A stretch of DNA of 64,000 nucleotides, from contig OZ076409.1 of assembly GCA_964187785.1 (NCBI GenBank), forward strand, positions 40,116,001 to 40,180,000. The letters run 5' to 3'. Shown here piece after piece: positions 1 to 64,000 of the stretch. Source of the DNA: Amphiscolops sp. MND2022 (taxonomy: Eukaryota). Under the pieces are notes generated by a model, which was given only the letters and a program-made list of their open reading frames with translations, was not told the DNA's origin and made no database searches. Position 1 is the stretch's first letter; every line of letters begins with the position of its first letter. The translations under genes were made by a program, and so were the position numbers.

Positions 1-1952
1 GCAGTGTGGTGTGGATTCTTCACTTCGATTACAATACATGGGTTTTCAAGAAATGAGGAAAGTGGAGTGGAACACTTTCCTGGATTCTTGCACTAATACC
101 GTGTGTAACCTGCGAAGAATCGCCGAAACAAAATTTTCACTGTTTTCCTGAATTCTTGAAGTTTTGTGGATTCTTCCTTTTAGCAATTATTAGCAATCAT
201 TAGTTTGCGGTGATTCTTCACTAATTAGGTCCACTTAAACGTTTGTGGATTCTTAAAAAGTTGTGGATTCTTCAGTTTGGCAATTATTGCAATTATTATT
301 TCGCGAGGATTCTTCACTAAATAGGTACTAAAATTTTGTGGATTCTTCGCTTCGTGTGAATTTGCACTTCTAAATTTTGTGGAATCTTCGTTTCTTATAA
401 ATTCATCATTATATCAATACAAGAGTTTGAGCCCCAACTTCAGTTCTGGAAAAAATATTTTTCGGCGGAAAGAAAGTTCAAAATCTCTCCAGTTTAAATA
501 TAAATTTCTCAGATGACAAGAAGTTAAATTTGTTGGGGGGATGTTTTTCAAATTAGATTTTAATTCTTAAATTACTTTCCGGGATGAACCGGGGAAAGTT
601 CTGAACATTTTTGATTTCTTAAAAATACATTGGACCATGTGATCTATTTCCTCCCAGGTACACCTTGTTAGGAATTTTCCCCCAAAACGAAAACGGCTTT
701 TTCACAAGTATATTAATTATTGAATGAATAAAACAAATTGATATGCTTACAAATATTAACAAACGCGTGAATTTAAACTTCGTGGCAAAAGACCCAAATT
801 TTTTAAATGCTGAATGCAAATTTCGTAGTTTTGTAAATATGGAAGTATGTCCGTTTGGAAGCACATTTCAAAGAATAATGATTTATTTTAACTGTCAATC
901 AATGTAAGAGATATGATTATGTCGACATCAATTATTTTGTTAGACTAAAATTTCAACGCAACGATGTCGACATAATGGTATTTGACTATTTAAGATGTTA
1001 TGTCGACATAATTAATTCGTTTAAAACTACTATTTGAACCTACTGGATTATTTTCCCCCCATCGCAGTTTGGGGGGGAAATAGATCACATGGTCCAATAC
1101 ATTTCTCATATGAAGTGTAATGAAACAGTTTATTTTGGAACGACTCCAGGAGCGCTCAAATAAAATGTATCCCCTCAAACACTTCTTATCACGTGTAAGG
1201 AGAAGTTAATTTTAGAACGACTCCAGGAGCATTCAAATAGAATGCCTCACGCATCGTCCTTTTAGCCAGAAAGTCATTTCAACTTCAAAGAAACTGGTAA
1301 TTTTGAAACGACTCCGGGAGCGTTCAAATGAAATGTATCAAGCACGTCGCCCTGTTTCAAATTGGAAAAATTTTATATCAATTGAAATTAAAAAAAAATT
1401 TTAGAAAAAGCTGTTTTCTAAAACTTTCTGATTTCTAGTTTTAACTTAATATCAAGCGTTCAAATGATACCAAATTATATCACCCTGTTTGACAAATTCA
1501 AAAAAAAATTGTCATAACTATTTTAATGAAACATTTGAACATTATTGAAAGATATACATTCGTTCCTCAAAATTCTTTTACCTTACTTACATGTAATGCT
1601 TGTTCAGTTACGACGAGGAAGTACATGTATTTAGCATGACACGCAAGTTTTTGTTTGTCATTGTGAATCATCTAGCGACCTCGGCAATCGAGTTACATGT
1701 ATTGAAGTTGTTAATCAACCAGTGTAGCTACAAAACAGTTGCTTTACTTCGAACTCTCGAATCCTCTTAATTGACTCCAGTTGAAAACTCCACTTCCAAA
1801 GCCTGATCAAATTCACCCAATAAAGAAGTAAGTTTTTCTTTGAAGTATTGTTATTGGAAATATTTTCAATCAATAAAAACAAGAACTGTTACGAATTTTT
1901 CATTAAATTTAGTACAAATAATGAAAATATAGAGTAATGTTTTTATAATGAA
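1..1952. mobile_element. Fragment of a family-B-like element
   Basis: Many GTGGATTCTTC repeats at 1-390 and AACGACTCCRGGAGC motifs at 1139, 1216 and 1307. Both motifs recur in 47046-64000. Confidence 0.5.
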
Positions 1953-2152
1953 NNNNNNNNNNNNNNNNNNNNNNNNNNNNNNNNNNNNNNNNNNNNNNNN
2001 NNNNNNNNNNNNNNNNNNNNNNNNNNNNNNNNNNNNNNNNNNNNNNNNNNNNNNNNNNNNNNNNNNNNNNNNNNNNNNNNNNNNNNNNNNNNNNNNNNNN
2101 NNNNNNNNNNNNNNNNNNNNNNNNNNNNNNNNNNNNNNNNNNNNNNNNNNNN
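1953..2152. other. Assembly gap (200 N)
   Basis: Run of exactly 200 N; contiguity across it is not guaranteed. Confidence 0.99.
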
Positions 2153-2624
2153 CGTAAAGTTGTTAATATCTTGGCAACTGTAACGGGAACCTCTGGTACA
2201 TCGATTTTGCGATTTGGACATGTTCAGGAGTTTTGTCAAAAATTCTAATCCGATGTGTGACGTGGCAATAGGCATGTGATTGCTCTTTTCGCTGTTTTCG
2301 CCACAAAACGAGGACCGAGCAAGACCGAGCAAGACCGAGCGAGAGACAGAGAACGAAAAAGCCCATGCCCTTAGAAAAAAACTTATAAATAGACTATTTT
2401 TTGAGGTGCTAACTCCGGTTTTTACCGATTTTCTGCATTATGCTACCCAAAGTAGCGGAAACAGGAAAAATGCGTCTTTTGGCTTATTTATCTTTGTTTG
2501 AGGCTTGGAGTCCCTGCGCCCCAGCTTTTAGCTGTGTGGTTGGCCATATTCGTGTCTGTTCTGATGTATTTTCACTGTTTTCAGCTAGCCCATGCGCTAG
2601 TTTTTGCAGTTTAGGTCTAAGTAC

Positions 2625-5600
2625 AGTAGTAAAAGTACGCGGCATTATAGGTGGGGGGGTGTTGAGTGAGTAACCAAATATCGTCATAACGCGAATTCCA
2701 AATGACGTCATTATTGCGACACAATGACGTAACTGAAGGCCAAAAATACTCACTCACGGAGAGTCGACTAGAAACAGAAACAAAACTACACAACCTTGAA
2801 AAAAACGAGCCTGGAAACTTTTTTGGTTTCTATTTCAGGCAATGAAAGGAAATTTCCTTACCTTTTCGTGCTGGAAAGTAATAAAAAAATGGAAGGATCA
2901 GTTTGTTAGGAATGGAAATTGCGGCCGTGATAAAAGGAAACACGGTCAATAAAAGGTGCTTTCATTTACAAACGTTGAAATGAATGTGCTTCTACCTACT
3001 TCCTTTTGATGCTAGTGACCTTTATTGATGCGTGATTTCTATGGATAAAACTTCCCTGAAGTTACCTTCATTTGCGTAATGGATAACAATCTTTATCATT
3101 CCAACCATCAACCACCAGAAAAATCTCTACCTTTACACAACGCCATTTTTTCACACCGAGTAATATGGAAATGAGATCTGCAAAGTGTGAAAATTGCTCT
3201 AGAAATTGATGGAAAAAGATGCTGAAATGCTGTAAAAAGGATAACTTTTCTCAGTATAGAATAATGAAAGAGTTTTCACAGTGTTGAATAACGAAGTGCC
3301 GGACACGAAATAGGGCATACTTTGATTTACAAATGCGCTGAGTAATAGCTACTATTTTCTACTAGGATCTCTACAGAGATCCTATAGTATTGTACTGTAA
3401 TTTGAAATATAGATCGAATATAAGTCCTACGCGACCGTGGTCATTGATTCTTAGCTACTTTAGACCTACAGTATGGGGCTGTATATCGAAAGATATATCG
3501 AACATAAGTCCTATACGACCGTGTTCATCGAATCTTAGCTACTTTAGACTTTTATTATGGTACTGCATGTTGAAAGATTGATCGAATAAAAAAGCCTGAC
3601 AATCGTGTCAATTGAATCTTAGCAACCTTAGACGTATAGTATTGTAACGTATATTGAATGATAGATCCAATATAAATCCTATACAACTTTGTTCTTTAAA
3701 TCTTAGCTACTTTAGACCTATATTATGGTTTTGTATATTGAAAAATTGATCAAATATAAAAACTATACGATTGTGGTAATTGAATCATAGCTACTTTAGA
3801 CCTATAGTTTTGTAATGTATATTGAATGATAGATCGAATATAAGTCCTTTACGGCTCTGTTCAATGAACCTTAGCTACTTTAATCCTATAGTAAGGTACT
3901 GTAAAAGGTAAGATAGATCGAATATATCGAATATGATTCCTTAAAAACTTTGTTCATTAAATCTTAGCTACTTTGGACCTTTAGTATGGTACTGTATATT
4001 GAAACATTTTATAGAATATAAAACCTATACGATCGTGATAATTGAATCTTTGCTACTTTAGACCTATAGTTTTGTACTGTATAATGAAAGATAGATCGAA
4101 TATAAGTCCTTTACAGCTCTGTTTAATGACTCTTAGCTTCTTTAATTCTCTAGTATGGTACTGTAAATTGAAAAATAGATCAAATAAAAATCCTACACTA
4201 CTTTGTTATTTCAACCTTAGCTACTTTAGACCTATATTACGGTACTGTATATTGAAAGAATGATCGGAAATAAAAGCTATACGATCGTGGTAATTGAATC
4301 TTAGCTACATTAGAGCTATAGTATTGTACTGTATATTGAAATATAAACTGAATATAATTCCTACACGACCGTGTTCGTTGAATCTTAGCTACTTTAGACG
4401 CATAGTATTGTACTGTATATTGAATGAAAGATCCATCATAAGTCCTATACGCATATGTTCATTGAATCTTAGCTACTTTAGTCCTTTCGTGTGGAACTGT
4501 AAATTGAGAGATAGATCGAATATAAGTCCTTTACAGCTGAGTTCAACGAATCTTAGCTACTTTAGATATATATTGTGGTACTGTATATTGAAAGATTGAT
4601 CGAATATAAAAGCTATACGACCCTGTTGGTTTAATCGTAGCTAAATTAGACTTAAAGCTTTGTACTGTATATTGAAAGATTTATCGAATATAAGTCCTAT
4701 CCGAGAATGTTCATCGAATCTTAGCTTTTTTATAGTATGGAACTGTATATTGAAAGATATATCGAATAAAAGTCCTATACGACCGTGTTCATTGAACTTT
4801 AGCTAGTTTACACTTATAATTTGGCACTGTAATTTGGAAAATAGATCAAACATAAGTCCTGTACGGCTGTGTTCATTGAATCGTATCTAATTTAGACCTA
4901 TAGTATGGAACTTTACATGGAAAGGTTGATCAAATATGAAACCCATTCGATCGTGTTCACCTACTATTATCTACTTTAGACCCAAATTATGCTATTTGAA
5001 ATGGTCAAAATTCGAATTATTGAATCAAAAAAGTCAGGTCATCGTGAAAAGCCAGTATAAAAACACTTTTGTGGAAAAACTGGTTCCATTGTTTCTTTGA
5101 ATATATGACGTGCTTCGATTACGCCCAATTTGAAAAGATTCTGGAACTATTCTCAGCAAACAAATTGTTTTGACAGCGTTTCTCTCTAGAAAACACCTGA
5201 ACTACCAAAATTAGTTCTATTATTTTTTTTCAATTTTGGTAAAGTCCATTTGGGCAATGTACATCCTACATTTGAAATGTAAAGGAGTCCCCTTCGACAA
5301 AAACACAACAGGATTTACGGCAAGCCGGATATAACAGATTCCGGATATAACGTTTACTGGAAATGCCGTTTGTTGGAGAGGTTTTCAATGTTACACAAGG
5401 GTCGCTCCTTTTGATTTTCAAGACGTTCAGAGTTGATACAAAATCATCTGAACCCGAGGAGTCCCCCTCTGGTTTTTCTTGGCACTGAGACCTTTTTATT
5501 TTCATATATTTATCATTCTTTGGTTTTTGACTCTGTGCGTTTTTTTCTAAAAGTTTCATTCAATTGAAGGGTATGCTCTTGATTTCCCATCTGTTTTTAA

Positions 5601-6746
5601 CTTGAGGAAAATAGTTTTAAGCTGAAAGTTCCTTTTTCAACACTATGAGACTTTCCCGAAAAAAAATCGAATTAATTTTCGAAAAAGGGATGTTTTGTAA
5701 TTCCAGTTGAGGAAACTGACTGTGGTTTGCGAGTCTTATGTGTATCCTTTGGGGTATTTTAGGCACTGAGATTTGAATTGACTTTGTATTTATCTGCTAT
5801 TCAATGAAAATAAATGCAAGCTAAGACAAATCATATACAACCATCAGTTAACAGATAGTTAAAACAGGAATATTTTCTCACAACAAAAAAATGTCCAATT
5901 TAATCTGGGTTGGCTCAGTTTTTGAAGAAAAAGTTTTAAGAATTACAGCTTGATGATCATTCAAAATACTATATCTTGAATAAGTTCTATTCCACCCCGT
6001 TCTCTTCCAAAAGTTCTGTCCAACGTCGTTCAGGTTTTTCTGGAAGGAATGGGGTTTGTCTTGTTTCTGATTGGTCGTTTGGGTGAATGGTATCCGGTAA
6101 AGGACACTTATCAGTCAATCTCTGCTTACCATCATGCATTAAATCAACAACAGCACAGAATTTATATAATTCAACTCATGCTCGATGAATGAAAAATCTT
6201 CAGAATCGAAAATGTTCCTCGCTTTCATATTGCCCACGCCTTCTTATTGTTCAAGAGATCCATCTTTTGTTTTGTTTTCAATTATCGGTCATTTCGTCTT
6301 TCAAATTGAAATTTTTTTGAATTAAATTCTAAAATTAAGGTACATCAAAAAGAATTCTACTCAGAGATTCCTTTAAAAATTGTTCTCGGAAAAAAATATT
6401 CTTTGTGAACAAACACTTTGATTCTTTAAATCTAGAAGGTTTCTTACTACAACAAGTACTTTGGAAAGTTGTGAAATACTCTTCATCAAAATCTTCAAAA
6501 CAATAATCATATAAATTTCGGTTAAGGGACAATTTTAACTTTCATCAGAACCTCTATTGTTATTAATGTAAATTATTTTTAAAAATTTTCACTAGTTCAT
6601 TTCACATATTTTTTCAAAACTTTCAAGGTATGTCATTCATTCATAGGGTGAAATTGATATGATGAAGTTAAAAAAGAGTGCATGAGACAAAAGATTTGAT
6701 TTTTGAAAAAAAGTATTACTTTATTATAAGTTGAGTACAAAAACAT
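2625..6746 (+). repeat. Left arm of giant inverted repeat
   Basis: Reverse complement of 8483-13412 with scattered substitutions; ORF 5266-5559(-) mirrors ORF 9728-10015(+). Confidence 0.95.
3381..4985 (+). repeat. 84-bp tandem repeat array (about 19 diverged units)
   Basis: Consensus cttagctactttagacctatagtattgtactgtatattgaaagatagatcgaatataagtcctatacgaccgtgttcattgaat; ttagct occurs at 3451 and 3535. Confidence 0.95.
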
Positions 6747-8482
6747 TGCGACTCTGAAAGTCTTGCAAGAGACACTCGCATGGATTCAATCTTCGTGTCG
6801 AATTTCTTACTTAACGTTCGCGACAACTTTCTTCCCAAACGTTACGTAAAAGATTCGACACGAAGATGACGTAACTAAACGTAAAAAACACGCAGCGTGT
6901 GTCGAGTACAAACAACTCCACCGGTACTAGACTTTTTTCGTTAACAAAACTGATGTTCCAACGAAACTGGAGCGGTCTTTTCCATTGTGCCAAGCAACAT
7001 CCAGCGGAGTTTGAAAGAAGGCACTTTTTCCAGTGACAAGGTAGCCCATAGCACAAAACCTAATTTTTCTTGCCTTATTTCCGTTTAGTGGGAACTGCCG
7101 TTACCCAGGTTTGAACCTCAGCATATCCTAAATCTTTGATAGTATTCGTGCAAAAACTACTTTTCTGGCGAAGTGATCTTTCAACAAGAAAAATGTATTT
7201 TTCTACATGAGTGCTTCCATCGAATGTCAAACGTGGATAATATTTGCTTGATTCTAAAACACAAGAGAAACTGAAATAGCAAAATCGAGTAACAACTTTT
7301 GTTAGTGACAGTCGTGAAGATTGAATGGTTCAGAGTGACAAAGACGTGGATGTTTTGATGCCTCTCAAGATCACTGTTGTAGAGTTGTACAAACGGCTGT
7401 TGTCTAGGCTTGAACAAAGTGTACAATTTGGCAAACTTTTGCTATATTGGATTAATGATGTGCTATGCATATAACGAGAATGATGACGTCGAATATGAAA
7501 AGAACAGTAATTTCGATAAAGCAATTTTAAAAAACCTAACTTTTCTTACGTGTTGCCTTTTGAAGCCGCGACACTATTTCATACTGTTGAGCAAGCGTTT
7601 TCACAGTCTCTCAAATTTGCAGGCCGTTTTTGATGGATGAAATGTTGTTTTAAAAAGTCTGTTTAGAGTAGACATGCTCCGCGAGTAAAGTTGGAGGAGA
7701 GAACACTGCTTTGAAGACTATTGCAATCTCCCTGTTGAAGACATCAACAATCACAGTGGTATCTATTCCATAACCCGTGAACCCCGTCACCGGGTTCAAA
7801 CCACCATTTACCCGTGCAACTAGCGCCAAAGCAATCTTTCGCGCAACCGACTACTCCAACCAGACCTTGAATAAAACATTCGCTGCAACCTTTTCAAAGA
7901 AAACTGACAATGACTATATCTGCACCAAGAAAAATGTTGAAGCAAATTCGAAAAAAAAAATGTTTTAACTGAATTCATTTCTAAGGAGCGTTCATACTGT
8001 CAAGAGACTTTTCTGGTTTGCCAATCCCACCATCGCCTGAGCTGGGAAACAACCCTTGGGAGAATGGAAAACCAATTCATAAGGGAATGGATTTCGTTTG
8101 ATGTAAAACTTCCTATACGTGTTTTTACTATTGTTTGAAAGATTTAGCGCTTCGGATGAAACTTTGAGTTGGACTGAAAACGGTTGCTATACGCACACTA
8201 CTGTAGAATCAACACCAGTGTCCCAACAAAACCTTAATCCCGTGTGACATTCAGACAATCCTCCATAGAAGTTCTTCCCGCTCTCTGATTGAAAAGTGGA
8301 GGAAAAAACAAACAAGGTTTCTTAGAACACCCTTTCTCAAGACTTTTACAGAAAAAAAATATTTCGTTAATCATTTGGCTAAAACTTGTTTGCTCTTACA
8401 AAAACATGAGAAAAAAAACGTATCGGCACTTGTCCCAGGATAAATTGAAAAATTGAAGTATATTCCATATATCTTTTAGATT

Positions 8483-11400
8483 ATGTTTTCGTACTCAACT
8501 TATAATAAAGTAATACTTTTTTTTCAAAAATCAAATACTCTGACTCATGCACTCTTTTTTACCTTCATCATATCAATTTTACCCTATGAATGACTGACAT
8601 ACCTTGAATGTTTTGGAAAAACATGTGAAATGAACTAGTGAAATTTTTTTGAAAACAATTTGAATTAAAAACAATAGAGGTTCTGATGAAAGTGCAAATT
8701 GTCCCTTAATAGAAATTTATATGATTATTGTTTTGAAGATTTTGATGAAGAGTATTTTACAACTTTCCAAAGTACTTGTTGTAGTAAGAAACCTTCTAGT
8801 TTTAAATAATCAAAGTGTTTGTTCACTAAGAATATTTTTTTCCGAGAACAATTTTTAAAGGAATCTCTGAGTAGAACTCTTTTTGATGTACCTTAATCTT
8901 AGAATTTAATTCAAAAAAAATTCAATTTGAAAGACGGAATGACCGATAATTGAAAACAAAACAAAAGATGGATCTCTTGAACAATAAGAAGGCGTGGGCA
9001 ATATGAAAGCGAGGAACATTTTCGAATCTGAAGATTTTTCATTCATCGAGCATAAGTTGAATTATATAAATTCTGTGCTGTTGTTGATTTAATGCATGAT
9101 GGTAAGCAGAGATTGACAGATCAGTGTCCTTTACCGGATACCATGCACCCAAACGACCAATCAGAAACAAGACAAACCCCATTCCTTCCAGAAAAACCTG
9201 AACGACGTTGGGCAGAACATTTGGAAGAGAACGCGGTGGAATAGAACTTATTCAAGATATAGTATTTTGAATGGATCATCAAGCTGTAATTCTTAAAACG
9301 TTTTCTTCAAAAACTGAGCCAACCCGGATTAAATTGGACATCTTTTTGTTGTGAGAAAATATTCCTGTTTTAACTATCTGTTAACTGATGGTTGTATATG
9401 TTTTGTCTTAGCTTGCATTTCTTTTCATCGAATAGCAGATAAGTACAAAGTCAATTCAAATCTCAGTGCCTAAAATACCCCAGAAGATACACATAAGACT
9501 CGGGAACCACAGTCAGTTTCCCCAACTGGAGATACAAAATATCCCTTTTTCGAAAATTAATTCGATTTTTCTTCGGGAAAGTCTCATAGTGTTGAAAAAG
9601 GAACGTTCAGCTTAAAACTATTTTCCTCAAGTTAAAAACACATGGGAAATCAAGAGCATACCCTTCAATTAAATGAAAATTTTGGAAAAAAAACGCACAG
9701 AGTCAAAAACCAAAGAATGAGAAATATATGAAAACAAAAAGGTCTCAGTGCCAACAAAAACCAGAGGGGGACTCCTCGGGTTCAGATGATTTTGTATCAA
9801 CTCTGAACGTCTTGAAAATCAAAAGGAGGGACCCTTGTGTGACATTGAAAACCTCTCCAACAAACGGCATTTCCAGTACACGTTATATCCGGAATCTGTT
9901 ATATCCGGTTTGCCGTAAATCCTGTTGTGTTTTTGTCGAAGGGGCTCCTTTACATTTCAAATGTAGGATGTACACTGCCCAAAGGGACTTTACCAAAATT
10001 GAAAAAAAATACTAGAACTAATTTTGGTAGTTCAGGTGTTTTCTAGAGAGAAACGCTGTCAAAACAATTTGTTTGCTGAGAATAGTTCCAGATTCTTTTC
10101 AAATTGGGCGTAATCGAAGCACGTCATATCTTCAAAGAAACAAAGAAACAATTGAACCAGTTTTTCCACAAAAGTGTTTTTATACTGACGGGCTTTTCAC
10201 GGTGACCTGACTTTTTTGATTCAAAAATTCGAATTTTGACCATTTCAAACGGTTTTCATCTGAGCTTTGCAGTCAATACTAAAGTAGTTAAGATTCTATA
10301 AACACTGCCGTATAAGACTTATGTTTGATCTATCTTTCCATATACAGTACCATATTATAGGTCTAAAGTAGCTAAATTTCGATGCAAACGGTCGTATAGG
10401 ACTTATATTTGATCTATATTTCAATATACAATACTACACTATTTTCCTAAAGTAGCTAAGATTCAATTAACACGATCGTAAAGGTTTTATATTCGATCAA
10501 TCTTCCAATATACAGTAGCATAATTTGGGTCCAAAGTAGATAATAGTAGGTGAACACGATCGAATGGGTTTCATTTTTGATCAACCTTTCCATGTAAAAT
10601 GCCATGCTATAGGTCTAAATTAGATACGATTCAATGAACACAGCCGTACAGGACTTATGTTTGATCTATTTTTCAAATTACAGTGCCAAATTATAAGTGT
10701 AAACTAGCTAAATTTCGATGAACACGGCCGTATAGGACTTTTATTCGATATATCTTCCAATATACAGTTCCATACTATAAAAAAGCTAAGATTCGATGAA
10801 CATTCTCGGATAGGACTTATATTCGATCCATCTTTCAATATACAGTACAAAACTTTAAGTCTAAATTAGGTACGATTTAACCGACACGGTCGTATAGCTT
10901 TTATATTCGATCAATCTTTCAATATACAGTACCACAATATAGATCTAAAGTAGCTAAGATTCGTTGAACTCATCTCCAAAGGACTTTATTCGATCTATCT
11001 CTCAATTTACAGTTTCACACGATAGGACTAAAGTAGCTAAAATTCAATGAACATAGGCGTATAGGACTTATAATGGATCTTTCATTCAATATACAGTACA
11101 ATACTATACGTCTAAAGTAGCTAAGATTCAACGAACACGGTCGTGTAAGAATTATATTCTGTCTATATTCCAATATACAGTACAATACTATGGCTCTAAT
11201 GTAGCTAAGATTCAATTAACCCGATCGTATAGCTTTTATTTTTGATCAATCTTTCAATAAACAATACCGTAATATAGGTCCAAAGTAGCTAAGGTTGAAA
11301 GAACAAAGTTGTGTAGGAGTTATATTTGATCTATTTTTCAATTTACAGTACCATACTATAGAATTAAAGAGGCTAATATTCATTTAACAGGGCTGTAAAG

Positions 11401-13412
11401 GACTTATATTTGATCTATCTTTCATTATACAGTACAAAACTATAGGTCTAAAGTAGCTAAGATTCAATTAACACGATCGTAAAGGTTTTATATTCTATGA
11501 AATGTTTCAGTATACAGTACCATACTAAAGGTCTAAAGTAGCTAAGATTCAATGAACAAAGGCGTATAGGACTTATATTGGATCTTTCATTCAATATACA
11601 GTACAATACTATACGTCTAAAGTAGCTAAGATTCAATGAACACCGTCGTGTAGGAATTATATTCAGTCTATATTTTAATATACAGTACAATACTACAGCT
11701 CTAATGTAGCTAACATTCAATTAACACAATGGTATAGAATTTATTTTCGATCAATCATTCAATATACAGTACCGTAATATAGGTCTAAAGTAGCTAAGGT
11801 TGAAAGAACAAAGCTGTGTAGGAAGTATATTTGATCTTTTTTTTCAATTTACAGTACCATACTAGAGAATTAAAGAAGCTATGAATCATTAAACAGAGCT
11901 GTAAAGGACTTATATCCGATCTATCTTCATTATTCAGTACAAAACTATAGGTCTAAAGTAGCAAAGATTCAATTATCATGATCGTATAGGTTTTATATTC
12001 TATAAAAGGTTTCAATATACAGTACCATACCAAAGTTCTAAAGTAGCTAAGAATTAATGAACAAAGTTGTTAGGGACTCATATTCGATATATTCGATCTA
12101 TCTCTCCTTTTACAGTACCTTACTATAGGATTAATGTAGCTAAGGTTCATTGAACAGAGCTGTAAAGGACTTATATTCGATCTATGATTCAATATACAGT
12201 ACAAAACTAAAGGTCTAAAGTAGCTAAGATTCAATTACCACAATCGTATAGTTTTTATATTTGATCAATTTTTCAATATACAAAACCATAATTTAGGTCT
12301 AAAGTAGCTAACATTTAAAGAACAAAGTTGTATAGGACTTATATTGGATCTATCATTCAATATACGTTACAATACTATAGGCCTAGGGTTGCTAAGATTC
12401 AATTGACACGATTGTATAGCTTTTTTATTCGATCAATCTTTCAACATACAGTACCATAATAAAAGTCTAAAGTAGCTAAGATTCAATGAACATAGGCGTA
12501 TATGACTTATGTTCGATATATCTTTCGATATACAGCCCCATACTGTAAGTCTAAAGTAGCTAAGACTCAATGACCACGGTCGTCTAGGACTTAAATTCGA
12601 TCTATATTTCAAATTACAGTACAATACTATGGGATCTCTGTAGAGATCCTAGTAGAAAATAGTAGCTATTTCAGGGGCTACTCAGCGCATTTGTTAAACA
12701 AAGTGTGCCCTATTTCGTGTCCGGCACTTCGTTATTCAACACTGTGAAAACTCTTTCATTATTCTATACTGAGAAAAATTATCCTTTTTACAGCATTTCA
12801 GCATCTTTTTCCATCAATTTCTATAGCAATTTTCACAATTTGCAGAACTCATTTCCATGTTACTCGGTGTGAAAAACTGGCGTTGTGTAAAGGTAGAGAT
12901 ATTTCTAGTGGTTGATGGTTGGAAAGATAAAGAATGTTATCCATTATGCCAAATCCATTACCAAATGAAGGTAACTTCAGGGAAATTTTATCCATAGAAA
13001 TCACGCATCAATAAAGGTCACTAGCATCAAAAGGAAGTAGGTAGATGCACATTCATTTCAACGTTGGTAGATGAAAACACCTTTTATTGATCGTGTTTCC
13101 TTTTATCACGGCCACAATTTCCATTCCTAACAAACTGTTCCTTCCATTTTTTTATTACTTTCCAGCACGCAAAGGTAAGACAATTTCCTTTCATTGCCTG
13201 AAATAGAAACAAAAAAAATTCCAGGCTCGTATTTTTCAAGGTTGTGTAGTTTTGTTTCGGTTTCTAGTCGGCTCTCCGTGAGTGAGTATTTTTGACCTTC
13301 GGTTACGTCATTGTGTCGCAATCATGATGTCATTCGGAATTCGCGTTATGACCATATTTGGTTACTCACTCAACCCTCCCCCCCACCTATAATGCCGCGT
13401 ACTTTTACTACT
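8483..13412 (-). repeat. Right arm of giant inverted repeat
   Basis: Begins atgttttcgtactcaacttat, the reverse complement of the left-arm end. It is longer than the left arm because it has more 84-bp units. Confidence 0.95.
10275..12632 (-). repeat. 84-bp tandem repeat array, inverted copy (about 28 units)
   Basis: Same unit in reverse complement (aaagtagctaagattcaatgaac...). Confidence 0.95.
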
Positions 13413-13418
13413 AAGTAC

Positions 13419-16400
13419 CGATTTTGGATCTTATTACCCATGTCACCCTGGAATTGGAATTTTACCTTGTTATTGGCATTGTTTTTAAAGGCTAGTCAAA
13501 CGCTGGTCTTCGGAGAGTCAAAAAGATGCCCGTTACTATTAGCATTCAAAGACTAGGACCGGTTCGAAGGTATTCGTCGAAGCACCCGCGGCCTCGGGAC
13601 GTATTTCATCCCTGGAGGCAAAATGGATCTGTGGCGATGGGCGCCCGTCCCGAGCGATTCACCCATTCCTGCAGGTTCCTCCGCCTCTGTTAACGAGATA
13701 AGCGACGGATAACAGCTTGTCGTTACATGAGGCTTCGCATCATTTTTTGGCGACCACAGAGGGATAGCTTCCGACTACTGCCCTATATTATGGTTTTGAA
13801 ATTTTTGACCCCCTGTTATTGGACGCCACGAACGATTTGGCTCTGGCAGGAGACGTTGACTCAATGTTTTTCCATGTTTTTTAGATAATATGATATCGTT
13901 TGCTGGTATTTTTCTGTGTTTCGGTGGAGTTTTCCGAATACCTGATGTATGTTTTGTTAAAGGTATTTGTTGACAGGTATGGTCTAAAATTGCACGTTCC
14001 TATCAGCGCGTACCTTTGTAATGGCTTAGCAAACTGCTAGAAAGCCGTTACGCATGTCGTAACAGGTGTTTTGTAGCTCATTTCAGCGTTTTTGGCTAAG
14101 TACGAGGTTTTCAATTGATGGATGCGCCATATTCCATCCACCTGATAGTTGAGCAGAAACGAGTGTTCCCGACTCCCCTTCCCCATTTCGCGTAGATAGG
14201 TGCTAGAAGCATGGTTTTTGGAGCTAGAGCAAACACTGACGTTGCCGACGGTCCAAACCGTTTCTCTCTAGCTGGTCTGGGTGTTGAGAAAAAAGACGGC
14301 GAAGGCACCACCCCTCATTCCGTAAGAATCAGTTTTTTGGAGTGGGGTATGAAAATTTTATTCGATTGTGTATTTTTCGATGGAAAACCGTTTGCCCAGG
14401 CTAGTTTTTCCCTGTTGCATTTTAGTGTGTGCTTTTGCACCTGTTTTCAGTGAAAACACTGCGCTTTTGAGTGCAAAAGTTGCAAAAACGTCGTTTTTGG
14501 CATTTTTGAGTGATTTTCTTGGTACGAGCCCAGGCGCTCTAAATTTATACCACAGGAGTTCCCAAAACTGATGAAAAGCAGCTCAAAACATTCAGAGTTC
14601 TGCGACATAACGTAATGTCCACCAGAGAAGCCGTTGGAGTCCTTTTTGAGACGCATTTGGTCTGAAAACACCCGGTTTTTTAGCGAAATTGGCAAAAAAC
14701 CAACATGAAATGCTACTAGGAGCGTGCCAGATAGTGATTTAATTGCCCTCTCCATGCTGCTATTAGTTTGGGGCACACTCCACAGTACCAAAAATAGGAT
14801 TCAAAAGAGTTTGTAACGTTTTCATAGTGATCACAGGTCGAAAACCCTTGATTTTTGACCAGTTCCAGGAAAGACCGAGTGCATAATTAAAACCTCTTAG
14901 TGTCTTTGAAGCCTGGGTGCTCGCGCACTCTCATTTTCTGTTTTTCTAATAAAAATAACGCCTAGTGGTGAAAACCGCTTGCAAAAATACCCATTCAGTG
15001 CCGAGAAAAGTGGAAAAACGCACTGAAATTGACCAAATTTTAACAAAACCGGGCTGTCTAATTGTTAGGGCCGGGTCATAGATCCCTGAACCCTAGTCAA
15101 AAAGTGTTTGATTTTCGTAACCACCACTAAAATTAATGCTATTACCGAAAGTTTGGTGAGCCTAGCGCAAACCAAAGTCGAGAAAAACTCTCTGACGTTT
15201 CGACTTCAGAAAGCACTGAAATAGCCAAAAAAGCTAAAACTGTGCTTAACAGGCACTGCTAATTGAGGGCTTGCTGTGACCAATGGGCCAATACGTTAAC
15301 CCCACAGAACCTGCCGTAACATTTGTAGTGTCGACCCTCTTAGCTGATTTGTGAAAAAAGCGTCAAAAAAGACTGTTCGGTACCTAGCCCAAATTCCTGG
15401 TAAGCTCGAGCGCTTCCATTGGACCATGGAATCCGTTTTGTGGGTGCCTACTGGCCACGCGTACACAAGTTTTGTGTCGATTGGTGCGATAGTCCTGAGA
15501 GATAGCAAAAAATGTACCGTCCAAAACAAGGTGCAAAAGGGGCATTTTTTGCAAAGTTTTTCGGAAAGATCCGGACACCTTAGCCGGAGAGTGATGACAA
15601 ATTGCCGCTCACTGATGTAACAGGTACTAGTTGAAACACCGCTAGCGAAAAAACCTGACCACTGACTTTAACCAGTGCTCAGAAATTGCGTGATAAGTGT
15701 ACATTTTGACCCCTACTGATACATAGCGGTACCGCACGTCCGTACCTAGGGGAAATCGTGCACAAGTCACGGAACCCAAATCGGTGTTCATTACCGTGTA
15801 CCTAATTGTGGGCGAGATCCTTTAACTAATTTTGGGTGGGATCCGACTCTTGAGTGACGAATACGAGCCACATGTAATTTTTTGTGTTGTCTAAGAAAAT
15901 TTAACATTTGTCATAAGTGCCTCGTGATCGCGCCCACGATCGTGTAACCCTCATCCAAGCTAATTTTCAGGGCTTGTGGGCTTCAGAGAATTTGAATTCG
16001 CTCCAACCCATAGAAGTGATTTCCACCAACTCGAGACGTGCATATCGCGATTTCGACTTAACGTTTTACCGAGACGAAAACTTGGAAAATGGGACAAAAC
16101 CCAATTCTACGTGTTGGAAACTTGTGAAACCCCCTAGTGTGAACTCCTATTCGTGATTAGTTCGCTGGTTGTGTGAAGTCTGGTCAGTATCGAGTAGATT
16201 GACTTACTGGAACACGGCATTTTGTTACTTACAGTTGTGATATCCTGGGTATTGTAACGAATTGACCATTTTTGAGTGTTATCGGCGCACCTCATCGGAA
16301 AATTGGGACCACATTGCTCTGGACCATTGTTGTCACTGTCATTTGGTGCACCGTTGTTGAGAAAGTGAGCTCGCGAGCTCAATGCTGTGGACAAGAGTCT

Positions 16401-16930
16401 TTGGTTGCACGTGAAAAATCGTGTCCCCTTAAGACACGGCAATACGGAACACTTGTACTGTATCTGAAACAGATCCAATGGCCTGAGACCCAATTGGTGC
16501 TTATCACAGTGTACCTGGCACTACGTGCAATCGCGTGGCTGATTTTGAGCCCGGTTTTATGTTTCCAGTCTTTGTGCGAGCCACTTGAGTAATTTACAAA
16601 AATGTTTGAAACTTTCAAAAATTGGCTTCAAAGACTCTTAAAAGACTCCATCTTGTGGCTGGAGGTATTTATCAGCTTTGGGAGGTCATTTTTCCAATTT
16701 GTTTGACAGAGCAAACACGTTGTGCAGTTTTTCACCCAGTACACTTGATAGAACTGAGTTTGACTGTGCTCAGAGACACGTTTTGGCCAGAATCCCAAAA
16801 AACCCGTCAGAAAGTTGAAAACATAAAACCTTAGTACACCCGCTTCACTGAAGGCAGAGATCAAAAGCCTTCGTTTTCCAACCGCACGGGTCTGGTAGGC
16901 TTTCCTGGGTGCAAACGAGGCCAATCCTAC
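13419..16930. mobile_element. Non-coding host sequence, possibly LTR/leader of the gypsy element whose gag lies at 45.4-47.0 kb
   Basis: GC-richer and without convincing ORFs. It joins 2153-2624 and 44734 onward once the TSD-flanked insertions are removed. LTR boundaries were not identified. Confidence 0.3.
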
Positions 16931-18183
16931 CATTACGAGACCTATCCCGGTAAAGTGGAAATCAGTCACGCAGCGTAATCTGTTTATTCAGTAAAATGGT
17001 CATTCAGTGTAAGTCCGTCAAGATGGTCAATGCCTGGACGGTGTAGCTGTGTCAAAGCGCGTAATGGAAAATAGTGTAAACTAGTCAATGCGCGTAGTTA
17101 GTTAAAAGTGGAAGTTAGTCCACAAATACACTTTTTCGTAATTCAGTCAAAACTTTGACTAACTTCCACTTATTGCAAGTATGGCGATCTGCTATTTGTA
17201 AAAAGTGGAATGGAGCTGCAAATAGGAAACCCGGTGACAAATCAATCAATTGTTTTAATAGTACTAACTAGTAGCTACAAGGTGTTTTGCACGTAAAATG
17301 CGTGGATAAAACACACGTGTACACGTGCGCAACTTGCATTGAAAGCAGATTATACGTACTATGCATGGTACCGCTCAGTAAAGATAACTAATTATAGTGA
17401 ATCATTGTTTACTTTGACTGTTTTACGATGTGGTGGTATCAATCAGAATTAAAAGGAACACTGCGTTTTGAATGCATATAAACATGATGTAAGTTAGTCA
17501 AAACTTTGACCATCAAACTTTAGTCAAAACTTCATCAAAAGTTGTTCAACTAATTTTAACTTTGGTTCCTGTCGTGAGCAAAGCACGGTCACTGGAACCA
17601 TTGGTTAACGAATTGATCTGGTCTGGGCATTTTGAGCCGGGGTATGTACAAGGATTAAATTTAATCCCTGTCATGAGCAACATCGATAAACGTTGTAACA
17701 AATAGTCTATACGCAGTTGAAACTTTATCAAACCGAAAACAATAGTTTATGGAATACCAATCATGAATTATGGAACTAAAAACGAAGCTTGGATCATGTG
17801 CCTTACCACCTCACATAAAAAATGTTTCTTAACATTTGTTAGTTGTTAATGTTCAATTGTTATTATCATTTATTCCATAATGTTTCTTTAATCATTGAAG
17901 AAATAATATATAATACTGGAACTTCGTGTAGATGATTGTATCTTTTTCCTTCAACCCGCCATTATGTCGATATAATGGTAATTATATATTGTAAAGAGAC
18001 CGCCAGAGACTAACTACAAGTATTAGTAATAAAAATGAATGGTTTTTTAAAGAAGTTTTTTCAATTGGCCAATTGAAGAGTTTGAATGTTTACAAATGCA
18101 TGAATGTTAGTCTTTTGACAAATACATGAAAAAATTATGTAGGTTTTAAAAATTTATGAATATGTGCAAAGCAGCGGCAAAGT

Positions 18184-18407
18184 GGGGACGTTGGCGCAGT
18201 CGATAAGTCCGTGGGTCTGCGAAGCTAAATGAGACTGTTAGTATCACAGGATCGATCCCAGCCACTATCACACTGGCTTGGGGGACTCGATGCAGACTAC
18301 GCTTACAAAAATTCCATTCATATTGATTCAGCAAAAGACATTGGTGTTATTCCGCAGAAGCTCCCACATGGAAGGATCACCGCGCCACTGAAACATCCTT
18401 TTTGATG
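18184..18407 (+). ncRNA. tRNA-derived Pol III-like unit (SINE-like), copy 1
   Basis: A-box-like TGGCGCAGTCGA (18192), B-box-like GGATCGATCCC (18249), 3' catcctttttgat. Alignable to 56108-56330 and 57425-57615. Confidence 0.5.
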
Positions 18408-18758
18408 CTTAGGTTCCAAATATCATAAGAGCAAATAACAAAATTGAAATTAGTTCCAAATACCAAAACTATAACCAAATATCCGGATAAACAATCGAAC
18501 TCAGGAATCTTTATCTGTAATTTCCATACTTTTTTCAGTAAACCTTTTGAATTGTGAATGCTTTTGGCCACTGAAATTTTCTCGTAAACCATTTTGATTT
18601 TGTTTTTTGAAACTCATTTCATTTTTTTTATCATTTGAAACTAATTGTTTTTGTGTTATTTGCTTTTATGGTATTTGGGAATTCACCCTTTCTGATGAGA
18701 TGAACTCCAAGGAGTGACTTTTTTCTATGCTGCAACTTTGTGTGGTGACCAGACCTTG

Positions 18759-20202
18759 CATTACAGTGCCAAAAGTGGGTTAGCACAATTTTGTGCTATT
18801 AAGTCACCGAAATCCACTGACGTATTGTTAAACATGTGTTTCACTGATTTTCAGTGGATTCCGCTGTAGCCTGTTCTGGATTCCACTAACATATCTAGCT
18901 AATGTACAAAAATGCGTGCACCGAATTCCACTGCTTTTCACTACCAACTGATTGAACCAATCGCGTCAGCTTATTTCATCTTTCAGCGGAATTCGCTGAA
19001 TCGTGCAGTGGATTCCACTTCGGCTTACAGTCGATTACAATTTGGCTCGCAGCCGATTCCACTTTGGCTCGCAGTCGATTCCACTTTTCAACTTGTGGAA
19101 TTGACTGCAAAACGAGTGGAATTGACTGTAAGCCAAAGTGGAATCCGCAACGCGGTAATCCACCCAAATCCACACGCGGGTAAGAAAAGTTCGTAATCCC
19201 TTCATATCATGTACCACTTCATCCATGGTAAATTAGTTTTGAACGCTCAAATCTTATGAAAGTGTGTTGATTATGTGAAAGCTGAATAATTTGAATGTAT
19301 CTCACAAATGAACACGTGAAAGAACACGTTCAAATAACACATCAATGAGACATGAATGAATTTTTAAAATATTTTCTCTCCAATTTTTCATGTTAAAACC
19401 TGATTGGAACATTAAAAACTTGAAATTTTGATTTCCACCATGAGGTGATTGAAAAACGAAAACTAGTTATAAACTAAAATCTTATTCAGCATGCAATTTG
19501 ACTAACAGTGATTTGACGCTACTTTAAAGTTTATTAGATGACTAAATTTGAATTTGTAGAACGGTAGAATTAATAAGGTCGCCGTTGCAGTCAGCTTGGA
19601 AGTATGATTCAATCAAAGAATGAAAAAAAGTCAAACCAAAGCGTTAAAGCGGTGCGAGTATCAAAATAAATTGATTGACAAAAACTCTGTAGTAAATATT
19701 TTGAACCAAATCAAGAAAATCTGAATTTTGCTTTTTGTGGCTCTTGCTGATTCTGAACATGTTTTTCATTCTCAAAACTGAACACGTGAGGGAAACACTT
19801 TTAGGCACTGAAGTACATGAACTCCACTTTTTTTCGATGGTTGATAACCTTTGTAGGTTGGTAATGAAAGAATTCAGTGAATTCCACTAAAACACTGCAG
19901 TGGAGTCCACTACAGCCAATGGTGGATTCCACTGCGGCCATCGGTGGAGTCCACTGCAGCGTTTAGTGGAATCCACTTTTCCTGTTAAGTGGAATCCATT
20001 GCAAGATCCGAATGTTTAAGATATTTGATAGTGGAATCCAATGCATTGCACCGAAATTCACTGCGAAGAAATCTCCAAAAAAAGTGAAATCGACTGCAAC
20101 GTAACAGCATTTGTTAGTCGATTACGCTGCACGCGTTCCAAAACTGCCGTCCAGCGAAATCCACTACCAAAATTCGAAATACCCACCTTTGGCACTGTAA
20201 TG
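18759..20202. mobile_element. 1.44-kb MITE with CATTAC termini and 2-bp TSD
   Basis: CATTACAGTGCCAAAAGTGGGT ... ACCCACCTTTGGCACTGTAATG (21/22 match). TG flanks both ends (18757-58, 20203-04). Many GTGGATTCCAC-type palindromic subterminal repeats. Confidence 0.85.
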
Positions 20203-21967
20203 TGGTAAATGATAATTGCAATATTATTCATGCTGAAAATACGTTATTTTTACGGCGTTCAGTTCTAAAAAAACAATAGCAAAAGTATTTCAATAATATA
20301 ATTTTGTTTCGAAGACTGAATTCATCTGCAAATTGAAATAATCATGAAGCAGCAGTTTCACGTGGCAAAGTTTCATCAACAATTTCAGGGCTTCAAAGAT
20401 GGACGCCAATAAGTTATCAAATCAAAAAGTATTGCAGTTAATTTTCACTCAATTATTTATAACCAAGGTCTGATGGTGACTCAAAGCAAATCGCTGAGGC
20501 TAAGTCCCTCCAAATTGATTCAGATGAAATTCTCTACACATTGATTCAGCAAAAGACATCTGACTTGTTCCGCTTAACAATGATAGGAATATCCCACATT
20601 CAAGGATGAATGCGTCACTGCATCCCTTTTTGATGAAAGGAATGCTCATTTCTGTTTACAAGATTTTGAATGTAAATTATTTTTAAAACTTTAGACTAGT
20701 CAGAATAACTTTTTAAATTGATTAATAACACAAAAATAGTGTGAAGAAGGTTTGTATCTCAATTCCAAACTGACACTTTGAAAAAAATTAAATTGATGGT
20801 TTCTGGTTTGTATTGACGTCTTCTTGTTATAATAATTTTACTAAATTTCAAAAATCCTGGCGGTGGAGGGAAAAGAGCTGAGAGGAACTCCAAGGACTCA
20901 CTTTTTTTCTGTGTCATAATTCATTGTGGTGAATCAATGCGAACTTCTGAGACAGTTCATCTCATATTGACTAATCAAAAGACATCTGCCTGTCTTCCTC
21001 CGCCTTCAAATGATAAGAAGATCTCACATAGAAGGATCCTGCGTCACTGCATCCCTTCAAGGTGACAAAGTATGTCACAAAAGTTTTAACGAAATGCTGA
21101 CCAATGGGTGACTTTTTGGAGGGAGGGGGGGCAAAATGTTCTCGGGGCAGAATACAACCAAACTACTTTTCCCCATCAAACGTTCTATTTGTTTTCTGCT
21201 GAAATTAAAGGTTATAGCTAAAGACTTTTTCCTGAAATTGTTATAGGAAAGAATTTTCTTAACACTGGGCGGAAATACTTCGTTAGAGAGGGGAATTTGC
21301 CCGATGAAATAAAAGAAAGAACCCCATAGATCGATTAGTAAACTTCTAAACTTTGATCTTTGTCGTGGTCCAGGATTTTTACACTGATCCGTTTTTTGAT
21401 GCCTGCCGTGAGCATGGGCAAAATTGTTCCAAAAATTACAATTTTGAAGACTTATCATCAAAATATAAAATCAAATTATCTCAATCCACTCATTTAAACC
21501 CCCAAGAAAACATAAAAGTAAAGTGAGTTTTGTTGTAAAACTTCCACTTCTCCCCCAATCACAAAGCTCTAGAACTCTAAACAGGGATGTAAAAACAATG
21601 TAACAAAATATGTCGACAATACAAAACAGACTTTGTTCAAGATTCAATTCTGTTTGTATTGTTGATTTTTTTTAATTCATTTGTTTTTAAATCCCTTTTT
21701 AGGACTAAAAATCTCCACTGTACGCAACTACGCTAATAAAACTATCTAATACTAGTTTGTCTAATGGTACAAACTAATAAAACGCCACTGTACTCTTTTG
21801 TACTAAATAAAGATTAGTTAACGACAAGATTAAAAAGCCATTAGTTTAAAAATAACCACCTTTTGAGCGTTGTAAGCGAACGATTCTTTCATCAAGATTA
21901 CCATTCATCAAATTTCAAACTTTGTTACATGAACTCATGGTTTTCAAAAAGACACGAGTAAGTCGTA

Positions 21968-22219
21968 CCTTATAAGGAAACGAAAGTTTCAACTTAGAGC
22001 TTTCATTTCCTTTCAAGGTTCCCGCTGTTCCCTTCCTCTTAGAAAGCTACCTTATTTGGTCAATGTGGTGATTCATCGTTGACGAACAGGCGCGCGCGTA
22101 CTACCTTATTTGGTCAGTGAGCGCCTGCTTGAAAGTACATCAAGTTTGATCGCGGTAAAATTCAAATTAAATTGGAGGTAATCAGATCTTCTTGAAGAGA
22201 CGAGTTTCCCTTATAAGGG
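21968..22219. mobile_element. Small TA-flanked MITE-like element with four CArG boxes
   Basis: ta|CCTTATAAGGAAAC ... GTTTCCCTTATAAGGG|ta; internal CCTTATTTGG at 22050 and 22104. Confidence 0.5.
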
Positions 22220-25073
22220 TAGGCAGTGAATTTATTTGAAGTTATTAGGCAGAAACATGCGATAGAATATGGATAACAAAACAGCGAAACATGGATTCAA
22301 AATGTCATTTTCAAGTGACCAAATCTTCGAGACCAAAACTTTTCATGCACAATATTATGTGAATTCAATCGGTCTTGTTTTCCATTATTACGATTTTGAA
22401 GATGAAAAATTTGTGCGTTCCGTTTTTTTGGTTCTTCTAGTAATAGCCCCGAGAACAAAATTTGGTTTTACATGAAATCTCCCTTCACAGAAGTTTCAAC
22501 AAAGTGTTAGGTAAGATATCGATACTTTTGTTTCCTTTCCGTAGTATTCAGCTATCTAAAAGTTTAGTCACTTAACTAAAACCTTTAAATATAATATTTC
22601 TTCGAATTCGTTTCTGGTTTAACCCCCTCCCTTCAAAACGATCATTTCCTCTATATTGAATCTCTGTACTGAGTACTCTTTGAAAAAATCCTGAAATTTG
22701 GTCCTGATTTGAGCGCAATCACATTAAACAATTCAATCACATTAAACAACTATTGTCGGCCAGATAGTATTTGTTGTCAGTTGTAGCTAATTTTTTGGTC
22801 CCCGGTGTAAGCGCCTGATGTAATAAAGTTTTTTTTAGGTTAGAATAGGCCCAATACACTAACGCATGGTCATCGTACAACGGCGCGCCAGGTGCGTTTT
22901 CAACTGCTCCTAGTCTTTGTTTCCGGAGATATCTTATAGGGACTGTTGCGTTGAAGGAAGGATCGTCTTTTTTTCGACTTCTACGAAAAGTTTTGTCTGT
23001 AGGTGATGAATAGAATTAACTTTCCAATCACAGCACAAAATTTCAACAACGTCTCCCCGGTGCTGATGGGGGCACAGACTAGTGCAATTCGTTCAAGTGG
23101 GGTAGTTTTAAACTCTGTGAGGGTCCTCCAATGATAATAGCCTGGGATGACTTACATCAGGGTTACCGAATAAATTATTGTAGTCACTATTCCACAATTG
23201 AAGAAATATTAGGAAAATATTATTTAAAAAATTATTACTAACCCATTAAACCTATTTTGGATGGTGAAAAGCGAACGATAATAGATACTTTTGCCAAAAT
23301 TGAGAACTCAATGCGCTTCGGAAAAATTGAAGAAAATGCACTTGCTGTACGTGCTTTTTCTCGGGAGGACGCAAACAACTTGAAACGTTAAACTTGCAAT
23401 CATTTGACCCTCGAAGTCTAGCGAAAATGGTTCTACCTCTGTTAAAAATATTGAAGTAGTATGTTCGGTAAGCCTGCTTTACATCAGATTTAATCTTTTT
23501 AGGCATCTTAGCGGGGATCGTGGCACCTATTCAGCTGGTTCGGCCAGTGTATATTGAACTTTGTTGTTCCTAACACGTTTTGCTCTCATGTAGCCCAGAA
23601 CATCAAGGCTCAGTGTCAATTAAACGCTACGGCTGTAGCTTGGATTTGGCGTTTCGTTTTTTCGGATGGGCCTTTTTTCTATAAAATCATGGAGTTTTGG
23701 GGGGTGTTTTATCTGCTGTATGTTTTGTGTTGTAATCCAACCATTTGACTTTCGCCTGGAAACCTAAAAATTTTTTAAAATGTAATTTATTGAACAAAGC
23801 TCATGTACAGTAGTGATATTTCTAAACGCAACAAAAGGCAAGTCTCAAAATCGAACATTTTTAAAACAGCTGCAGTTTCTGAAACATAAAACAGACAAAA
23901 GTTTCTCAGATTTTTATCTAGTGTACAAATAAGTTTATTTGAAGATTATGCGATGAAAATTGTAGAAAATACGATAGTCTATTTTTAGCCAAATTTAAGT
24001 CAAAATTGAATTTTTTCCCACTTTTGCTCAAAAGTTTAAAAAAATTTATGTCCAAAGTAGTGTTTCTGAATTTTGAAAATACATTTATCGAGATACAATT
24101 TAGAAACATAACCACTGAAAACATTTTTTTCTCTTAAAACTATTTTGAAATCAAACAATTTTGAGTCGGTCAAAACCTCAAAAAACTAAAAAGTGATGTT
24201 GTTTTGGAAATTGCTCTCGAATGTAATTCTTCAGTAAAAAATCGTACAGTTTAACATCTAATAAGTGGCAAACAATGTTACGTGTTACACTGTTTGCCAT
24301 GTTGGAAAATACATGTTTGGGAAGTTGAAATATTGTGAAAAACCAATTTTTTTGAAACTCCGGATCTTAAAATGAGTACCGAAACAGAAACAAAGTAATG
24401 CCTCATGAGTTTGGTGAACTTCAGTGACGTAAGTTGATCGCCAAAGTCCACATTCTTCTTCAAAACATTGTAGGAGTTCTCCGGATTTGAAAATTTTCGA
24501 GAATGTCTGCATTGTGTTTGGCACTCGGTTCAAGACGCGGTACTAGTAGTGAGTTTAAGATGACTAGATTCAGTGTCTTTGCAGTGAGATAAGACTAATA
24601 TTATGTTGCTTCAAGCAAGCTAAAGTAAAGTATCACTTCAACTTGAACTGAATTCAACCGAAACTTGAATAGCTAAACTTGTCACAGCCACCAAACCAAA
24701 TTAAACCACAGAACCAAACTGGGTTAATTTGTTCTAGAGTATTTTGCCGGGGGCGTTCAGTGGAATCAATTGGGTAAAAATCTAGCTTTTCGGAAAATCA
24801 AATGAAATGCACAATGAAACAATTTAATTATTTGATGATGCTTTTCAGTACTATTCAAATAATAGTAATGGACGATGACTCCTAGGCTGATGATGACCAT
24901 TTTCACAAGGCACACTTCAGTCAATACTCAATCTGGGTTGAAAATTAAACAACCAAAACAAATTGGGTTTAATTGCTCCAGAGTATTTTGACCGGGCGAA
25001 ATTTAGATTTTCGGATAATGATGATAATTATTCGGTGATTGGATAAAGATGCCAGAATGGATAATGAATGAAT

Positions 25074-25190
25074 AGCTACACCTTCCAGGCATTGACCGTC
25101 TTGACTGACTTACGCTGATTGACCATTTCACTGATTACACAAATTACGCTGCGTCACTAAAATCCACTTTACCGGAATGTGTCTCGTAAT
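25074..25190 (-). repeat. Inverted, diverged copy of the element A left end
   Basis: Its reverse complement attacgagacacattccggtaaagtgg...ggtcaatgcctggaaggtgtagct aligns to 16932-17048. Confidence 0.85.
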
Positions 25191-27775
25191 CGACTGCCTT
25201 ATTGAATCCAAAAGTAAATCTCACAGTGAGAGATAGTTAACATAGTCTTTCGACGCTTCGTAAAACCGAAAATGAAAAATTAGTTTCTATATTCATCATT
25301 TGAAATCAATTCCTCGTAAAGTTCAGAACCTCAATTTCCTACAAACTTCTCAACTATATTGTTGCAAACCATTTTCACCACTCGTAACCAAAAACATTCA
25401 CAACTCTTAAGTTCGAGAATCAAAAGTAAAAATTTTTCGAATGATGAAAGCTTCTTGAAGAAATGGTGGAATTGTACAAGAAACAATCCATGAACCCGCG
25501 CCTGCCTGCTCCTGTTCTGAAAAAGTCAGATATCTCATCCTCACGCCCAGCTGATATATATGACTTCGTTCCATCGAACTCATCAATGCCAGCAATGATC
25601 GCCGACAATCATACAGATATAACAATTTTTGTTACTCTAAATTGTACTTTTTCCCGGGCAAGGTTGTTAATTATACAGTTTTTTTCACGAAAAGTGTTTA
25701 AAACATGTTTTTCCGAAATATATTTTTTGTACTCTATCATTTTTGGCCGCGTTTTGCCTGAATGTGCCTGTTATGTACAAAAAATGTTTATGCAGAATGC
25801 TTATTTGTCGCAAAATATTTCATTGTTGTACAAAAGTTGTACATAAAATTGGAAAATCTTTACAACAGAAAACAAGTGGTTTAGCACTAAAGGAAAAAAC
25901 ATTTGAAAGAATATTTTGAAAAAAATTTATTATTCATGTTTTTTTCGTTCTGTTTTATTTTTGAATAAAACAACTCAACAACCCTGCCTCCTGGCTATCA
26001 GTCCTATGTTGACAGTTCCAGTTACGTAGAGCATTTTGTTCCTGACGTAAAACGATCAGACATCTTGAAATAGTCAATAAACTAAAGTATTGACACTCAA
26101 TGTAAGTAATTTGAATACTTTGACTGTCGTACGATGTCAGATAAATACTACGGAACAAAGTGCTCTACAAAACTGGGAAGCGTTCTAAAGCTTTGCAAAT
26201 CACTTTGGAATCACTCAAAGATCATCGAATCTGTTTTTTTTTGAAAAAAAGTATCTTTCCAAGCTCAACTGAGTAATTTATTGAGCCAAACAATCAGTGT
26301 AGGAATAAAGTCGGTTTTTTATATGACTGAATGCAATCATTTTTTTGGATTTCTTTGGATATACAGTGGACACGCCTATAAGAGACAACACCTTATTGGC
26401 ACGCATATTTCGGTCCTCGCTGAAATGAAGCAAATATATTGTACTACTGATATAAGAGACAACGTATATAGTAGACAAGAATACCCGGTTCCACTGTATC
26501 TGCATTCCCATGTTTGAAAAACAGATCGCTTTCAGAGAATCAATGCTGTTTTGTTATTCAAATCAAATCACTACTTGAACACTAGCGCGACCATAATGTC
26601 AAGGAAGTCAATACGGTCAATGAGGGTTGGTTTCTGCGATATTCTCAATGAAGTCAATTTTTGAATGTCGGGTCAATTTAGGTACATACATGTAGAATAC
26701 TGCGCAGAATACCGATTCGTCGAAAGATGGAGTTCCCTTTGGCCGTTTTCCGAAATCAGAAGGTTGTCTTTCAACTAGCTGCGCCATGAAGAGAAGTTTT
26801 TTCCCTTCTCAGAAGCTCTTGAGCTTCTCGGGAAATTTTTTCTCGGAAAATTGCTCTAAATATTTCTAGTGCCCCACTTCTAACACGCCCAGATGAATTG
26901 AAAAACCCCCATTCAACCAGGCGTCATCGACGAACTTCGCTGCTCCATTAAGCCCAATCAATGCAGTCAATTCCAACGGTACCAAATATGCTTCTCCCGT
27001 CGATTCTCGGCTAGCGGTGTATGACTTTGTCAACTCCGTCAAGAAAGGAAATGTTTATTGTTTTTGTGCTGTGACTGATGGGAACAAGTACGAATTCAGG
27101 AGGGCTTTAAAGTTCAATGAGTTCAAGAAAAAGTGATGACTTTCTATTTTACACGTGTTCGCCCGTTTTGGATAAATAGAATCGATGTTCTGAAAGACAG
27201 TTTTCTCACAGAACGTTTAGATTTGACTCCGCAAGAAGCAACACAGTCGTTTTTTTTACAATTCGCAAGGGAAAAAACAATTGGAAGATACCAGAGTTTG
27301 TGAGCACTTTCAAAACAAAATTAAGGCAGTCCACAGGAAGCCAAAACGAAAACTCGTCTACGAGCCAACTTCAACACTTGATGCAACTGTAAGTTCAACA
27401 GTGGACGTGATCTTCCAGGCAACCGAAACTCCTCTAACCAACACCCCCGATTCTGATTCAGCAGCTCAATGACAGTTGAAGCAAGTAGAGATGACTACGA
27501 TGTCCCCGACTTCAAAAAAGCAACTGTCCTACTCCAGTGATAGTTTTGCCAGTGTCATTTTAGTAAGTTAAATCTTTTGATATGCATCGTGTGCACTGAA
27601 ACAAGTTATTAGATTGAATTTGGTCCCTGCAATGAGCACAACTGAAACTTTTTATTGATCCTTTTGCTTTTCGTTCGGCCATCGAACTTTTCGCGCAATT
27701 TGGATTTTAACGTTTTTCGATGCACGAAATTCTTACAAAACTCTACTGGAGTAGATATTTAATGGTCTTTTTCAG

Positions 27776-28630
27776 GTGAAAAAAATTTTCTTTCCTCCAA
27801 ATAATCCCGAGGACACTATTCCTACGCCGGTCCAATGCAGCAAAAAAAACATGAGAAGAGATTGCATTGATGCGGTAGCAGCAAAGAACCTCGGAGGACG
27901 TGTGAATGACCACTTCACTACAAACTCGTGAATTTGCGTGTCCAAAAAAACATTAATTTCTTCCATGGACCGACTCAACCGTCCAGAGAGTGCGTAGCGA
28001 AAGTCGTCCGCAATCGTGGTTGGTCTGATCATGCAAGAATTGTACACAACACGATGTTAGCGTGGAAGCCTTCAACCACTGATGTTAGACGAAGCACTAG
28101 ACGTACAGTACCCGAAGTAATTGAGACGGATCTAGGAAGAGGCGTGAGTAAGAGTGGCCCTTCCTCCAAGTTTATGAAAAACTAAAATTCGAGAATGTTT
28201 CTGTCAGCCGAGGAGTGGTCACAACTGCCTCTATCAAAGAATCGGAAATAGTTTGTGACTACTACACAGACCTTGTCATAGACCAGACACTATTACGCAG
28301 TATGTTCTTGACTGTGGTGAGTTTTTGCTCGATGCTACTGCCGAAACGTGCAAATGTCACCCTGGTAGAAGATCATTTGGATGTCTCCTCAACTACAGAC
28401 CGAGCAACATCCAAGAATGCAATGTGAGAATGAAGAGGACAAATATCGGTGGCAAAGATGTAGTTCTGTTCATTGCAGTGAGATTTGCTTGTAGTTCATT
28501 TGCTTGGAGGAACTTTGCTTCGATTACAATAATCCAGCTCGCAAGGTACAGTGTTGCAGGCAACGTTCCAATTCCTCTGGTGCCTCACGGCCTACACAAC
28601 CCCCAGGAACATCTACCAGTGAATCTGACA
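27776..28630 (+). pseudogene. SET-domain methyltransferase pseudogene (SETD8/PR-Set7-like motifs), paralog of the 52.7-55.0 kb gene
   Basis: Joined frames read ETDLGRG / RGVVTTASIKESEIVCDY / QYVLDCGEFLLDATAETCKCHPGRRSFGCLLNYRPS..CNV..DVVLFIAVR / EELCFDYN. Several frameshifts; the NH motif reads NY. Probable upstream exons from about 26.7 kb. Confidence 0.8.
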
Positions 28631-29482
28631 GAGCGGGAAGGTTATTTAATCAAAGTATTGTTTATAATATCTCGTCAAAAAACTTTCCGATTTCAAATTC
28701 AACTGATTACATATTTTCAACTCTATTTCAACTGATATCATGTTTCAACATTTTTTCAACTGATAAAAACTCATTTTTCACATCGTTTTTTTAGCGACGA
28801 CATCATTTTTTCTTCCTTAGATATTGATACGTATGTTTCTAGTGGAGTCTCTCATATATTTAGAAACGTTTTCAGGACGTCCAACGAAGTTAAATTTTTG
28901 AATTACGTTACGAGTTACTTTTTTTTTCTGTGGGCTCAATGCTTTTTCGCATAACGAGACCACTAGGTTTGTTTTTTTTCTCCGAGTTACTTCTATGGTC
29001 CACTTCTGGGGGCAATCATAATTTTTGAAATTGTTTTCATAATCATTACATCCAGTATCGTCGTTTTTGTGATTTGTTTCTGGCTTCTTGCTTGAACAGA
29101 TTCTGTATTCCAGATCAAAATGATACAAAAACCAAATAAACTACGTGAAGCTTATGTTCCTGAACGTCTTGTTCCCGAGTGTGTTCCTGCGAAAAAATAA
29201 TGACTGTCTCCTTCCCAATGATCGCAGGAAGGCCACACATTTCTTCAAGAAGCATTTAAAAGGTTTTTTTTGTTCTTTCCGTTTTCAATCCAAAACATAA
29301 CTAGAGATTGACAACGTAATTATCCAAAACGATTCTAGGATAAAAGCCTTATATCCTGAGGAGTGCACTTAAGCATTACATTGTAGGTGATCGTTTGTGG
29401 CACGTTTTGATTCATGATTGTTGCATGACTGAACGTAAACTTCTCTGATGTATACAAGCCCCATGGACTCGAAAGTTGTTCA

Positions 29483-31819
29483 ATGTTGCGCGAAGACGTA
29501 TCCGATTTTTTGACAATATCTGCACCCCCATCCTTGATTCCCTGGACGACTGAAAGAGTTGGATATCTACGACTATTTTTACCTTCGTTGCCCATTCTTG
29601 ACTCAAACTCTTTTTCGTCAATTGACACCACTTTTTCACAACAGTCATCCTTGCAAGGATCATCCTCGTGTTTCGCTGCAGAATCTTTGGAGGTCTTCTA
29701 TGAAGGAGGAGGTCTTCCTTGCGTCACTTTATTATAACTCACAAGCACTTTTTCACAAGTCAAACCTTCAACAGGAAAAACACCTTAGTTCATAAACTTC
29801 TTCATCTTTTTCTGCCAACCCTATTTTGCCTTGAAAGAGAAGACATTCAAATGGAGAATCAACCCCTGTCGTGATGTACACTTAAATGATTGCTAAGTAG
29901 TTGGAACACAAAACAAATTTAGTCCGTCTTGAGCAGCACTCAATTGTTTTGTTGGTTTAATACCACATTTTTCCCTGTTGTGAGAAACTTGAATTTGGAA
30001 TAATATTTTTTGGAATGTTTTCCAGGGTAAAGATGTGCGAATCAACCTGGAATGCAACCTCGTCATGTCAGAAGTGATTGGAAGGCCTGGGTGGTTATAC
30101 AACGAAACAAAAACCTTACATGACGAAGGTGCTATACTGATTTGTTCTGGTGATTCACCATTCCAACTGTGTCTTTTAAAAGGTGTTAGCAGTGATGTTT
30201 CTTTTCTGTCAAAGATGTGTCTTTATGTCAGTGATCTTGCAGATATTTCGAACCTACCACTGAAACAGACCAAAAAGGACATCGCTGAATATAAGAGAGA
30301 AATAGAAGTGAGAGGGTGAGTCTTCCGTCAACTGTCGATTACGCTACTGGTCGAAGAACAGAATTGATCATTGACATCAACGAATCCATCCAAAAAGGTT
30401 CTGTCATTTTCCTCAAATCCACTTTCAATTCATGTCCTGATCTGCTGCATATGGTTGTTCGTTCAGTCGAAAGTGATGTGAAGTTAAACGTGGACTCGCT
30501 TTTGCTGTTGAAAGACCTTTCAGCAATATCTAGACTCGGATTTAAAATAACGGAACGAAATGTGGAACCACCGAGATTCAAGTTTGAGATCGTTGAAAAA
30601 CTCTGCATAGCCGTATCTCTCAGTTTCAGAGACGCCGAAGTTATAATATCCGACTGCAACAGAATCAGCGACTATGGCCATTCAGACTGCCCAATTTTTG
30701 AAGGTGTGTATTCATTCGAAAAACCTCATGTGTACAAAGCTGACCAAACAAGCTCTACAACGTCTTATAACGTATTGATATCATTGGTTGATGGGTTGCA
30801 GGCATCTTTCACAAAAGGAGTGGGCATTTCTGTTTGGAAACTGGCCGACCTTGAATTTTGATCTCTTTACCAGTTACTTGATTTGCTTCGACAGAGAAAT
30901 TTGAGAGACTTTCTAATGTGTAAAGATCTCTATGAAATTTATTACCAGTCAACTTTATGTCTTTTCGGTGATCGTGCGAATTTCCATACAAATTGAAATT
31001 GGATATACTACTAAGACTTTTTGAGAAGGTTGAGCTTCTGTCTTCGTTTTTTTACATGACAGAAGGAACTGAAGAAAGCCGCCACACAGCAGCCAAAGAC
31101 TACAATACGAAGACAATGCGTGATGGTGGTAATGATGCATGGAACATGTCATCCAGTTATCTCGATATTAAAGTCCACATCCACATCAAAGTCGGTGACA
31201 CTTGAATCTTACCGGAAAATGTATGGCAAAACAAAGACGTATCATGAAATTTGCCGTGAACCTATTCCAGAACCCGAACCTGACTATCTTACAACTGAAA
31301 GCATGTTTAGAGGTATGCACATTGTCATTCTTGGAACATATGGGCACCTGAAAGCAACTCAAGCGAGTCTTGAAAAAAGATCACCGAAAATGGAGGAAAT
31401 GTTGTTTCCAATGTAGATATCATCAATAGAAGCAAGTTGAATTTTTGAGCCATCATTATTGCATTTTACCAAATCGAATTTGTATCGACGCATTCATTAA
31501 TGGTCAACCATGTAAAGAAAAAGCTACAACAAAGGCCCTTTCCAATACGATACTCGGTAACCAGATTAACTTGAAGCCTGAATTTGTAATCGCCTGAGTA
31601 CAGAAAAATTCCTTGATTGATCCCAAAGATTATGTTTTTGAAGAAGATCAGTCTGCGAGAGCCAAATTCAAAACAATGAAATACATATCTGTGGCCCCGC
31701 AATTACTATGTCAATCAAACCCCCTACGACATGGTTCATTAACTTACCATACAACAATGCGGAAGTACAAGAACACACTAAAAAGGGCAGCCTTGAAGCG
31801 AAAAATAGACGACGTTTAA
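29483..31819 (+). pseudogene. Decayed RAG1/Transib/Chapaev-like DDE transposase with C-terminal BRCT-like domain
   Basis: Motifs in order: LICSGDSPF (30149), MCLY, CPDLLHMVVRSVE (30436), PYKLKLD, MTEGTEESRH..KDY..KTMRDGG (31056; compare RAG1 SEGNESGNK). Then FRGMHIVILG..LEK/KITENGGNV..SHHYCIL..LKPEFVIA*VQKNSLIDPKDYVF (BRCT-like, about 31300-31640). Multiple stops and frameshifts; first catalytic Asp not located. Confidence 0.6.
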
Positions 31820-31825
31820 TAGCGA

Positions 31826-32162
31826 ATCATTTCAGTGCAGATTCAAAAATTACTTATTTTATCAGACAAGGTTTCTTTGACCGCTTCATTATCATTTCAG
31901 TGCATATCTATAACTTATTTCATCAAACAAGGTCCCCTTGACCACTTCATTATCATTTCAGTGCACATCTATAATTTATTTCATCAGACAAGGTCCCTAT
32001 GACCGCTTCATTATCATTTCAGTGCATATCTAAAACTTATTTCATCAGACAAGGTCCCTTTGACCGCTTCATTATCATTTCAGTGCAGATCTATAATTTA
32101 TTTTATCAGACAAGGTCCCTTTGACCGCTTCATTATCATTTCAGTTCAGATCTGAAACTTAT
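31826..32162 (+). repeat. 61-bp tandem repeat (about 5.5 units) just 3' of the transposase stop
   Basis: Unit ccgcttcattatcatttcagtgcatatctataacttatttcatcagacaaggtccctttga; starts at 31881, 31942, 32003. Confidence 0.95.
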
Positions 32163-32600
32163 GGATCTGGTTATGAAGTAAATGCAGTGTAAATTTAGAC
32201 TATATTTTTTTCTTTCAGGCAAGTTCACTAATAATAACTGTTCAACTTATACTTTCGTAGTATATCTTTTCGCCGTGACGCAACTTATACTTCCATAATT
32301 AATCTTTTCGCCGTGACGTTTTCTCTGAAACTTCATCAGTCGAAATTTGATCCCCGTCGTGAGCGCAATTTTTGACTACATCGAGTTGACATTCCCTCTG
32401 TTACCTTATTTACTTTTGAATGATTTATGACCGTTGTCGCATGATTGATCTATTACGAATTGTGACTTCCTGGAGTAGTGTGACTTGTTGTGAGTTGTTG
32501 ACTGTAGATATTTGACTAACATTTTATAGTTATTCTCATACAAAATTGAATGGTGTATAACTAGTGAGTGACTTCCTGGAATTTTTTCAGTTGATATCAA

Positions 32601-35600
32601 ATGGAGACACTGCCGACTACGCCATCAACGTCCCATCGAAAGACACCAGAGAAAGTCCCATGCGGCCAAGGTTCTGTCAACAGAAAATAATAAAGTTTTT
32701 GTTATTAGGCTGGGACGTTTTGCTAGTTTCTTTCATGGAAAATTTTAATCTGACATATGGAATTCATTTAAAGCACTTGTGACGTTGTGGACAAGCTGTC
32801 CAACATCCTTCGCCACCCAAAGTCTGTCCCCGAATGCCACGAGAGCAGTTCAAGATCACGGAGAGAACGTGCGAGCTCTGCGGCCAGATCATTTCCGCCA
32901 AAAAGCTGCGGAAGAAGCACTACAATACAAAGTATTGTAAGGAGCAGCAAAAGCGGAAAGCAGAAGGCCTGCCTACCCGAATGTACCAGTACGGTAAGTC
33001 ATTACGATGTATGTTAATCCTTGATCGACTTGTGAACATCTTGAACTGTTAATTGTATCATGTCCAAAAAGATAAGGAAACTCAATGGTGTTGATTTTGA
33101 AAATAGAATAGTTGCGGTTTCAAACAAAAAGTGTGTTCTAATTCTCGTAACTTGTATGTTACAGCAGCTGCAGAAGGCTTGAAGCGGAAGCTTAACTTAT
33201 GCTACGGCAGATGATGCGGCAAGTCATATGTTTACCCTATGACTTGCGCGTACACCTTTTGAAGAATCCTCAAAACCTGGACCGAACGAATGTGAGTGCC
33301 TTTTTTCTCTTTATTCAATGTGAATGTGTGATTGGAATCCATTTTATCGGACTATGTATAATATTGCCGTACACCATTGATTGACCATTTGATACTTGAA
33401 AGACCGTGTTTAAACGGTGACAGTGTGACTGGAATCCGTTTTCTTGGACTATGTATGGCACTGCTAACACTGTGGCAACTGTTTAGGCTGCAGTACCCTT
33501 GGGCTCAGATTCCTCGAGTAACATTGGGGAGCAATTCAGGCCAGAAGATTTCAACCACATTCCTCCTGATGTGTTTGGATCTGATGGATTTTTCAAATTC
33601 GCGATGGAAGTGCCCCTCGACTACGAGTTTCCTGTAGCTCAATGGGAAGGAAACGTCGACGACCATGTCGTCAAATTCAATTCCCTGATGAGACACAGTG
33701 TGTCTCTGTTGTGGCGTGGAGGTGTCAACCATTGCGATGGTTTGAAGCTGCCTCAAGTGGAAGAACTCGCCTTCACTGAAGTCGTCACAGAGATTCTAGT
33801 CCCCCACAAGCTGCAGTCAAGTGCAGCAACTATCAATGTGAAGTCGGCAAAAATTGGAAAAGTAGGTCCTTGGTAGAATTACTTTCTATTTGAAGCTTGT
33901 ATATTTCGTAAAATACTTGGAACAACTGCAATTTGATTCCTGTCATGAGCTCGTTTTCCAACTTGTCAAACAACTGCATTTGAACTATTCTAACGAAGAG
34001 AAAGTTGTCCGTCTTATTCCCGTCTTAGTCACTTTATGACCATTTCATTTTAGAGTTGCGACCTCAGTCTGGATGAGTTCAAGCAGGAGCTCATCAACGT
34101 CGACAGAAGCAGCGTTTACTATCCTTTAAAGGCTATAGACATCGCCATGAATCCAAAGGTGAATACTGGGCTCCTTTGAAGGAAAACGCAAATCCACTGG
34201 CCTAAATATTGGACTTTGAGGATTTCAATCAACATAATGCACATTGTTTTGAAACAACTTCTTCATCCTATTTTGATTTTTTGTCTTTTCAGTCAATATA
34301 CAGCGTGCCAACGATGATAAGAAAAGTCCTCAGTGAACCACCTTGTGGATGAGCTGGTCAGTAAGTCAGAAGAATAGTTCTCAGTAGCGACTTCATACTA
34401 CTTGCTGATCTCCAACGATGGTTGTCATACAACTTGGCACACGGACTTCAGTTCAAAATCTGCCCTTTATACAGTCCTGACTGGGTCCAAGACATTTTCT
34501 CTCGTTGCACAAACGGAAAACAACATGGAGTTGTTCAACACCTGGTCGAAACAGAACGTGATGACATGTAAAACGTAATGATTCACCAAGGAGTATCAGC
34601 TTTTGTGTCCAATCATTTTTGTACATTTTGCACCTTTTGTCGATTAAATGCTACGTTCAACTTCTAGTGTAAATTTTGTTCTGCTGATTTTAGGAAACAA
34701 TACACAGGCCAAAATTCCCGTACGTGTTTTCATTGTAAATGCGAAATTTTCAGTTTTCCATTCACTATATTTTTGTTTTTGCACCGCCGAAAATTTTGAT
34801 AATACTCACTAGGTTTCAACAGTTTTCCTTTTAGGCCAACATTTTTTGGATGCCACGAAAGACTGGACGGGGGTTGCCTCAGGGTAACTCTTAATCCGGG
34901 CGCCGTTTTCGCCGTGCCGACTCAGTACATCCATGCAGTCCTCACAAGTGGAAACTCCGTGGCAGTAGGGACGAATTTCCTTTCAGAAAGCCACTAGAAG
35001 CAGATCATGAAGGCAATCGTTGAAGAAGACTCCTTCAGGGATCATGAGAAGTTTCCGGGCATGTTGGAAATGCCAGCCATTTTGATGCTCAAAGCATTTG
35101 AAAGACGCATGATAACTCCGGACTTCCTCCGACTTCACAGGGTTATTTGGAATCGTTATCAAGAAAGTAACGCCGTTGCTGTAAGTTCTATTTTTTGACA
35201 AAGATCACATTCGTTTTCAATCAAACTAGTGATCGAATGAAGTCTTTGTATAATGAAGCCGTGTTGTGACTCACGACAGGAATCAAAATCAAAGTTTGAA
35301 CATTTATGACATTGTGACTCGCGACAGGGACCAAAATTAAAATTGGTAATCAACAAAGTTGATCAAATAACATAGTAAGTTATCACGAGTTTTTTTTTCA
35401 GATTTGCCCAGAATTCAGCAAGGAGAGACTCGTTTACAATATTTGCTCACGCAAAGACTTCGTAAACGATGACTGTGTGACCGCTTTCACGGAGACGGCC
35501 TCAAAAAAGACATATCTTCTTTGCCCCAAGCCTTGCTTCAGAAGAAGAAACTGGGTTGTGAACGAGGACGACGTGAGGGTCCCGAAGGAGGCAATTCCTG

Positions 35601-35930
35601 AGGAGCGCCTTACTTTTTTGTGCCGAAGACCTGATGTTGACGAACCGAATCGTGATGTTTTTATCAGCTATGAGGGAGCCATCACGTATGTTCACCCGCG
35701 GCCGTCAAAAACTTCAGAGGCTTGCACAAAGTGCCAAAAAGAAGAAGCCTCGTTCAAGACCGTGGTAAGTTTGTTTACCAATTAGGATACATCCTTGTTT
35801 TAATTCACATCAAGGTAATGTAAAGGATAATATTCAACTCAAAACTGGTCACAAAAATATTCATAGAATTCAATCTTTTTGTTTCAGATATCAGACCATC
35901 CACGGATCGTTACGTTGCTTCGATCATTAG
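32601..35930 (+). pseudogene. Zinc-finger + JmjC (KDM2/KDM7-like) demethylase pseudogene, multi-exon
   Basis: Exons encode TCDVVDKLSNILRH, CELCGQIISAKKLRKKH, YYLLISNDGCHTTWHTDFSSKSALYTVLTGSKTF (HxD at 34438-34446) and VPTQYIHAVLTSGNSVAVGTNFL. In-frame TAG at 34375 and 34995, plus frameshifts. Intron positions are shared with the 48.1-51.7 kb gene. Confidence 0.88.
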
Positions 35931-36110
35931 CCACCCTGTCCCTGCATACAGTTGTGCTGTGCTACTTGATCATTGTTAACTTGACATGTTGAACGTTCTT
36001 GTCTCCGAATTATTTGTTGTGCGTTGAACGTTCTTGTCTCGGAGTTTTTTGTTGTGCTCAGTAATTTGTACACTGTGGCTCGATTCACAGAAATTGAAGG
36101 GCATTTCGTT

Positions 36111-36539
36111 CAGAGGTGTGAGATCGATAGCGGTAGCGTTAGCGACAATTCAGCATAAGTTAGCGATAGCGACAGTTAGCGACAAATTAAAGCGTTACCG
36201 AACTCGCTAAAAGGATTCAAAATTAACTAACGTGAATAACTTGACACTTCTGAATGGCTGTGGCTTGGCTTTTAGACGGTTTCTTTCGAACAGTTATTCA
36301 GTGTGCCCGGCAATGTGCAGAACGCAAGGCGAACCAGATTTGGCCCAAAAATTTTCAAAAATTGATACTTTTAAAGTAAAACTCTGAAATTTTTATAACA
36401 AAATCCTGAAAATTAGAATTTTTGAATTACCGACAGCGTTAGCGATTAGCGAACTCAATTTTTTGCAGCGATAGCGATGGAATTAAGCCAATAGCGATGT
36501 TAGCGATTATCGATAAACTTGTTAGCGATCGCACCTCTG
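36111..36539. mobile_element. hAT-type MITE (429 bp)
   Basis: CAGAGGTG...CACCTCTG termini, perfect 8-bp TSD ATTTCGTT (36103-36110, 36540-36547), subterminal TAGCGA repeats. Confidence 0.9.
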
Positions 36540-38007
36540 ATTTCGTTCCCGTCAAAACACGCATGAACCATTACACGACAAAAACACGATCTGAATCTAT
36601 TTTTGAACTTTTTGAACTATTCAACGGAAACTGAATCTATCCAAATTGCCATCAACTTGAAGTTTGAAAAAACTGCTCTGGAGTCCCTAATAACTGTCAA
36701 TGTCTGCCAATCGTGACGATTCTCGAAAGATCTTCCTGTTATTTTTCGTTGAAACATTCAACAAATTCTTACTGCAAAGTCCAATTCCGCAATAGTCCAA
36801 CCAAAATTTCTAATTTCACGGTGAAAAGACCTGTTGTTGACCATTATTCAATTATTAGGTTACTATTCATTTAATAAGTTAATTTGTACAATTTACTTCC
36901 GATTCATAGTGCATTTGTACAGCCTTGATCTTTTGTAAGTTTGTAACGTTCTGGATTGTACATTTTTGTGCACAAATACTGTCGGAAATGTCGAGTAGTT
37001 GTTTCCAAAAAAAGGAACATCTACCGTCGGAAATATCGGGTGGTTGTCTCAGAAAAAAGTTGTCAACTACTGTCAAAATCAATCATATATGGCCGCCGGA
37101 GGCACCCTTGCATCGTATGTTTTCCCTTCAAGTACAAGCCGAGTCTGAACAAGAGAAGCAAAAGCCTCTTTGATAAGGAGTATAACAGTGTTTGAGGCTG
37201 TTTGATTATAGGCAGGGGTGTGTAATGTAAGAGATGAGTCATTTCCAGTAACCACTGGTTGGTTAAAAAGCTCTGCGACGACACAACTCAAAACAAGCTC
37301 ATGTTCAGGTAATTTGCAATGTTTTGGAGAAAATATAAATTGTCAGATTGGGTTTGTTCGGAAGAATTTTATGTGGAAACTATGAATGATATTTCAAAAA
37401 CGGCTGATACTTTTTGAAATCATAGTATGTCTAGAGATTCAATAGCTTTGTGGGAGTTGAAGCAAAGACTTGCTTAAAAACTGTGGATAAATCAGTCAAA
37501 GAGTAGCACAGAATCTTTTGCACAGAATCAACTTTTGCACAGAATCAACTGTCTGTAACTCCAATTTTGAATTTTTTCAGACGGAAATTGAACTAATGTA
37601 AACTAGAACAAAATTTAGGATACGTTTCTTTCTGACAGTTTTCCAAATTTTCAATCGGTTCAGAAAAAAATCGATCCTGAGAAAAAAGGTCGAGGATGTT
37701 TTCTTAATCACAGTACTGTAGCTCTCAACCAATGAAATGAATGTGTGGGCCTCAATTAGCCAATGATATTTGTTTGTTAGTACCGACTGCTCTGTTGTTT
37801 TTCGAAAGTTGATCCAATCACTTGACACAAAATGTTGTTTGTTATTTTTGCTATCGAATATAGACTCAAGTTGTTTTAATTATTTTTGAGAGGCAACGTG
37901 AGTACCGGTACTTTTTGATCCCCGTCGAGAGCAAAGATGAAACAGAGTTCCTAAACCATCTTTTAAGTTACGTACCAGCTCTGAGAAAATGTCGCTTTTG
38001 TCAACTA

Positions 38008-38683
38008 CAGTGGTGTGAAGGAGGAATGCGACTTAGTTGCTCAGAAAGCAAAGCTTTCTCTAATCTGACTGGTTCACATAGCCTCGCTGCTCAACTCATA
38101 TTGGTTTAACAGGCCTCGATTGCTCGCAAAAATTAGTATTTTCAATATTTTACAGTCTTTCGGGGATAATTTTTTCATAAAAATTATACCAAAAATTTTC
38201 TCTGATTTTTCTCAATCCCAGGATAGTTTTCAATTGTGGAAATCACGAGGGAAACAAAAATGGGAGCACTTTTTCGTTCAGTAAAAATGGAACTACATGT
38301 ATTAAGATAGGAATTTCTGACTTACACTTGGTAAACTCCCACCATTAAACAGTTTCTAAGTATATCTAAAATCAAATTTCATTTTCGTTCTCGAGAGATT
38401 TGAGTTCGTCTACAAGGCAAAAGTTATCAAAAAATATTTATTGGATCACTGATACTTTTTTCTTTAATTAGCATTTTTGAATATTTTGTCTTCAAAAACA
38501 CATGTTTCTAACTTCAGATACAATTATGGTTGCAATTTCAAACAAAAATCATTGTATTCATACCAAAAATTGAAGAAATTTTTGTTTTTACCAAATCGAA
38601 CCATTTTGAATAGTTTTGGAGATATGAGACGACAAACTTTGCATTTTTGAGCAGCCGAGTCGCATTCTTTCTTCACACCACTG
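38008..38683. mobile_element. Tc1/mariner-type MITE, copy 1
   Basis: TA|CAGTGGTGTGAAG...CTTCACACCACTG|TA with imperfect TIRs of about 45 bp. Confidence 0.85.
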
Positions 38684-39009
38684 TACAGTATCCTTCTTTC
38701 CTTACGATGTGTTTTCAGAAACAAAAGCTTCATTGACTATTGTATATTGAACACAAAATAGCACCAGCTTAAATTGATAAATTGAAAACAAAAATAGCAG
38801 GTGGTTAAATTGAATACAGAAATGGCACCAGTTTAAAATGAAAACTAAAATAGCACTAGCTTAAGTTTTTTTTAAAATGGAATTTGAACACTCTGAACTG
38901 TTTGGTGAATAAAATCACAAAAATATAATTGAAAAGAAAACAGTTTATCTCTTGAAGAGCAAATAAACAACGAGTTTTGTAACTTTAATGTTCTAGAAGA
39001 GAAAGTTCC

Positions 39010-39430
39010 TCATTTGAAACGAAACTTTGGGTCCCTCGGGCTTAGACCTTTATTTAACCTGAGCAGGCATCCTTGTTTCCCGCAGAGAGGGCACTTGACC
39101 CAAAAGGTACGACCAGCTGTTTCCCTGTAAATCACAATGTCATTATTTTCGAACGACATCTTGAATGAGTTTCCTTTTTTAAATCTGTAACCAAATGTGT
39201 ATCAAAGATTCCAGGAATACACAAATGAGAAGAACACGCCTCAAAAAACTTATCAGTCACAGGAAAAAGTGAAAACAGGTTCGATAACAGTTTTTAAAAG
39301 CAAGGTTATGTGAAACTTACCTCTCAACCACTTTGATCCAGGCTTGACGGCACTGATCGCATATCGCGTGTTCGTCATGGAGAAACCAAATGCAGGAAAA
39401 GACATTGTCTCCACATATGGCGCAAAGCAT
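39010..39430 (-). CDS. Two-exon RING-finger-like protein (94 aa), copy 1
   Basis: Exons 39430-39321 and 39184-39010, joined by a GTAAG..TACAG intron, give MLCAICGDNVFSCIWFLHDEHAICDQCRQAWIKVVERFKKGNSFKMSFENNDIVIYRETAGRTFWVKCPLCGKQGCLLRLNKGLSPRDPKFRFK*. Ligand pattern CxxC..HxxHxxCxxC..W..CPxC. Confidence 0.75.
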
Positions 39431-41338
39431 TTCCAGGTGGTTAATATGTTTCGGGTGGTTAATGTATTTCAGGTGGCTAATGTGTTTTTTTTTTCAAAAA
39501 TGTAGCAGACTTGTCACACGGTTGTTTGGCGATCGAATGGTCAAAACAACCGGCCCGGACAGAATTCATGGTAAGAGGAAAACTTTGAACTTTTTTCTGT
39601 CAGTATTTTTTATCTCTAGGTTTGAAAAACTTGCTTTACTTCATGACTCAAGTAACCACCTAGTAAAATTATAACCTCTGTACTTGCCACAAGTAACAGT
39701 CTCCACTTAATATTCGGTTTAGTAAACCGACGCGGTACTGCGGTAGTGATATGAAAGAGTCACCTTGATTATCATCTTATTTTGAAATGAAAGCAGTATT
39801 CCCTATGATTTCTTCAATGTTTCTTTTTCGTCCAACCCCCATTATGTCAATATAATTGTGTTTGTATTTTGCGCGAAAACCACCCCCCCCCCCCCCGAGA
39901 CGCCTTAACGTTGGTGTTAGATGGAAGAGACATGGAGAGAGTGAACCAAACAACGTGGTTTTCGAATGGTCCATTACTTCATCTTGCTAGTTTTTTTCGA
40001 AGTGAAATCATTTATTCAGAAACAATAATATTTCAGTATACAATAATACAAAAATATTATTGTAGTACCACTTACAAGTGTCACTCAGAAATGAATATTT
40101 TTCGAAGAATTAAGTAAAATTGTTTGAATGAAAAAAATAAATCTTCAAAAAAATTAATGTAAGTAATTTTTAATAATACTTTAAAGAATTGAATAAGGTA
40201 CATATGTGAACAAATGTTTCCAAAATTTCAAAAGTCAAATTACTTTGTAATAATGATTAAGGGTTATTCAGAAAAATAAATGAACAAACTTGAAAACTTA
40301 AAACAAATCATAAGGAACATCATCATCAACTAACATCAAATGTTAGTCATTAATCTAAGGAGATTAAATCTAATTTACAAAGTTTATGAACGTGAACGTA
40401 AAGCAACGGAAAGTTGGGGTTGATGGCGCAGTCAATATGTCCGTTCACAGGTCTCATCAATAGTCTCATCCGAGTCTGAACAAGAGAAGCAAAAGCCTCT
40501 TTGATAAGGAGTATAACAGTGTTTGAGGCTGTTTGATTATAGGCAGGGGTGTGTAATGTAAGAGATGAGTCATTTCCAGTAACCACTGGTTGGTTAAAAA
40601 GCTCTGCGACGACACAACTCAAAACAAGCTCATGTTCAGGTAATTTGCAATGTTTTGGAGAAAATATAAATTGTCAGATTGGGTTTGTTCGGAAGAATTT
40701 TATGTGGAAACTATGAATGATATTTCAAAAACGGCTGATACTTTTTGAAATCATAGTATGTCTAGAGATTCAATAGCTTTGTGGGAGTTGAAGCAAAGAC
40801 TTGCTTAAAAACTGTGGATAAATCAGTCAAAGAGTAGCACAGAATCTTTTGCACAGAATCAACTTTTGCACAGAATCAACTGTCTGTAACTCCAATTTTG
40901 AATTTTTTCAGACGGAAATTGAACTAATGTAAACTAGAACAAAATTTAGGATACGTTTCTTTCTGACAGTTTTCCAAATTTTCAATCGGTTCAGAAAAAA
41001 ATCGATCCTGAGAAAAAAGGTCGAGGATGTTTTCTTAATCACAGTACTGTAGCTCTCAACCAATGAAATGAATGTGTGGGCCTCAATTAGCCAATGATAT
41101 TTGTTTGTTAGTACCGACTGCTCTGTTGTTTTTCGAAAGTTGATCCAATCACTTGACACAAAATGTTGTTTGTTATTTTTGCTATCGAATATAGACTCAA
41201 GTTGTTTTAATTATTTTTGAGAGGCAACGTGAGTACCGGTACTTTTTGATCCCCGTCGAGAGCAAAGATGAAACAGAGTTCCTAAACCATCTTTTAAGTT
41301 ACGTACCAGCTCTGAGAAAATGTCGCTTTTGTCAACTA

Positions 41339-42014
41339 CAGTGGTGTGAAGGAGGAATGCGACTTAGTTGCTCAGAAAGCAAAGCTTTCTCTAATCTGAC
41401 TGGTTCACATAGCCTCGCTGCTCAACTCATATTGGTTTAACAGGCCTCGATTGCTCGCAAAAATTAGTATTTTCAATATTTTACAGTCTTTCGGGGATAA
41501 TTTTTTCATAAAAATTATACCAAAAATTTTCTCTGATTTTTCTCAATCCCAGGATAGTTTTCAATTGTGGAAATCACGAGGGAAACAAAAATGGGAGCAC
41601 TTTTTCGTTCAGTAAAAATGGAACTACATGTATTAAGATAGGAATTTCTGACTTACACTTGGTAAACTCCCACCATTAAACAGTTTCTAAGTATATCTAA
41701 AATCAAATTTCATTTTCGTTCTCGAGAGATTTGAGTTCGTCTACAAGGCAAAAGTTATCAAAAAATATTTATTGGATCACTGATACTTTTTTCTTTAATT
41801 AGCATTTTTGAATATTTTGTCTTCAAAAACACATGTTTCTAACTTCAGATACAATTATGGTTGCAATTTCAAACAAAAATCATTGTATTCATACCAAAAA
41901 TTGAAGAAATTTTTGTTTTTACCAAATCGAACCATTTTGAATAGTTTTGGAGATATGAGACGACAAACTTTGCATTTTTGAGCAGCCGAGTCGCATTCTT
42001 TCTTCACACCACTG
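41339..42014. mobile_element. Tc1/mariner-type MITE, copy 2 (part of the duplication)
   Basis: Same element at offset +3331. Confidence 0.85.
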
Positions 42015-42340
42015 TACAGTATCCTTCTTTCCTTACGATGTGTTTTCAGAAACAAAAGCTTCATTGACTATTGTATATTGAACACAAAATAGCACCAGCT
42101 TAAATTGATAAATTGAAAACAAAAATAGCAGGTGGTTAAATTGAATACAGAAATGGCACCAGTTTAAAATGAAAACTAAAATAGCACTAGCTTAAGTTTT
42201 TTTTAAAATGGAATTTGAACACTCTGAACTGTTTGGTGAATAAAATCACAAAAATATAATTGAAAAGAAAACAGTTTATCTCTTGAAGAGCAAATAAACA
42301 ACGAGTTTTGTAACTTTAATGTTCTAGAAGAGAAAGTTCC

Positions 42341-42761
42341 TCATTTGAAACGAAACTTTGGGTCCCTCGGGCTTAGACCTTTATTTAACCTGAGCAGGCA
42401 TCCTTGTTTCCCGCAGAGAGGGCACTTGACCCAAAAGGTACGACCAGCTGTTTCCCTGTAAATCACAATGTCATTATTTTCGAACGACATCTTGAATGAG
42501 TTTCTTTTTTTAAATCTGTAACCAAATGTGTATCAAAGATTCCAGGAATACACAAATGAGAAGAACACGCCTCAAAAATCTTATCAGTCACAGGAAAAAG
42601 TGAAAACAGGTTCGATAACAGTTTTTAAAAGCAAGGTTATGTGAAACTTACCTCTCAACCACTTTGATCCAGGCTTGACGGCACTGATCGCATATCGCGT
42701 GTTCGTCATGGAGAAACCAAATGCAGGAAAAGACATTGTCTCCACATATGGCGCAAAGCAT
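42341..42761 (-). CDS. Two-exon RING-finger-like protein, copy 2
   Basis: Duplicate at +3331; frame open, with one G>R change at the start of exon 2. Confidence 0.72.
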
Positions 42762-45447
42762 TTCCAGGTGGTTAATATGTTTCGGGTGGTTAATGTATTT
42801 CAGGTGGCTAATGTGTTTTTTTTTTCAAAAATGTAGCAGACTTGTCACACGGTTGTTTGGCGATCGAATGGTCAAAACAACCGGCCCGGACAGAATTCAT
42901 GGTAAGAGGAAAACTTTGAACTTTTTTCTGTCAGTATTTTTTATCTCTAGGTTTGAAAAACTTGCTTTACTTCATGACTCAAGTAACCACCTAGTAAAAT
43001 TATAACCTCTGTACTTGCCACAAGTAACAGTCTCCACTTAATATTCGGTTTAGTAAACCGACGCGGTACTGCGGTAGTGATATGAAAGAGTCACCTTGAT
43101 TATCATCTTATTTTGAAATGAAAGCAGTATTCCCTATGATTTCTTCAATGTTTCTTTTTCGTCCAACCCCCATTATGTCAATATAATTGTGTTTGTATTT
43201 TGCGCGAAAACCACCCCCCCCCCCGAGACGCCTTAACGTTGGTGTTAGATGGAAGAGACATGGAGAGAGTGAACCAAACAACGTGGTTTTCGAATGGTCC
43301 ATTACTTCATCTTGCTAGTTTTTTTCGAAGTGAAATCATTTATTCAGAAACAATAATATTTCAGTATACAATAATACAAAAATATTATTGTAGTACCACT
43401 TACAAGTGTCACTCAGAAATGAATATTTTTCGAAGAATTAAGTAAAATTGTTTGAATGAAAAAAATAAATCTTCAAAAAAATTAATGTAAGTAATTTTTA
43501 ATAATACTTTAAAGAATTGAATAAGGTACATATGTGAACAAATGTTTCCAAAATTTCAAAAGTCAAATTACTTTGTAATAATGATTAAGGGTTATTCAGA
43601 AAAATAAATGAACAAACTTGAAAACTTAAAACAAATCATAAGGAACATCATCATCAACTAACATCAAATGTTAGTCATTAATCTAAGGAGATTAAATCTA
43701 ATTTACAAAGTTTATGAACGTGAACGTAAAGCAACGGAAAGTTGGGGTTGATGGCGCAGTCAATATGTCCGTTCACAGGTCTCATCAATAGTTGCTAAAC
43801 GATCATTCATTGGTCAGAATATTTTGATCCATGCTAATAACAGGGACTTTGGATCCCTGTCGTGAGCAACTTTAGGAAAAGTTGTTACAAATAGTCTATA
43901 CGAAGTTGAAACTTCATCAAACCGAAAACATTTTTTTATGGAAAACCAGCCATAAATTATGGAACTAAAAACGAACTTTGGACCATGTGCCTTATGCCCC
44001 TCACATAAACATTGTTTCTTATCCAACAACAACCCCACAATTAAGTCCCCCCAAACAAAAGAAAGTAGGTCACTATTCCAAACTGAGCATCATCAACAAA
44101 AACAACTTAACAAACCTGAAAAAGTAGTAAACCGAAAACAAAAAAGAGTTTTTACTGATAGAAATCATGTTAATAACTAATCATGAAACAATGAACTGAT
44201 TACAAATTCTTGCAGTGACAGTGAAAAATACGCATGTACGTATATTCTGAATGGGCGATTGATTGATCATCAATTTATTGAACTTGGTAGTTTTGGTCCC
44301 TGTCGTGAGCACTTCCATTAGCACTGTCAGTGTACGTTTACCAGTACTACTAATAATACATTATATTCCTACTAATGTAACAAGAGTGACTGATTGATAC
44401 TGTGTATGCGAATCAAGCAGTGTAGTTATGCGTCGGCCCGTGTAACTCACCAGAACAAGCCGTGATTATCAGAACTATGTGTAATTATGAAATGCCCAGT
44501 GTAGGTAGTCGAAGTGCGTAGAAACGATGATTGGTGTAAGCTAGTCAATTACTGTAATTTCCGATGGTGTACACTGGTCAATTTACGAAGCTGTGTCAAC
44601 TAGTGTAATGACTTATCAATGAGTGTAATGTGTGACAAGTGTAATGCTTTCAAAAAATTATTCGCGCTCTGATTGGACCAAAATCGAACTAGCTGGATCC
44701 TGCTGGTTTGTTACCGGAGTAGGTCTCGTAATGACGGTTCATAAAATTGCGGACAGGGGTAGTAAATGATGACTCCACTGAAACTTTAAAATTTTGTCCT
44801 GATAAAGCCCCCATTGGAAATTTCAAGTGCCTGCGACACACTTCCGACTGAAGTTTTTCAACAAGAACGTCTCTAGGCGTTACGCTGTGACCCCGATCAG
44901 TGTTTTGAATATCCCAAAACCATCCTGAGGGATCCGACTCAACCAAAATTACGAGGCTTCGAGAGGAGTAAACCCTTTGTGACGAAACGTTTGACCAATT
45001 TGCCCGAGTGTACAACCTTTTCTGACAGCGTTATTGTGCAAACTTGGTGGTATCACGTCAGTGCTACCGACAACACTTTTGGGTAATTGCAACTTTCCCA
45101 ATTTCTTTGAGGTTGAGATGTCAACAGGCAGCTCAACTGTTTGTTTGGTGCGCAGTATCCAAAATCACTGCTACAAATTGCTCGGAAGTAATTGTTCTAG
45201 CTCAACGACTAGCGTCAAACGTGTGGAGTAATTTTCAGCACGCTGTGACCGTTTGAACTTATCTTGACTACGACCCAGAGTCTATATTTGAGTACACGAG
45301 AAGTTCTTTCGACCCATAGTGAACCATCTGGAGCTGGAATGAAACGTTCGAAGAAATTCGAGCCCCACTTCTTTTTCAAGGGGGGAATCACCAGCGCAGC
45401 ACAACCAAACCATAAATTGCCCTTGAAGGTCAAAATTGAACCCCAAA

Positions 45448-47045
45448 TGGCAGATCAATCAACAAATTTGTATAATTTGGACGAGGAAGACTGGCCTTCT
45501 CGAGACAGTATCAGAGTTGACTCTGATTTTTTAGACCTAACAAAAGATAGCTCGCGGGCTACCGAGTCAGAGAGGGAGGGAATAATATCCACCTCCAGTT
45601 CAACATAGTCGAGAAGATCATCTATCCACAGCGCACTATTGGAGAAAATTGAGAAAGATGATGCGAGACTCCGTGAGTTGTCTCAGCAGCTTGCTGAAAT
45701 GAACACAGCCCTAACGCAAATGTAGGTAATGTGTGCTACCATTCCAATGCAACAGCAAAAACTGATGTCCCTTGAAAGTGCCACCATTCAGTTGCCAAAC
45801 GACAGCAAGATAGAACCGATGACAGCGCCTACAAAGATATGGTGGTAGACACTAAATTTTTGAACAATACAACCTTGGGCACAGCTGACACGTTGCATGT
45901 GGGTCACACCGCTGACGACGGGTTGCTCAAGCGCAACCCATGTACCAGTGACACAAAAAGTGAATTGATATCACCAAAACAGTTGAATTTCACGGAGGCG
46001 ATATCCAAAGCTATGTCCAAAGAGTTCGCCCCCTTGATTGCCAATCGTGATCAAACAGCAGTCCGACCAATCGCATACCGAGGTTCAAAGGACGGAACCA
46101 ATGATGGGTGGTTGCTCGTGATGAAACGGTATCTGGAACGAGTATATGTGAATTCATCACCTGTTGACAAAGCTTGGGCTATATTCGGTCACTTGGGTGA
46201 TGCAGCTCGGAGCTACATAATCAACAAACCGGAATCCGAGCGGGATTCTCACGAGAATGTAAGTACATTGCTTCCAGTAGATTTGGGCCTGGGGGTAGCC
46301 GCTGGCCGGTGAGGCAAGCTTTCAGGTTGCCAAGCCAACTTGAAAAGGAGGACCTGATGCAGTACTTAGATGCATTGGAAGGTCTCAGGAGTCAGGGTCT
46401 TCCTCAAGCGCAACCCATGTACCAGTGACACAAAAAGTGAATTGATATCACCAAAACAGTTGAAATTCACGGAGGCGATATCCAAAGCTATGTCTAAAGA
46501 GTTCGCCCCCTTGATTGCCAATCGTGATCAAACAGCAGTCCGACCAATCGCATACCGAGGTTCAAAGGACGGAACCATTGATGGGTGGTTGCTCGTGATG
46601 AAACGGTATCTGGAACGAGTATATGTGAATTCATCACCTGTTGACAAAGCTTGGGCTATATTCGGTCACTTGGGTGATGCAGCTCGGAGCTACATAATCA
46701 ACAAACCGGAATCCGAGCGGGATTCTCACGAGAAGGTAAGTACATTGCTTCCAGTAGATTTGGGCCTGGGGGTAGCCGCTGGCCGTTGAGGCAAGCTTTC
46801 AGGTTGCGAAGCCAACTTGAAAAAGAGGACCTGATGCAGTACTTAGATTCATTGGAAGGTCTCAGGAGTCAGGGTCTTCCTGACGAGCCTCTCACAACCC
46901 GACTCTGTGAAATCTTGCATCGTTCCATGGAGGGGTCAGTGATTCCATGTTGCGACGAGAACTGACGGTGGTTTATGCCACTGATTCGTATCTGACAGAG
47001 ACCCACCTACTGTAGAATCACTACGGCTCACTGTACAAGAACTTC
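45448..47045 (+). pseudogene. Ty3/gypsy-type gag remnant, truncated at 47045
   Basis: RPIAYRGSKDGTIDGWLLVMKRYLE..LGDAARSYIINKPESERDS, then frameshifted QLEKEDLMQYLDALEGLRSQG..PTVESLRLTVQEL, a capsid-like pattern. Stops and frameshifts present. Confidence 0.75.
45926..46881 (+). repeat. 477-bp tandem duplication inside gag
   Basis: ctcaagcgcaacccatg occurs at 45926 and 46403; ORFs 45839 and 46370 are near-identical. Confidence 0.95.
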
Positions 47046-47761
47046 CATTACAGTGCATTGACAAGCTAAATTTCTACAAACACAATTCTGTGCGTGTAAC
47101 TCCTTAGATTCCACAGACATGTCTTTAAACGTGCAAAATTGATTAATTTCCACTAGTTTTGTGGAAACCGAGACAGCGTCAACGCAATTCTGTGGAATCC
47201 AATAACAAATACTTAAAACATTAGCTGTGCCGCAGAGCTGTCGGCAACTTTTTGTCTTACTTTCCGCATTTCATGGTCCCGGATTCCACAACAATTTTGT
47301 GAACCAATCAAATTGCTTGAAATTTTGGTGTCCTAGAATCCACAAAAACTTAATCCCCAACTTGATCTCAGAATCCGTAGAAGTCGGCTATTTTCCTTTC
47401 ATCTCTGAATCAAACTAATTTTCTTAATTGACAGTATGGACGCAATAATTGTTTGCTAAATGAACGTTAGCAAACACGGTTTCCCATAAAATCGAAATTT
47501 CTTGGAAAACAAAATTTCAAATATAATCAGTATTGTTGAGTTTTTACCATCGGATTTTTCTTCACAAATGTATTCATTTCACAAATTAGAGAATAAAGTT
47601 GAGATCGAATAATTGTATATGTGGGTGTATGTGTAGATAATTGTATGTGGGGGGTATTCAATACTTAGACTTTTGAAATTATTTAAATTTTGGTTCCAAT
47701 TTTGGGTCATTTATATATTTATATTTGTTTTATATATATTTATATATTTATATATTTATAG

Positions 47762-47961
47762 NNNNNNNNNNNNNNNNNNNNNNNNNNNNNNNNNNNNNNN
47801 NNNNNNNNNNNNNNNNNNNNNNNNNNNNNNNNNNNNNNNNNNNNNNNNNNNNNNNNNNNNNNNNNNNNNNNNNNNNNNNNNNNNNNNNNNNNNNNNNNNN
47901 NNNNNNNNNNNNNNNNNNNNNNNNNNNNNNNNNNNNNNNNNNNNNNNNNNNNNNNNNNNNN
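47762..47961. other. Assembly gap (200 N)
   Basis: Run of exactly 200 N after an AT microsatellite. Confidence 0.99.
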
Positions 47962-48108
47962 GGTATATAATATTCAAGACTTTAACGACTCCAGGAGCGT
48001 TGAGACAACTTAATTTGTATATATAATATTCAAGACTTCAACGACTCCAGGAGCGTTAAGACAGAAAATTATTCAAAAATACTAAACATTTTTTTTAAAA
48101 TCCAGGAA

Positions 48109-51100
48109 ATGCTGCTCAAGAAATGCCCCAAATGCTCCTACCAGACAGAGAAGCTCTTCAATTTCAACCGCCATGTTGGAAAATGCGCAGGTGTTGAGAC
48201 CGAACAGGCTGCCACAGGAAGTAGTCACTTTTCTTGTGACAAATGTCTGCTGCCGGTGTCAACTAAGGATGCCCTCAAAAGGCATCAACGGACTGAGAGC
48301 TGCGCTACGAGGGCAATGGAGCTGGCAGAAGGTCTTTTTCCGCCTCTGAGGAAAAACAGTAAGTTATTCCTCACATGTAATATTTATGCTTCGCAAAAAC
48401 GTGCTCGTTACAGTAAAAACCTGCTCATATCAAACTTTTTATCGTGTTACAATTGTGCTGGCGAAATAGGAACGTACCCCCCATTATGAGAACTTTCTTG
48501 TAAGGAGATGCTATAGTACATATCTTTTAATGTTACAGAGACTGTAACGGTGAAGCTGAAAAGCAAAACGTGTGACGCATGTGGTCAGGAGTTTTCTTCC
48601 CGCAGCAACTTGCTGAGGCACCTTGACCGAGCTCCCCATCACCGATATCCCAACATGGCCTTCTCACGAGTCCCCAGAAAGTCAGACAAGGAAGGCAGCT
48701 ATAGGTAAGGATAATCAGTCAAAACCAAAGCTTTTTTTCAGTTGAACAACAGCAAAAGAAGTCAAAAAAATAATTATTTCATACCTTGAAGTCTTTGAGA
48801 GTTAATTGTTTTTTCAAGGTGAAGATACTTGCCATGGAAGTAAGGGTGGAACTTTTCACTGAATAAAAATTTTAGGTATTGTTTTTTGAATGTTCTTAGG
48901 TACTACGAGCACATTGAGGGGACCAAACAAAGTGCCGTCCAAAAGTGCGTTTTGTGGAATGGGGCTGTAGAAAACCAGTCTAAGCTGGTGTTGAACTACC
49001 TGTTACATGGTTTTCCCATCTTATGGAGAGGCGCCAAGCAGCACGCTGAAGGTCTGGTGATTCCGCATGTCCCCAATGAAGCAGCGACGCAGTTTCTGCC
49101 CTTAGCAGAGCACATGCTTCGTTACATGGCTAACCCTGATGTCCCGATTGCAGCAATGTCGGCAAAACTTAATAAGGTGAAATTAGAAACTTTATTTCAT
49201 GGATACCATGTTTTTTTGAAAGTTGATTTATATATACAACTTTTGTTGTTTTCCGTATATTTTTTACCAGGTATTGGCGTAGGTCATAAAGAAACAACTG
49301 TGACACTAGACTAATTTGTTTCAATAAAAGTGAAATGGGAGCTTCTGAATACATCTGGGGAGTGCAACAATTGACATGTACACATACAGGGGACTTTAAG
49401 GGAAACAGATTTTGTCTTCGATTTTCAGAGTTTGTGTTTTTCTGAATAAAAATTTTGGAATCTAGTTATAAATATATTTACATAAATTATATTTACATGT
49501 AGTATAGTATCTATACTTCACATATATCGGAACGAAGAATCCACAAAATTTTACAATCACAATGAGCTTCAAAATCATGAACGATTACCTCCAAAATAGT
49601 TTTGCAATGGTTTATCATCCAGCGGTAGATTCTTCACCACATGTTTAATTATTGTTTTCTCAATTCTACTTTGCTTATGCAGCCAATTTGAAATTGTTTC
49701 AGCAGCGACATTTGACCAGAGAAGAGTATCTTGCAGAGCAGCGCGCGGGAACGGAAGCAGCAGAAAAAGATCTCTTCCCGGTGAACGTGATCGACATCTC
49801 TCTTGGCCACAAGGTGATAAAAACTAGTGTTACCTTTTGTAGATTTTTTATCCAATCCGTTTTTTGCAAGGTGTTTGTCACTGTTGATATGAATGAATTA
49901 CTATGTAATCCAAAATATACAAAACAAAAACAAATCAAATACACTCGTTGCTTTATTTAGATCTTCTCACCACCCAATTGCGTGAAGAATGCCGCATTCG
50001 ACCGTTTTGCGGAATCAAAATTGGTAGCCGGGGCTGATGACGGGTTCCTAACGCAGAGCACTTGGAATTACCTGTTGCTGTCAAACGATCAGTGTGTGAC
50101 CCCCTGGCACATCGACTTTGCCAGCACCAGCGTGTTTTATGTGGTTCTGCTTGGGGAAAAAATTTTCTGGCTGGTCGAGCCAACGAGGAAGAACTTGAGG
50201 CTCTTCAAGCAGTATAGCGAGAAAGACCCAAGAAGCTTGTTAGATATTATTTCTTGAAAAAAAAACAATTGCCCCCACAGGAACATGATTTTGTAAAAAC
50301 AGCCAAATGAAACGTCGAGCTATTTTTCATCCAAACCCGTCTTAATTATAATGTGGGTCTTTTAGAACCACATCATTTGGAGACCTGGAGCAGTTGGAGG
50401 GAGGATGCTGTCACAGGATCCATGCAAGGGCAGGCGACGCTGTTATTTTACCTTCAAAATGGATTCACTGTGTCCTTACCCATGGCGACAGCGTGGCACT
50501 AGGTGCCAATTTCCTCTGCTCTGGACACAGTGATTTAATTATCGATGCCCATTTTGACGAGGAAGAGGATACACGGTAAATATAATACCAAATTAAACAT
50601 CAATCCCCACTTTTATAGTTTTCAACCGTGTTTCGTAACCCCGGAGCATTTTAAATTTTCAAAATTCCTATTTGCATTTTTACATGGCTCCCTGTGTTTA
50701 CTATAGATATCCAACTGTGGCGACAACGTGGAGTGTAATCCTCTTCAACTACCGCAAGATGCGAGTGCCGCCCAATGACCGGTACAGGAGCCTGCTTCAA
50801 AACATGACTCCAAAGATCAAGGAGGAAGAAGCCTCTACAAAAGAAGTTAGCATTATATTTTTTTATTAACCTACTGAAAGCATTTTTTGGTAACCTGACC
50901 TAACTTTCATGATAATAAGTCAAAGTAATGTTATTGTATTCACTGTTGTAACCACTTAATAACAATCGTTTTGTTCTAAGTTCTCCCAGCCTTTAGCATT
51001 GAGACACTGGACATTGAACCGACTCTACAGGTGTACAGCGGAGGCCGTTTTTGCCGAACCAGTCTGAAGGACATCAGAAAAGCCTCACTGCGCTTCGATG

Positions 51101-51674
51101 TCAAGGGTGAAGTAAAAGTTGGGCTTGATCACCAGGCCACAGTCCCAGATGTCACTAACGAGCCATATGAAGTTGATGATCTCTCTGAGCCAGTAGATGA
51201 CCTGACACTGCTCACGCGGGAGATCATGGACTCTCCCCGGCCAATGCGCAGCTACCATAGAGGTAACCGTTGTTAACTAAAAAGTATAGCTAAAACAATT
51301 AAAAGTTCGAAAAAATTTCGTTCAAATCTGTACACTCGCTCCTGGAGTCGTAACAACTAACTCAAGTCGTCCGAACGACCACACTCTTGTGTTTGCTTTG
51401 GTTTCTTGAGTTGGTAAATTTGATTTCAGTCATTCGAAAAGTCCCCTTGTTAATCAATAAACCCTCTGTTTAAAGTCTTCTTTTGAAAACAATGTTTTTT
51501 CCTAAATCCGCTCTAACTATTGCTTGTGTTACTGTTTTAGATTGGGACCTGGAACAAAAGCAATTCGTGACCTCCTCTCTAACAGCTCAGCCCTGGAAGC
51601 AATCTGAGTTTAGCAGATTCAAGCATATTGCTGCAATTGCCCCGTCAGCACACGAGTTTAACTGTGCAAACTGA
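48109..51674 (+). CDS. C2H2-type zinc finger + JmjC histone demethylase (KDM2/KDM7-like), 9 exons, apparently open
   Basis: Phase-consistent exons: 48109-48358, 48539-48704, 48900-49176, 49703-49813, 49961-50238, 50366-50575, 50707-50845, 51031-51262 (acceptor uncertain), 51541-51674. Three fingers (CPKC..H..C, CDKC..H, CDAC..H). JmjC motifs YLLLSNDQCVTPWHIDFASTSVFYVVLLGEKIFW and LPSKWIHCVLTHGDSVALGANFL, with the HxD..H triad intact. Confidence 0.88.
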
Positions 51675-52661
51675 AATCATTTTGATTTTAGATTGTTTAT
51701 TAGAGAGATTAGAAATTTTTAGAAGATACTAGAATAAATTTTCGAAACAGTTTTTTTTATTCTGGAGTCGCAGCCTGTGGCATTATTGTTCTGAAAAATC
51801 CATAATGTACCTCTAAATTCATGGACCACTACCTTCAAACTAAACTTACACATGTTTCGTCCAATACGCAGCTACCATAGAGGTAACCGTTGTTAGCCAA
51901 ATGTTTTAGCTAAAAACAATGTATTGTTCAATAAAATTTCGTTTAAATCAAAACTCTCGCTCCCGGAGTCGTTACAGCTGATTTCAGTTGTCCAAACGAA
52001 CACACTCTATTTTTTGCCTTTGCTCCCAGAGACATTAAATTGGATTTCAGTCATTCGAAGACATCCCTCTTCAATTGTTAAACCCTCTGTGTAAAGGTCT
52101 TCTTTTGAAAATACTATTCTTTCCTAAATCCGAAAAATTGTTAGTTTTAAAAATTCCTGAGTCGCAACTAGTAGCTTTATCGTTGTAAAAAATCCATAAA
52201 TTTACAACTAAATTCATGAACCACCACCTTCAAATTAATTTTACACATGGTTTATCATCAAATTGTAGTTTCTGCAGATCATGGTTAATTATTATTGCCT
52301 CAATTCTAATGCGCAATTCAATAATCCGAGCTATTAAAATTGTCCTCATGGACCACTACTTTCCAATTAACCATCCACGTGTCCTGTCATGTAATTATAG
52401 ATTCTTCACATTATGTGTAATTATCAATGCCTCCATTCTACTGTAAAATTCACAACCAAGCCATAAAATTAAAAATTGATATTTAGGGAGTTAATTGAAA
52501 AATGATAGGTGTCATTGAATTGAGTTTGTCACTTTCCAATTCATTCAACATAAAATTCTAAAGAGATCCATTCCAATGGACAACCATTCAACTATCATTC
52601 ACCCACATCGACCAGCTGCTTATTTGCTAAACTCAAAAACAATCTCAAACTAGATCTCAGA

Positions 52662-55040
52662 ATGTCTGATTCTTTGGGAAGTCTCTCAATTAACAACAGT
52701 GATTTGACCCAATATTCACAAAGCAGCCCCTTTCTAACTCCTATGCAGCCTCCACAACCACTTAACCATGATGCTAATCATCATTTTCATAGCACCCCTG
52801 CACCGCTTCAACATAATAACTTCTCCTTCCACGAGTCGTACTTAGGCCATCCAATCCCGTGCCCGCCTAACTTCTCTCAAATTCTCGACCCAAAAACACC
52901 CCAATGTCACAACGGTTATACTCAAAGCAGGACATCATCCACGAACTCCAGTGATCAAGCGTGGCTAGAACATTATGAGGCAACTGCGCTTGCTACTAGC
53001 ACCGGCACTTTGAAGCGCAGTCTCAATTTCACTGCCAAGACTTTAATTGAACCAGGAACAAAATTGCCCCGACAGGAGTGGTCGGAGAAAGTAGGCCCCC
53101 AAATTTAGAAGACAGTTCGGGAAATTGCAGAAGCGTACGACACTTGTGGAGCGCTGACGTTCCAACAACAGTTGACACTCTTCCACGGCATTGTCACATA
53201 TCTTTACATGTATGTTGACCCGTCACTGTGATGGCGAAGAGCATTTTAGCTATGACAGTACATGCCGTCGCCCAAGTTGTGTCACAGCTTGACGAGCTAA
53301 GCCAGGACACCATGTACGAACTGAGCCTTGAACCATCTTTGGGTAATTGTTGCATTTTTTGGCAAACATGAAGCAGAACATTGAATGGAAAAAACCTTCT
53401 TATAATTAGGAAAAGTAATAATGAAGACACACTTCATAAAAAGGATCTGTCATGTTACACTTTTCTAGAATTTTAATCCTTTTGTTTTAAGAAACACTAT
53501 TCGATCGCAGCATAAAATAATTAAGAGAAGTAATAATGAAGAAACACTTTACGAAAAGTATCTGTCATGTTACACTTTTCTAGAATTTTAAACCTTTTGT
53601 TTTAGGAAACACTATTCGATCGCAGCATAAAATCTGCTCTTGGGTGGTGAATGCGATGCGGGTTTATCACCTTGGCGTGAGACCCAATTTCCAAAGACAA
53701 TCCCCACAAGTGGTCAAGAGGGCGTTCCCACGGGACGATGGCACCTAAGAGGTACAGACCGAACTTTTCTTCGTCACGTCCAAAGGAAACACGAATTTTA
53801 ACCCCAGAAAAATTGCAGAAGAGTTTATGGACAAGGTACAAGAAGTTCAAAAATAGAAATTGAACGGTCACTATGTGCAATAGTTACAAACTTTCAAAAT
53901 TGTCTTTTAGTATAGTCGTTTCATAGTTGACTTCTACAATGTTAATTGATTCTTGTGAAAGATTTCGTTGCTCGTTAATGATTGTATTTTGTTGTAGATG
54001 CAAAAGAATTCACGGGAGACAGTGGAAGATGTGCGTGCTGCAGGGTTATGCCAACCAAGCACTTGCCCTGCCAACATCCTGCGACGCCGTCTTCAAAAAG
54101 AAGTCACAGGCCACAACGGAGATCTGGAAAAATGTCGACATGATCTGGGCTGCCGCCAACGAGGTCACTGAACGACAACTGAGCGCATGTGTGACAAAAC
54201 GCCTCAATGCGCAGCGTTATGCCCGACAAGTGTTGCGAGCAAAAGATTTCATCACATTTTGCAGCAACAAACGAAACCAGGTCAACCCCACCAGACAGAG
54301 GCTCATTGAGTTCTACAACAAGAACTCCTGGAACACAGAAGAAGATCTCAAAAAAGTTTGTAATTCACGAACCTTAGAAATTAACCAGTTGTTACACTGC
54401 TTTAAAAGACTGCTTGAATAACTATAGGATGAAAAACATAGGTATATCATGTTATTTTTATCCCTTGTTTCAAAAGACATTCAAGATTGTCACTGATCGC
54501 CTGAATCCGGAGGCACTGCAGACTCCATCAGTTGCCCCCCGTCACGATGTCTTGTTCCTGCCAGCCCAGCACGAACAATCGGAGTGCTTCAAGAAGACAC
54601 TTTCCAAACGGTGCAAGTCGCAGCATTGGCCAGCAATCTGCGACGTGCAAGTGAAAGGTCTTGGTCGTGGGGTTATCACGACAGCGAAGATCGACAAAGG
54701 AGAGATTCTGGCTGATTACCATGGGGAAGAAATAAAAGGTATGAAGCTGAACGAGTTCCTTGAAATACCAAGCAACCAAACCGAGTATCTCTTCCAACTA
54801 GGCCAGAAACATCTCATCGACGCTTCCAGTGGAATCTGCAAGGAGCATCCGAACAACAGGTGCCTTGCCAGGTTATTCAACCACAAATCGGCCAAAAAAG
54901 CAAACGTGAAGCCAGTGCTGATAAATATAGCGCCCAACAAAGACGTCCTGATGTTTGTGGCGAAAACTGAAATCCCTCCCTTCGAAGAGCTTCGATTCGA
55001 TTATGGCGATGAAGAAACGAGGCGACTGTTCGACGAATAA
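52662..55040 (+). pseudogene. Multi-exon gene ending in an intact SET domain; 5' part disrupted
   Basis: Last exon GLGRGVITTAKIDKGEILADYHG..YLF..IDAS..CKEHP..LARLFNHKS..NV..EELRFDYGD. Upstream TAG at 53106 (CAG in the duplicate), TAA at 53746 and apparent frameshifts. Confidence 0.85.
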
Positions 55041-55231
55041 TTTTTTGTCTTGTGATTAGTTCAGATAACAAACAAACTGAATTTTAGTTTTCACGTTTTT
55101 GAATTAAATTCATTTTCAAATTAGATATGTTTCTGGAATTGTTACGTTGCTGGAAAAAAAAATTTTCGAGGACTGAATGTGCTTGCGGAGTCGTTACGTT
55201 GTTTGTAAAGGAGTTGTTGGCTTAAAAAACA

Positions 55232-55912
55232 AGTGTACTACTACCTTCGAATAACAACTAGCAATGGTGTAAAATTGATCTCTAGATTCTTCAAACAATG
55301 CTTTAAAGTTACGTTCTCAATTCTAGAGCGCTTTCTAAGCGCAAGTTGAGCTAATGGTTTTTGAAGAATCCACGAAAAAAGCTGAAACAACTGCTCAAAA
55401 CTAGTGTACTTCTACCTTTGAATAACAACTAGCAATGGTTTAAAATTGATCTCTAGATTCTTCAAACAAGGCTTTAAAATTACGTTCTCAATTCTAGAGC
55501 GCTTTCTAAACGCAAGTTGAGCTAATGGTATTTGAAAAATCCACAAAAAGAGCTTAAACAACTGCTAAAAACTAGTGTACTACTACCTTTGAATAACAAC
55601 TAGCAATGGTTTTAAATTGATCTCTAGATTCTTCAAACAATGCTTTAAAATTACGTTCTCAATTCTAGAGCGCTTTCTAAACGCAAGCTAAGCTAATGGT
55701 ATTTGAAGAATCCACAAAAAGAGCTTAAACAACTGCTCAAAACTAGTGTACTACTACCTTTGAATAACAACTAGCAATGGTTTAAAATTGATCTCTAGAT
55801 TCTTCAAACAATGCTTTAAAGTCACTTTCTCAATTCTTAGCGCTCATTTTAAACGCGAGCTGAACTAATGGTATTTGAAGAATCCACAAAATTCACTGAA
55901 CTACTTGCTCAA
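55232..55912 (+). repeat. 171-bp tandem repeat x4
   Basis: agtgtact starts at 55232, 55403, 55574 and 55745. Confidence 0.95.
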
Positions 55913-56107
55913 TTTTTGTGTAGTGGAGAATTGGAAAGCTGTCGATAGAGGAAAATTTTTTTGATCGAAGATGTCAAAAGTCAGTTGATTTGATTACTGG
56001 TATGATCAGATAGAATTCATTCAATTTGATGAACATGGCAACGTTTTTTTTACATGTATTAATACGCGTACAAAACTTTATATATGTGTCCAATTCAACG
56101 GCATAAT

Positions 56108-56330
56108 GGGGATGGTGGCGCAGTTGATAAATCACGTGGGTATGTAATGAAGCTTGATGCGTTGTCAATCAAGGGTTCGATCCCCGCCAATAAACTTCCA
56201 GTTGATTCGATGCAGACTACTCTGCATTCCCTCCTCCACTGTATTGAATCAGCAAAAGACATTGTGTTCCTCTTCACAATGATAGCCCACATGTAAGGAT
56301 CACTGCGCCGCTGCATCCCTTTTTGGATCA
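56108..56330 (+). ncRNA. tRNA-derived Pol III-like unit, copy 2
   Basis: A-box-like TGGCGCAGTTGA (56116), B-box GGTTCGATCCC (56174), 3' catcccttttt. Confidence 0.55.
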
Positions 56331-57424
56331 TCCAGATGAACTGAAATTAATAATTTAGATGAAATGAATCAATCGGGTTAAAGGTCGATTCTCACATATG
56401 AACTTCTAGGCGACTCGATACAGACAACATTGTCGGTATAATTCGGCTTCACAAACAATCGGAATGCCCAATTGACGGTTCAATCCGCTTTTGCATGCAT
56501 CCTTTTTTGATGAGTCGCACAACGAAACTGCATCTTTTTTTGAAGCGAATACGAGCAAGAATTTTGAATTTCGAGAAACTCAAACTCGAACTCGTTTTTT
56601 GACGCATAATAAACTGCTGCATAATAAGACGCTGCATTTAACTAAATTAACTAATTTTTAATACTCGTATTACAATGAAAATTTCCCAAAATGTTTGAAA
56701 TGCAATGCTTGATGGTAAGAAGCTGATTGTTTTCAAACAAGCTTTGACGCCCCTTGATTGTATTAGTTGAGTAAAATTGGTTGATTTCAAACTACACGGT
56801 GAATTACGCAGTAGAATTGAGGGACTAATTACTATATACGGTGTGAAGAATCTATAATTGAATGATTAAACATGCGGTAGTGCAAATTGAAGGTAGTGGT
56901 ACACGAATTCAAACTGAACTTGTTCGTTAATTTTTGTGGATTCTTCATAACATTATGACTGCTATGAACCTACGTTTATAAACTCCGTACAAAAACGGTT
57001 TGAATTATTGTGTATTTGAATTATCGAATACAAAATTAATAGTAACCTATGATTGCATCAATCTTCAACTGAAAAATAAGAATATGGTCGCTAAACAATT
57101 GCTCCCGGAGTCGTTACAAAATATTGGGAAGGATCATTTTTGTATCGAAAAAAATGAACTAATCGAACTCCACTAAAACGTACGAAAAAGCCACAAAATT
57201 ACCTGACATCACGTATTCGGAAGGTTCCAAAACACAGCCTTTCTTCTCAACTTCTTCAATGTATGTCGCCCTATGGTTTTGAAAAGCTATCAATCAAAAA
57301 CATTATTCTTTGATAAAAGAGGTTGTCATCAATCAATCATTACTTAGACCAAAACAGAAATAGTATACAATTGAACAATCAAATTCGTGTTAGTATTTAT
57401 TTGTGTGCAATACAACGGCATATA

Positions 57425-57615
57425 GGGGATGGTAGCGCAGTTGATATTTCACATGGGTATGCAGTGAAGCTAGACGCGTTGTCTACCACCGGATCGATTC
57501 TCCCATAGACACTGTTTGGCGACTCGATGCAGACCATCGTTTCACTTCACAGCGATTGGAAAGCATAATTGAAGATCCAATCAACTCAACTGCGCAACTG
57601 CATCCCTTTTTGATG
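57425..57615 (+). ncRNA. tRNA-derived Pol III-like unit, copy 3
   Basis: ggggatggTAGCGCAGTTGA..GGATCGATTCT..gactcgatgcagac..catccctttttgat. Confidence 0.45.
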
Positions 57616-58039
57616 TGAAAAGGATAAATAGGTTGTTGATCGTTATTTTCCTTTACAGCGATAGGAAGGCACAATTGAAGATCCACTGCATCCAGGGGTG
57701 TTCAATAAACAACTATACCTAAGAATAATTGAAATGATAAAAATAAAAAAAAAATACTTCTACACTTAAATGAACAAACACAATTATTTTTGAACCTGTT
57801 AAAAGAAAAACAATTATTCTTGAGGTAACTAAAACTAACTAAGAACGTTCAATTCAACATATCGTCAATCAATTAAATTCGAACATACAGAAACAGCTTT
57901 TGTTGATATCCGTTTTTCGCTGAGAATAAAAATATTTCTTTCAACAAAAAAATGATGAAATTGTCTATTTTTCACTATGAAATTAAAATAATTTATTTTT
58001 AGGCAACGATAATCATCGAATAAAACATTGAACACCCCT

Positions 58040-58555
58040 GACTGCATCCCTTTTTGATGTACAAAAAGATCAGTTGTATATTTCCTTCACAGCGATAGGA
58101 AGGCACTTTTGAAGATCCACCGCATCTTTTGATGTAGAGAAAGATCAGTTGATCCTTGTTAATTTCTCTCACAGCGATAGGAAGGCACTTTTGAAGATCC
58201 ACTGCATCACTTTCTGATCTGCAAAAAGATCAGTTCATTGTTGGTGCTTTTCACAGCGATAGGAAGGCATTTTTGAATATCAACCGCATCTTTTGATGTG
58301 GAGAAAGATCAGTTGATCCTTGTTAATTTCTCTCACAGCGATAGGAAGGCACTTTTGATGATTCACTGCATCTTTTTCTGATCTGCAAAAAGATCAGTTC
58401 ATTGTTGGTGCTTTTCACAGCGATAGGAAGGCATTTTTGAAGATCCACTGCATCCTTTTTTGATCTGAAAAAAGATCAGTTGATTGTTGGTACTTCTCAA
58501 TAAGATGGGAAGGCACAATTGAAGGTTCAATCCGCCACAGCATCCATTTTTGATG
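58040..58555 (+). repeat. 82-bp tandem repeat with alternating variants (164-bp dimer)
   Basis: cacagcgataggaaggc starts at 58088, 58170, 58252, 58334 and 58416. Confidence 0.92.
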
Positions 58556-60240
58556 AAAACAGTGATGTCCATTTTCAGTCAAAATTAAAAAATATAAACT
58601 ATCAATTCAATATGAATTAGCCGAATAATCTGTTTTCGGCACTGATGCATTAATGTACGAAACTTTAAGTTATAAAACATCATTTACTTGAAACAAATAG
58701 CAACTCTCCCTCTCCCACACAATTTTTTTAAAGAATAGGGAAAATAGTATGAACCAACTTTGTATTCCAATTATAAACTGTATCTCTAGAAATACCTTTA
58801 AAATTGAAGGAATCTGGTCTGTAATCAAGTTTTTCTGTTATTACAAGTAGTTGCAAAAACATCATCTTGAAAAGTGTGTGTGTGGGGGGATAGTTCCTGA
58901 ATGGACATCACTGGATGAGAAGAAAGAGAATAAAGATAAACCTGTATAATTGGTATACTGAATTGATTTCAAATTTTACGTCGAATTGCGCAGTAGAATC
59001 GAGGGACAAATTACTTTACATGGTGTGAAGAATCTATAATTGGATAATAAAACATGCGAGAGTGTAAATCGAAAGTATTGGTCCACGAATTCAAAATAAA
59101 TTTGTTCGTTCCTTTTTGTGGATTCTTCGCAAAAATAGGACTGCTATGAAAATACTTTTTAAAACGTCATGCAAAACTGGTTTGCAATTTTGATTCCTTT
59201 GGAAAAAAACAAATGAAAAATTACTTTGCCATTTTGTAACTAATGAAATCGTACAATTATCTTTGTAATCGCGTTGTCTAAGCTCGTTAAAAAGAATTTT
59301 CAAGTGGTAACTGTATCTTGAATTATCTCGGACCATATGGTACTGTTCGATCTCTTAGTTGAACAATTTGTTCAACTAGGCAGGTCTTTTGTCAACATTA
59401 TTGTTGATCATTTTTCTTTTAACCGCTACCACATTCCCCCGCCGGCAATTGACGGTTGGGAATTTCTATTAATAGGCTATTTCTATTAATTAACATGGGC
59501 AATGTTATTTGACACTAATTTTGTTTTTATGTTATTTGCACTTATGGTATTTGGTACGTAATCATCCGTTCCGTTGCCCTTGTGGAGTCGTTACATTAAA
59601 CTAAACATTTATATTTAGTCCTGTTATTATCATGCTCATGGAGTCGTTACGGGGAAGTCCCAAATAACATAAGAGCAAATAGCATAAAATTAGTTCAAAT
59701 AACATAAAACTGAAATGGGTTTCACTAAACACGGAATTTGAAACTAATTTCATTTTCGTGTTCTTCGACACCAATTTTGCCTCTGCTATTTGCACTTGTT
59801 ATTCGGTACGTATTTGTCGTTAAATGTTTCTAAACATTTGTGCTATATCTTATTTTCATCGCGCTCATGGAGTCGTTACATCTGACTAAACGTTTTATTT
59901 CTATGTCATATATTCATTGCGAATAAATTGTACCAAAAATAAAACACTTGACTTAACTTACTCGAAGATTGAGTTTGTTTGATTGCTCAAATTGAAGGTT
60001 TGCAGTTATCTTGTTGTCTTCAGGAAATTCTTGAAGTCTTCAGGAGATTCAGAATACGACTGATTATCAGCAGCAATGGTTGTTAAATAACGTTACTAGA
60101 TAAAGCGAGGGATTTTGAAGTTTGTTTACATGACGCACAAATTTCTGCGCGTCATGGTCACGTGACAAAAAGTTCATCTAATTCCAAGTACATGTAACGT
60201 TTTTGGATCAAGCTAGATATTTTGTTTACATAAGGCAAAA

Positions 60241-63200
60241 TTAATTATCGATGCCCATTTTGACGAGGAAGAGGATACACGGTAAATATAACACCAAATT
60301 AAACATCAATCCCCACTTTTATAGTTTTCAACCGTGTTTCGTAACCCCGGAGCATTTTAAATTTTCAAAATTCCTATTTGCATTTTTACATGGCTCCCTG
60401 TGTTTACTATAGATATCCAACTCTGGCGACAATGTGGAGTGTAATCCTCTTCAACTACCGCAAGATGCGAGTGCCGCCCAATGACCGGTACAGGAGCCTG
60501 CTTCAAAACATGACTCCAAAGATCAAGGAGGAAGAAGCCTCTACAAAAGAAGTTAGCATTTTATTTTTTTGTTAACCTACTGAAAGCATTTTTTGGTAAC
60601 CTGAATTAACTTTCATGATAATAAGTCAAAGTAATGTTATTGTATTCACTTTTGTAACCACTTAATAACAATCGTTTTGTTCTAGGTTCTCCCAGCCTTT
60701 AGCATTGAGACACTGGACATTGAACCGACTCTACAGGTGTACAGCGGAGGCCGTTTTTGCCGAACCAGTCTGAAGGACATCAGAAAAGCCTCACTGCGCT
60801 TCGATGTCAAGGGTGAAGTAAAAGTTGGGCTTGATCACCAGGCCACAGTCCCAGATGTCACTAACGAGCCATATGAAGTTGATGATCTCTCTGAGCCAGT
60901 AGATGACCTGACACTGCTCACGCGGGAGATCATGGACTCACCCCGGCCAATGCGCAGCTACCATAGAGGTAACCGTTGTTAATTAAAAAGTATAGCTAAA
61001 ACAATTAAAAGTTCGAAAAAATTTCGTTCAAATCTGTACACTCGCTCCTGGAGTCGTAACAACTAACTCAAGTCGTCCGAACGACCACACTCTTGTGTTT
61101 GCTTTGGTTTCTTGAGTTGGTAAATTTGATTTCAGTCATTCGAAAAGTCCCCTTGTTAATCATTAAACCCTCTGTTTAAAGTCTTCTTTTGAAAACAATG
61201 TTTTTTCCTAAATCCGCTTTAACTATTGCCTGTGTTACTGTTTTAGATTGGGACCTGGAACAAAAGCAATTCGTGACCTCCTCTCTAACAGCTCAGCCCT
61301 GGAAGCAATCTGAGTTTAGCAGATTCAAGCATATTGCTGCAATTGCCCCGTCAGCACACGAGTTTAACTGTGCAAACTGAAATTATTTTGATTTTAGATT
61401 GTTTATTAGAGAGATTAGAAATTTTTAGAAGATACTAGAATAAATTTTCGAAACAGTTTTTTTTATTCTGGAGTCGCAGCCTGTGGCATTATTGTTCTGA
61501 AAAATCCATAATGTACCTCTAAATTCATGGACCACTACCTTCAAACTAAACTTACACATGTTTCGTCCAATACGCAGCTACCATAGAGGTAACCGTTGTT
61601 AGCCAAATGTTTTAGCTAAAAACAATGTATTGTTCAATAAAATTTCGTTTAAATCAAAACTCTCGCTCCCGGAGTCGTTACAGCTGATTTCAGTTGTCCA
61701 AACGAACACACTCTAGTTTTTGCCTTTGCTCCCAGAGACATTAAATTGGATTTCAGTCATTCGAAGACATCCCTCTTCAATTGTTAAACCCTCTGTGTAA
61801 AGGTCTTCTTTTGAAAATACTATTCTTTCCTAAATCCGAAAAATTGTTAGTTTTAAAAATTCCTGAGTCGCAACTAGTAGCTTTATCGTTGTAAAAAATC
61901 CATAAATTTACAACTAAATTCATGAACCACCACCTTCAAATTAATCTTACACATGGTTTATCATCAAATTGTAGTTTCTGCAGATCATGGTTAATTATTA
62001 TTGCCTCAATTCTAATGCGCAATTCAATAATCCGAGCTATTAAAATTGTCCTCATGGACCACTACTTTCCAATTAACCATCCACGTGTCCTGTCATGTAA
62101 TTATAGATTCTTCACATTATGTGTAATTATCAATGCCTCCATTCTACTGTAAAATTCACAACCAAGCCATAAAATTAAAAATTGATATTTAGGGAGTTAA
62201 TTGAAAAACGATAGGTGTCATTGAATTGAGTTTGTCACTTTCCAATTCATTCAACATAAAATTCTAAGGAGATCCATTCCAAAGGACAACCATTCAACTA
62301 TCATTCACCCACATCGACCAGCTGCTTATTTGCTAAACTCAAAAACAATCTCAAACTAGATCTCAGAATGTCTGATTCTTTGGGAAGTCTCTCAATTAAC
62401 AACAGTGATTTGACCCAATATTCACAAAGCAGCCCCTTTCTAACTCCTATGCAGCCTCCACAACCACTTAACCATGATGCTAATCATCATTTTCATAGCA
62501 CCCCTGCACCGCTTCAACATAGTAACTTCTCCTTCCACGAGTCGTACGAGGCCATCCAATCCCGTGCCCGCCTAACTTCTCTCAAATTCTCGACCCAAAA
62601 ACACCCCAATGCCACAACGGTTATACTCAAAGCAGGACATCATCCAAGAACTCCAGTGATCAAGCGTGGCTAGAACATTATGAGGCAACTGCGCTTGCTA
62701 CTAGCACCGGCACTTTGAAGCGCAGTCTCAATTTCACTGCCAAGACTTTAATTGAACCAGGAACAAAATTGCCCCGACAGGAGTGGTCGGAGAAAGTAGG
62801 CCCCCAAATTCAGAAGACAGTTCGGGAAATTGCAGAAGCGTACGACACTTGTGGAGCGCTGACGTTCCAACAACAGTTGACACTCTTCCACGGCATTGTC
62901 ACATATCTTTACATGTATGTTGACCCGTCACTGTGATGGCGAAGAGCATTTTAGCTATGACAGTACATGCCGTCGCCCAAGTTGTGTCACAGCTTGACGA
63001 GCTAAGCCAGGACACCATGTACGAACTGAGCCTTGAACCATCTTTGGGTAATTGTTGCATTTTTTGGCAAACATGAAGCAGAACATTGAATGGAAAAAAC
63101 CTTCTTATAATTAGGAAGGGTAATAATGAAGACACACTTCATAAAAAGGATCTGTCATGTTACACTTTTCTAGAATTTTAATCCTTTTGTTTTAGGAAAC

Positions 63201-64000
63201 ACTATTCGATCGCAGCATAAAATAATTAAGAGAAGTAATAATGAAGAAACACTTTATGAAAAGTATCTGTCATGTTACACTTTTCTAGAATTTTAAACCT
63301 TTTGTTTTAGGAAACACTATTCGATCGCAGCATAAAATATGCTCTTGGGTGGTGAATGCGATGCGGGTTTATCACCTTGGCGTGAGACCCAATTTCCAAA
63401 GACAATCCCCACAAGTGGTCAAGAGGGCGTTCCCACTGGACGATGGCACCTAAGAGGTACAGACCGAACTTTTCTTCGTCACATCCAAAGGAAACACGAA
63501 TTTTAACCCCAGAAAAATTGCAGAAGAGTTTATGGACAAGGTACAAGAAGTTCAAAAATAGAAATTGAACGGTCACTATGTGCAATAGTTATAAACTTTC
63601 AAAATTGTCTTTTAGTATAGTCGTTTCATAGTTGACTTCTACAATGTTAATTGATTCTTGTGAAAGATTTCGTTGCTCGTTAATGATTGTATTTTGTTGT
63701 AGATGCAAAAGAATTCACGGGAGACAGTGGAAGATGTGCTGCAGGGTTATGCCAACCAAGCACTTGCCCTGCCAACATCCTGCGACGCCGTCTTCAAAAA
63801 GAAGTCACAGGCCACAACGGAGATCTGGAAAAATGTCGACATGATCTGGGCTGCCGCCAACGAGGTCACTGAACGACAACTGAGCGCATGTGTGACAAAA
63901 CGCCTCAATGCGCAGCGTAATGCCCGACAAGTGTTGCGAGCAAAAGATTTCATCACATTTTGCAGCAACAAACGAAACCAGGTCAACCCCACCAGACAGA
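60241..64000 (+). pseudogene. Direct duplicate of 50535-54299 (3' exons of ZnF-JmjC plus 5' part of the SET gene), running off the window
   Basis: Offset 9706 at the start (ORFs 50672/60378, 51031/60737). It lacks the JmjC catalytic exons and has extra indels near 62548 and 63738. Confidence 0.95.

Follow-up and report, generated by a model that had tools for sequence, protein, structure and literature searches.

The short non-autonomous element at 18759-20202, the much larger element in which it is nested (element A, 16931-44733) and the left end of a third element (element C, beginning at 47046) have CATTAC-type termini in common, and both insertions that can be scored within the 64-kb window, i.e., the whole stretch of DNA analysed, are flanked by a 2-bp direct repeat. 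The reading we consider most likely, and hold with moderate confidence, is that these are cut-and-paste families of the CMCT type that carry chromatin-modifying genes as cargo; membership of the CMCT clade is itself likely on the form of the ends and the length of the duplication. That cargo, a paired SET and JmjC gene, is the more notable feature, rather than the rule describing the ends.

The short element is a long MITE of 1,444 bp without assigned strand, bounded by a 22-bp terminal inverted repeat that starts CATTACAGTGC and pairs at 21 of 22 bases; its opening, CATTACAGTGCC, returns as an inverted copy at the other end. It is non-coding, with a longest stop-free frame of 97 codons, and it contains 13 of the 33 subterminal motifs of the GTGGAWTCCAC type in the window. 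Its flanking repeats (tg) occupy 18757-18758 and 20203-20204 on the plus strand. Element A, 27,803 bp long and likewise without assigned strand, has ac on both flanks and a 23-bp terminal inverted repeat (21 of 23 paired) starting CATTACGAGAC; its genes are decayed. Both insertions are thus as the initial annotation drew them, tg|CATTAC...GTAATG|tg and ac|CATTAC...GTAATG|ac. The third case it described, a Gypsy-type gag cut at tc|CATTACAGTGC at 47046, is also present, but of the three insertions for which it claimed a CATTAC terminus with a 2-bp target duplication only the first two bear the claim out, because the end at 47046 is unpaired: no matching right end occurs in the window and, when the window was searched by tblastn with 74 gag relatives, no continuation of the gag was found past 47044 save a spurious extension, so that no duplication is observable there.

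Six related ends can be compared, those of the MITE, element A and element C and a further one at 25191, and five read CATTAC and one GATTAC, which agrees with the CA..TG trait of CMCT elements. As a bare word CATTAC is not enriched (38 occurrences in the window against 32.3 +/- 5.2 expected, a count reached by 18 of 100 shuffles); the non-random feature is its placement, outermost in inverted repeats, and not the word count. The left end of element C is akin to that of the MITE, with the first 11 bases in common, about 165 bases alignable (score 55, the best of 200 shuffles giving 38) and a subterminal motif found in both. The terminus of element A departs after base 6 and is without this motif. 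Under the Repbase rule, which is described as grouping non-autonomous elements by 11 terminal bases (PMC4455052), the MITE and element C would fall together as far as those bases go, whereas the MITE and element A fall short with 7 of 11 matching. None of 108 retrieved proteins reads into these termini, and the terminal patterns had no match in the metagenome or viral contigs searched. One bacterial genome matched 22 bases of a terminal pattern, with likeness confined to those bases; 0.14 such matches are expected, and we rejected it as within chance.

The left end of element C (47046-47761, plus strand) runs into an assembly gap of 200 N (47762-47961), which stands between that end and its supposed cargo genes. 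Past the gap lies a C2H2 zinc-finger and JmjC gene of PHF8/KDM7/KDM2-like type (48004-51670, plus strand), which is probably inside element C, followed by a gene with a terminal KMT5A/SETD8-like SET domain (52554-55040, plus strand; SET stretch 54378-55040). Among solved structures KMT5A/SETD8 is the nearest match of the SET domain (E 2e-12), and PHF8, KDM7 and KDM2A are those of the JmjC domain (best E 2e-10, to PHF8). The SET sequence has relatives in 14 protein clusters with 66 member sequences, 57-91% identical and all under a single source label; judging by these sequences they would be copies from the same genome, and so many close relatives are as expected of mobile cargo. Metagenome and viral contigs searched with an alignment of the SET domain yielded no related locus.

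Homologous genes occur in element A, where decayed SET-domain exon(s) at 28200-28480 show 34% identity to their counterpart in region C and decayed JmjC exons at 33640-35030 show 32-44% to theirs (both on the plus strand). The JmjC exons of element A retain HxD and the distal His, so that the HxD..H metal ligands can be read in both copies. Since SET and JmjC genes are common to both, element A is tied to region C by its cargo and not by its terminus. Other gene-like sequence in the two elements is harder to name. The stretch at 29993-31640 in element A (plus strand) is without Pfam match, and the predicted fold of 30295-30858 is uninformative; by eye 31290-31640 has a likeness to a split BRCT domain, a reading for which Pfam gave no support over 31060-31413. 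Upstream of the SET domain, the exons at 53633-54370 have what we take by eye to be a faint likeness to a degenerate tyrosine-recombinase fold, for which 53927-54418 gave no match by Pfam, atlas or predicted fold. A dispersed motif like CTCCAGGAG is found in region C (47989-61674) and at the start of the window (1144-1312), which suggests that 1-1950 may be part of another C-type element. Region C and its surroundings also contain two duplications, 50535-54299 against 60241-64000 (99%) and 45923-46881 (98%), each of which is either a recent event or an assembly artefact, and minisatellites at 55226-55891 (171 bp) and 58079-58497 (82 bp) lie within the large elements. tRNA-like or SINE-like remnants at 18148-18404, 56072-56325 and 57365-57534 are common to element A and region C at about 70%; ARAGORN and Rfam returned no tRNA or Rfam family, these remnants included.

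The initial annotation had assigned a RAG1/Chapaev-like transposase, which we did not recover. The tandemly duplicated minus-strand region 36600-40464 begins with a RING-like exon; these RING-finger-like exons (39050-39433, minus strand, with a second copy in the tandem duplication) form the start of a decayed gene. They match a RING finger weakly (Pfam E 0.016), and a diverged relative retains the RING-like exon at 50% identity across 36 residues. Downstream of them no DDE core was found by Pfam, PDB sequences, HMMER or atlas. Pfam scans took in 121 and 111 stop-free stretches, with a minimum length of 40 aa in 36500-40470 and 62 aa elsewhere, together with 12 read-through or relative proteins and 12 selected stretches, and named no transposase family, a result that very short decayed exons may escape. 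A PDB sequence search for a transposase in 36600-40464 gave no match and a word-based search with the candidate returned only itself. HMMER against 1.84 billion proteins gave 21 matches: the query itself, 10 that map to the nested Tc1-type MITE and 10 that map to the gene region under search. No match names a transposase family. HWLIEAH resembles the H(3-4)H motif, but its first His is lost in another copy (P0034), where the frame also differs, and the sole CxxC candidate between the RING and HWLIEAH, picked out by eye, sits inside the Tc1-type MITE. Two single-sequence folds (30295-30858 and 53927-54418; pLDDT 36 and 49) were too poor for searching. An alternative code with TGA as Trp, proposed from a 270-codon frame at 37067-37879, was rejected because non-coding stretches give frames equally long (266-283 codons).

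Since the searches recognised no transposase in element A or element C, the clade assignment rests on the ends and the duplication length, traits that are described as labile and as not to outweigh transposase homology (bioRxiv 10.64898/2026.08.26.747230). The same ends and 2-bp duplication might be produced by a transposase from an undescribed group outside CMCT, or by a tyrosine recombinase with a 2-bp crossover overlap. We think this unlikely. In its favour, element A, which is 27.8 kb long with both ends in place, yielded no transposase of CMCT type, none of the HMMER matches points to a family, and in the literature covered a search for CATTAC in connection with transposons returned no paper. 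Against it, element A has decayed, comparison with other copies shows parts of it to be missing, and its exons are short, so that the blank is weak evidence; the clade as described also accommodates short CA..TG inverted repeats, subterminal repeats and a duplication of 2 bp.

The 2-bp flanking repeats occur at two of two scorable insertions (tg at the MITE and ac at element A). The chance of a 2-bp flank match is 0.073 per element, and 0.0053 for the two jointly. A window-wide scan of 55 other inverted-repeat pairs found flank repeats in six, one a real 6-bp duplication and five chance-like, a frequency with which the per-element figure agrees. It could be argued that the CATTAC ends are real and their 2-bp repeats fortuitous, the elements making no duplication or one that has since decayed; two insertions were scored, five chance-like repeats of 2-3 bp turned up among the other pairs, and the flank of the 25191 end (ga) matches nothing. 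We regard this as improbable, given the joint probability and since inverted repeats, not flanks, served to define the elements. The window was found to contain no empty site for either the MITE or element A. A variable 2-bp target duplication, the best reading of these two insertions, is probable.

The integrity of element A bears on whether its cargo is enclosed at all. Once the nested MITE, one Tc1-type MITE and a 3.3-kb tandem duplication are removed, the element measures about 22 kb. It contains an inverted extra copy of its own left end (25074-25191, minus strand, 86% over 117 bp), overlooked by the initial annotation, which supplies a fourth related end at 25191 with G for C as its first base; no partner end was found for it. 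A third, inverted end within the element means that its structure is not simple. Near the left end, moreover, 17601-17831 repeats 43792-44021 near the right end (79%). These repeats, the inverted end and the tandem duplication would all be accommodated if 16931 and 44733 were not the ends of one element and the sequence between them were a nested or recombined patchwork that does not enclose the cargo. We consider such a patchwork very improbable, because 21 of 23 terminal bases pair and the ac flanks match, and because one dispersed motif like CCCTGTCGTGAG spans the element (10 copies, 17568-44299, all in element A and none outside). The duplication within 37139-43792 is near-identical (99.85%) and is either a recent event or an assembly artefact; a minisatellite with a 61 bp unit lies at 31826-32162, within the large element. 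The host sequence flanking element A (13413-16930 and 44736-45220) is perhaps a single long LTR, or the 5' leader, of the Gypsy-type element, with candidate landmarks in a TG start near 13441 and a primer-site-like TGGT near 45048. Adjoining it, 2625-13412 is a 10.8-kb element with AGTAGT ends, a 6-bp duplication (aagtac) and inverted repeats of about 4 kb that hold 84-bp tandem arrays; the interior stretches scanned gave no coding match, and presumably this is a non-autonomous Polinton/Maverick derivative.

The exact position of the boundary is settled by the broken Gypsy-type gag (45221-47045, plus strand), which has a 477-bp tandem duplication and frameshifts, is cut at 47045/47046, and has relatives carrying protease and reverse-transcriptase Pfam domains. 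When the boundary was shifted from -4 to +8 (13 positions) and duplications scored in the MITE and element A, only three shifts gave one in both elements: CATTAC with a variable 2 bp, AT, or TA (Tc1/mariner-like); no shift gave a 3-4 bp duplication. On the AT or TA reading the host supplies CAT, and Pro is expected at the break in the gag. Among 74 gag relatives, 32 fall short of the break site or do not match it, and in all 42 that match the pattern there the next residue is Gln, and in none Pro; the window tracks these relatives to the first base of the Gln codon and then turns to CATTAC. The CAT is therefore not host-supplied, and we chose the boundary with a variable 2 bp. CAT also precedes TA at five of the six ends, against a background of 0.018. 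TA|CAGTG is a typical Tc1 end, and the window provides an internal control in a genuine Tc1/mariner-type MITE (TA|CAGTGG..CCACTG|TA; 38006-38685, 680 bp including both TA, without assigned strand, with a second copy at 41337-42016), whose outer flanks are unrelated and not CAT/ATG; this MITE is multi-copy, as ten database fragments mapping to it show. A Tc1/mariner origin (TA|CAGTG or TA|CGAG), or one duplicating AT with a preference for a palindromic target, with CAT..ATG as host sequence, can point to the formal duplication that both shifted boundaries give in both elements and to the presence of a Tc1-type MITE in the window, but it is largely refuted and scarcely credible given the gag residue, the excess of CAT, the flanks of the control MITE and the tg and ac repeats that it leaves unexplained. 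The CATTAC boundary is well supported, and the initial annotation was right to draw the ends at CATTAC and not at TA|CAGTG: conservation does not stop at the latter with variable bases outside it.

Under the favoured CMCT-type reading, a DDE transposase supplied in trans would bind the subterminal repeats, excise the element at CATTAC and reinsert it with a 2-base stagger. The nesting would place the insertion of element A upstream of the Gypsy-type gag, that of the MITE into element A and that of element C into the gag. KMT5A is described as writing H4K20me1, and PHF8/KDM7 remove H3K9me1/2, H3K27me2 and H4K20me1. The KMT5A-like methyltransferase and PHF8/KDM7-like demethylase of the long members would hold their own chromatin in an open state against silencing by the host; as judged from their sequences, it is most likely that the SET and JmjC cargo alters the histone methylation of the element and so resists silencing, the genes in element A having since decayed. 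A more ambitious proposal, which we put forward tentatively and rate as doubtful, is that these are members of an undescribed lineage of giant (>20 kb) animal DNA transposons with CATTAC ends and 2-bp duplications, in which a KMT5A-like writer and a PHF8/KDM7-like eraser have been kept across diverged families as an anti-silencing kit and the transposase is too divergent for profiles. Should the cargo reading be right, both a histone methyltransferase and a demethylase have been retained by a group of transposons whose families are only 32-44% alike, and transposon-encoded chromatin editing in animals becomes directly testable, with the CATTAC rule as a handle for gathering such elements genome-wide. 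The literature searched, with most subscription papers outside its scope, contained no DNA transposon of an animal in which SET and JmjC occur together; nor did it contain a CATTAC-ended element, of which Repbase Reports or paper supplements could hold an example.

The terminal rule on its own is a modest addition to what is known. The CMCT clade is described as comprising EnSpm/CACTA, Mirage, Chapaev, Transib, Plavaka and ESTA as well as Lanisha, most of its lineages having CA..TG termini and duplications of 2-5 bp (PMC12730594). The elements described here are like them in their CA..TG termini, a duplication within that range, and inverted repeats that are short and accompanied by subterminal repeats, and unlike them in the CATTAC terminus and the SET and JmjC cargo; the searches recognised no C(2)C/H(3-4)H transposase in this decayed copy. 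CA..TG ends with 2-bp duplications being already known in CMCT, and CAT ends with 2-3 bp duplications in PlavakaB, the rule by itself defines no new lineage, and the proposal in the initial annotation that CAT ends with a 2-bp duplication and a RAG1/Chapaev-like transposase may define a distinct one finds no footing in the ends.

Among the individual groups, Chapaev is described with ends that are invariably CAC..GTG and with duplications of 3-4 bp (PMC4079192), and only the CA start is held in common with the CAT..ATG ends found here, where no 3-4 bp duplication occurs. The canonical 5-bp duplication and CAC heptamer-like ends of Transib and RAG-like elements are likewise absent, although exceptions to both traits are reported for Transib (bioRxiv 10.64898/2026.08.26.747230), and Lanisha is named without terminal details in the account available (PMC8245031). 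The Tc1/mariner arrangement, host TA with variable bases outside, differs from what was found at the gag (Gln in 42 of 42) and at the ends (CAT at five of six). Animal CACTA families such as Spongebob_HMa, of TRC type, are described with CCC ends, a 2-bp duplication and a length of about 5.8 kb (PMC4298943); the duplication in an animal genome is the same, whereas the termini and length are not, and the description of that family includes no chromatin cargo. SET genes are reported, citing others, from HarbingerS and MuDR families of oomycetes (PMC12730594), which resemble the present elements as DNA transposons with a SET methyltransferase but belong to other superfamilies and hosts, and for which that account mentions no paired JmjC. 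Counter-silencing cargo is known more widely, from plants (Vandal), oomycetes (SET) and fungi (TET/JBP) (PMC12730594). A close parallel is PlavakaB, described with CATCA..TGATG ends, duplications of 2 or 3 bp and, in some members, a TET/JBP enzyme (PMC12730594): these are fungal elements, whereas the host here is probably an animal, to judge by short introns, the KMT5A-like and PHF8-like genes and the Gypsy and Polinton-like neighbours. The ends of the present elements read CATTA(C) and not CATCA, and they gave no Plavaka Pfam match, but they are like PlavakaB in combining CAT termini, a duplication of the length described for it and an epigenetic enzyme as cargo.

Follow-up and report, generated by a model that had tools for sequence, protein, structure and literature searches.

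Element B and its genes

Two blocks with related genes lie in the window, by which we mean the whole 64,000-base stretch of DNA that was analyzed. Element B is the subject of this report, and block A serves as the comparison element.

47963..60240, plus strand: element B as visible; no right end found, and an N gap (47762-47961) covers the left end
48109..51674, plus strand: ZnF-JmjC-ELM2-like gene of B (9-exon model, 598-aa open frame; acceptor of intron 7 uncertain)
48124..48186, plus strand: finger 1 (CCHC), helix KLFNFNR
48235..48303, plus strand: finger 2, helix TKDALKR
48571..48642, plus strand: finger 3 (exon 2), helix SRSNLLR
52662..55040, plus strand: second B gene, with N-terminal and helical regions followed by a SETD8-like SET domain
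60241..64000, plus strand: 99% duplicate of 50535-54299 that continues beyond the window
17401..44320, plus strand: block A, which has a separate motif (TTTGRTCCCYGTCGTGAGC) in 12 copies and no copy of motif B
about 27776-28560: decayed SET gene of block A
about 32560-36000: decayed ZnF-JmjC gene of block A

The ZnF-JmjC and SET genes of A and B are homologous but distant (33 to 52% identity in the matched pieces). In the predicted spliced model of the B finger-JmjC gene, the fingers through the JmjC domain lie in one open frame and make up one chain. The JmjC domain is PHF8/KDM7/KDM2-like (best match PHF8, E 1.6e-10), and the HxD, K and H residues for binding metal and cofactor are present. 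The first Cys of finger 1 is missing in 8 of 18 aligned relatives, including one whole amplified cluster. The second B gene, whose SET domain matched SETD8 best (E 8.1e-9), is broken in the window by stops and frameshifts. We infer that all parts of 52662..55040 belong to one gene. In the ESM Atlas, the SET exon found SET clusters only and the helical exon found unnamed clusters of low recognition; longer fused forms of either exon did not turn up in searches, a result of little weight.

Near-identical exon products formed clusters of 17 and 15 on other contigs. The two exon clusters were often on the same contigs (6 apparently in common, one of them the window's own match), and the finger exon of B had 17 relatives. 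Element B is thus a multicopy, dispersed unit with linked genes. Neither termini nor a target duplication nor a mobilizing enzyme of B was found in the window, and the window contains no tRNA genes or Rfam families. No sequencing run is listed for 48000-57500, which says nothing about expression.

In the region upstream of the SET domain, short stretches may resemble those of tyrosine recombinases. This region has diverged relatives at 28 to 92% identity. From the relatives of the pre-SET exon, P0007 and P0008 were dropped as repeat proteins, and 7 of the other 11 were aligned; these 7, together with P0014, P0015 and the window exon, constitute alignment A1. Scanning of 28 and 24 translations with Pfam, as well as searches of PHROGs and PDB sequences, gave no hit to a recombinase or transposase. 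The model of a 122-aa exon (pLDDT 85.8) reached a best Z of 5.5, to an unrelated helical repeat, and three fold searches of one exon gave no support for a tyrosine recombinase.

Sequence and distribution of motif B

Motif B (GCTCMNGGAGTCGTTAC) gave 13 matches with up to 2 mismatches in the 64,000-base window, while shuffled controls at the same threshold gave a mean of 0.02 (largest count among 100, 1). With up to 3 mismatches, 14 copies were found. A weight matrix built from 12 sites holds about 31 bits. At 14 places it scored 25 or higher and nowhere between 11.6 and 25; the mean in 30 order-3 Markov controls was 0.13 hits at 16 or higher.

1137..1321, minus strand: three copies (1137, 1214, 1305) in diverged 77- to 91-base tandem units
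47982..47998, minus strand: 1 mismatch; in the first of two 56-base units, ahead of the ZnF-JmjC start
48038..48054, minus strand: 2 mismatches; second copy before the ATG
51338..51354, plus strand: in the last ZnF-JmjC intron (51263-51540)
51959..51975, plus strand: inside a 78% duplicate (51858-52132) of the last ZnF-JmjC intron region
55181..55197, plus strand: 2 mismatches; 140 bases past the SET stop
57101..57117, plus strand: exact, intergenic
59578..59594, plus strand: weakest copy (3 mismatches, matrix score 25.5)
59634..59650, plus strand: exact, intergenic
59863..59879, plus strand: exact, intergenic
61044..61060, plus strand: copy of 51338 in the 99% duplicate block
61665..61681, plus strand: copy of 51959 in the 99% duplicate block

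The copies at 61044 and 61665 are not independent, since they lie in the 99% duplicate of 50535-54299. Twelve of the 13 coordinates listed by the first-pass annotation hold, 11 of them with 0 to 2 mismatches and 59578 with 3. The exception was 51761, where the sequence at 51758..51774 (plus strand) has 6 mismatches, shares only TGGAGTCG with the motif and was rejected as a copy. Two copies had been placed just upstream of the ZnF-JmjC start, and indeed both lie there on the minus strand; their ends are 111 and 55 bases away from the ATG at 48109.

A palindromic core, CTCC-N-GGAG, had also been proposed. Both this and a hairpin reading were rejected: the CTCC half is intact in only 8 of 12 sites, whereas the one-sided GGAGTCGT is invariant in all 12, and each of the 10 exact CTCCNGGAG occurrences in the window has TCGT on one side only. 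All 14 occurrences of GGAGTCGT in the window are copies of motif B. The motif contains an invariant CpG, which carries little weight because CpG is only mildly depleted (observed/expected, 0.88).

The flanks of non-related copies fail to align; hence no single longer repeat has motif B as its core. Across five pairs of local duplicates, agreement was 72 of 75 positions in the 15-base core and 309 of 460 in the flanks, a difference biased by the choice of pairs for having the motif. At least 7 of the 12 sites lie within local duplicate units. The repeat units with motif B are 1099-1339, 47962-48077 and 51238-51510/51858-52132, and the other sites stand alone. The window is rich in short repeats.

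Block B with its partial duplicate has eleven copies, all in non-coding DNA: upstream of the ZnF-JmjC gene, in introns and after genes; the motif of block A is likewise placed. All 9 sites of block B fall outside exons (P = 0.037 by site, 0.16 in 5 clusters), and three other repeat regions, 18.7 kb in total, contained no copy. The claim that the motif marks element B is accordingly true of 11 of the 14 copies. The three at 1137-1321 lie outside B, at a distance of about 46 kb, and no B gene was found near them. This cluster may mark the margin of a B relative, because GAAGAATCCACA, the second short motif of B, is present there together with a weak match to B (69 bases, 71%, E 0.004). GAAGAATCCACA has the same distribution as motif B, which makes the pairing of protein to motif ambiguous.

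Block A (26.9 kb) contains 12 A sites and no B site, while block B with its duplicate contains 11 B sites and no A site. This segregation was significant in a runs test with neighbors collapsed to 15 clusters (p = 0.003). The clean split in the window agrees with the suggestion that each subfamily has its own motif, for two subfamilies compared and with 3 of 14 B sites outside B.

Outside the window, two metagenome loci had a bacterial binding-protein-like frame and neither motif, and were rejected as chance; two prokaryote genome loci, which matched over 26 residues and lacked the motif, were also rejected. Three scans of viral sequences by protein yielded no related loci. Two viral scans by motif yielded four loci, each of which had a single copy and otherwise did not resemble the window.

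Candidate readers of motif B

The binding preferences of the B fingers were predicted with the helix table of PMC3607563; K and S at helix position -1 are missing from this table. Finger 2 was predicted to read GTT and finger 3 GAN. Motif B, unlike motif A, contains both triplets correctly ordered and 2 bases apart (shuffle P = 0.037, for a gapped fit that was picked once the data had been seen). Read without gaps, the prediction GAN GTT GAK matched motif B at 5 of 8 positions, no better than chance (P = 0.43). A register of three GNN triplets over the core looked striking and was discarded, because 23% of shuffles gave the same. At the recognition positions of fingers 1 and 2, 4 of 144 cells deviated from the majority, compared with 109 of 1,350 elsewhere. 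The fingers are 16 and 29 residues apart, unlike ordinary DNA-reading finger arrays, which have short linkers. Of the 16 conserved bases of motif B, the three fingers could read some 9, which does not account for the full motif. The suggested co-evolution of fingers and motifs concerns two subfamilies, in one of which the fingers are broken.

We tentatively propose, with somewhat less than even confidence, that motif B is a directional, family-specific putative protein-binding site of a multicopy element with chromatin enzymes. The motif would have multiplied by local duplication of 50- to 280-base units and would have been kept while the flanks drifted. A protein encoded by the element, most plausibly the finger-JmjC protein, would bind it; finger 3 would read GAG and finger 2 GTT inside the invariant GAGTCGTT. 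Binding would tether a PHF8/KDM2-like demethylase to the promoter, introns and spacers of the element. There it would strip a repressive histone mark, so that each subfamily would re-activate its own copies only. The SETD8-like protein possibly acts on the mark that the JmjC protein would remove: PHF8 can demethylate H4K20me1 and H3K9me1 (PMC12296644), and SETD8 makes H4K20me1 (PMC8897848). The proposed mechanism follows the logic of VANC anti-silencing with different components: each element may label its DNA as a guide for its own enzyme, which would keep the chromatin open and prevent silencing.

Alternatively, motif B could be the site of the pre-SET protein, or of a mobilizing enzyme encoded outside the window, in excision, integration or replication, much as DNA transposons have repeated sites for their transposase. 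In that case the target of the fingers would be another sequence, for example GAAGAATCCACA. We regard this as rather unlikely, although about 31 bits exceed what three spaced fingers should read and the diverged pre-SET region (28 to 92% identity among relatives) contains the possibly recombinase-like stretches. Sites also cluster in opposed orientation near the visible ends of B (minus at 47982/48038, plus at 59578-59863), but these need not be the true ends, and several sites are internal, in an intron or between genes. Furthermore, the sequence searches of Pfam, PHROGs and PDB returned no recombinase or transposase family.

It is improbable that motif B is a host transcription factor or insulator site, collected to drive or shield the genes, with another host site in the other subfamily and no self-recognition. 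Asymmetric, CpG-containing motifs of 14 to 17 bases are typical of host multi-finger proteins, and motif B fits them in length, asymmetry and CpG. The three copies outside B, with no B gene nearby, would also be expected of such a site; however, their cluster, with GAAGAATCCACA and the weak B match, may itself belong to a B relative, and neither the 18.7 kb of other repeats nor the 26.9 kb of block A has a copy. Very improbable, finally, is that the copies have no function and are neutral remnants, left either by a small ancestral repeat or by very short insertions: although at least 7 of 12 sites lie in local duplicate units of a window rich in short repeats, non-related copies agree at 13 to 15 of 15 core bases while their flanks are close to background, there are no decayed intermediates (neutral decay would leave no sharp edges), the CpG is invariant, and block A has a parallel but different motif.

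Known systems and a possible self-addressed element

The proposed binding of motif B by a protein of its own element resembles the VANDAL transposons of Arabidopsis with their VANC anti-silencing proteins; VANDALs belong to the Mutator-type transposase class. Among the 28 and 24 translations scanned, no Pfam family of a Mutator-type transposase or VANC homologue was found. As described in PMC5735166, the short motifs bound by VANC proteins are family-specific and lie in non-coding stretches, often tandem ones, of the protein's own transposons. In both systems, family-specific short motifs are locally repeated, here in part, in introns and in intergenic and terminal non-coding DNA. Related VANDAL families have different motifs, as may hold for A and B, the two families compared in the window. 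In contrast, the VANC motifs have 8 to 9 bases and their binding was shown, whereas motif B is a putative site of 14 to 17 bases. Moreover, VANC removes DNA methylation, while the candidate reader here has C2H2-type fingers fused to JmjC and lies beside a SET gene.

A JmjC demethylase aimed by its own zinc fingers is known from Arabidopsis REF6/JMJ12 (PMC7105484, PMC6497721). The B gene likewise combines JmjC with fingers, and its targeting is predicted. REF6 is, in those accounts, a single host gene recognizing six bases at thousands of genes, whereas the B gene is part of a repeated element. Its fingers, unlike those of REF6, are N-terminal and widely spaced, and its JmjC domain is PHF8/KDM2/KDM7-like.

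PHF8/KDM7/KDM2 and SETD8 are the closest solved relatives of the B catalytic domains, whose catalytic motifs are present. PHF8/KDM7 proteins carry an N-terminal PHD finger. In the B exons scanned, no PHD domain was detected, and the first exons gave C2H2-type families only. B further differs from PHF8/KDM7 in its fingers and ELM2-like tail, and in having many decayed copies instead of one host gene. With Cryptons, including CryptonV (PMC3212892, PMC8869645), B shares that no long terminal repeats were seen. Cryptons are characterized by a tyrosine recombinase with an R-H-R-Y tetrad and by 4- to 6-base terminal direct repeats, while B gave no recombinase hit in Pfam, PHROGs or PDB sequences; the consulted parts of both accounts do not mention JmjC cargo or dispersed internal motifs.

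Element B may represent a new class of eukaryotic DNA element, although we consider this doubtful. It would be a self-addressed kit of a finger-JmjC eraser and a SETD8-like writer with subfamily-specific address words of 14 to 17 bases in its own non-coding DNA. Key and address would change jointly between subfamilies, and a structured Pol III RNA might also belong to the element. It would then correspond to VANC anti-silencing in plants, but would have arisen independently and carry enzymes. In plants, VANDAL self anti-silencing is well worked out; the enzyme that removes the mark is not identified in the consulted part of PMC5735166. In the literature searched, we found no repeated element with both PHF8-like and SETD8-like domains, and this combination would lack a match there even if self-binding fails. 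Here, a candidate reader, a candidate enzyme and a candidate address are found together in one 12-kb unit, and a diverged sister unit lies next to it. How selfish DNA evolves private addresses against host silencing can therefore be tested directly.

Motif B and its distribution

Element B, a block with a zinc finger (ZnF)-JmjC gene (gene 1) and a SETD8-like SET gene (gene 2), carries a dispersed 17-base word, motif B. In the window, allowing 2 mismatches gave 13 matches to its pattern (0.02 expected), and a third mismatch raised the count to 14. Removal of a 99% duplicate left 12 sites, from which a matrix of about 31 bits was made; 14 places scored 25.5 to 33.3, none scored between 11.6 and 25, and leave-one-out scores were 21 to 33. 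The flanks of unrelated sites did not align. Twelve of the 13 coordinates proposed in the first-pass annotation are copies, and 51761, with 6 mismatches, is not. The palindrome CTCC-N-GGAG, proposed there as the core, was not upheld: the conserved part is one-sided, with GGAGTCGT kept in 12/12 sites versus 8/12 for CTCC. TCGT stands on one side of 10/10 exact CTCCNGGAG palindromes in the window, and every one of the 14 occurrences of GGAGTCGT is a motif B copy, so this one-sidedness does not come from anchoring. Judged by its conserved part, the site looks directional rather than symmetric.

The window is repeat-rich eukaryotic DNA with GT-AG introns. Its main features are as follows.

Features of the window
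1953-2152 and 47762-47961, N gaps
about 17401-44320, block A, a gene block related to B
47963-60240, block B, a gene block related to A
48109-51674, gene 1 (ZnF-JmjC), spliced model at natural sites, 598-residue open frame
52662-55040, gene 2, C-terminal SET domain with SETD8 as nearest match (E 8.1e-9)
from 60241, partial duplicate of B, 99%
10-348, 49534, 55705, 55877, 56935 and 59117, exact copies of GAAGAATCCACA
56105-56325 and 57423-57612 (B), 18181-18404 (A), unit of roughly 200-220 bases
20527-20635, 20963-21057, 40374-40444 and 43702-43772, pieces of that unit

Nine motif B sites lie in block B, two in its duplicate and three at 1137-1321. The motif was absent from block A (26.9 kb), from the satellite-bearing inverted repeat (11.3 kb) and from two LTR-like stretches of 4.0 and 3.4 kb. 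In block A a motif of its own, TTTGRTCCCYGTCGTGAGC, gave 13 matches when 3 mismatches were allowed (0.02 expected); all 13 lie inside 17561-44310, and 12 are strong by matrix. The two motifs have only GTCGT in common. A and B sites form 3 runs along the window, at p=5e-6 when 23 sites are counted and p=0.003 when 15 clusters are. The proposal that each subfamily has its own motif agrees with this segregation, seen for two subfamilies in one window. That motif B marks element B is true of 11 sites but not of the three at 1137-1321, which have no B gene nearby. This region has one 69-base match to B (71%, E 0.004), and the cluster may belong to the margin of a B relative truncated by the end of the window and an N gap.

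Exons were free of all 9 block B sites (P=0.037 counting sites, 0.16 counting clusters), and in both blocks motif sites occur upstream of the ZnF-JmjC gene and inside its introns. In five pairs of local duplicate units, motif cores agreed at 72/75 positions and flanks at 309/460, a contrast overstated because the pairs were picked for carrying the motif. A second motif, GAAGAATCCACA, has 9 exact copies in the window (0.01 expected) and is distributed like motif B, with 4/9 copies in the region of the 1137-1321 cluster, 5/9 in B and none in A. A related word, GTGGA(A/T)TCCA, clusters in block A at 18854-20031, with a few at 47114-47343.

Element B and surrounding repeats

Gene 1 encodes three C2H2-type fingers and a JmjC domain with HxD, K and H present, its closest solved structures being PHF8, KDM7 and KDM2A (E 1.6e-10); an ELM2 match was weak (E 0.032). 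Frame-consistent GT-AG introns were at the expected place in 7/8 cases, and intron 7 took a more distant acceptor. Gene 2 is disrupted in the window by stops and frameshifts; in many relatives, by contrast, the first exon is long and open. Decayed homologues of both genes occur in block A (33-52% identity over six matched pieces), together with a decayed coding region between SET and ZnF-JmjC (29900-31820) with no Pfam match, no clear PHROGs match and no counterpart in B.

Two of ten B exon queries found exact copies of their products in the protein collection; these belong to 90%-identity clusters of 17 and 15 members. Relatives of the finger exon number 17. Among 35 apparent contigs, told apart by their length, with 15/17 members listed, at least six had both clustered exons (one being the window's own match), at least five the finger and JmjC exons, and at least two all three. 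Being multicopy, linked and partly decayed, the B exons constitute a dispersed multi-gene unit, which is most simply read from its sequence as a mobile element. Relatives of the helical exon upstream of SET reach down to about 32%, so more subfamilies exist. Neither a mobilising enzyme nor the ends of element B were found in the window. Stretches of gene 2 are reminiscent of tyrosine recombinases, but no such match came from Pfam, PHROGs or PDB sequence searches, nor from fold searches with a single exon.

Several other repeats were observed. A 79% direct repeat (17601-17831 and 43792-44021), with an A motif in each copy, stands at both visible ends of block A and could represent the termini of the element or the point where a second A copy begins. 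Near-identical duplications, tandem or nearby, at 37139-40464 and 40470-43792 (99.9%), 50535-54299 and 60241-64000 (99.0%), and within 45923-46881 (98%) are either recent or assembly artefacts. The stretch separating A from B resembles an LTR-retrotransposon remnant; it had no Pfam match. Its presumably Gag-like frames (45776-46965) contain a 477-base internal duplication and had no family match. A large inverted duplication (2625-6585 and 8646-13412; arms 88-96% alike) holds two arrays of an 84-base satellite, with 19 and 28 copies; neither motif A nor motif B occurs there, and the 84-base period is non-coding rather than a finger array. Beside the left motif cluster, 33-base inverted repeats (623-655 and 1072-1104; 91%, ~420 bases apart) resemble a small inverted-repeat insertion.

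The 200-220-base unit contains A-box- and B-box-like words and closes with a run of T; a long stem forms by pairing of its two ends. The two B copies folded with z about -4, and the A copy did not (z 0.34). The stem had no two-sided change among three sequences, and Rfam gave no match; the unit may be either a SINE or a Pol III RNA borne by the element. Block B also contains an 82-base array (58079-58497; 5.1 copies) of this Pol III-like unit's 3' end and a 171-base array (55226-55891; 3.9 copies) made from a dispersed B repeat.

Fingers of gene 1 and motif B

From finger 1 to finger 3, the helices read KLFNFNR, TKDALKR and SRSNLLR; the linkers between them are 16 and 29 residues long. In the available text of PMC3607563, engineered helices pair Arg +6 with G, Asn +3 with A, Ala/Ser +3 with T and Thr -1 with T; its table predicts GTT for finger 2 and GAN for fingers 1 and 3. 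A contiguous prediction matched motif B at 5/8 positions, a fit that shuffles reach as well (P=0.43). With finger 1 left out, fingers 3 and 2 matched GAG-TC-GTT in the correct order if 2 bases were left between them (P=0.037); motif A had no such gapped match. Found post hoc, this predicted fit is only a lead, and finger modules are context-dependent (PMC2632909, available text).

In 18 aligned first exons, recognition positions varied little, with 4/144 cells changed versus 109/1350 elsewhere. The first Cys of finger 1 was lost in 8/18; this fits a dispensable finger 1 and also means that copies have spread without that Cys. Three fingers would cover about half of the conserved length of motif B, and the rest must be due to a partner, to a dimer or to some other protein. 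Since the one intact block A finger has diverged (35% to B's third over 23 residues) and the others are frameshifted, the A key is unreadable.

Possible function

Motif B is probably a functional, element-specific cis site. Tentatively, B's finger-JmjC protein would bind it and so release the element's own promoter and copies from silencing. According to the available text, PHF8 can demethylate H4K20me1 and H3K9me1 (PMC12296644) and SETD8 produces H4K20me1 (PMC8897848); by analogy, the predicted JmjC and SET cargo may work on one mark. A site for the uncharacterised gene 2 protein or a mobilising enzyme is a less favoured reading, and a collected host-factor site is somewhat less probable again. 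A neutral relic is improbable.

In the available text of PMC5735166, VANDAL elements, with their VANC anti-silencing proteins, have family-specific short motifs in non-coding parts, grown by local repeats and differing between related families. The element B motif is likewise non-coding and in part locally repeated; within this window it also differs from that of related A. B is not classed as a VANDAL, since nothing homologous to VANC or a transposase turned up and motif binding is here only predicted. The fingers and JmjC of gene 1 parallel the layout of the Arabidopsis demethylase REF6 (PMC7105484, available text). B may be a Crypton, a class of tyrosine-recombinase elements (PMC3212892, PMC5753468, PMC8869645); the searches run gave B no tyrosine recombinase match. 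The available text of PMC11162782 does not mention JmjC or SET cargo. No description of an element with both was found in the literature reached, mostly open access; as most subscription papers and Repbase Reports lay outside it, this absence is no proof of novelty. CryptonV is reportedly described in Repbase Reports.

The lock-and-key reading, in which each motif would co-evolve with its own fingers, is partly supported, on two subfamilies in one window; with its plant precedent, it is a good testable hypothesis. By analogy, the address-motif system of element B would be a variant on VANC-like logic.
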